Assembly: GCF_008831285.2 (NCBI RefSeq)
Contig: NC_045138.2
Span: forward strand, 6,138,001-6,202,000
Length of the DNA: 64,000 nt
Reading direction: 5' to 3'
From: Nymphaea colorata
Lineage: Eukaryota
Below, in pieces: positions 1-64,000 of the stretch. The notes beneath the pieces are model-generated. The model saw nothing but the letters and a program-made list of their open reading frames with translations, had not been told where the DNA came from and did no database searches. Each line of letters starts with the position of its first letter. Within the stretch, counting starts at the first letter, position 1. A program made the translations under genes and the position numbers.

Positions 1-1240
1 CCGAATCAGTGAATCGGCCGATTCATCAATTCAACTGGATCAATTATTAATTGGCCACATAATATTTGATTTGGCCCCAATTCAATTTGAATCAGCCAAT
101 TTAGCGCATGCTTTTCAATGCCTAGCAGCGTGCGAGCCAGAACGGCTAGCAGGGTCTCAAGTTTTGGACAATTAAATTTTACATTTTGAAATTTTAAAAA
201 ATATATCATTTTATCCCATATAAAACTTTTGAAAAATAGGAGTTGCCCCATCGAACCAAATTTCAAATATTTTATTTAATAAATTGCAGGATTACCCACC
301 CTTAAAAAGACAAAAAAATTCTGGCTCCATCCCTGATGCCAGGTGGCAGGGGCGGAAGGGGGGCACCTAGGCCATAGCCCCACCCTAATTAATTAAAAAA
401 AAAATGTGTTGGAAAAATTAAAAAAATTTAATTGTGTAATATATTTTTTAGATTCAAGTTTAGTTTGGTTTTATTCCGACAGTTTGGCTTCTCTCCTCCC
501 TACCAAGGTGGAGTTGTTCCTAAAAAACCCGCCTTTTTTTCAAAATTCAATTTCCCTTCTAGGGATTTATTCATATTACAACATATCTGCTCCCGTAATG
601 TAAACGTCAAAAAGAACACTTTAACTGACAGCTTATAGGTAAGTTGTACAGTATCAGAACCTGATTTTCATTCTTCTTCGGTTTATCTTTGAGCATCGAT
701 GTACAGTGATTCGAGCCAACTCACTTAAGAAGTAGAGTTAAAATTAGAGTTACAAACGAGTGGAACGCTACAAACGGGTGGAGTTCAAGTGACACAAGCT
801 TCATGCATTTAAACTCGACTCGCCTAGTCTCTTCTCTATTTGTTAATTTTCAAGGCGATGTTGGCATTCTTTTATGAATTTTAATACCCTTTTTGTGGTT
901 TTCTTTTTTATTTAAAGAAAATAATATATATGAATAGAGTGACACGAGCTTTACCAGGTCGAGATTGAACTCGCCTCATAAAGCTCGACTCGAGCTCCAG
1001 TCAAGCTCGATTCGGGCAATATATGACTTGGGTTGAGCTTTAGCTGGAGCTCGGCTTGCTCATTATAAATTCTCATGTTTGAGTCATCCATTCAACTTCA
1101 TTCCTGTGCCTGCTTTGTGCTTAGCTCACCAAATGACAAAATCAAAGGTGCTCTCATAAATTAATTTATGCTTTAATCAGGGAGTGAGATAGTTGGGAGA
1201 GGTGTTTTCCTGGTACAGTACTTGTCTTCTTCCTTCAAGT

Positions 1241-1248
1241 CTATAAAT
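1241..1248 (+). promoter_or_regulatory. Putative TATA box of the NRAMP gene
   Basis: CTATAAAT about 60 nt upstream of the ATG at 1301. Confidence 0.5.
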
Positions 1249-1300
1249 TCTTGTAGCTCTATGGTATCTGCAGCAGAAGAGGAGAAAGAATTCCCTTGAG

Positions 1301-1778
1301 ATGGCTGCCGATCAAGCGGGTAAAGAAGTGGTGGGGAAAGATCCTTCATGGAAAGGAAGCAATCGTATAGCTTCTTTAAATGATGTTGAACACCAACCAG
1401 CGTTTTGTGCTCCACATCATGATGATAAGCATGAACTCATGCATGAAAAAGAGGTAACATATCACATCGCCCTCATTCATGTGGACTGAATCAGTAGAGA
1501 ATGGCAGCAGGGATAATCCACTTGATTGATAATCTTTTCATTGTTACAAGAGTGATTGGAGTGCTTCTACTCAGTACTGCATGCTTTTCTTATTGTTAGA
1601 AACTAATGTGAATATGCATCTAACTATCATATAACTATCCTGAGTTTGCTGAATACAAGTCTATGAATAAAAGCAGAAGCCAGGATGGAAGAAGTTCATG
1701 GGGTACATAGGACCTGGCTTTCTTGTTTCCATGGCCTACCTTGACCCGGGAAACAGTAATCTCTCTCTCTCTTTTTCT

Positions 1779-1845
<67 letters not shown>

Positions 1846-3290
1846 ATGTATGGACATGCTGTTGATTCTTCTATTTTTTCCTTTCATATGAAAATGAACA
1901 GTGGAAACCGATTTACAGGCAGGAGCTAACCATAAATATGAGGTATGTTGAACCATGCTTCCCTGTCTTTCTCCACATCTAGATTGCCGTCATATTGTGG
2001 TTTAGACATGCCCTTTTAACTCTGGTGATATTGTTTGGTTAATAATGAAAAATCTATTGCAGCTCTTATGGATAGTCCTTATTGGGATGGTCTTTGCTTT
2101 CATTATTCAGTCACTCTCTGCAAAGTTGGGAGTTGCCACAGGTACTATCTTCTAGTATAGTGGAGAAGAATTAAAAAGTTAGTTTTCTCATCTTGTTTCT
2201 ATTTTATGTGAAGGGAAGCATCTATCTGAACACTGCAAGACTGAATATCCCAAGTATGTGAATTACTGCTTATGGTTGCTTGCTGAAATTGCTGTTATTG
2301 CTGCTGATATACCAGAAGGTACATAACAATTAAAAGGCGAACTAAGTTATAGTTTGTGTGGATATTAATCTGCAGATATCATAGTTATATGCTTGCTTTT
2401 ATCATTACCAGTTGTTGGAACGGCATTCGCTCTCAATATATTGTTTCACATACCAGTGTGGACAGGAGTTCTCATAACAGGCTTAAGCACTATGCTTCTT
2501 CTCGGCCTCCAAAAATACGGGGTAAAGTGAATAACTATAATCTGCCTCACCCTTTTATTTATCAACCTCCTCACAAAAAGTTGGATGAGCTCTCTCTTTC
2601 TCTCTCTGTGTTTTATTTTCTTGACTCTTCTGCCGCCATATTTTTTTAATGAGGATTGTGATGCTAGCTAGTTGTAATCAATTCCATCATATATATACTG
2701 TATACCAATTGGTTCTGGTGCTTTATGATCTTCAATGTTATTCAAATATCAACCACTTCTTTTCTCATCTAAAGCTCTTCACCGTTAGTTTTTAAATAAA
2801 ATCATTTCAGACATCATCATTGTAATTGATTCCATCATAGTATCATAAGAATTGGTATTGGTGGGATCATATATTTTATGATCTTCAATGTCATTCAAAC
2901 ACCAACCACTTTGTTTTCTCATTAAAAACTGTTCGCCCTTAGTTTTTAAATAAAATAATTTCAAACATCATCATCATCTCTCTCTCTCTCTCTCCCTCTC
3001 TATCTATCTCTCTTTCTGTGGGTTGATCTATTTGGTTACATGTGGGTGCAGGTGAGGAAGCTGGAAGCCCTGATAACGTTTCTGGTCTTCATAATGGCAG
3101 CCTGCTACTTTGCAGAGTTGGCGTACGTCAAGCCCAAGGCATCGGAAGTTCTTCAAGGGCTCTTCGTCCCTAAGTTGAAAGGAGACGGTGCCACTGGCGA
3201 TGCCATCGCCCTCTTGGGTGCTCTTATCATGCCGTGAGAACCTTTAGCTCTCTCCCTCCCCCTCTCTCTCTCTCTCTCTCTCTAAATTTG

Positions 3291-3336
<46 letters not shown>

Positions 3337-3837
3337 GGAATGAGATGGGGTGTTTTGGAGATTTAAAAAATTAGCCCTTTGGACTTTTAACTTTTTAGCT
3401 ATCGGTTTTTGTGCTTGTATGGGACTCTCTTTTTACCAGCCAAGGGTATTCTGGTAGGTACCTGTTAGCTAAACATTAAAATTCTGGGGTGTTTTGGAGA
3501 TTTAAAAAATTAGCCCTTTGGACTTTTAACTTTTTAGCTATCGGTTTTTGTGCTTGTATGGGACTCTCTTTTTACCAGCCAAGGGTATTCTGGCAGGTAC
3601 CTGGTAGCTAAACATTAAAATTCTGCCGCTAGCAGTAGCACCAATCATAGCTAAAATGCACCAACAACCAATATTACTGCTAGAGATTTACAAAGAGTCG
3701 TGCCAATTCGACCTCGTTTCGAACTTGCGGATATAAGGGCTGAACTAAAGCTTTAGTTCAAATTCAAGTTATAAACCAGTTGACCTCGAGTTACACGAGT
3801 TTCTGGAGCATGTATGTAGTTTTTGATGAATTCTAAT

Positions 3838-3888
<51 letters not shown>

Positions 3889-6800
3889 ATGTATGTATCA
3901 AGTGAGCTTAAACGAGTTGAGTTCGATCTGGTCTCAAAAATCTGGACTCAAGCTCGAGTCGAGCTGAGCAATGTGTGACTTTTGTTGTACATACATAATT
4001 GTTGTATCATAAACCATTACTAATGGTCAAGCAATAATTATTGTTCATTGACAGACTTTTAATTTTTAGTCCACTAACAAACATTATACAGTATGTAGAC
4101 ATACCCACGTAACACCCCCCACCACCCCACCAGACAAAATCACGCAAGAGTTGACATTGAGTGTCATTTTCAGGTTGAATTTGTATCCATTATTTTACTT
4201 CAACATGATTACGATTTGCTATTTTTTTCATAATAGTTCCGCTTATTGGCTATGTTTCAAATTGGTTTATCATTCTTTTTTCTGTTTTTTGAATTCATGC
4301 CTCACTTTTACTTGACTAGGGCAGGTCCATACCCTAGATTCGCTATGGTGACAAAGTCAAATATAACAAAGTGAGGATGATATAAAAAGAAAGGGAGGGA
4401 TGTGTTATAAGAGAACTAGAAAAAAAATTATATGAGTGTTTCGTTTCAAACAAACTACACAGGTGTTTTCTTTATATTAAAAATCTTACAAAAAAAAATC
4501 ATATTCTTCCGATCCATATATAAGATTTTAATGCAAAACTTCAACTAATTCCCACACCTTTCAACTGAAAAAAATCTCAAATTTACTTATAGAAAAAGGA
4601 TAACTTTTACATCCTTTGTTAGGCTTTTGAGGAACAAAATAACACAATATACCTCACTAGTTTCTTGAAAAATTGTTATAAATACTAAAATGTTAGGTTT
4701 TTCAACGGAAATACACATTATACACTGAAGGAGGAAATAATGAATCTGGAAAATAAGAAAAGAAAATGTTGAATTCAGAGAATGGCTAATAAAATGAGGA
4801 CTATTACGGAAAAAACTTTTTTTTCTTTAAAGCAAGTATAAACTCCTAAAATATTTCTTTTTTACTGGGTGAGCAATACGAGTATTTCATTCTACCACCC
4901 TACCATCCAACAAGAAGGTTGAAACCCCCGCTCTTTTCTTCGTCCCGTCAAGGTATAGGATCTGCTTTTAGTACCACAAGATAGATAAAATATTTCTCTC
5001 TTCCCTTTAGGTTGTGGACACTTAACTGAAAAGAATGATGCTTCATAATAAAGAGTTAACGGTGATTATGAACCCAACAGGGAAGACTAACTCCACCATG
5101 CATGCCAACCCTTTTTGGTTTAAACCAAAACAGAAGGGTCTTAAAGCTAGCGACAATATTATTGAGCTCAGCCATTATTAACAAGTGCCCATTATTGAAC
5201 TAGCTCAAAAAATTCAGTCCATTCAGCAAGAGAATTAGCCCAATTCAATAGTTGTTTGAGTTAATATTAACGACATAATTTACAAAACTGGGCTATTCAA
5301 TGAAGAGAAAGATATACTGAATTCTTTCAGATTGTCTAATATATATATGTGTATATATGGGAGACAATATGAAAGAATTCAACATATTGTCTTTCCTATA
5401 TATATATACACCTATGTCTAGTCACATCAATGATAAGTCAAGATCGGACTAATTCGATACACACTGATATCTGCATTAATTCGACCAGGGAACAACTTAT
5501 GTTACATCATCATGATTATTATATATAATCTGATAATTATCATGTCTTGTCCCGTGGTGGCCGGGATGGTGGAATGGGTCATGACTGCCAAGCATGTAGT
5601 CATGGTTCGAATTTGAGGGGCATTACTGCTTCTACAAACTGTGACATGCATGCAAGACCTCGAGCTATAAGGTATTAACCTTCGAGTTTTGTTACTGGGT
5701 TATGAACCTCGAGTTAATAAGGTATTAACGATACGGAGTTTTATTTGTTTCTCATAGTTGCCAAAGTCGGTTAGTTGACTCGCCAGTAGCCCCACTTGAC
5801 TCGGATTGTCCGTATACTGGGTCATGACCCAAGACTCGAGAGTCGCTCACAAATTGTTCACTTGACTCGGGTTGTCCATTTACTGAGTCATGAACCAAGA
5901 CTCGAGAATTGCTCCACTATAGCCAGACTTTTATTTCTTTCTTGTAGTTGGCAAACTCGGTGAGTTAACCGAGGTTGCCCCACTTGACTCGGGGTGTTTA
6001 TGTACTGGGTCATGAACCAAGAGTCAATAATTGCACCACTTGACTCGGGCTGTCTATATACTGGGTCGTGAACCAAGACCCGGGAATCACTTCACTTGGC
6101 TCGGGTTGTCCACAAACCAAGGCCCAGCTTATCCATAGCACCGAGATTTAAAAGAATCAGATCTGGATCATCAACTTGGCTCGGGATTGCTTGAGTCAGG
6201 CATAAGTGGGTTCGAGCCCGCTTGGGCCCGGCTAAGATTATCTTTAAACTTGCTTGAGAAAAAACATATCTACTTTTATATATATTATATTGCACCATGC
6301 ATTGATTTTCTCTTGAAATACAGGCACAACCTCTTTCTTCATTCAGCACTGGTTCTTTCAAGGAAGGTGCCGCAATCTGTACATGGAATCCAAGTATGTT
6401 TTTATAATTCATTGTGTGGCCTTAATTTGTTGTACTTGTGTGATCTTATTTTTCAGATTCCTCCAATGTCTCTGGCTCTCTCCAAATAAAAAAAAAAAAT
6501 CATCTTGTCTTTTCATTTTAATGCAAATTAGTCCAAGACTTTAATAATGTTTTTATTGTTATTATTAATGATAGCTAATATTATTGTTATTGATGTTGTT
6601 CAAAACCGTTTCTTCCTTTTGTGTTTTATCAAATTAATATTCATATGCATGTCAACTGATTGGATATATCCTTAACCATATTTGCTCTTTCGAATATTGA
6701 CATGTTTGGATTCAAGCATGAATAAAGAAAAGTCATATCCAAATCTGAATCCAAAATCTGATTTTACAATCTGAATCCAATCTGAATCTGATTTTTATGT

Positions 6801-9800
6801 TCATATCCAAATCCGAATTTTGAACCAAATTTTGTGAATATTCAAAATGCAATAGCATTGGATATAGAATATTTGTCTAAAAATAAATCCGATCTAAATC
6901 TGTATCTAAATCCAATCGGATATTTATATATATCTGAATATGATCGGATGTCATTTCTTAAATCTGAATCCAATCCAAGTTCTTAATCAGATATATATTT
7001 TTTTTTTCATATCTGATTTTTTCTACGTTTGATAACTTTTGAGGACCTTATAGTTGTTAAACGTAGACAATTTCAAGGGAAAGATTGGTTTGTCAAATTG
7101 TAAAAGGAGAGAAGGTACATGCTTATAAGTTGAGAATCATTATAAAACTAGAATGATACATTTGACTTATTATGCAGATATTAACCATCTAGCGGTACGC
7201 AAAGTTCCCATACATTCTAGGCGCCGATAGGATTGACCGTGATTAAGAGGGTGTTTGCATGTCACACCAATCAACGATTTAACCCTCAAAACAGCCCAAG
7301 TCATTGGATTTGTTGTCCTCCGGTGGAAAATGGGGTATTAGGAAGCAGGGATCAATACACGCCTTTAGACTCCCGATAAGGTCAGATATATATAATGCAC
7401 CAATTAAGGGGGAAAGGTGGGTGTTTGGGCCTCTGCACCCCTCCTATATGAGGGGCATTTTGGTCTTTAATTTGTTCAAAGCCTTTTCTTTATTTCCTGC
7501 CCCAAACATGTACTCCAGAGTTCAGGGGCCAAACATGTAACCTTCTCTCTCTTAATGAAGCTGAGTATAAGACCAAGTCGTCAAGTACCTTATCATCTAA
7601 TTACAACAAGTAATCTAATTACAACAAATAATTTGTTGATGAAAGGTTTATTTAGGGAGGATAAGGGGTTGGGTGGGGGCTTCAGCCTTTTTTTGGACCG
7701 TGGAAAACACTACCCACCAGAAAAGGTATACTTGGGAAGGGCAAATTTGTGCATCTGCCAAAACATTAAATGTCCCTCAGCACTCATTGTCAGTTAGACT
7801 TTCTTATAACAGGAACAATTCCCACTAAAAGGATAAAAAATTAGTGCCATATATAGTGGCAAATGTTTATCATTAAAACCAATGGGAAACACTGCTCACC
7901 AAGAAAGGTATATTTGGGAAGGGCAAATTTGTGCATCTGCCAAAACATCAAATGTCCCTCAACACTCATTGTCAGTTAGACTTTCTCATAACCTGCATGT
8001 TTTAACAGGAACAGTTCCCACTAAAAAGATAAAAAAATTAGTGCTATATATAGTGGCAAATGTTTATCATTAAAACCAATGTTCATAATCTATATCTATT
8101 TCAAGTTGTGATTTGACTTAAGTCATATGGGTATGGAGATTTTAGAAAAGTTGGGACCGGATACGGTACAAAATATATGTAAATGTATACATTATATATA
8201 ATAATAACCTACAATAATTCTCACAATTAAAGAAAAATGAGGGGAAAATACAGAATCTTGGTAGGAGGGAAGTAAAAAAGAAAAGAAATCAAAGAAAGAA
8301 AAAATTAAGTCCCAAAATATAATTTTAAAATTTTAAAATACAGTTTTACCCATGTACTAGTGTCCTAGTACCCCGCATACGGATACAAGTATATGAGAAG
8401 ATCACACGTACCCATGTGACTTAAGATTTGACATGTTGCACTATCTGCTTGAACTTGTTTTGGAGTACAAATACCAAAAAGTTTGAGGCAGCTAACACCT
8501 TACATGCACATTGTGTTTGCCTATAAAGCAGGAATTTCCAAAATTTCACAAATTGATGACTAACTATTCATTGAACAGAAAAGTGTGTGTCGCTTGTGTA
8601 TTATTGAAATAACACTTGATTGCATCAGGCAACAATCGGAGTACGTGATTTCACTTTGTTATTTTTCAATGGATTATACAGCTTCTACGTTTCCCATACA
8701 TTATGTCAAAACATGCATGGATGGGATTTCTCTTTCTTATGGGCAGTGTTCTATGCATATCTTTTTCACCAATCGAGTTCGAGCTGAACTAGGATGGGTC
8801 GGACTCAGATCAAGTTACATGAGTATGCTTGGCTCCAGCCTCATCGAAACTGAGTTGAGATCAAGTCTTACAGCTCAAAATTAACAAATCTCCAACTTGG
8901 CCTTGCTAATCTCAAGGCAAACTTCATGGACATGTCGTCGGCAAACTATTCAAAGGAAGTTTTTGTGGGTAAAAGAGATGTGCCTTTTCGCCCATGCCAG
9001 CTTGAGGTTTTAGAAAAAGGTCATAGACTTTCAACAGAAGAATAGAGAAAAATGCCTCATGAATGCTTGAAGAATCTGAAATGTTATTGTCCTACTAATG
9101 AAGAGACCTAAATAAACTCCAAAAGGAACTAGGAAGCCTGAAAAATCGCAAAAAACACAAGCTTTTAGAAATTGAGAACCTTAAAAAACCACAGGAAATG
9201 CAAATTAGTTGCCATCTCAGGAAAAAGCAAAAAAGAAAAACATATAGGAGAGAAAAACTGGGACAGCAGTGTGTGAAGGCGATACACCAATGTCCTGCAT
9301 GCATGTAGCATATTAATAAACCAACATGGTAACTTGTGAATTATATCAATGTCATATCAAGAAAAGGTATATATACACATAAGTATGGTTCACAATAGTA
9401 GCATTAACTACTTCATCTTTTGCTTCTATTACAACATTATCTGTGGGAGACTAATGTATCTTCATCTTCTTCTGTAGAGTGCATGCAAATACTTTTTCTT
9501 GGAAAGTGGGTTTGCCCTCTTTATAGCCTTCCTGATTAATCTGTCACTAGTAGCAGTATCTGGTAGCATATGCTCATCTGAGAACCTTTCAAAAGAAAAT
9601 TCAGAACACTGCAGTGATCTTACCCTCAACAATGCACATTTTCTGCTAAAGGTATAGTTCATTTTGCCAAGAAGGCTAAGTTCTTCCAATAGTAAAAGAG
9701 TGAAAACAGACTAGCTAATCTTTTATTTTCTTTTCCTGTTTGGTAGAATGTTCTAGGTAAATCAAGCTCTACAATATATGCTATTTCCTTGCTTGCTTCT

Positions 9801-11415
9801 GGTCAGAGTTCCACAATAACTGGCACATATGCAGGCCAATACATTATGCAGGTATAGCAAAAAAGAGTTGACAAGAACATGACATAAAGCTGCTAACATG
9901 AATAGGATTTGAGCTTATTGTAACTCATAAAATTTCCCTGCAGGGTTTCCTAGATATGAAAATGAAGAAGTGGTTACGGAATTTTGTCACTCGATGCATC
10001 GCAATCACTCCAAGCTTGGTGGTCTCCATTATTGGTGGACCTGCGGGTGCAGGAAAACTGATCATCGTCGCTTCGGTAACACATAAATTCTATAGCCTTT
10101 AACTAATAATCTGCATATTAATTTGAGTAATGGTACTCCCCTTTACTTCCTCCTCAATATGTTGTTATACTTACCATGGTTTCATATATTAGCTGTTTCA
10201 ACTGTAAACTAAATAGTGAAGCCCACAATGGTGATAAAAGAAATCAACCACGTCCTTGGTACTACTGTAATTACATAAAATAACTTAATCATACAGAAGT
10301 AAAAATATCAATCCTAACATGAAGTAAGCTAGTTGATTTTCCAAAGATTGCAAATGAAATCCTTTTTGAAAAAAAAAAGTGAGGCAATTAAGCTGTGCGA
10401 GAAGCTTTAAACGCTTTCAGGATGAATGTTTAGAATCCTTAAATATACCCTTAGGATGCCTCGTATGTGCAAAAGCATCACCTCATGAAAGGCTGCAACC
10501 CAATGTATTAGACAACAGCCCTTAAAATTTGCCGATATGTCATGTGTTACATCCATCGTCATCGAAAAATTGCTTTTTCATCTTTATTATTTTAGTTCTT
10601 ATAGTTGAATGTGCAGATGATCCTATCGTTTGAGCTCCCATTTTCTCTTATACCACTTCTCAAGTTTAGCAGCAGTGAGACAAAGATGGGCCCCCACAAA
10701 AATTCCATCTTTGTAAGTACTAGTCAGAAAATTCTTATTCAAGCATGCTATAACAACCATTCATATTGGCTTTTAGGAGTTGTTTGGCATAATTAGGAAT
10801 AAGGTGTGAAGGTTTCATGAATCAGCCCCAAAATTGGGGTAGATTCATGAAACGGTTGAACAAGTTTCCCATGAATCTACTCCAAATTTGAGGTGGATTC
10901 ATGGAACACTCACATGTTTTTCCTAATGCCAACAGCCCCTTATATGTCACTAACACTACGAATGACAACCAAATGAAGAAATAGAAAAAAAATGTAGAAA
11001 TGGAAGTTGAGATTCAAGTATTTATATTTAAGAGTAGTCAATTAGGTTAGTAACTTCTCTCATTTATTTTATGTTGCAGATTGTCATTGTCTCATGGATC
11101 CTAGGCCTTCTTATAATTGGAATAAATGTATATTACCTTAGCACCGGCTTTGTTAATTGGTTGCTTCACAATAACTTGCCCAAGGTTGGGAGTATCTTCA
11201 TCGGCATCATAGTGTTCCCTCTCATGGCAATGTATGTTGCAGCAGTGGTATACTTGACTATACGAAAGGACAGGGTAGTTACGTATGTAGATAGATCAAA
11301 AGTTGATCAGTTTGGGAACCATGCCCAATCAGATAAAGAGTTGCAAGCTAGTGAAGCTATGGATGATGAGGTTCCTTATAGAGAAGACCTTGCTGATATC
11401 CCATTCCCAGAGTAG
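1301..11415 (+). CDS. NRAMP5: NRAMP-family Mn/Fe/Cd transporter, NRAMP5/NRAMP1 clade; 13 exons
   Basis: Exons, all GT-AG and in frame: 1301-1453, 1677-1755, 1902-1942, 2063-2141, 2214-2318, 2412-2521, 3052-3233, 6324-6393, 9478-9651, 9747-9851, 9944-10075, 10617-10712, 11080-11415. Translation has [66 protein letters not shown] and C-terminal [10 protein letters not shown], as in rice NRAMP5-type proteins. Confidence 0.95.
1782..1842. repeat. (AT)n microsatellite in NRAMP intron 2
   Basis: Pure TA run; similar runs at about 3293-3332, 3846-3884, 13576-13641, 18491-18546, 25304-25338, 59469-59543 (compound AT/AGAT/AG) and 63941-63997. Confidence 0.95.
3346..3625. repeat. 139-bp tandem duplication in NRAMP intron 7
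   Basis: TGGGGTGTTTTGGAGATTTAAAAAATTAGCCC...AAACATTAAAATTC starts at 3346 and again at 3485; copies nearly identical. Confidence 0.9.
5548..5622 (+). mobile_element. tRNA-Gly(GCC)-like SINE head or tRNA pseudogene
   Basis: A-box-like TGGCCGGGATGG, B-box-like GGTTCGAAT, acceptor-type pairing TGTCCC/GGGGCA, anticodon arm CATG-ACTGCCAAG-CATG with GCC at 5587-5589; T-arm is broken. Confidence 0.55.
5754..6200. repeat. Array of ~55-60-bp degenerate repeats, probably subterminal repeats of a non-autonomous DNA transposon
   Basis: Core CACTTGACTCGGGTTGTC..TATACTGGGTCATGAACCAAGACTCG recurs at about 5791, 5859, 5981 and 6036, with partial copies near 6093 and 6173. Confidence 0.7.
7702..8082. repeat. 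~185-bp tandem duplication in NRAMP intron 8
   Basis: GGAAAACAC...GGGCAAATTTGTGCATCTGCCAAAACAT...TTTATCATTAAAACCAATG occurs twice (about 7702-7884 and 7885-8082). Confidence 0.85.
8118..8424. mobile_element. hAT-type MITE (CTATGTCACATGGG family)
   Basis: TIRs TTAAGTCATATGGGTA / TACCCATGTGACTTAA, perfect 8-bp TSD GATTTGAC. Confidence 0.8.
10776..10939. mobile_element. Tourist (PIF/Harbinger) MITE in NRAMP intron 12
   Basis: TIRs GGAGTTGTTTGGCAT / ATGCCAACAGCCCC, TTA TSD on both sides, internal inverted repeats. Confidence 0.8.
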
Positions 11416-11843
11416 ATGAAACTTCTCACTCACTTACTATCTCTCTCTTACAAGCCCCTCACCCTATGTATGCTCTTGTACACAACCATGGTTGTACCAC
11501 ACTTTGCTTTTTGAACTTTTTGCTCTTTTTCTCTCTCCTTACTCTTTAGGATAATAATTTGTTTAAGCCAAAAGTGTTCAATAGTTAAAGTTGGGAAATT
11601 AGAAATATGACAGGAGCTAAGTTTCTTTTGCCTTCATCTTTTCTAGCAGCTGTGGTTTGGGAATAATAATGCAATCCACCATGTATACGATGGCAAAAGG
11701 CCCAATATTTTAAATAGGAACAGGAACGATTATGTATCAACATGAAAAGTTTCTCCTTTTTCTAAAAATCCTATACACACGAGAAAACAAGCAAAACCAT
11801 ATATAGATATCTATAGTCACTCAACCATGATTTAAGATTATGC

Positions 11844-12282
11844 CATCTGGAAACATGAAACGAGGGTCCTTCATTTTTTGATGGAGGATTCTGATTTGAT
11901 CACTATTTTAAAGATATTTTTCGCTTTTTATTAATATTTATCTTTTGTGATCCTGGAAGAGGAGGAGAATTATCTTCTCTGCTGGCCGACGGCATCGGCC
12001 GGGAGGGGGAGAAGCCCTCTCCCCTTTCTCGAACTCTGACGGCACTGGTGCCGCCATCGGCTGGTGGGAGGAGTAGACACCCCTCCAACTTTCTCACATC
12101 AGAGGAAGGAGGAAAGTGGTTTTTCCTCCCTCCAGACACAGGGAGATTATTCTCTCCCCTCCTCCTTCCTTCTTTGTCTTCCCCACCTCCATTCCACAAT
12201 CCCCAAAAACTAAAAATAAGAAAGTACATGTGAGAGCCCTTCATCAAACTGACGATGAGCTTTCATTTGAGGTCTCCAGATG
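11844..12282. mobile_element. Non-autonomous TIR element
   Basis: Imperfect ~45-bp TIRs: CATCTGGAAACATGAAACG...TTTGATGGAGG versus CCTTCATCAAA...GGTCTCCAGATG; no clear TSD. Confidence 0.5.
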
Positions 12283-12292
12283 TCACAGCTCA

Positions 12293-12910
12293 ATGACTAT
12301 ATATAACAAATGTTTGTCAAATGACAGTTGATTAGGGCTGTCTGATCTAAAAATCGAATGGCTCTCAATTTGTCCCCTTCTTTTGTTTCTTAATTTTTTT
12401 TCCAGTTCTTCTCTCTCCCCGACCCCTCCCTCCCTCCCTTCCTTTCATAGCTCCCCCATCCCACCATTCCAACGGAGCCGTCGGTCTCTCTTCCCTAGCC
12501 TCCCTTTTAATCCTAATCGATGGGTGGAAAACTCCACCCATCTTTGCCGCCACCGTCCGACGTCTCACCGGCGGGCACGCCATGACTCAACTCTTAAAAA
12601 AGGGGAGGAAACTAAGGAGTCGGGGAAGGGAAGATCGACCGCCAGCGCCGCTCCCTAATGCCAGCAAGGCCGTTGGGCCTCCACTAACCCAACCGAAGCC
12701 TGGTGGGACTGCCGACATCGGGGGATGTCACCCGAGGCTGTCGGTGGTGGTGGATGTACTTGGGAAGGGAGGAAAAGAGCTGGGGAAAGGACAAAAGTTG
12801 AGAGAGGAAGGAGCCGGGAGAGAGAACGTCTGAAAAAAAAAAGGGGGCAGCTTAACAAAATCGGACGGCTCTGATAAGCTGTCCATTTGGGCAAACATTT
12901 TTACAGTCAT
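12293..12910. mobile_element. Non-autonomous TIR element with GC-rich interior
   Basis: ~55-bp TIRs ATGACT...AAATGTTTGTCAAATGACAGTTGATTAGGGCTGTCTGAT versus ATCGGACGGCTCTGATAAGCTGTCCATTTGGGCAAACATTTTTACAGTCAT. Confidence 0.65.
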
Positions 12911-13572
12911 GGTTCACTTCCTCTATAATATATATATTTGTTGATTAATACTTCACAAATTGCAAAGATCAACAACTAAAGAAAACATTACTGAAAAAAC
13001 ATACTGGGTAAACCATGTGTTTGGCTATGTGAAAACATGTTAGACAAGTTTGAAACAATCCAAAATGTTGATATATTTGAATGGAAACATTAAAAACACT
13101 ATACAATGAAATATATATATATAGTGAGTGAATGATGACTCTCTCTATGAGAATCACACAACAATATAACCAGAATCATTCATCTACTTTAGAGGATGAT
13201 TCAAAGGAAAACAATAAGAAAAAGGTGTGTGTTAATACTAGATGACAAAATACCCACCACCTTTTTGTCATTATTTCTATTAACCATTGAATGAAATGGT
13301 CATAGTTAAATGGCTGGGTAACTCAGAAAGACCAAATTCACAATTCAATTTAACTATATGTGTGTGTGCATTGAACAAATATAAAAACTATATAAATTAA
13401 TTGTGAGTCACTTGATTGCATATGATAAGTGCATGAAGTGCCATTCTTGGATTTTTTTTTTTTTATGAGGAAAACAACTAATTAAATAGACTTTCACAAG
13501 AAAGCCTTGCATGTGGTACTTTAGTCACCATTAACCAAATTCATTAAATGGCTTATATTTGCATATTTAGTG

Positions 13573-13646
<74 letters not shown>

Positions 13647-27974: not shown

Positions 27975-30249
27975 TTAGAAACAGAATCAAGATGACATGA
28001 TCTGTATTCAGTTTGTTGTGTCCCGGATACATGTTCATGATGCAACAAGCATCTCATCCCCATCTAAATTTTCAAATTTCGACCCAGTTGAATCTGAATT
28101 TATTACCAAAATTTAGAGCCATGTCCTCACCTGAATCTGAAAAATAGATTGGACATGGTAAAGCCTGAGTTAAATACCAGTCTAACCCATTCATATCCTC
28201 AGAATTCAGTCCGCCTAGACGTGGCTTTTACTCCATTTATATTAGGTAAGGACCCAGGTCCACTGAGACCTAACAATTGAAGCATCCTCACTCAGTTAAA
28301 GGCCATGTAGATCAAAATTAGCTTTCACATTTACATCAAACAAATCTGCACTTAAAAGTATCAATCCTGGTTTGCAACTCTATTTATTCCCTTTTTCATG
28401 TGTGATAGTGGACTTCCTATTAACTGCTAAACATGGGATTGTAAAATCCAAACCTGGATGTTGTGATTAAACTAGCAGATGTAAGAATGTAAATACCTTG
28501 AAGTCTTGTGGTCAAAGATGAACCCCAAGATGAACCTGGGCCAGAAGTGCATATAAATGGAGAATTTCTCCTCTGCATTTTGTGTCATAGAGCTTTCATA
28601 CCAAAAATTATAATAAATGGGGCAATAGAAGGGGAGTACCTTGAAAGAGCCATAGATTCCCCACTGGACATTAATGCCCCAATCATGATAACATGCAGTG
28701 AAAGACTGCACGTACGCAGACCCCAGGAACCAATGTAGTTCACAGCCCACAAGATGGACAGAGTTTACTTAAGAGCTATTTTGGCAACTAGCTAATAGAT
28801 AAGTGAACAAATGATGAACACCAAAACGAGGAAAATAGACAGCTCAAGAAGACATAAATCATTAACAGCTCAAGAAGACATAAATCATTAATTGTTGCCT
28901 CTGAAGAAGGACAACAAGATTATCAGCAGAATGAGAAATAATAGTGCAAAACACAACAACGAAGCTACAACAGTTCAATCACACACAAAACAACGACACC
29001 CCTCCCCCCCAAGTTCCCAACCCTTGTCAGGTTATGCAAAACCTAAAGGAAAACCAGGTTGGTGCATAGTCAAACATCCTGAAAACGATGTTTTGAAGGT
29101 TTTTTTCCTTTGAAACCCGGTTTTCGAGCGGGTCGCCAAACACCCCCTAAGTGTTTTCTGGATATATGCAAATAGATTATTTTAAAAAACATAAAATCAG
29201 AATTTGTTGAACAAATTTTGGTATTTATTTAGGATTTTTCATTGCACAGTTTCTAAAAGTAGAACAAAAATAGCACACCTCAAAAACAATTTTTCCTAAT
29301 GACCATATCAGCGACACAACCAGCAGTCCCACGAACTTTTTCAGATTTTATTTATCAAAAATTGAGTGAAGATATTGAAAAATGAAAACCAAGCATCTAA
29401 GTCAACAAGGCTCCTAAACAAATCCATGCCACAATTAAAGTGAGAACTAAATACGATAAGCACTATAATAAATAACCACTAAAGCAGAAAAAAAGAAAAA
29501 GAAAAAGAATGAACTACTATAAAATCTAAGCAACAATTGCCGAGCTCAACAAAACTAAAAAAAGTCTAACTAAACCAGAATATGATCCTACTGAAAACAA
29601 ATCAAACCAAAAACCTTTACCTATGCTGGACATGTAGAATACCTAACTAAGAAACATGACTAGTCAACTTTTCAAAAAACGTCAGTGTTCAAATCGACCG
29701 GTGCTTTCGAAAAAAGGTACCCTAAGTCTAGGTTATGCAAGTTGAAGACATTAATATGGAATAATAGGTCAAGTTTAATATCTTGTCCCAAATTGTCTAC
29801 CTCTCCTGAGACAAAGGAAACAATGGAGAACTTGTCACACCCAACACGGACTAGGTTTGACGGGTTTCATCTATTCCACGTATGGATGAGCAGTTTGGTA
29901 ATGAAATGGCCAAGTATCTCTCAAGAACAAAGGGGGATTGGTTAAATCCTCCTATCCTTAGGAAGCCTGGAATTATGATGTCAACTTTTTACTTTGAAAT
30001 AGTTCAAAAATGATTAAATTTAACTCATAAGTTTGAGTGTTTGTGTTGTAATATGGCCTTGATTTACACATACTACCGTACAAGCTTTAGGTTTCTTTTC
30101 GCATCAATGTTGTCGATGCTCTAGAAATGATGCCTTTCAATTTTCAAAGTAAAGATAATAAAAAAGGAGCAAATATTGAACCCAGACACACACATCCATG
30201 AAAGATTGTCACATTCAATTCTTAAGAGTTCAGCCTTCATGTCTTTCAT
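27975..30249. repeat. Segmental duplication copy B, block 1
   Basis: Direct repeat of 14682-17049. Confidence 0.92.
28637..28770 (-). pseudogene. Mitochondrial phosphate carrier (MPT/PHT3) C-terminal fragment, copy B
   Basis: Minus strand AVNYIGSWGLRTCSLSLHVIMIGAL, then a frameshift to VQWGIYGSFKV; matches the carrier motif RIVMIGTLTGAQWGIYDAFKV. Confidence 0.75.
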
Positions 30250-30497
30250 TCTCATTTTATTTCACCCCATCGTTCTCCTCTACTCTGCGGCTCTGCGAGA
30301 GCAGCGAGACTGGTTTTTGACGGCCTTCTTCGATACTCCCTAGACACACATCCACGAAAGATTGTCACATTCAATTCTTAAGAGTTCAGCCTTCATGTCT
30401 TTCATTCCCATTTTATTTCACCCCATCGTTCTCCTCTACTCTGCGGCTCTGTGAGTGCAGCGAGACTGGTTTTTGACAGCCTTCTTCGATACTCCCT
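30184..30497. repeat. ~157-bp tandem duplication spanning the duplication/hAT junction
   Basis: AGACACACA..CATCCA.GAAAGATTGTCAC...CTTCTTCGATACTCCCT at 30184-30341 and 30342-30497. Confidence 0.9.
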
Positions 30498-31763
30498 GTT
30501 GGGAGTTGGCCATCGGCCATCAGCTCTGCGACTACAGACTGCCACATTGCCGTCACCGACTCACCGCGGCGCCATCACCGCCGAAGGTTGGTTTTTCAAC
30601 CGCATATTGACGTTCCATGTTCTATCTCTCCTTCTTGCTATCACTCATAGTAACATAGTGTATATTAGTTGTAGGTATCTCTCGAGTCTCTCTGGATTGG
30701 CGGCCGCCGGCCCCTCTCTCTACATCTCTGATCTCTCTCCGTCTAGCATCGGCTGAAGGAAAAGAGAGAAGAAGACCGTTTTCTGTGAGGTTTTCCCCAA
30801 ATTCACAGCATGTGGGTTTCTATGAGGTTCTCTAAATGTAACCGTGCTGTTTTTGTACCAGTTTACTAGTGGTAGATTTTTGTCAGTTTACATGTGGTTT
30901 CATCATTTCATATTGCTCTTTGTAGTTTGTCTCCTGCAGTTTGGCTCACTATGTCGTTGGTCAGTTGCATTTTTTGTTTCATGTGGATCTCCTATTAGTG
31001 TATTCTTTCAGATCATTTAGGAACTTTGAGAGTTCTGAATTCAAACCAGAATCCAACATGTGCTTTTATGGGTGTTCAATTTTGATGAATTTATGAGGAT
31101 TCTCTCACTAATCCCTTCATTGATAGTCGTATAGCATTTTCGTATATCTATTGAAACTCAAATCTTCTCATTGTTGTTTGTCTTGATACCTGTGGGTGTT
31201 TGCGGACTTATTTAGAAACCTGGGGGGATCTTGCGATGGGAGGGTTATCTTGCGATGAAGAAGGATACGATGATCCACTTTCTGTCTTTTGGATAGCTCG
31301 TGCTTCAGAGGCCCCCGTTTGTTTGCATTGAGGGTTCATGAATGTTTTTCATGGTGTAAGGTGGACTATCCAAGTGATTGATCACAGGAGGTCGATGCAC
31401 AACTCACAATGTTTAGAACCGTGTGGAATAAACTTGTAAGTGTCATGGTTTTTGGATAAATTCTTTCTTTTAAAATTTGGTGGACAACTTGTCGGACCAC
31501 ATTGTGCCCAGAATGCAGCAGCAAGTCCTTCGATCTTTTGGGAGACATTGACATCATTGGACCATCTTTTTCCTTGTGTTGTTTGAGGGTATCTCCATTC
31601 TTCCAAAATCTACATAGTCTGGATTCTGCGTAGTCACACATACCTCGTCTTTGCATCTTAGTTTTTTTTCTTCTTCCTGGTCTTTTTCCTTCCTTTTCTT
31701 CCCCCCTTCCAACTGCATTTGTTAACTCAGTCATATGAACTTGCACAATTGGACTGTCAAAAA

Positions 31764-31967
31764 TAATGCATATGGTTAAGAAACCTTGTCTGATCATGTT
31801 ACATCTTTAGGTGATCTTCATTTCATTAACCTTGGTCTAGCCTCTGCCTTATGTAAGATTTATTTAATGCATATGGTTAAGAAACCTTGTGTGATCATGT
31901 TACATCTTTAGGTGATCTTCATTTCTTTAACCTTGGTCTAGCCTCTGCCTTATGTAAGATTTATTTA
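31764..31967. repeat. 101-bp tandem duplication
   Basis: TAATGCATATGGTTAAGAAACCTTG...TGTAAGATTTATTTA twice. Confidence 0.9.
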
Positions 31968-32595
31968 TCATTGTCATTTTACTGTATGTCAATTGAACAT
32001 ATTCCTGCAATCATTCTTTCGATGGCCAACTTGTGAGCTCTATTTCTCATGGACGTTTTGTTTTTGTCTGAGAGCTATACGAAGCTCATCGCAAAATTTA
32101 ATGATAAGCATGCATGTGACAACTATTGGGGGCTGAGTCCAAGATAATTGTAATGCTAGATTCCACCACAAGGTTTATGTGTGACAACTGACAATGTTAT
32201 GCATCCACTTTGCTTCTTAAGTTTCATTGAACTATTAAAGAGAGCCATTTGCAGGAATACATGCATTCTATATTTTACTATGAAATGAACAATGGTACTT
32301 TATTGAGTTATGTTGGCTAACAAAGTGTTTCAACTATTTGTTTGATAGATGGTTTGAGTATTTTAGACGACTGATTAATTAACCTCTCTCTATTTTGGTA
32401 TGTTTGTTTCTTTCAATAAGTTGCAACTTATTCTGTCCTAGTTATTGACTTATTGTTCATCAACATTTTCAATAAGTCTATTGTGCATTTTATTGTTCTT
32501 TTTTATTGTCTTGGTTTTATCTATATGTGTCATTTCAACTTATGTGAGTTATGTCGCCTAGTTATTTTGATAAATAATATTGTCCAACTCCTATT

Positions 32596-34426
32596 ATGAA
32601 AGCAATCGAATCATACTCATTTACCAAGAGAGAAGTTGTCTCCAAGAAAAAAAGGACTTCAAAAGTATAGATTGATTTTACATTGCTTAAATATAAGGAA
32701 AAAGAGTTTGTCAAATACAAACGTTGTGGAAAACGTTTGAAATGATGCACTGCTAATGGAACTAGTCATTTAAGTCGACATATAAACTTTTGTTTAAATA
32801 GGCAAATCAAGAAAGAAAAACAAAGAATTTTATTACTTGCAGTTAGTGACTTTAGTGCAATTTTACTATATATACAAAAATTTGACATGGAGTCTATAAG
32901 AAAGTCGATGTCAAAGTGTGCAATAGCATATGATCTTTCGTTCAATTTGACATAATATAAATATCATAACAACCTTCTTCAAGTTTGGAAAACAATGTTT
33001 GTTCCATTTTATAAAAGAACGTTAAAAAGAGAAATTATGTTAATGTTGAGAAAAACCCGATTTGAAGGATTTATAAATGATTCTACGAGCGAGTTTCGTT
33101 GACATTTGATATGCAGACTACACATCGAAGATTGAGTTATCTATGCGTGACAAGACAATATATTGATAGATATTAAAAATTGCATGCTCATATCTCATAT
33201 GTTCAATTTTGTACATGTACCTCCACCACATATATAATGCAAATAGTTTGTAGAAGTTTTAGCAGAATGCATCTCTAAATGGAACATTTTGTCAAAGTTA
33301 TTTTCTATTACTGCTGACCATTGTTCGACGAATAATAGTGCAATAACTACATTGAAAAGGAACTTAGGAAGAAGAAACCTTATTTAGTAAAAGGGCAACA
33401 TTTGTATATTCGATGTTGTGCACATATTCTAAATCTTATGGTTTCAAAAATTCGTGAAAATGTTAAATATATAAAGAGATAAACAAAGTGATTATATTCT
33501 TTTAAGAATTGTATAAGAACAATGGACTTGAATGTCACAAGAAAATTAACCTATGACGTTCCAACTCGATGGAACTTTACATATATTTGGTTAAGAAATG
33601 CATGATTCTAAAATGCATTTCAACATTTGGCTTATGTAAATCCCAATCATATAAATTTGTCTTCTGATGATGAATGATCTTATGCAACTTCCTTGTGCCC
33701 ACTTTTAAAGTTATGCTATAATGTTACAAATATCTTCTTTACCATTGGAAACATAACACCGAATGTGGTTTTTGAAGAAATATAAAAGGTATGCAACCAT
33801 TTGCGTATACATCATGTGGCAGGCAATGATTATATAAGGTCATTAACATACAAAATGCAAGAAAATTTTGACAAATATCGAAAAAATTACTACAATGTGC
33901 CATTTGAAATTGCATTTGTCTTAGATTCTCGATCTAAATTTGAATATTTAAAATATGTGATTGACAATTTAAATGAAGTTGATGCAATGATACAATATGA
34001 AAGAGTAGAGAGCAGTCTTCATGAATTGTATGCTGAGTACAAAAATGTATATGGTTCAAACGATGAATAAAATAAAAATGCAAATAATGCCATTATAGAA
34101 TTTGAAGAGAGAGCTTTTTCGAGACATATTACATGAGTTCCGCATCTCCTCAAGTACTTCGCACAGATCTGAACGCATATTTAACTGATCCAATGGAACG
34201 TCATCGGCCTAATGAAGACTTCAATATATCACCTTGGTGAAAGACAAATGAAAGTAAATATAGAGTTTTATCCAAAATAGCTCAAGATATATTGACAATC
34301 CATATATCTATGGTCGCATCTGAGTCTGCATTCAGTACAGCTAGAAGAATCATTAATGATTATCGATATTCAACCACTTCTGAAACTGTTGAAGCACTAG
34401 TTTGTACACAGAGTTGGATTCGTGAT
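32596..34426 (+). pseudogene. Decayed hAT (Ac/Tam3, SLEEPER-like) transposase
   Basis: BED-finger remnant (KRCGKRLK*CTANGTSHLSRH), FSITADHCSTN, HLYIRCCAHILNLMV, DVPTRWN, IAFVLDSRSK and dimerisation domain VASESAFSTARRIINDYR...VEALVCTQSWIR; many stops and frameshifts; no TIR found. Confidence 0.92.
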
Positions 34427-34713
34427 GAACATCTTACGTTTCGCTTGAATTGTCTTTATCACGAATCCAACTCTGTGTACAAACTAGTGCTTCAACAGTT
34501 TCAGGAGTGGTTGAACATCGATAATCATTAGATTCTTCCAACTATACTGAATGCAGACTCAGATGCAACCATAGATATAGGGATTGTCAATATATCTCAA
34601 GCCATTTTGGATAAAACTTTATATTTACTTTCATTTGCCTTCCACCAAGATGATATATTGAAGACTTCATTAGGCCGATGACGTTCCATTGGATCAGTTA
34701 AATATACTTCCAG
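34169..34713. repeat. Long inverted repeat (hairpin) of the hAT dimerisation-domain coding sequence
   Basis: Arm1 34169-34426 is the reverse complement of arm2 34458-34713 (18 substitutions plus one 2-nt indel by hand count); loop 34427-34457. Confidence 0.97.
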
Positions 34714-37700
34714 TTTTATTCCTTTTTTTCCCTCTTATCATCGAGATTAATCTGCACTTTACTTTATCCATCAGTCAGGATACGTGTTTAGTACTTTCAA
34801 TCTACATTTCTGTGCTTCATAAGCAACCTGCTACCAAGAAAGGGTGCAATCAGGAATCCATCAGGATCATCCATTAGAATACATTATTATGATGCTCCTG
34901 AGTGAGACAACTGAAAAAGAACCCAGAATCCCATGTGTAGAACAGCTCCAATTTGATCTGTTTGCAGATTCATGCAGTCTAGCAAAATCAGCTCACCAAG
35001 ATGAGTTCAGCTCAGAAAGATTAGTACATGGAATTGTGTATATACTGCCTAAATTTTAAGAATAGAATAACTTGTTGATGCAACTCGGCAACAAATATGT
35101 TCTTCTTGTCTGCAACTTCTCTACAAGAAAAAGTTTCCAAAATAAGCCATTTGTTGTGTAATTACAAAGCACTGCTTGAGTTATTTGAGAACAAGGACTG
35201 AGCAAACAGGCATGATCCTGCCAAGAAAAATAAATATATAAAATATATAGGTTGATGTTGGAAATTCCTTCCTTTAGCATCACGAAGTTAACTAGCCCAA
35301 CAAATTGCATAGCATTAGAAATGCAAGACCTACCAATAAAAAACAAGCTATCTGAAGCAATAGACAAGCAAATGGACCAAGCCGTCGACCAAAAAAGGTG
35401 CATTTCAGGGATACGCAGGGTATTTTTACAAAATAATTAAAATATGCAGGGGGTTATAGACTTTTAATGATACAAATATGAAATTAATCATGCTCCATCA
35501 TTTTGATGCTCACTTGCTCTTCCAAATAACCACTAAGAATAATGAAATCCCATAGTAACATAATGAAAATGAGACTCTATATACCTCTTTAGACTAGAGA
35601 TCCTGTGCCTTGATCTTAATCATTTCAGACTCCCACAAAAATTCTGGAAAAGGGATTTTCTTCACTTGAAGGCATTGTCGAAGAAATGCTTTTTGACAAA
35701 GTAGGTAAAATTCCTATAGTTCACAGAAGCCTTCCAATGATCTACCAGATGAACCAACTTAGACGCCCAGATCTTATCAACAAGAACCATCTAGGTAATA
35801 TACAGTGGCTAAGAACATGATCATGTTTCTCCTAGTAAAACAAATATTCAAATGTTCACTTTGAGCCATAAGATGGCTACTGAAACATCTTAAATTCTCT
35901 ATGACAGTTGATCACTTGATCATAGAATTCCTACTATAAAACTTTTCTAGGAAGCTGCTTAATACACCTTTAGTTTTTATTTTGGTCATTATGAGTAACC
36001 TTGGATATCATGATATGTATGACGAGGAAAAATGAAACTTAAAAAACGTGGTCATGTTTCTACTAGTATTATTACATGGAAATGGTGGTAACATTTTCCA
36101 GCAGATTACACATTTACTGGATAAGAGAATGCTTGGATAGGGGAATGCTTAAAATTCCCCAAATAGGTATCAAGTGTCCTTGAATGTCATGATCTCAGCT
36201 TCTGGCAATCAAAATACATTTCAGACAATTAAAATTTGGTCAAACACATGATTAAGAAATCACTTATTTAACTCTTTCTTAATAATAGAATCTCAAGATA
36301 GTTGAAGAGAATGGGTCATCATATTTAACACCAGCAGCGACTTAATTTAAGCCATCCAATGGTTCAAACAGTATATTTGAAAGTAGAACAGAAATGACAT
36401 ATATTCTAAAAATTATAGGAAATAACACAATGATATCATACCAGTTGGTGCTTCCAAATTTTTGCAAGATATGCTTTAGAAAAATGTCCCAGATCTACAG
36501 GGAACAATTGCAAAGATGAGTCTCAAGCCAGAAGATTAATTAAACAAATAAAATAGTTTTGAGAAGGGGACTCCAGGCAATGTTTACCTTTGTTGTTGCC
36601 CTAAATCTCTACAAATTGCTTCTTTACAACCAAAGGCACTGGGAAATAATGAGATGTGGTAAGGGAGCAGCTAGCATATAATGCCCAATTTGATTTGAAG
36701 GAGAATGCAGGCATAGGAGGAAGGAAAGCCTTCGGTTGTTCAAAGCAAAGTGATGATCTTCCACAGATGAGCAGTAATGTGCGAGTGACGCCTCTTATGG
36801 TAGGATACAGATGGTGACCAATCGATCAAATGAACAATGAAGCAGGGACCAAAAGATGACCAATCTGGTTTAGCGGAAGCATCGGCTGCAAAAGGGGGAA
36901 ATCTCTGGCATAGACAATTGGAATCCAATTCAAATGAAAAAAAGACAAATCTGATAAAGCAGCAGATGGGTCCAGAACTTAACGCCAAAGCGTTCTCTTT
37001 CTATCATGTGGAGAGCTTGCGATGATGCTAAGTTGCTAACCAGTGGGAAAAGAAAAACAGATGTTCAATGCATTCAAGGGAAACGGGTGAAAATTTTTCC
37101 GTTCCTCATGACCAATTTTGCCATTGAAAGAGAGAAGAAGTCGAATCGAAAACAGTCGATCAGAATCGCAAGGCAAATGGGCGCTTTGCCCTCATTCCAT
37201 TTCTTTAGCATCAAATAGAAAAAAAGGAACTATTCAAATATAAGAAAAAACACAAGTTTTTCCACATCCAAGGGAGAAATCCGGAATTGTGCACAGTAGT
37301 TGGAATACTGGTAGGAGTGAAGAAAAATGGCAGAGAGAGAGAAAGGCGAAACAAGAAGAGAGAGACAGAGATGACAGGCTGCAATGGACGGTGGGAAAAT
37401 GGCGGAGGAAGAGCTTGAGAGAGAGAGAGAGAGAGAGAGAAATACCTTTCACCGCTGCTAGACGCTGCGCTGGTGAGGAGATGCCCAAATCAAGCCGCTG
37501 GTGAGAACGCTGTGCAGGAGGAAGAATGCGCTGTGCAGGAGGAAGAACGCTGGCGACGGATGCATCTGGGCAGCAGCAGCGAGAGAAGGGGAAAGGCGTG
37601 ACGAAGGCAGGTTGGATGAAAAACAAGACGCGAGGGTTTCGAGTGAGAGATTAAGAGGGTTTTGAGCGAGGCTCGTTTGAGAGGCTGGAGGCGAGGAGAA
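34169..37700 (-). ncRNA. Putative spliced minus-strand non-coding transcript reading into the hairpin
   Basis: Minus-strand splice signals: donor GAAAG|GTATTT after 37446; exon-like 36885-36588 (TTTTGCAG / AAG|GTAAAC); 36494-36442 (CCTGTAG / CTG|GTATGA); donor after 35585; acceptor TTCTTGGTAGCAG before 34827. No long ORF. Prediction only. Confidence 0.35.
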
Positions 37701-37929
37701 GCCCAACCGGTAAAAAAATATTTCTCCAAATTTTTTACCTTTCAGGCGGAAAAAAAAATCCGAAAAAAAAATTCCGGAAATGGTTTCGTCACTTTTTTTT
37801 CTTTGGAGCACGGGTTTAGGTTCGGCCCCTGGTTTTTTGATGGGAAGAAATTTTTTTAAAAAATTTGAATTTCTTTTTCTGAGTGAATTTCCACTGCATC
37901 AAACGTAACATGATCATAATGTTTAAGCA

Positions 37930-38338
37930 ATGGAACGTAATCGAAAAACGAAAATAGAAAGGAAGTGAATAGGGGCAACGGTCGATTCTTTTGCTCGGTT
38001 TAAGCGCTTCATTTAGACAGATTTGTGAAAAATATTTATTTAAAAAAATCTTATAAACATTGATTTTCCAGTATCTCTAACTAATAATTCACGAGAAACT
38101 TGGTATGAAATTAAACATTTCAAATTTTGTAAAATCGTAGAAACTTATCTAAACAACCAAAAGCGCTTATCTAAACATGTAGCTTTAAACTTTGAAGACT
38201 ATTACGTTGCATTCTTTCAAAATGCACATTAAGATGATGATTAGAAAGAAAATTGCTGAACAAGTGTTACCGCATTATGTCGATATACTGTGGGTTCCAA
38301 ACAAGCTTCTCATTTCATATGAAACAAAAAACCACTAA
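37930..38338. repeat. Segmental duplication copy B, block 2 (putative promoter)
   Basis: Direct repeat of 20131-20590 plus 20972-20992. Confidence 0.88.
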
Positions 38339-41189
38339 ATGCATTTACAAGATGCTTTTAGCTCTTGCTTGACATTATCTTTACATATGAAACCATATAT
38401 TAGTTTTAAGTTAAATGTAGGTAAATAATTGCTGTTTCTTTAATTAACATTATCTTTACATGTGAAACCATATATTAGTTTTAAGTTAAATGAAGCATTG
38501 ACGAAAAATCTGAATGGTGGTAACGATTATGTCATATTTGGAACAAAAAGTTTCAAAGCGTTCAATATTCGTAGCCTAATTTCAAATGATGGTAGCTTTT
38601 TGGAATTTTTTAACCCTATGATATGTCCTGCATAATTTTTATAAAATTGCAGAACAAATAAATTAAAAATTTCTCCTAAAACTATTTTCTAGACGGTTTT
38701 CTTACTTCCAACCATAGATAAATATTTATCGGTGGATTCATTTTAAAGGAAAACAAAAACTAGACAAGAAAACTTGGCGGAAAACAAACAAAAAGAAAAT
38801 TCGACCCAATTTTGGGGAAATGGGTGCTTGGCTTTGATTCAGTTATGGTGCATACAAGTAAAACTTTAGAAATTAATGTCCCGCAAATAACATTTTACAT
38901 AAAAATCTTCTTTGATGGAAACCCTCCACCCGCCGGGGGCTAGGTTTTGCACAGTAACTTTATATGAGTCCAGCTGAGTTCGAGTTTATTAGCGACCAGA
39001 TTTAAAATCTACTTCTCTCAACTCAACTAAACCACTTGACTTGATTATTTGTTTTGTTAAAGTCAATAAATTTTTCCTTTTCTATTTTGTTTTTTCTCCT
39101 ACCAGTTCACTTTTCCCAAGGTAGCCTCCTTTGATGGCTGAAAATATGTTTTCAGAAAAAAGTTTTGAGAATGAAAAATAAATTTTCTTATTTTTAAAAC
39201 CAGGTTGTTGTGTTTATTAACTTGAAATTATTTTTCTGAAAACAAATTTCATCGTTTCTTAAATTTGAATTAAATTTCTGAAAACAAATTTCCTCCTCCT
39301 ATATAGTTTTCTAACATTTGAATCAATAGGAGATCTACAAATTTAAACTTAGTTGCCGACTGGATCCAAATTTTCTTACAAAAATTCAGCTGCTTGTAGC
39401 AAAATCGGATAAAAGATTGAATTTACATGCTTGCTTCCTATTCAAGTATTTTACATTAATTACCAATCAATTAAAGGATGAAGGAATCACAAACACATTG
39501 CCATTAATACATCAAGGTTTAGATCCTTATTGCCAAAAAATTCCATCCATAAGGAATTAATTAAACACCTATCCAATCTACATTTCACATGTCATGCCAG
39601 CCTATTGCTAGATCAAGTGAAAACATATTTAGGATATTCTACACATGATCACAAATTACAAATAGCGTTTTAGAGTTTTAAACAGCGATGATTTTCTTGG
39701 GCTTGGTGCGTTTGGATCTGGTTTCAGGTGGGAACCAGATCCAAACTGTATTATAACTAAAAAGTAAAAAGAAAATGACTTGATCTTTTATTTGTTTTTT
39801 GTTTTTTTTACTTGCATAATTATTAACATAAGAAGCCTCATTAACCAAGATGAAACCTTGATAATTTATTCATTAGCAGCCTCTTTTTGTTGGCATTTTA
39901 AGCTTTTTATCAAAATGAAAATGAACATTTTTGTCAATTTTTTTGAATTAATTATATATAATAGTTTTTTTGTCAATTTTTTTGAATTAATTATATATAA
40001 TAGTCATCGTACCCGTACCAGGATTTACGAAAACACCGTATCAATATCCGTACCCCCGTACCCGCACTCGTACCATTGTGACATAGTTTCTCATGCATAA
40101 TACGACAAACTTAAAAAAAGAAAAATATGATAAATTTTAAAAAAAATTTAAAAAAATAAAATAAGTGAGCAACTAATAACACAAACATCAAAAGATAAAT
40201 AGATTTGAAAAAAAAAATTGTTTGGCATTAAACCAAAAAATCCGACCATAAGAGGCGTCGTCAATGTGAGGAACTGGATCATTAAATTTGTTTCGTATTC
40301 GAATGCAGTAAAAAGCCTAAAATGGACACCAACTTTTGGCCAGCCTGACCCAGACTTCAAATCGGGCTAGGTTGGGCCTATGCCCAACCCTAGTCGTAAA
40401 GTATTTACCCTAGTTGCAAAGTATTTACGCATAACTGTCAGGCTATTAAAACAAAAAACAAACAATTATCATTACACACATTATATGTCCTGCAAACTAT
40501 GATTCTTTAGCTAGCTATGATGACCATATACTACCCAAATCTTGTTGAAGAAAATAGTCTTTTTGTTGCTTCACATATCAGTGGATATAATATGGCACCA
40601 AAGGATGCGTGCCAAAATTTCAATAAGATATGCAGGATAAGGTGAAATAAATTTGGTTTACTAAGGAAATTTTTTGCTTTTTTCATAAATGAAAGTTAGT
40701 GTTTGGCAGCTTATTTATGTATAATAGTAACCTTTTGTAAGGAGGCATATGAATGTTGCATTTATCAATGAAAATGACCTACATGAAAACATATTTTGTA
40801 CTAAGTCATGCACCATTATCAAATTGATCAACAAGACAAATTTTGATATAGAATTATTGATGCATGTAGTAATAGGTTATTGAAACTGCATGGTCTCTAT
40901 CTTATAGACTATACTTTTTACAGAAGAATTGCCGTTTTGATATAGAATTATTGATGCATAGATGTCACCCTTATTTATATCATCACAGTTAATAATCCCT
41001 TCACATTTGAAAACAGCTGGCATTAGCAGAATTTAGCAAAAATATATATTAATATACGCTTACCAAATAATCGCAATCTAGGTCTCAAAACAGCTTTAGA
41101 CTGTAGAAGGAAAAAGGGCTTTAAGGTATTTCTCACCAAATAACCAATTTGAGAGGATGCAAACCAATGACCACACTTGTAGTTAAGAT

Positions 41190-41528
41190 CATAGCCACAA
41201 AAAACGTGTTATTTTTGAAATAAACTAGAGAAAATGAAATGCCATTTAAAACAAAAAAATGTGTTTTTTTTGGAAAAAAAAATGTTAAAAACAAAAAAAC
41301 ACGCTTTTAACACAATTTTTTATTTTTTAATGCCAGATAATTTTTTTTTATTTTTTATTTTCTATTTATTGCAAATCTATTTATCTTTTGATGTTTGTGT
41401 TATTATTTTCTCATTTATTTTTTTTAATTAAAAAAAATGCAAATTTTTTCCATATTTTTCAAGCCCGCCATATTATACCAGAAAAAAACCTCATCATTTA
41501 AAATTTTGAGACATTATTCGTGACTATA
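41190..41528. mobile_element. hAT-type MITE
   Basis: TIRs CATAGCCACAAA / TTCGTGACTATA, TSD GTTAAGAT/ATTAAGAT (7 of 8); related interiors at about 42297-42648 and inverted at about 40100-40240. Confidence 0.65.
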
Positions 41529-43073
41529 ATTAAGATAGATATAGAATCACGTTTATAATTAAGATAGATATTGAATCACGTTTATGATAATTTTGATTTA
41601 ATAATTTGCAAGAAGATTCCACCTCTTCAGAATGGAAAGGCTCCAGTCCCCACGCCCCGACTCCACCCCAGGGCTGCCTCAGCATGGCATTGATGCATCA
41701 TTAATGAAATATCAACACAGGGAATGGTAGGGTCGGTGTTGGCACGTATCAGGGAATAACGGGGATATGAAACGCATATGTTAAATAAAAGATCAAACAC
41801 AACAAACGAGGAGGATAGAAAATACATACAAGGAATGATAAGTTTGAGGGGATCTAACATTGTCATGTAATGTAAATCTTTTTGTAACCATACTGTTATA
41901 CTTAGTGAAAACTCACCAACCTTTTATGGATGTGTTTTCAGGTGAGAATTATGGACACAGGTAAACCACCATCAAAACTGATCCATATTCCAATTGGATG
42001 TATTCTTCACCATATCTGATGACATATTAGGTGCTCACATATTCAAATTCGAATATGAACGAACAAAAATCTAATCATGTATCGACATCTGTATTTGAAT
42101 TCATAATCTAAATCCAGCTTTTAGTTCACGACCAAATCATAATCCGACTTTTAAGATCAAATCCGAACCACAATATAATCTACTAAGAACCGACTTTCAA
42201 AAGGATATAGGATATTGGTTTAAATATAAATGTCATCTGAATCTCTACATCCAAATCCAATTGTTTTTATTTTTAAATAAAATGTAACTCAAAGGCCATA
42301 GTAGCAGAAAGTACGTTTTTTTTCTTCGAAAAAATGCAAAAAATTGTGATAAATTAAATGATCGTTTAAAATTTAATAAAAATACATTTTTTGAAAAAAA
42401 TGTTAAAAACAAAAAATACGTTTTTTCACTTTTCAGTTTTTAAATTCCAAACAGTTTTTTTTTTTTTCATTTTTCATTTTTTATTTGTTGCAAATCTACT
42501 TTATTTTGATGTTTGTGCTATTAGTTTCTCACTTATTTTATTTTTCTTATACTTTTAATTTTAAAAACTTTTAAAAACTTACCATATTTTTTTCGTATTT
42601 TTTCAAGCTGACCGTATTACACTGATCGATACGTTATGTTTCACTATGCTTAAAACTACGTAAAAGATACTTTACAGGCCACTAGAATGCTAACATTCAA
42701 TGCTAAAACCATTAAGAGAACAAGATTACTAAGCCACTAATTTTTTATAACCTTTTCATACACAACCAGGTGATTTCTTGGCATGGAGTTGCTAATTATG
42801 CGCATCTTTAACAGAACTAAAATGGCTGATGCCCTCTTCTTGCATCTCTAGCTGATCTCACTCTTCAATTATCAAATGAACTGCTGGGATTTGCCTCATA
42901 TCATACAAGTCCTCACAAAGTTTATTTATTGCTCCGCATTTTTCAAACTAAAATGGATCCTTAAATGAGAACGCACTAGATCGTCGGGCCAAGTTAAATT
43001 CGGATCGGGGCTAAACGTAGTCATATACAGTACAGATCCGACCCGTTGACGCAGCGACCGGCGCTGGAGGTGA

Positions 43074-43082
43074 GGCGGGAAA
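43074..43082 (-). promoter_or_regulatory. E2F-binding site upstream of RFC4
   Basis: GGCGGGAAA = TTTCCCGCC on the minus strand, the plant E2F consensus, about 70 nt before the ATG of a DNA-replication gene; followed by a (GA)n tract. Confidence 0.7.
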
Positions 43083-43152
43083 ATGAGTCGCCTGCGGAGT
43101 GTGGGGAGGGAGGGAAGGGGAGAGAGGGAGAGAGAGAGAGAGAGAGAGAGAG

Positions 43153-46100
43153 ATGGCTCCGGTAGCACAGAGCACTCAACCGTGGGTGGAGAAATAGTAA
43201 ATCCCCTTCTCCATCTTTGATTAATACCGCTAACATCCACCACCATCATTCCCTCCTTTCCTTTCTTCAGTATTATCGCCACCGCCTTCTTTCTCCTCCT
43301 TGTCTCGCCATCGTGAGCACCATCTCCACATCCATCACCATCACCATCACTAGAATCATCTTTATTTCTTCGGATTTCATTATTACAATCATCACATTTG
43401 TTATTTTCTTCACTGTGATTGCAGTAGGCCCAAGCAAGTGAAGGATGTCGCCCATCAGGATGAAGTTGTCAGGGTTCTCACGAACACCCTGGAGACCACC
43501 AATGTAAATATTTTCTCTTACCAGTTTTCTTTTCTGGAGAGAATTCTCGTCGTAGTTAAAGCCTTGAGGGGTTTGTTTTCTCTGATTGAATTCGTCATTT
43601 TCTTTTGGGGTTTTGAATGGTCAGTGCCCTCACATGCTCTTCTATGGCCCTCCCGGGACGGGGAAGACGACGACCGCACTTGCAATCGCCAATCAGCTAT
43701 TTGGGTATCATCGGAAACCCGACTGGCACCTCTTTTTCCTTCTCATTTGGAGATTGTGTCATGGGCGTACCTCCCTTTTCACTGTATTCTTTTTATATCA
43801 TGTTCGTAGTTTCCTTGCTGTCTTCTCTTCGCATTTTGTGCTTATTTTCTTGGCTTTATGAACGGAATAATGTTGTTTTAGGTTTTTTACGTCGCCGTTG
43901 TACGTGTCATTCTTAACTTGCTAGACTGAAGCATGAATTCATAAACTTGAAATGCTAGAAACTTGGATGTTGGAAGTTATTTAACCAGTTGTTCTCAAGC
44001 TTCTAGAATGCCCTCCCCTTCTACTTATTGGAGAGTGCCTATGTTTAACTTATTACTATATTAGTGGGACCTGAATTTGCAGGGAAACATTTTCCGCTTA
44101 CTGGTGTGGTGTCCAGTGGACACGTTCGAGGACCCCCTAGCCCATGAACTAAGTTATCCACTTGTCCACTTTTCTGTATGAGTAGTGAGATCTGGTTAGG
44201 CATCCTGTGAAACTCATCGGGGATCATTCTCCTATGAGTGCTTTCATCACTATTGAAGCACTTATTACATCATTCAAGGAAGAGGTCCTTTCAAGAAATG
44301 CATGGTTAATGCTCGCACATTAACCTACCGAATCTGTTCATTACTCTATCTCTTTCCTACTAGAGCATGTCTTGATCTGTTCTTGTGTCAATGACTCCTG
44401 CGGATTGGTTGCCCGAATAATCTCTTGCAGGCCTGAGCTGTACAAATCAAGAGTCCTTGAACTAAATGCGAGTGATGATCGTGGGATCAATGTAGTGAGG
44501 ACCAAAATCAAGGATTTTGCAGCAGTTGCGGTAAGCTCTGGAAGCCGCAAAGGGTAAGCTCTCTTTCCACTTAAAAGTCCGTTTTCTGTCATAAGAGGTA
44601 TTTTGATTTCTTCTTCTTCGAAACACCAGTGGATATCCTTGCCCACCTTATAAGATCATTATCCTAGATGAAGCTGACTCAATGACAGAAGATGCCCAGG
44701 TACGTAACATATTTTGAATGACAGTTTAGGTTTAATTGTTACTATTTTTTTTTCCCTTTATACATTTCTTTATGCAGAATGCCCTGAGGCGGACCATGGA
44801 AACTTACTCTAAGGTTACACGGTTTTTTTTCATTTGCAACTATATTAGCAGGTACTCACTTGTATTTGCACAGGACAATGAGACCAATTCGATCCTTATG
44901 TACATCTCTGATTGCATGTCTGTGCAGGATCATAGAACCACTTGCTTCTAGATGTGCAAAATTTAGGTTTAAGCCCTTGTCGCAAGAAATTATGAGCAGT
45001 CGTATACAGTATATATGCCAAGAAGAAGGTCTTATCCTGGATCCAGATGTACTAACGCAACACCTGATGGACTAGTTTTGTGGATCTTTATTTTTGGCAC
45101 CACTTTTCTATAGATTGCTGACACAACATATAACTAAATGCAGGCACTCTCAACTTTAAGTTCCATATCTCAAGGTGATCTACGTCGAGCTATAACATAC
45201 TTGCAGGTAGCTTTCTAAATAAACTTCATCATCTATCCTTTTCCATAGATGTGTATGCATATGCGTCCATTATGTAAGGGTAGTAGAATATGTGTACTCA
45301 TGGTTCATGAATGTGAGAGACCACGATAACGACTTTGAGCATTTTGATCAATCAGTTTGGATAGCTTACAGTCTGATACATGAATAACAAGCTGTTGGAA
45401 ATTTACTTTTGATGTGGCAGGTTGTAAATCATTCTTTCAGTTTGACTGGATGACTCAGTTATTCTCGTATTTTCTTATTTTCATATGCTATTAGACCTAT
45501 ATCTGTACATTTGTATGCTCCATGCTTGCATGTGCATACGTGTGTTTTTGTTGAGGCGAGGTGGTGTTGCGTGCTGTTGAATGTGTGTGTGTAGTGGTCT
45601 AAAAGAACTATCCTTCAAACTTTGTAAATCATTCTTAAGTCTTGACATCATTTATTCTCTACTTTTATGTGCTTAAGTATTTATGTGGAGTCCCAAAACT
45701 ATTTCTATCTTGTGTTCATGATTTGAAAGTGCTTAATTATTTAACTTTATAAACAATGAATCTCTTTTTTATTGAGATTACCGAGCTGCAAAAACAGTAA
45801 GTGGTTCACTGTAATCACACATGTGCAGTCGGTATGACCAATTGGTGCCTAAATCCTGTATTTTCTGTAACTGCAGCTAGATTCCACAGTACTGAGCTGT
45901 GTTCCTTTGGAAGTGAAAATTCAATTGAAGTTCATTTTTAAATTACTGTTAGGACTGATCTTCATATTTGACTGTCTAGGGGGCTGCTCGGTTGTTTGGA
46001 TCATCTATTTCCTCTGCTGACTTGATCAGTGTTTCAGGGGTACACTTATTTCTTCTTTACTCTTGTTTTTACTGTTAAGGGCTCTGTGCATTCTTTTAGT

Positions 46101-49100
46101 CGGGAATAATTGTCTGTTATTATGTGCGTGCTTATAATATCTTCATGCAATATTTCCTTTTTTCTGTTTAAGTGCTCTTGAATCTTGTGTCAAATCAGTC
46201 AATAATAAGTTGGATGTTATTAAGTGTCCAACCTTCTATCATTGAGAGGAAGTTTGCCTTTTGGCACTTTGTACAAGTATTATAAGTAAAATTCAGTGAT
46301 GGACACAATATATGATGGATGTCAAGAAACATGGTAAATGCATTTTTATCTAATGTTCTACTTTTGGACACAACTGACAATCTGACATGTTTGGAACCCA
46401 GAAAGTTTTGGTTGAATTGTCTCTTGGCCTTCTTTTACCTTGTGCTGCATATGGAAGAGGAAGGTTTATCTTTGGTAGCTTTCTTTGACCTTTGTCACCC
46501 ACATTTACTTTCTGTTCTTCCGAGATAAGTTCAAACTACCTGTTCTTACATGGTTTTTCTTCTTCTTTTCCTTGATCTGAAAATGGCATAAATGAGTTGG
46601 ATTTTCATGTTCAAAAACATGAAGATGTCAGAAGTTACCTCAATGTCTCAAAAAATGAAATAAGTTTATTGTGATTTATGTATTGTCTCGCCTTACTGTT
46701 ACGTTGAAACCTTGTTGGTCCTTATCTTCTAGAGAACGTTCCAGCCTGATGATATCAGTTCACTTTCAGAAATACATAAGGCCATGTTTTTAGTTTTCTT
46801 GGTTAAACACACTTTAAACTTTAAAGTCCTGCTAAGTTTTGCGACTTTTATGAATTTTTGTTTGTGCAGCACTTTGGTTGGGATTTTCCTGGTTATAGGG
46901 GAGCTATGATTTTTAGTGGTTCTGCCATGATAAGAATCTGCACTGCAGCATGTCCTAGTATCTTTTTGGTTATTAGCAAGCAATTTGACATGCCATGAGT
47001 GATGCAACTCTATGATATTGATAATCAAGCTTATGCTAATATCAAATGGTTTGCCAAGTATACTTCAAACTTTGAAGTCTCATATTTATTACTTACATGT
47101 GCCATAATAATGAACACTTTCAATATTTCATCAACTTAGTGTTGTTCCTAGATTTTTTTTTTAATTTTAAGGAAATATGATGCTTGACATAACTGTGAGG
47201 AAATACATTATATTATATCCCTGTAACTAGTTTCAGAGGTGTAACGTATTTATATCACACCATAATCCACATTGTATGATATGGCATGAAGTCCATTTCG
47301 AGTGATATCTTGTCAATAGGAACTTGAGGGGGCCTGAATCCTTTTATTATTTTGGTCTAAAAACACTTCACATGACTTTTAATGGGGTGTGTGGGGGAGC
47401 TCTTACATTTTCAAGAAGAAAACATCCAGATCTGATGCCATTGTGCATAAGAGGTAGATTTTGCATTGAAGAAAGAGGGTTTTTGTTCATTTTATGTATG
47501 AGAACCTATTTCACTTTGAAAGGTATAGGGGAATGTGCATTTTTACAATAAATTTTTGGTTTTTCTTAAAGATACTTAAATTTTTAACGTAGTTTTACTC
47601 GGAATATTGTAATTATTTTTCCTTTAGTTAATTTTTTATTTAAATTTTAGAATGGCTTGGTTGCTGATCTTGTACATCAATACTATCGGTTGGACATGTT
47701 TAAGAGAATTGTAACATGCTTTTAAACATCTATAAGGTGGACTCTTATTGGTCTAACTTGTGTGGGATTGGTTGACAAGGTGGTGATTCCTTTTTTGTGC
47801 CATCATGCATTTACATGACAATGCATCTTGATTAGTGATGTGTGTGAATGAATCATAGAGGAGTCCATAGTATTCACTCAAAGAAGTGCGAGGTTGCAGG
47901 ACAACCCAGATCCACATCATCAAGATGTTGTCCTTGGCTTTAATTATACACTAGGCACACAATCTGAGACTAGTAGTCCTCAATTCTAAAGATGAGAATG
48001 TTGCACCAGCAGTATCAGCAATATGACCAACACATCAAGATGAACTTAGTAGAGTAGGAGAACTTGGTGAAATAGGAGAGTAGCAGCGAAAGAACGTAGT
48101 GAACCCAAGTCTTTGTTTTTCATGTCTATATATATATATATATAGTTTATTTAATGAATGCACACTGTTTAAGTGAAATGTGAATCTTTCTTTACTATAT
48201 TCCTGTTAAATTGTTTTTTTATATTTTTTATATAATTTCTGCTTATGCAATTCGTGTTTTTTGGCATGGGATATTTTTCTTATTTTTTGTAATTTTTCAT
48301 GACTTTTTATATTAAAAAATATTTTGTTATGTTATGTTACATATCTACCTTCTAGAACAACGAGGGAAGTTCCCTTGCTCCTGCTATGCACAGGACCAGT
48401 GCACGTTACTTTGTGCACGTTAAATATTACATTGATCTTCTCCTTGATGCTTCACATCACTGTCATCATGCTGATTTAAAGCATATTATCGGAATCCATG
48501 TATAAACCTAACTAGTTAAAAGTAGTTATATCTTTTAGGTGTTTGTGATACAAGATATTTGAACGTCAGCACCTCCACTATCTTAACCTTTTCACTTTTG
48601 CAGGTTATCCCACAAGACATTGTCCGATCACTTTACCAGTCTTGCAAAAGTGGTCAATTTGAATTGGCAAATAAGGAAGTTGAGTACATAATTGCAGAAG
48701 GTTATCCAGTTTCACAAATGCTTTCTCAGGTTTTCTGCTAATATGATCCTTGTACTTTCATGACATTGTTCTCTTTTCTTCATGACATGATGCTAATGAA
48801 ATGTGATGTTACAGTTATTTGATTTAATAGTTGAAGCTGAGGATGCATCTGATGAACAGAAGGCAAAGATTTGTAAGAGAATTGCTGAGGCAGATAAGGT
48901 CACTATGAAACTAAGACTGTCCACTATTGAACTTCTAATCATAAAAAACTTTTGCCCCTACTAGGATATGTTACTCCATGTTCTTATTTTCTTTTTGCTG
49001 CAAAAGTTTCTTGCTATTAGTATATTTGTGCTTGACGAGAACTGCAATCTCACTGTGGTGCATCCATTACAGATAATAGTTGGCATTCAGCTGAAGTTTA

Positions 49101-49315
49101 CAGGATAGATGCTAAATTTATAGTCTTCCTGTTTTTTTAAGTTGTTGCAGTTAAGTGATCTATGTTTTATTTGAATGTCCTTCAGCATCTTACTGACGTT
49201 CTAATATGTGCAGCGTCTGATTGATGGAGCAGATGAATACTTGCAGCTGATGGATGTGGCGAGCAACACCATGCGTGCTTTGTGCAACATGACTCAAGAG
49301 TTCTCGTATGATTAG
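43153..49315 (+). CDS. RFC4: Replication factor C subunit 4 (clamp-loader AAA+ ATPase); 12 exons
   Basis: Exons 43153-43196, 43425-43503, 43625-43704, 44431-44553, 44630-44699, 44778-44851, 44928-45048, 45144-45206, 45980-46039, 48604-48729, 48815-48898, 49214-49315. Motifs PWVEKYRP, Walker [19 protein letters not shown], Walker [32 protein letters not shown]. Confidence 0.96.
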
Positions 49316-51064
49316 CAAACTCCAAGGAGTCCTCCCGTTGGCATTCCTTTGTTCACATGGGTCAAGTTCGATTATGGCCCTAATCTTGTGAATTTAATAC
49401 AGCGACCTGAGTTCCTTGAACTGAAATGGATATTGATGAATAGAACTCCAACCTTTTGTTGCTAAGTGACAAACTATGTACAAAATCTTCTTTAATCAGT
49501 TGACTTTAGAACCCGCAATGCAGCGATAAGCCACTTTCTTTTTCCTGTTTGACTTTTTTTCTGAATCCGAAATCCTAACATACTTTTGAAAATACAAATA
49601 CTCCCCTATAAACGAAAGGTACTTTTGAAGGATCAGAGATGGAATAATGTTCGGAATCATGGGAATGCAGTGGTGACTGAATGTGGGCGAGACGAATGAG
49701 TTTCCTACAAAAGAGGAGGGCCTTCTCACCTCCAGAAAGCAAAACGTACAATGTCATCGCTAGAGGCAAGTTTGAAGTTTGCATGGTTTTAATTGTTTAC
49801 GCGAACAGTTTATGCATAAAATATATGTTTATATGAACAAGGCATACAAAGATCACAAAGCACTTTCAAAATTTCGGATAATTCAGTCTTCCACACGTTA
49901 CTGAAATTTGCACCTTAACAACCAAGGTGGCTGTCAATGGTTGAATTCATTGGTTATTAAACTTTAGATGTTATACATAGAAGACGGTGATTGAGAATGA
50001 GCCTGTTGCCATGTCACACTTACAAGTCATGCCGCTTCCTGTAACACACCGTGTCAGAAAATAATATAAAAATAGAACGTTTGTCTATGCTTGACGGTCC
50101 ACATGATTTGGCTCAAAAGGAATGATTCAAGAACACACAGTCTCTGCCGCTCCTTACAATGCAAACAAACATGGTCATTCCAGACTAGCATAGATGTACA
50201 GGTGCATGCGTGATTTTCTTTCGGTGCATAGACGACATGCGCCGGAATAACATGCCTCCGTGGTTCTACTCCTTGCTTCGACTCTCTTTTGCCGAGCGTT
50301 GCAGATCCAATCTGACCTGCCACTTTATTACAGATGCAGAATAAACATCAGGCATGAATTCCTCTATGATTAAGTCATGTAACCACAAGTACGTTAATAA
50401 TAGAAAAATTAATGAATTGATCTCATTAGTTGATTATCCAACCGTCCCAATACCACTTTCCATTCAAGTTATGACAGCTTCAGGTCTCTAAAAAAAAAAA
50501 ATCAAATCTGAACAAAATTTGAATCCAATGCGCTTGGAAAACGTACAACTATTAGCGTAGCTGATCAATTACTTTTAGTGCAAAAAATACCTGAGCCAGT
50601 CTGACCAGTTCACATTATACATTTGTACTTAGTTGCGCATGCAACTGTACAGTTCACCTCTTTTATGCAAGCGTTCACTTCTTCCCTACTGATAGCGTAG
50701 TCAACTAGTCATGGATGTCCACCTCTATACCAGAATACAATCTCCATCTCCCTTCCTTCCCCCTTTCCTAAAATTTATTTTTCGGAACCAGTAAAAAGAA
50801 TTACAAAGGCATGAGACGTACAAGAAGAAAACTTTCACCTGAAACAGTAAAACAAGATCATGAGGTAAAATTTATTTCCTACGTTCTTACTTGCAATTAG
50901 AAAATTTAGGCAACATAGATAGATGACACAAAGAACTCTACCAGTATCATATGGTGTTGCAAACCTGCCAAGGTATCACTCTTGAGAAATCAGTGAGAAA
51001 TGTTATGCAAGGCAACTGCTCAGTCCATTTTCATTGATCTGTTGCAAGAGTGCACAATCCATTT

Positions 51065-54000
51065 TCATTGATTTGTCGCAAGAGCAGGATCTGATTGATC
51101 GGCTGCTGCCATGACTGAGGTTAGCATTTCTAGCCGTTTTCTTTCTTGTGCTTTCCTTCTATTGCTTTCAAGCCAAATAAGAAGGGCAGAAATGTCGGCA
51201 GGACTCACACCTCCCACTCTTGTTGCTTGACCAATTGTCTGTGGCCGTACCTGCACAAAGAAAAATGGTAGATATCAATGCATGACTTTCCATGCATGGG
51301 GCATTTTAATGTCGAGATGTGCAAATGCAGAGTCTTGCAGTTGGCAGGCACCATTAGACATCAGCATTTAACCAAAAAAACATAAAGACTAGTAAAAAGA
51401 AAGGAAACGGAAGGTGAAACTGAAAGTAGACAATTGCCTTGTTTTCCCTTTGTTTAGTTCTTTTTGAATAAATGCTTGTGTTTCCACTTGTTGGGATTTG
51501 AATAGAATTGAACATATTCAATGATATCCATAAAATACAGCTGACAGCATCTTATGAATTCAAAGAAGATATGGTGCATTACCTTCCCATGTTAAAGCTG
51601 ATAAATCCCATTTTAACTCTTTATAGGCTTATACCATTACTTAAAACTTATGTACAGAAATGTCATAACATCTTTATACCTTTTAGGAAGAAAATTAACA
51701 TGGTGCAGTATTAATTGACATATAAAAGACATGCTTAAAGTTACATACGCATGACAGAGAGCATCAGAATGACCGAAGCGTGAACTGTTATGTGAAATCT
51801 ATTTGTTCATTTTTTCTCAAAATGGCCCATCACAAGCTTAGCACTCTTCCTTCCACCTTAGAATGTCCCACTAGTAAACTATAAATCTGAAGACCAGAAT
51901 AGTAATGTGCACATAGTTTGTACAAATCAAACAGTCTCAGTATCAGTTACACGAGGATTCAGAGTTGATTTAATAGCTCGGGCTATTAGAAACCCATCAC
52001 TATGTGAAGTAGCACTTTTTACTTTTAACTGTTCGCAATAATATTTGCCTGTTCCAGGTTGGGGTAAACCTTTTATACTTGTAGTATGTACATCATATAC
52101 GCATGCAATTGCCCTACATGTTTCATGACTACTTCTCTACAAATATGAAGGTACACCACCAATAGAATTAAATAGCTTTTACATGCTACCCCTTGCCTAT
52201 TTTACTCAATTACCTTTCTGTAGTTTAGGAAGGAAAGCTTTTTGAAGTCAAGGAACCAGTCATGTCAGTTGACAAGGCACATCACCTTCCCAACCCTAGG
52301 ATTAATTACTAGCGTCAAAATGGCACTGTTGTTTAAGTAGGATCACAGAAGAACTGCTTCTTTCACTTGATGAACACCCAAATTCTTAGAGAAGCATTAA
52401 AGGATTGGGTCTTAAATGATTAAGTTGCCGACAACAAACTGGAAGTTCATTTATTTGTATCAATGGAATGTTTCTTTCGGACACAATAATTTTTTGCCTT
52501 TGTCAAGTATTAAACAAACCTCATGCAAATACAAAAGAAAATGTGTAATGTATCCCCTTGGAGTACGTAGAAAAAAATTCATTATTCCATAACCGAGTAA
52601 AAGAGCTTTCTTATCCATGAAAAAAAGTTGAATGGACCTCACCTTGGAAAGTTTTTCACGTGCTTCCAAAGATAATGTTGTCACAGCATAATAATCTATA
52701 TCCTCTGGAAGTAGTTTGTGATGCTGTTGCACTATCTGGCAAAGACAATGTAGTTGTTAACCCAAGCAACTATTATGTAGAGACGTAGAGTCAATTTCTG
52801 CATTGACAAGAAAAACAGACTTCTGAATTAAAGGGTAAAAGAGAAAGCTCCACTGACCTGTTTAAGTTGGCTCTGCTGCCGAACAATGAATCCTTCGTAT
52901 GTGATATCTACCTCTATACATTCTTTTTCTTCTTTGGAAAGAAGTGGGTTTCCATAACCGTGTTTGTCAAGAAGCTTATACTGAATATGTGGCTTCTTCA
53001 AGATGGATTCAAGGGACGCACCATCTTTGACAAGCTGACCAGACAACTGATTGGCCTCAGCTGCGAATTCTCCACTACCTGTAAAATGTAACTTGAGCAT
53101 ATTTAAAATATTTTAAGAAATTCTAGAACAATTCACAGTTATTACCAAGGTTTCTTACTGCAAATCTCAAGAAGTATAAAGTAACGATATGGGCAAACAG
53201 GGAGAGAGAGAGAGACAGAGAGAGATGTGGCACATGGGCATTATAAACCTGAAACGCGGACTGATTTGATTCGCTTTTTCTCCTCCAATATCCGCTGCTG
53301 TTTGTCCTGGTAGATTTTCCATCTTCTGGCATCTATGAGACCAATCTCCCGACCCAAAGGTGTCAGACGGCTGTCCGCATTATCTGCCCGTAGGAGCAAA
53401 CGGTGTTCTGAGCGGCTAAAAGCAAAGATGTAATATCAGCCAGAGATCAATTTCAGCTTCAGATGCGTAACAATGTATAGATGAAGCACATGCAGAAGAA
53501 AGCATATAGTGAGTTCACTAATGACCTTACAAGTCAAGCCCAATAATAAGGACTTCCACTAAGCCTTTTTAAGGAATGAGCTAGAAAGTAGAAATCATCT
53601 CTTATTTGTGCAACACAAAAATATCAGGAGTGCAGAACCTGATAAACTCAGTAATATGCTAAGACAAAAGAAATTCTCCAAAAGAATTATGCAAGTGCAA
53701 GTCCAAAAGGATTGGTAGAGGTGGAAATGGTGCACATTTTGAAATATGGCTGGTACAAACTCCAGCAGAACATTTCCTATGACCCAAGCCACTATTGACG
53801 TGACTGGTAGAAGAACTTTCCACATGTTGAATTAGATTGATAATTAGCTTTTGCAGGAGAAAAGCACATCATGAACCACCATCAATAAGTATCGTATCAC
53901 CTTGAACAAGCAGGAATCAAGTAAGACACCATAAGCAGATCCACCTAAGATCACGAAAGCATTCCAATAGTTCCATTGAGATGATGGAACAGAAGAATGT

Positions 54001-57000
54001 TATCATACAAAAATCACAGAGTAAGAGAAAGGGTGTTCCATACTATCGGATTGTAAAAACAATGTGAATCAACTTCCTCAGATATAAAGGTAACCCTTCT
54101 CAAATGATAATCTGATTTAAGGCACATTAAGAAGGCAGTTGGTACTGTATTCTTTTAATTTAACTGGTTTAAGAATGAATGTTAGTTCCAAAAAAGCAAG
54201 CATCGGAATGCCATCTATGTAATAATCCACACATGATACCTTGTTAACATACGATAAGGTTCTCGAAGATCTTTTGTAATGAGATCATCTATTAATGTTC
54301 CAATATAACTGCTTTCTCTCTCTAGCACAATCAATGACTTCCCTTGAGAATGCCTTGCTGCATTAATTCCAGATATGAGGCCCTGCATAAATGAAGATGT
54401 TGATCTATGAGCCAGTATTGGGGGATAAAAGTCAGAGTAGACATATACCCTATGTCACACAAGGACGTGGGTCTTGCCCACATACCTGTACCGGTACGGC
54501 AGTACGCCAATTCAAGTACTATGGTACACCTTGGTACGCTTTGGATTGGTTCTGAGTCGAATCAATCCAAACCACTTTAAATAAACCCATTTTCGCCCGA
54601 TGCCTCTTCCTCATTCCTTACCTTCATACAACATATCTCCGGCAATAGATGCAGTGGAGAGCTTTACTGGTTGGCGGTGACCAGCGACGGATGTCGGTCG
54701 GCGGCGATCGGCGACAGACGTGTTGGAGGTAAGTGTTTTTTACATTCTCTTCTTAGGGTTTTTTTGATTTCCCCCCCCCCCCCTTTGTTGTTTGTTACTC
54801 TATTTTCATGTTTCTTCTGTCATTGTTAGAGAGTTGGATAAATCTTTGTTTAGATTTTTGGCTTGCTCCACAAGTGAACGTGTTCATCTGTTTCCCGTGC
54901 ACTCTGATTTGAAATCAATCCCACACCGTGTCATCTGTTTCTTATATTTGTGCTACTTTTTTTGCTAATTTCATGTTTATGTTTGAACTGCCGTGTTTTA
55001 AAGACTTCATTTATATTCACCTGTTTCGCTGGTTTCAATTATATTTCACTGGCTTCATTTATATTCACCTGTTATGATTGGGTACGTTTGGAATGGTTCC
55101 GGGTCAAAACCGATCCAAACCACAAAAAAAACATTGTTTTAGTCTATTTATGTTTCTTTTATGAGATTATATGGAGGAACTGTGAAAGGAACATTGTCTT
55201 AATGATGTGATGATATCAATTTGTTTTTGGAATTAAAAATATATAATTATCGCCGTACCGCCATACTAAGATTGGTAAAAATGTTGTAACCATACCCGCT
55301 TCCCCGTACCCGCACCAACACCCGTACCTGTACCTATGTGACATAGAATATACCAGTACAAATCTTTCCCATTTTGATAGCCAAATAGATAAAATTGAAC
55401 ACAAGCAAGAAACAGGAGGACTGAATAAATGAAAGTACAAAACAAAAACATGGCAGATATATAGAAAACCTGAGCGGCAGCTTCTTCATAGCCTGTGGTT
55501 CCATTTATCTGGCCTGAAAAGAAAAGCCCTTCAACCTTTTTAGTCATGAGGGATCTAGAACATTGATAAGCAGGCAAAAAATCATATTCCACCGCATAAG
55601 CAGGCCTTAGCATTGAACAGTTCTCAAGTCCAGGCAATGTCCTAAGGAGAGCGAGTTGTAGGTTCTCTGGTAGACCAGTAGAGAAACCCTGCACAAAAAG
55701 GAATTTGCTTATAAAATTAGTCAACAGAATAAGACAAACAATGGTGATGGCTCAGTCACTATCTTTTTTAAGAGTCATAAAGAAATTTCTGAAGCATTTT
55801 TAATGAAAATTCCATCTCCTTACAAGTTGATCCATGACAAGTCAATGCAATCATTCATATAAACAATTAGACAGCAGGTCAGTTTGAAGTACCATAGGTA
55901 GTGGACTGGCTTAACACAGTCACAGATTTTTCATAAAACTAGCAAGAAATATAAACCACTGTCACACGTATTGGCATTATTTTTCAAAAAAGCACAAAAA
56001 AATGGGGAAAATAGAGGAAAACAAAAAGTAATACTAAAAAAATCAAGAAATGAAAAAAATTTGTAGGATCATTTTTTTCCATTTTTTCAGAAACAGAATG
56101 AATTTTAATAACTTTATTTGAGGTTTATTCAAACAAATTATTAAGCATTTTAATTTTTTTATTGATGTTTTCTAGAAAATTAATAGAAAACTCAAAATTT
56201 CATACTTCTTATTTTTTAATTTTTTGAGCTTTTGAGATTTTCAAAAACCAAACTTCCCAACTAACACCTGAGAAAAACCTTGCCGATACAAACCTGAAAT
56301 TGATATTTGTGACAATGATAGAAACAAATTTAGTTGATCATAAGCTTGCAGACCTGAACATATAATTCTGGTACATTTCTTCCTTCGGGTTCAAGAAAAA
56401 TTTGATGAGATTCTTTATCATGAAACCTCACTATCTGAAAGAAACAAACAAAAATGTACCAGTTCAGATCACAATTGGATAAATCGTAGATAGATTTCTC
56501 CATACTACATGCAAAACTGAATAACAAATGTAGTTTCCTTGAAGCATGAATTCACAACATGTTCCAAACACATCACAGGCACAATCTAAATCTTTAATGT
56601 CCAAGATTACTCTTCAGATCAGAGCCTCAAACTGGAGACTTGTACATGCGTCCAAAGACAGTAAAAGAGTACTGGATGTCTTTGTTCAGCAAGCTGAATT
56701 AACAGTGAGCTATGTCACATGGGCACGTGACATTTGCCCAAGTACCTGTGTCGGTACATGGGTACAGCGACATGGATACATGGGTATGGCTGTATTTTAA
56801 AACTAAAAAATTTATCTTTTTAAACTTTATTTGTTATTTTTTCCTTCTTTTTTCTATTTCCCTTCCACCTAGATTTATATTTCCTCCCACTTTTCTTTAA
56901 TTTTGAAAATTTTCAATATATATATATATTCTGCCGTACCCGTGTACCCATAATTTTCAAAAATGGTGTGCCTGTACCCACACTGCCATACCCGTATCAC

Positions 57001-59461
57001 ACCCATGTGACATAGACAGTGAGATATTAGTACACTATTCCTTTGAGCTGCAAACAGTAACAAGTGCCACACTCGAGTTGAAAAGTGTACTATAGGACCA
57101 CGCAAGCCCGAAGCAAGCTAGAACCTTAGAGGCATATAGCGTACGGTCTTGGAGGTTTTACGCCAAAGGCGGTTTCCTCTAAGTAAACATTAATAATTGA
57201 TAGTGAAATGTTATAAATTCACTTAACTTCAGTCCAAACGAGTTATCATGCTACTTGTCCTTATATACTCATGAGTCACGACACGACATCCCTCTTCCCG
57301 TAGTGGTATGTTTCCCTCCTCCCCCCCCCCCCCCCCACCCCCCCCAAACAAAAAGAACAAAACTTGATGTGAGGAGGTTATATTGCTAAATCTTAGACTT
57401 GTTGGCTTAAGTAAATGGGTCACCACATTCTCATACTCTAACATTATCACTTTGCCCTGCAGGAGGCTCAATGTTCTCCAGCAAAAGAGTACAATAAATG
57501 CACAAGGTTACATATACACCAATAGAAATGTGATACCTAGCACCTTTTAAGGCATATCTCAAATATGCAAAAAATAAAGTTGCTTCTTGTCTTTTTTTTG
57601 CACTGATGGAAGAGTTCCTTTCTGTTGATGCATGTGAAAAGTCTCTCATCATGAATCCCATCATGAGCGATCAAATGATTAACTTGAAAACCGGGCAAAA
57701 AGGAAAAAGCATGGTCGTAAAAACATGTCACAAGATATGTTTCAATAGTGAGTAGAACAGGAAAAGACTCATCTCCATGTAATGATTCTGATGCCAAAAA
57801 AAAAATCCCCAGAAACAACCAATATGCATAAAAAAACGCGAGATGTAATAAAACCATACCTTATCTTCAATAGAAGGGCAATATCTAGGACCCTTAGCTT
57901 CAACCCAGCCCCCATAAGTTGGAGTTTGATGCAGATTATCTCTGATAAGTTTGTGAGTGCTTGGTGAGGTGCGTGTCAAATAACAGTACATCTGTTCTCT
58001 TTCAATATGAACATCAGGATCAAAACTGAACCAGCCAACCTGTTGATCAAAATTAAAAGAGGAACTCTTAGTTGAAGAAAAAAGCATGTGGGCATGGCTA
58101 TATATGTGCAATCGCGGTACTAATTTCTCCTACATGATTCTCTTCATACACCATGGTCACCCTTGTGTTCAGTGAAATTATACATCATTTTTAGGGTAGA
58201 AATTGGACTTGACTTATTTGTTATCTTCAAATTGCTTATGTTTGCAACAGTATTCCCCAATTTCTGACTAATGTCCAACTGTGCCTTTCTGCATCACCTT
58301 GCCCCTGCAGCCATTCTTGTCCTCATGTGCTTATGTAACATCATACTGCAATCTTATCATCCCTTTGCTACACTTCATTGTGCCCCAGGCACATGGTTTA
58401 AAGGTTTCCAAAATAATAGAATGTTTAGATGTTGGCACTTGTTAGCACAAGGGAAAATGAATGATGAGTTCTTATAGTATTAGCAGCTTGCAGACAACTT
58501 ATACAAATTCAGACACAACAAAAATGCACTTAAATATGGTCTTGTCCTAGATCCAAGGTCCCCAAAAGGCAGAGTAACTAGTAGTTCCCAGACATACAAA
58601 TGCAGACACCTCAAGAAATATACTTAAATATGGTGTCTTCTTAATCCAAACATGCAGATGCCTCATTGTTTGTTTTTTATGAACAATCCTTGGTCAAATT
58701 GGTTTCATAAAAAGTATAAATATTTTAACCATCAATTTTACAACCATTATTTTTTATTCCTCAAAAGAACATCTACACATGTAAAATGTCTAAATATATT
58801 TCTCCTTCTAAGACAATCATAGGATTGAATCTACAAGGGTGTCCTCATGTGCTTATGTAACATCATACTGCAATCTTATCATCCCTTTGCTACACTTCAT
58901 TGTGCCCCAGGCACATGGTTTAAAGGTTTCCAAAAGAATAGAATGTTTAGATGTTGGCACTTGTTAGCACAAGGGAAAATGAATGATGAGTTCTTATAGT
59001 ATTAGCAGCTTGCAGACAACTTATACAAATTCAGACACAACAAAAATGCACTTAAATATGGTCTTGTCCTAGATCCAAGGTCCCCAAAAGGAAGAGTAAC
59101 TAGTAGTTCCCAGACATACAAATGCAGACACCTCAAGAAATATACTTAAATATGGTGTCTTCTTAATCCAAACATGCAGATGCTTCATTGTTTGTTTTTT
59201 ATGAACAATCCTTGGTCAAATTGGTTTCATAAAAAGTATAAATATTTTAACCATCAATTTTACAACCATTATTTTTTATTCCTCAAAAGAACATCTACAC
59301 ATGTAAAATGTCTAAATATATTTCTCCTTCTAAGACAATCATAGGATTGAATCTACAAGGTCAGATTGTTCAAAAGTAGACATGGAACTACTTGTTTCCA
59401 ATTTAGAGGTGCCTCAATTTGTTACGAACATAAGCCATCTAGGATTCCATTGCCGATTTCC

Positions 59462-59546
<85 letters not shown>

Positions 59547-62500
59547 CACACATTTGTTTGTTTCTTTATTTATTTCTGTATATAAAATTCAGTTGAAATT
59601 TACAATCTAAGTTGCTTGAGTCAATCTGATGGTAAATGTGTTCATCATGAATTGGAACCTATAAATTGACTTTTCACTTGTGCTTTTCTGCTAAAAAACA
59701 TTCTTTTGAGCCTATAAAATTTAGTGCATTTTCAGCCCTTGAATTTGGGCCACCCAAAGTACTGTAATACACATATAGTTTTGTTGATCGAAAGTCTACA
59801 TGAGGATAAGGAAGAAGGGCTTGGGAGTTTTGCAAACCTCAAGAAATTCACTACCAAATTTTACATCCTCAAATATAGTCATTACATCCTCAAATATAGT
59901 CATCTATGAGAGGTAACGAGCAGTTATGGAGAAGAGGAACTTAGAAGCTCTATCTGTAAAAAAAATTAGAGAAGAACGAAAAATGTCTCTACTGAAAATC
60001 ACCTCTTCATCGCCACACTGTCGTTCCAATCCAGAGAAGTTGACGCTGCGGCAGTCTACTCGTGGAGGAGTTCCAGTCTTCAACCTACCAGTCTCAAAGC
60101 CCATATTTTGCAGACATTCTGTCAATCCTATTGAAGCTGACTCACCAGCCCTTCCTGCAGACATGGATGCTCTTCCAACCCAAATTTTTCCACTCATAAA
60201 TGTGCCTGTTGTGAGCACAATTGCAGGGGCATAAAAGTTGACACCAAAGAATGTCCGGACCCCTTCTACCTTGTCATTTTTCCCAACAAGTACTTCAGTG
60301 ACCATAGCTTCCCTGATGCAAAGATTGGGAGTGCTGAAAACATGAAAATAAAGCAGTAGTCTTAGACTACCTCACAAGGGAATGAAACTAACTGCAAACA
60401 AGAAGAAAAACAAAGGGTAGAGCGGCAACCTATTTACTTTTTTTAAACCACTGTCTATTAAAGCTCCTTAGTGCATATCCAAGACTTGCATTGATTATAT
60501 ACAGAAGTTTGATTGCCTACATGGACTGAAAGGAAGGCAAAAATCCTTGACATGATCACCTTAAGTTTTATTAACTACTTATGCCTTTATAATGATGATC
60601 TCCACTTGATCTATGGAAGCTCATAATGTGAAGAACAAAAGAAAGCGTTAAAGTAGTAGAAAATAGCATTCATACAGCGCCCAGAATGGTCACAGGCATG
60701 AGCTATAGAGGTGTAAATGGCCTGGGGGGTATAGGCTTCCTCCATATTGGCTGCACGAAATTGTAACTTGCATTTGTTGTCCTATGTACTATACAAATAC
60801 ATAGTATCTGGCAGGTAAGTGCACACATACAGTAATAGTATTGTGTATACCATATGTATACTTCCACATACACTACATACGCATATATATATACACATGC
60901 ACTATATGGCACACACAATTGACTTGTATTTAGATTCTCTCTAGGATCTAAATAAAGTACATTCACTTAGCCAGTTTATAATGCATCTTGCCTTTCAACA
61001 ACCCTCTTCATTTCCAGGGCATACTCCCTCTTATCTGTCTGTGCACGCAATGCTCGAACAGCTGGTCCCTTTGAAATATTGAGCACACGTTTCTGCAAGT
61101 AACACCTGCATCATGAAGATGAACAATATTCAGTGACAATTTGCATCCAAGTTGCATACAAGAAGCACAATTGACTATTAAACAGAATGCAGAGAAAGAC
61201 CATAACAACCATGTTCATTTTTCTTGTGGAAGCTAGACTCAGGTTTCCTATATATAACTCAGGTTTCCTATCTATACAGGAATGACTACATCCCGTCAGG
61301 GATAAATTGGTTATGTAAACCAGCGGTATTTACATAACACTGGTTTACATTACTAATTTACCATACAATATGTTAGTCAAAGTATTTTCACGTAAAGTAT
61401 TAAATTTTATTACCATAATTTTAGTGTTCTAGGAGCCACTAACTTGATTATAAAAATAACGCATTTAAAACAAAAAAATGGTTCGTGCTGGCATTTGGAT
61501 ACCTGTCAGCAATTTTCCCAATTTCACCACCAAGTGCGTCCACTTCATGCACCAGCTGAGATTTTGCAGGGCCACCAACAGCAGGATTACAGGGCTGAAA
61601 AATAAAAACAGTTACTAACTCAAAAATATAAAAAGAAAAACTAATAGGAGCTTTCATCACTTATTTATCGAAACATGTATTAGATACCAAAAATATTGAG
61701 AAAGAAAGGAAAAGGATCTTGTCACCAGAATTTAACTCTTTCAAGTTATCAGAAAATGTCCTATCTCTATGAAGTAGCAACTGCCCCAGCCTTCTTTGGG
61801 AAAGAATAATGATACAGCATGTTAAATAGATCCGGTTATCTAGTTATGCAAACATTATGGAGCAATTTTAGGAAACATAAAGAAGGCTTAACCTGTCATG
61901 TCTTTCTAAAAATAAAGCTTAGAACGTGACAAAACTCAGAGAAGTTGCCAGAACTCTACAAGACATTGCCCAAATAGCTAGAAGCTTGTCGCCATTTTAT
62001 TGTCTCCAGAACATAAGGACATTTTCCTTTTCAAAAATAAGGAACCACCAATTATTTCTTCCTTTCAGTAAGCTTCAAGTAATAATTTTCTATCTTGCAC
62101 TCTTCTTATCAACATTTGATACCGAACAAAATTCTTAAGTTCAATTGTCTAGGTTATTAAAACATACAATACCAATGAACAACATAGTTGCCAGCACATA
62201 TAAATAGCATAATATACCTGCCATGCAATACGATCAAGATTGAGTGTAAGCAAGAGCGTTTTGGCACCAAGACGAGCAGATGCAAGCGCTGCTTCACACC
62301 CTGCGTGCCCTCCCCCTACTACAATCACATCATACCTTTCTTCAGTTGCTGGATCCTGTGTGGACCAACCTGCTGAAATCCACAAATGAGCCAACCTGTG
62401 TGTCCATGACTCTAGGGAAAGCAAAACCAATCTCCCATAAACCCTATTATCGCAACTTGAAAGAAGAAAAGGCCTACTTGGGAATTGGTATTTCCTAAAT

Positions 62501-63244
62501 GTGTAATTTCCTCTGTACCAAAAACGTAGAGCATTTAGAAGGGGAAGAGAATATCAAAAGGCATGAGACTAAACTATTATCTACAAAAGAAACTGAAGTT
62601 GTAATACATGCCATAATTCAGAAATGTACTGGACAATATCGAAAGGATAACACAAGAGCATCCATTAACATGTTTTAGTCACACCAAACGTTTTTCAAGA
62701 CCAAGGAACTTTTTCATGCGATAGGTTTCGATTTAGAGCTTCATTACGGCTACTTTTCGCACTTTGTACATTACGCTTTTGCCAAATTCGTCGGCTTAGC
62801 CTCGCAGGAAGACCAACAAGAGACTCGTTCAGTCGTTTTAGAAAACAGATGCTATAAAAGCCACAAGATAAATCAAACTCTTCTTGATTGAGACCAAAAA
62901 ACGTCGACGAAAAACAAAGAAATGGGTTTAACTAAAAATTGTCAAAAAATGTCAACGATAAAGAACTCGTCGTGCTTTAAGATAAAAAACGTATAAAGTG
63001 TCGACCAGAAGAGAAAGGAAGCGCCACCGTTGGTAGGAGAGCTCGAAGTAGATGCAACAACGCGAAAACGTCTACGACAATTCAGTGAACTCCAACAGAG
63101 TTTAGGAGCAAAACCATCGGCGACACCATGGTTCCCGGACTTCCGGGGACGGAGCGTCCCGAACAGACGGGATGAGAGAGGGGGAGGGGTGAAGTAGGAG
63201 GAGGTACAGAGCCTCAGAAGATGGTGGGATACAAGAGAAGCCAT
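51065..63244 (-). CDS. mnmG: tRNA uridine-5-carboxymethylaminomethyl modification enzyme GidA/MnmG with N-terminal transit peptide; 13 exons
   Basis: Exons (minus) 63244-63028, 62372(or 62369)-62218, 61594-61503, 61105-60992, 60333-60003, 58039-57860, 56434-56354, 55688-55470, 54382-54240, 53415-53249, 53078-52858, 52735-52643, 51250-51065. Motifs [75 protein letters not shown]; Ser/Arg-rich N-terminus. Confidence 0.96.
54450..55346. mobile_element. Long member (897 bp) of the CTATGTCAC hAT MITE family in GidA intron 8
   Basis: TIRs CTATGTCACA / TGTGACATAG, TSD CATATACC/AATATACC (7 of 8), subterminal CCGTACC repeats. Confidence 0.8.
55957..56317. mobile_element. hAT-type MITE in GidA intron 7
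   Basis: TIRs CACTGTCACA / TGTGACAATG, TSD ATATAAAC/ATAGAAAC (7 of 8). Confidence 0.7.
56710..57015. mobile_element. hAT-type MITE (CTATGTCACATGGG family) in GidA intron 6
   Basis: Perfect TIRs CTATGTCACATGGG / CCCATGTGACATAG and perfect 8-bp TSD ACAGTGAG. Confidence 0.88.
58318..59360. repeat. 521-bp near-perfect tandem duplication in GidA intron 5
   Basis: 58318-58838 and 58840-59360; only 3 substitutions noticed. Confidence 0.93.
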
Positions 63245-63938
63245 TGGAGAACGTTTGGTCTATCTAAGGTTAGGCCATTGAGAGGTAAAATGGGGAGCGT
63301 GAATTTGGGAGAGAGAAAGGCCGAGGGAAGGAGAGAGGCCCTTCCCGCCTGCGGAGAGTGTGTGGGGGGAATTAGGCCGCCGGTGTCCCAAAAAAAAAAA
63401 AAAGCGGCTCCGATAATGGTACGAACATTAATTTCATAATCGATTTGTATCTGAATAAAATAGTCCGCTTTCTAAAATAAAAAGGATTTTTCCTTTTTAC
63501 CTGACTCTTTAATTGTTACTTATAATTTAAAAAATTGCTTATGAAAATCATCTCTCTTGCAAATTTCTAATATCATATTTTTCATAAAAGATTCAAGGAA
63601 CTAAAAAAATAATATTAGTTAAAATAATAAAATTATATAGCTTAGAAGGTAATATTAAAAACAAAAGAATGGAAATTAGCCGGCTGTCAAATGTTATGTG
63701 ATGACTAAATGTTTATAAACTGTCGCGACAAGAGTTTACTGACTATTAATGGTGTTTTTAACGATCCTCCATTAAAAGCAAGGGGCAAATTAACAAACGC
63801 TCCCTTCAAGTCTTTGTTATAAAGTTCTCATGAAAAGGGAGATTTTTTTTTAACGCATTGCTGAAAGTAGTTTCTCAAGTAACCTCAAAAACAGAAATTT
63901 TCTTGCAACAAATTTCATATCAAATCAGTAACCAAATT

Positions 63939-64000
<62 letters not shown>

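Follow-up and report, generated by a model that had tools for sequence, protein, structure and literature searches.

In maize, Mu killer is described as a transposase gene duplicated in part and in inverted orientation, for which transcription from flanking sequence has been proposed, a read-through model that is also reported as disputed (PMC3440606). Mu killer belongs to Mutator and not to hAT, has arms of ca 1.3 kb from the 5′ end and two TIRs, and is described as a genetically proven silencer. For hAT elements, a published killer is Ack1 (p1-ww-id1), also from maize, for which both siRNAs and silencing are reported (10.1101/2020.01.07.897926; PMC13635294). In the Ac-killer allele id1 the dsRNA is attributed to the promoter of a flanking gene (10.1101/2020.01.07.897926). 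By the published account, Ack1 is recent and arose by alternative transposition, the Ac 5′ ends and promoter have been kept, its silencing is heritable and its siRNAs have been shown.

Several related systems are also relevant here. Long-inverted-repeat loci that give hairpin RNA, described for soybean (CHS), apple, rice and Drosophila, produce siRNAs against paralogues (PMC8728187). In Arabidopsis halleri, the hairpins of Aha-miR52a–c come from inverted or juxtaposed hAT sequence and are predicted to target the parent family, and the corresponding 24-nt, AGO4-loaded miRNAs are reported as sequenced (10.1101/2024.07.25.605110). Hairpin RNA engineered with G:U pairs is reported to escape self-silencing, the C-to-T changes breaking the DNA repeat and keeping the RNA duplex; in this design all cytosines of the sense arm are changed, corresponding to 18–26% of the positions (PMC9263138). 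In this early-diverging lineage of flowering plants, hAT elements are reported to be the most abundant DNA transposons (10.64898/2026.08.14.744852).

Here, we analyse a stretch of 64,000 nucleotides from Nymphaea colorata (contig NC_045138.2, positions 6,138,001 to 6,202,000, forward strand), called the window below, in which a fold-back of hAT transposase sequence had been noticed and interpreted as a candidate natural killer of its family. The locus combines an inverted duplication of transposon sequence, promoter-driven RNA directed toward this repeat, and homologous relatives that are expressed. Like Ack1, it is an inverted duplication of hAT sequence with a flanking promoter, and like Mu killer, for which this origin of the RNA has been proposed, it duplicates part of a transposase in inverted orientation next to a flanking source of transcription. 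Unlike Ack1, its arms are made up solely of 3′ coding sequence, the search for terminal repeats gave none, the arms have diverged by 7%, and silencing is only predicted. As in the long-inverted-repeat loci, the repeat is derived from a gene, but the arms of 260 bp fall below the LIRBase cut-off of 400 nt (PMC8728187); the predicted targets are transposase copies, and the siRNAs, known in those loci, are here a prediction. In contrast to Aha-miR52, this is a long fold-back of transposase coding sequence, and its small RNAs are a prediction. Compared to the engineered G:U design, 13 of ca 260 pairs (5%) are affected, distributed over both arms, and an escape from self-silencing is only hypothesised. 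The concept of a hAT killer is already published with Ack1, and the Nymphaea locus would join this known class. Our literature search, in which few subscription papers were covered, returned neither this hairpin locus nor a natural killer with a G:U bias.

Structure and origin of the hairpin

The elements of the hairpin and of its parent gene are the following:

30250 to 32550, plus strand: putative hAT 5′ leader and intron, of which ca 30687–30778 is common to a well-expressed relative
32551 to 34429, plus strand: dead hAT transposase with BED finger, RNase H fold and dimerisation domain, its coding part without intron
34169 to 34429, plus strand: left arm, which is the 3′ end of the pseudogene and the antisense (3′) arm of the minus-strand hairpin
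34430 to 34454, minus strand: loop of 25 nt, transposase sequence in frame from the right arm
34455 to 34713, minus strand: right arm, the 5′ arm of the minus-strand hairpin, with sense codons of the dimerisation domain (residues 557–643 of the relative P0009)

The fold-back of the transposase 3′ end is present as originally claimed, with 240 of the 261 alignment columns being reverse complementary (92%). Some of its details had to be revised: the loop is 25 nt long and not 31, and the arms differ by 19 substitutions and one 2-nt indel at 34352–34353 and not by 18 differences. Folding confirms that the hairpin is strongly stable. The calculated energy is −380.2 kcal mol−1 for the plus strand (z = −44, with none of 100 shuffles being as good) and −423.1 kcal mol−1 for the minus strand, the stem of which has uninterrupted paired runs of 74, 47, 44, 43 and 38 bp. 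In a search of the whole window, 34169–34713 is the strongest inverted repeat, and no other comes close. Three weaker and short inverted repeats are found at 10792–10927, 5312–5387 and 61303–61360 (78–83%).

It is instructive to consider the loop, which is no spacer and holds the next codons of the transposase, oriented as in the right arm. Read on the minus strand, this arm continues as D-K-D-N-S-S-E-T, compared to D-E-D-I/N-S-C-E in the relatives, and the codons in the loop itself read D-N-S-S-E-T against D-I/N-S-C-E-T/M/I; in the left copy the match to the relatives ends after D-E. Since the right arm reads on in frame through the loop, the loop belongs to the right copy, which means that the left copy simply snapping back on itself is insufficient to account for the structure. 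Template switching, or a fold-back followed by the loss of most of one arm, would be suitable origins. The arm ends ca 19 codons before the C-terminal end of the intact relatives, and the right arm has a stop and a 2-nt deletion of its own. We have also considered an arrangement of two whole elements placed tail to tail and rejected it, as the DNA to the right of 34713 does not contain the hAT leader in inverted orientation (best E = 0.12).

The structure also bears on whether the inversion could be an artefact of the assembly. Among the reads displayed, none was seen to span the loop or the junction at 34713, as an artefact would have it. Against this, each arm has its own derived changes, the codons in the loop are absent from the left copy, and RNA contigs agree with the sequence flanking the hairpin to the left and to the right, with 0 differences. 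We agree therefore with the original prediction on this point and consider an artefact to be highly improbable.

The divergence between the arms is 0.077, which under assumed rates would correspond to an age of 3–13 million years. The true age would be younger than this if methylated cytosines have decayed fast, and older if gene conversion has taken place. The locus lies in a local duplication, in which 14682–17049 matches 27975–30249 at 81% and 20111–20518 matches 37910–38289 at 83%. The two units, 14682–20518 and 27975–38289, have their ends in common and unrelated middles, the hAT and the hairpin being present only in the second one.

A number of other features were observed in the surroundings. 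Tandem duplications are found at 30188–30497 (154 nt), 31764–31965 (101 nt), 58318–59360 (521 nt) and 18250–19336 (ca 570 nt), the first of which extends across the left-hand boundary of the hAT insert. Reads with loose ends at 29977–30405 point to further expressed copies elsewhere. Among the neighbours, 55266–62553 (minus strand) contains GidA/MnmG exons (Pfam GIDA). By resemblance, 11038–11415 (plus strand) would be an NRAMP-like last exon and 43354–43809 (plus strand) a replication-factor-C-like exon, neither of which has a Pfam match above the cut-off.

The parent transposase and its relatives

The pseudogene at 32551–34429 carries 15 in-frame stops, frameshifts and a deletion of 33 nt (11 codons) at 33444. 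In a Pfam search the arm was identified as the hAT dimerisation domain (PF05699, E = 5.7e-20), and the pseudogene also matches PF14372. The closest relatives are proteins of N. colorata and N. thermarum that have been automatically named RICESLEEPER-like, and members of the family were found on four different N. colorata sequences. The protein identity to the best Nymphaea relatives is 65% over the degraded middle part and ca 78–80% over the arm. Outside Nymphaea it is only 36–43%. A metagenome scan with the arm protein gave 117 pattern matches and 0 confirmed relatives. The segment corresponding to 30687–30778 in the expressed relative has a contig depth of 230.6 with several differences, making this relative a candidate for the main expressed member of the family.

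The residues D187, D253, C286, H289, W349 and E608 are retained in the relatives, each of them in 103–113 of 113 wider homologs; for D187, D253 and E608 of P0009 the numbers are 103, 111 and 106 of 113, respectively. E608 aligns with the ASE motif of Hermes, and D187 and D253 are presumably catalytic.

SLEEPERs, which had been suggested as targets of the hairpin, are described as being without the residues required for transposition (PMC3499209). Since the relatives keep the catalytic-type D, D and E, unlike the SLEEPERs so described, the parent family looks, on the basis of its sequences, like transposases rather than domesticated genes, which speaks against targets of the SLEEPER type. Some SLEEPER-like traits are found as well, namely an intronless coding sequence and a basic NLS-like run of the KRKR/KKKR type before the BED finger, neither of which is exclusive to SLEEPERs; an intron in the 5′ UTR of the hAT gene would be a further one. 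A limited scan of the hAT, the 3′ end of which is lost, gave no terminal inverted repeats flanked by a target-site duplication of 8 bp.

Transcription of the locus

We now turn to the RNA evidence. Reads were mapped to 29600–38400 from two raw RNA runs, of which 6% and 19% were read, yielding 223 and 419 reads. A third raw run (X20) contributed 5 reads only, none of them near the hairpin locus, and a contig set, presumed to be of RNA origin, contributed 36 contigs. Of the sequence words, runs of organisms B–E contain just 0.09–0.14 and those of organism F 0.38–0.40. The features of the resulting spliced non-coding RNA (lncRNA), listed in the direction of transcription, are:

37910 to 38289, minus strand: promoter-side upstream region, duplicated at 20111–20518 (83%)
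37446 to 37659, minus strand: exon 1, GC-rich, 5′ end at least at 37659, probable donor at 37445
36588 to 36904, minus strand: exon 2, contig piece with 0 differences, GT..AG
36442 to 36494, minus strand: exon 3, with read joints on both sides
34729 to 35120, minus strand: exon 4, contig 34729–35121 with 0 differences and a depth of 82.6
34715 to 34720, minus strand: AATAAA in an A-rich tract directly before the stem, a possible polyadenylation signal judged from its letters
34040 to 34230, strand undefined: low-level locus-specific RNA at the outer end of the left arm, contig with 0 differences and a depth of 4.2

The joint 36494–36588 is supported by 12 and 13 reads and the joint 35120–36442 by 9 and 9 reads, in both cases in two of the three raw runs. 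The corresponding introns, 36495–36587 and 35121–36441, have CT..AC ends, that is, GT..AG on the minus strand. As the libraries have no mate bias, the strand of the transcript is taken from these splice sites. One contig joins 37451–37659 to 36588–36906 and skips 36907–37450, which implies a further intron at 36905–37445. The spliced RNA contains no ORF longer than 37 codons, its exons have no Pfam match in any of nine frames, and Rfam has no match anywhere in the window. The introns (35092–37364) are covered by contigs with 0 differences at depths of 6.5–18, suggesting a substantial amount of unspliced RNA.

The promoter of this lncRNA lies outside the transposon. The RNA supported by the data runs on the minus strand and is driven from outside the element. 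We have also considered the hAT's own promoter, acting on the plus strand, as the main source and rejected it, because the depth at 31070–31657, in the putative leader intron, is zero in all four runs. Moreover, the displayed reads in the leader carry the letters of a relative and not those of the window.

The last exon can be traced to 34729, 16 nt short of the stem. Its raw depth is ca 17–18 (bin means 14.1 and 13.6, the bin being 78% exon). Past the hairpin the raw depth is 1–4.5, partly from relatives, and the contig depth is 4.2 compared to 82.6 in exon 4, such that the RNA beyond the stem is ca 5–25% as deep as before it. In the displayed rows of the right arm, 34541–34587 and 34652–34681, no raw read has the full set of window letters, and at 34652–34681 all of the 2–3 reads per run bear the letters of a relative. 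The loss of reads at the base of the stem, together with the AATAAA, indicates that most of the stable RNA ends at or near this point. Polyadenylation, co-transcriptional cutting and poor sequencing of duplex RNA may all fit the loss. The RNA at 34040–34230 is a candidate for the 3′ end of a read-through transcript.

These results can be viewed in terms of a mechanism without any killer function, in which the lncRNA is polyadenylated at the AATAAA before the stem, the repeat is neutral debris under ordinary RdDM, and the G:U bias discussed below is due to chance or to strand-biased mutation. The signal at 34720–34715, the contig end at 34729 and the lack of a displayed locus-specific read from the right arm are all in line with this. 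Long inverted repeats are also very common, with 6.6 million reported in 424 genomes (PMC8728187), and the changes are mostly C>T or G>A, as in methylated DNA. However, locus-specific RNA is present past the stem, the bias is found on the transcribed strand and in the arms only, and the arms have been preserved better than the pseudogene body. We regard this inert repeat as possible, if somewhat unlikely.

Another option is that the locus is a proto-MIRNA, an inverted duplication in the course of becoming the source of a precise miRNA directed at hAT transcripts. A spliced transcript without an ORF and with the hairpin in its last part is what one would look for, plant pri-miRNAs are reported to be cut co-transcriptionally (PMC9023350), and young hAT-derived miRNA loci such as Aha-miR52 are known (10.1101/2024.07.25.605110). 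However, the fold-back of 545 nt exceeds the 300 nt allowed by the 2018 MIRNA criteria (10.1101/213314), which also require at least 75% of the reads to fall in one miRNA/miRNA* duplex, with replication; the stem is near-perfect with few bulges, and Rfam gives no match in the window. The earlier proposal of a young miRNA is not borne out by this length, and we consider a proto-MIRNA to be improbable.

Pairing bias and conservation of the arms

For each pair of the stem, one transition leads to a G:U pair in the minus-strand RNA and one leads to a mismatch, with a neutral expectation of 1:1. Out of 16 arm-to-arm transitions, 13 were found to produce G:U pairs in the minus-strand RNA and A:C in that of the plus strand (two-sided p = 0.021). 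It is important to point out that this bias was counted first, and that its strand later proved to be the transcribed one. The energy gap of 43 kcal mol−1 between the two strands is reached by 2 of 150 strand-symmetric simulations.

The body of the pseudogene shows no such bias. With a homolog minimum of 2, G>A changes amount to 30/164 and C>T changes to 20/129 (p = 0.64), and with a minimum of 3 the result is the same in kind (17/93 vs 10/77, p = 0.40). The bias is therefore limited to the arms, where 13/16 compares to a fraction of 0.54 (one-sided p = 0.023). The polarised C>T changes in the arms split 11 vs 3, which with these small counts gives p = 0.054 against the body rate.

The arms also retain codons conserved in Nymphaea to a larger extent, 63/74 and 60/69 compared to 299/412 upstream (p = 0.021 and 0.011), counts that exclude codons close to gaps as well as columns with discordant homologs. 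Intact relatives deviate by 2–8% upstream and by 0–8% in the arm region, and have no regional contrast of that size. When the comparison is made for the columns conserved family-wide, the right arm (33/36) still differs from the upstream part (73/102) with p = 0.02, and the difference for the left arm (30/37) is not significant (p = 0.28).

These observations suggest selection keeping the stem paired. C>T and G>A make up most of the changes, a pattern typical of methylated DNA, and a strand-biased, transcription-linked deamination that ends with the transcript could mimic selection. A strand-specific and arm-confined G:U bias is, on the other hand, not predicted if the locus is mainly a Pol IV cluster of 24-nt RNAs, siren-like in ovules and independent of the fold, with the hairpin being incidental. 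Siren loci of N. colorata are reported to be enriched in hAT sequence (10.64898/2026.08.14.744852), which would fit such a cluster; all in all, we find this scenario quite implausible.

Candidate targets

In each of the two deeper raw runs, the arm region is covered by reads that are ca 91% alike. They represent at least two relatives, with 6–10 reads at the arm and a contig depth of ca 26–32. Guide strands are predicted to come from the left arm, which gives 213 antisense 21-mers. Scored against the expressed relative, 151 of them have a penalty of at most 3 and 10 are perfect, a rough estimate made by position from the displayed differences only and mixing at least two relatives. Many of the changes in the left arm pair with the target as G:U.

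The original prediction had envisaged a broad coverage of the family. Since the relatives outside Nymphaea are just 36–43% identical at the protein level, targeting at the nucleotide level is instead likely to be limited to one water-lily subfamily. Furthermore, since the relatives are still expressed, any effect would be a dampening or tissue-limited one and not complete. At 34560, the conserved glutamate of the catalytic type has its codon altered in some expressed relatives (4 of 6 reads in one run), and part of the expressed hAT family may thus be defective.

Conclusion

The explanation that we favour, with about even chances of being correct, is that this is an old locus for hairpin siRNAs of the same kind as Mu killer and Ac killer, driven by a host promoter and predicted to dampen one hAT subfamily of the water lily. 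A promoter outside the transposon would drive the spliced, minus-strand non-coding RNA up to the inverted duplication of the dead hAT 3′ end. A fraction that reads through would contain both arms and could form the hairpin of 260 bp, which Dicer-like enzymes would cut into siRNAs; alternatively, RNA that is diced co-transcriptionally might feed the siRNA output. The siRNAs, with guide strands from the left arm, are predicted to dampen the closely related hAT copies that are expressed. The drop of reads at the base of the stem would then reflect co-transcriptional cutting, the inefficient sequencing of duplex RNA, or a principal polyadenylation site with a minority of read-through.

In favour of a killer are the inverted duplication, the promoter-driven RNA toward it, the G:U bias in the arms only, and the expressed relatives that are ca 91% alike. 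Against it are the lack of a locus-specific read from the right arm, the AATAAA before the stem, the shallow RNA beyond it, and the fact that the relatives are still expressed. Of the original interpretation, what has held up is a spliced transcript reaching the hairpin, substitutions on its strand that favour G:U, and expressed relatives; the broad coverage, the SLEEPER targets and the young miRNA have not.

A more far-reaching version, which we consider unlikely, is that of an old killer maintained by selection, in which the promoter of the lncRNA has captured a fold-back of the dimerisation domain and C-to-T changes retained over millions of years keep the RNA duplex and erode the DNA repeat. 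If this were true, nature would have arrived at the G:U hairpin design by which transgenes avoid self-silencing, and the polyadenylation signal at the base of the stem would ration the dsRNA. Mu killer and Ac killer, for which the killer function is proven, are alleles of recent origin in maize stocks, and the question that arises is whether such hairpins persist in wild genomes under selection. The locus provides a testable candidate in an early-diverging lineage of flowering plants, with a known transcribed strand, arm-specific variants and candidate targets, and the strand-specific G:U test, which needs no RNA data, could be applied genome-wide in the search for functional hairpins.
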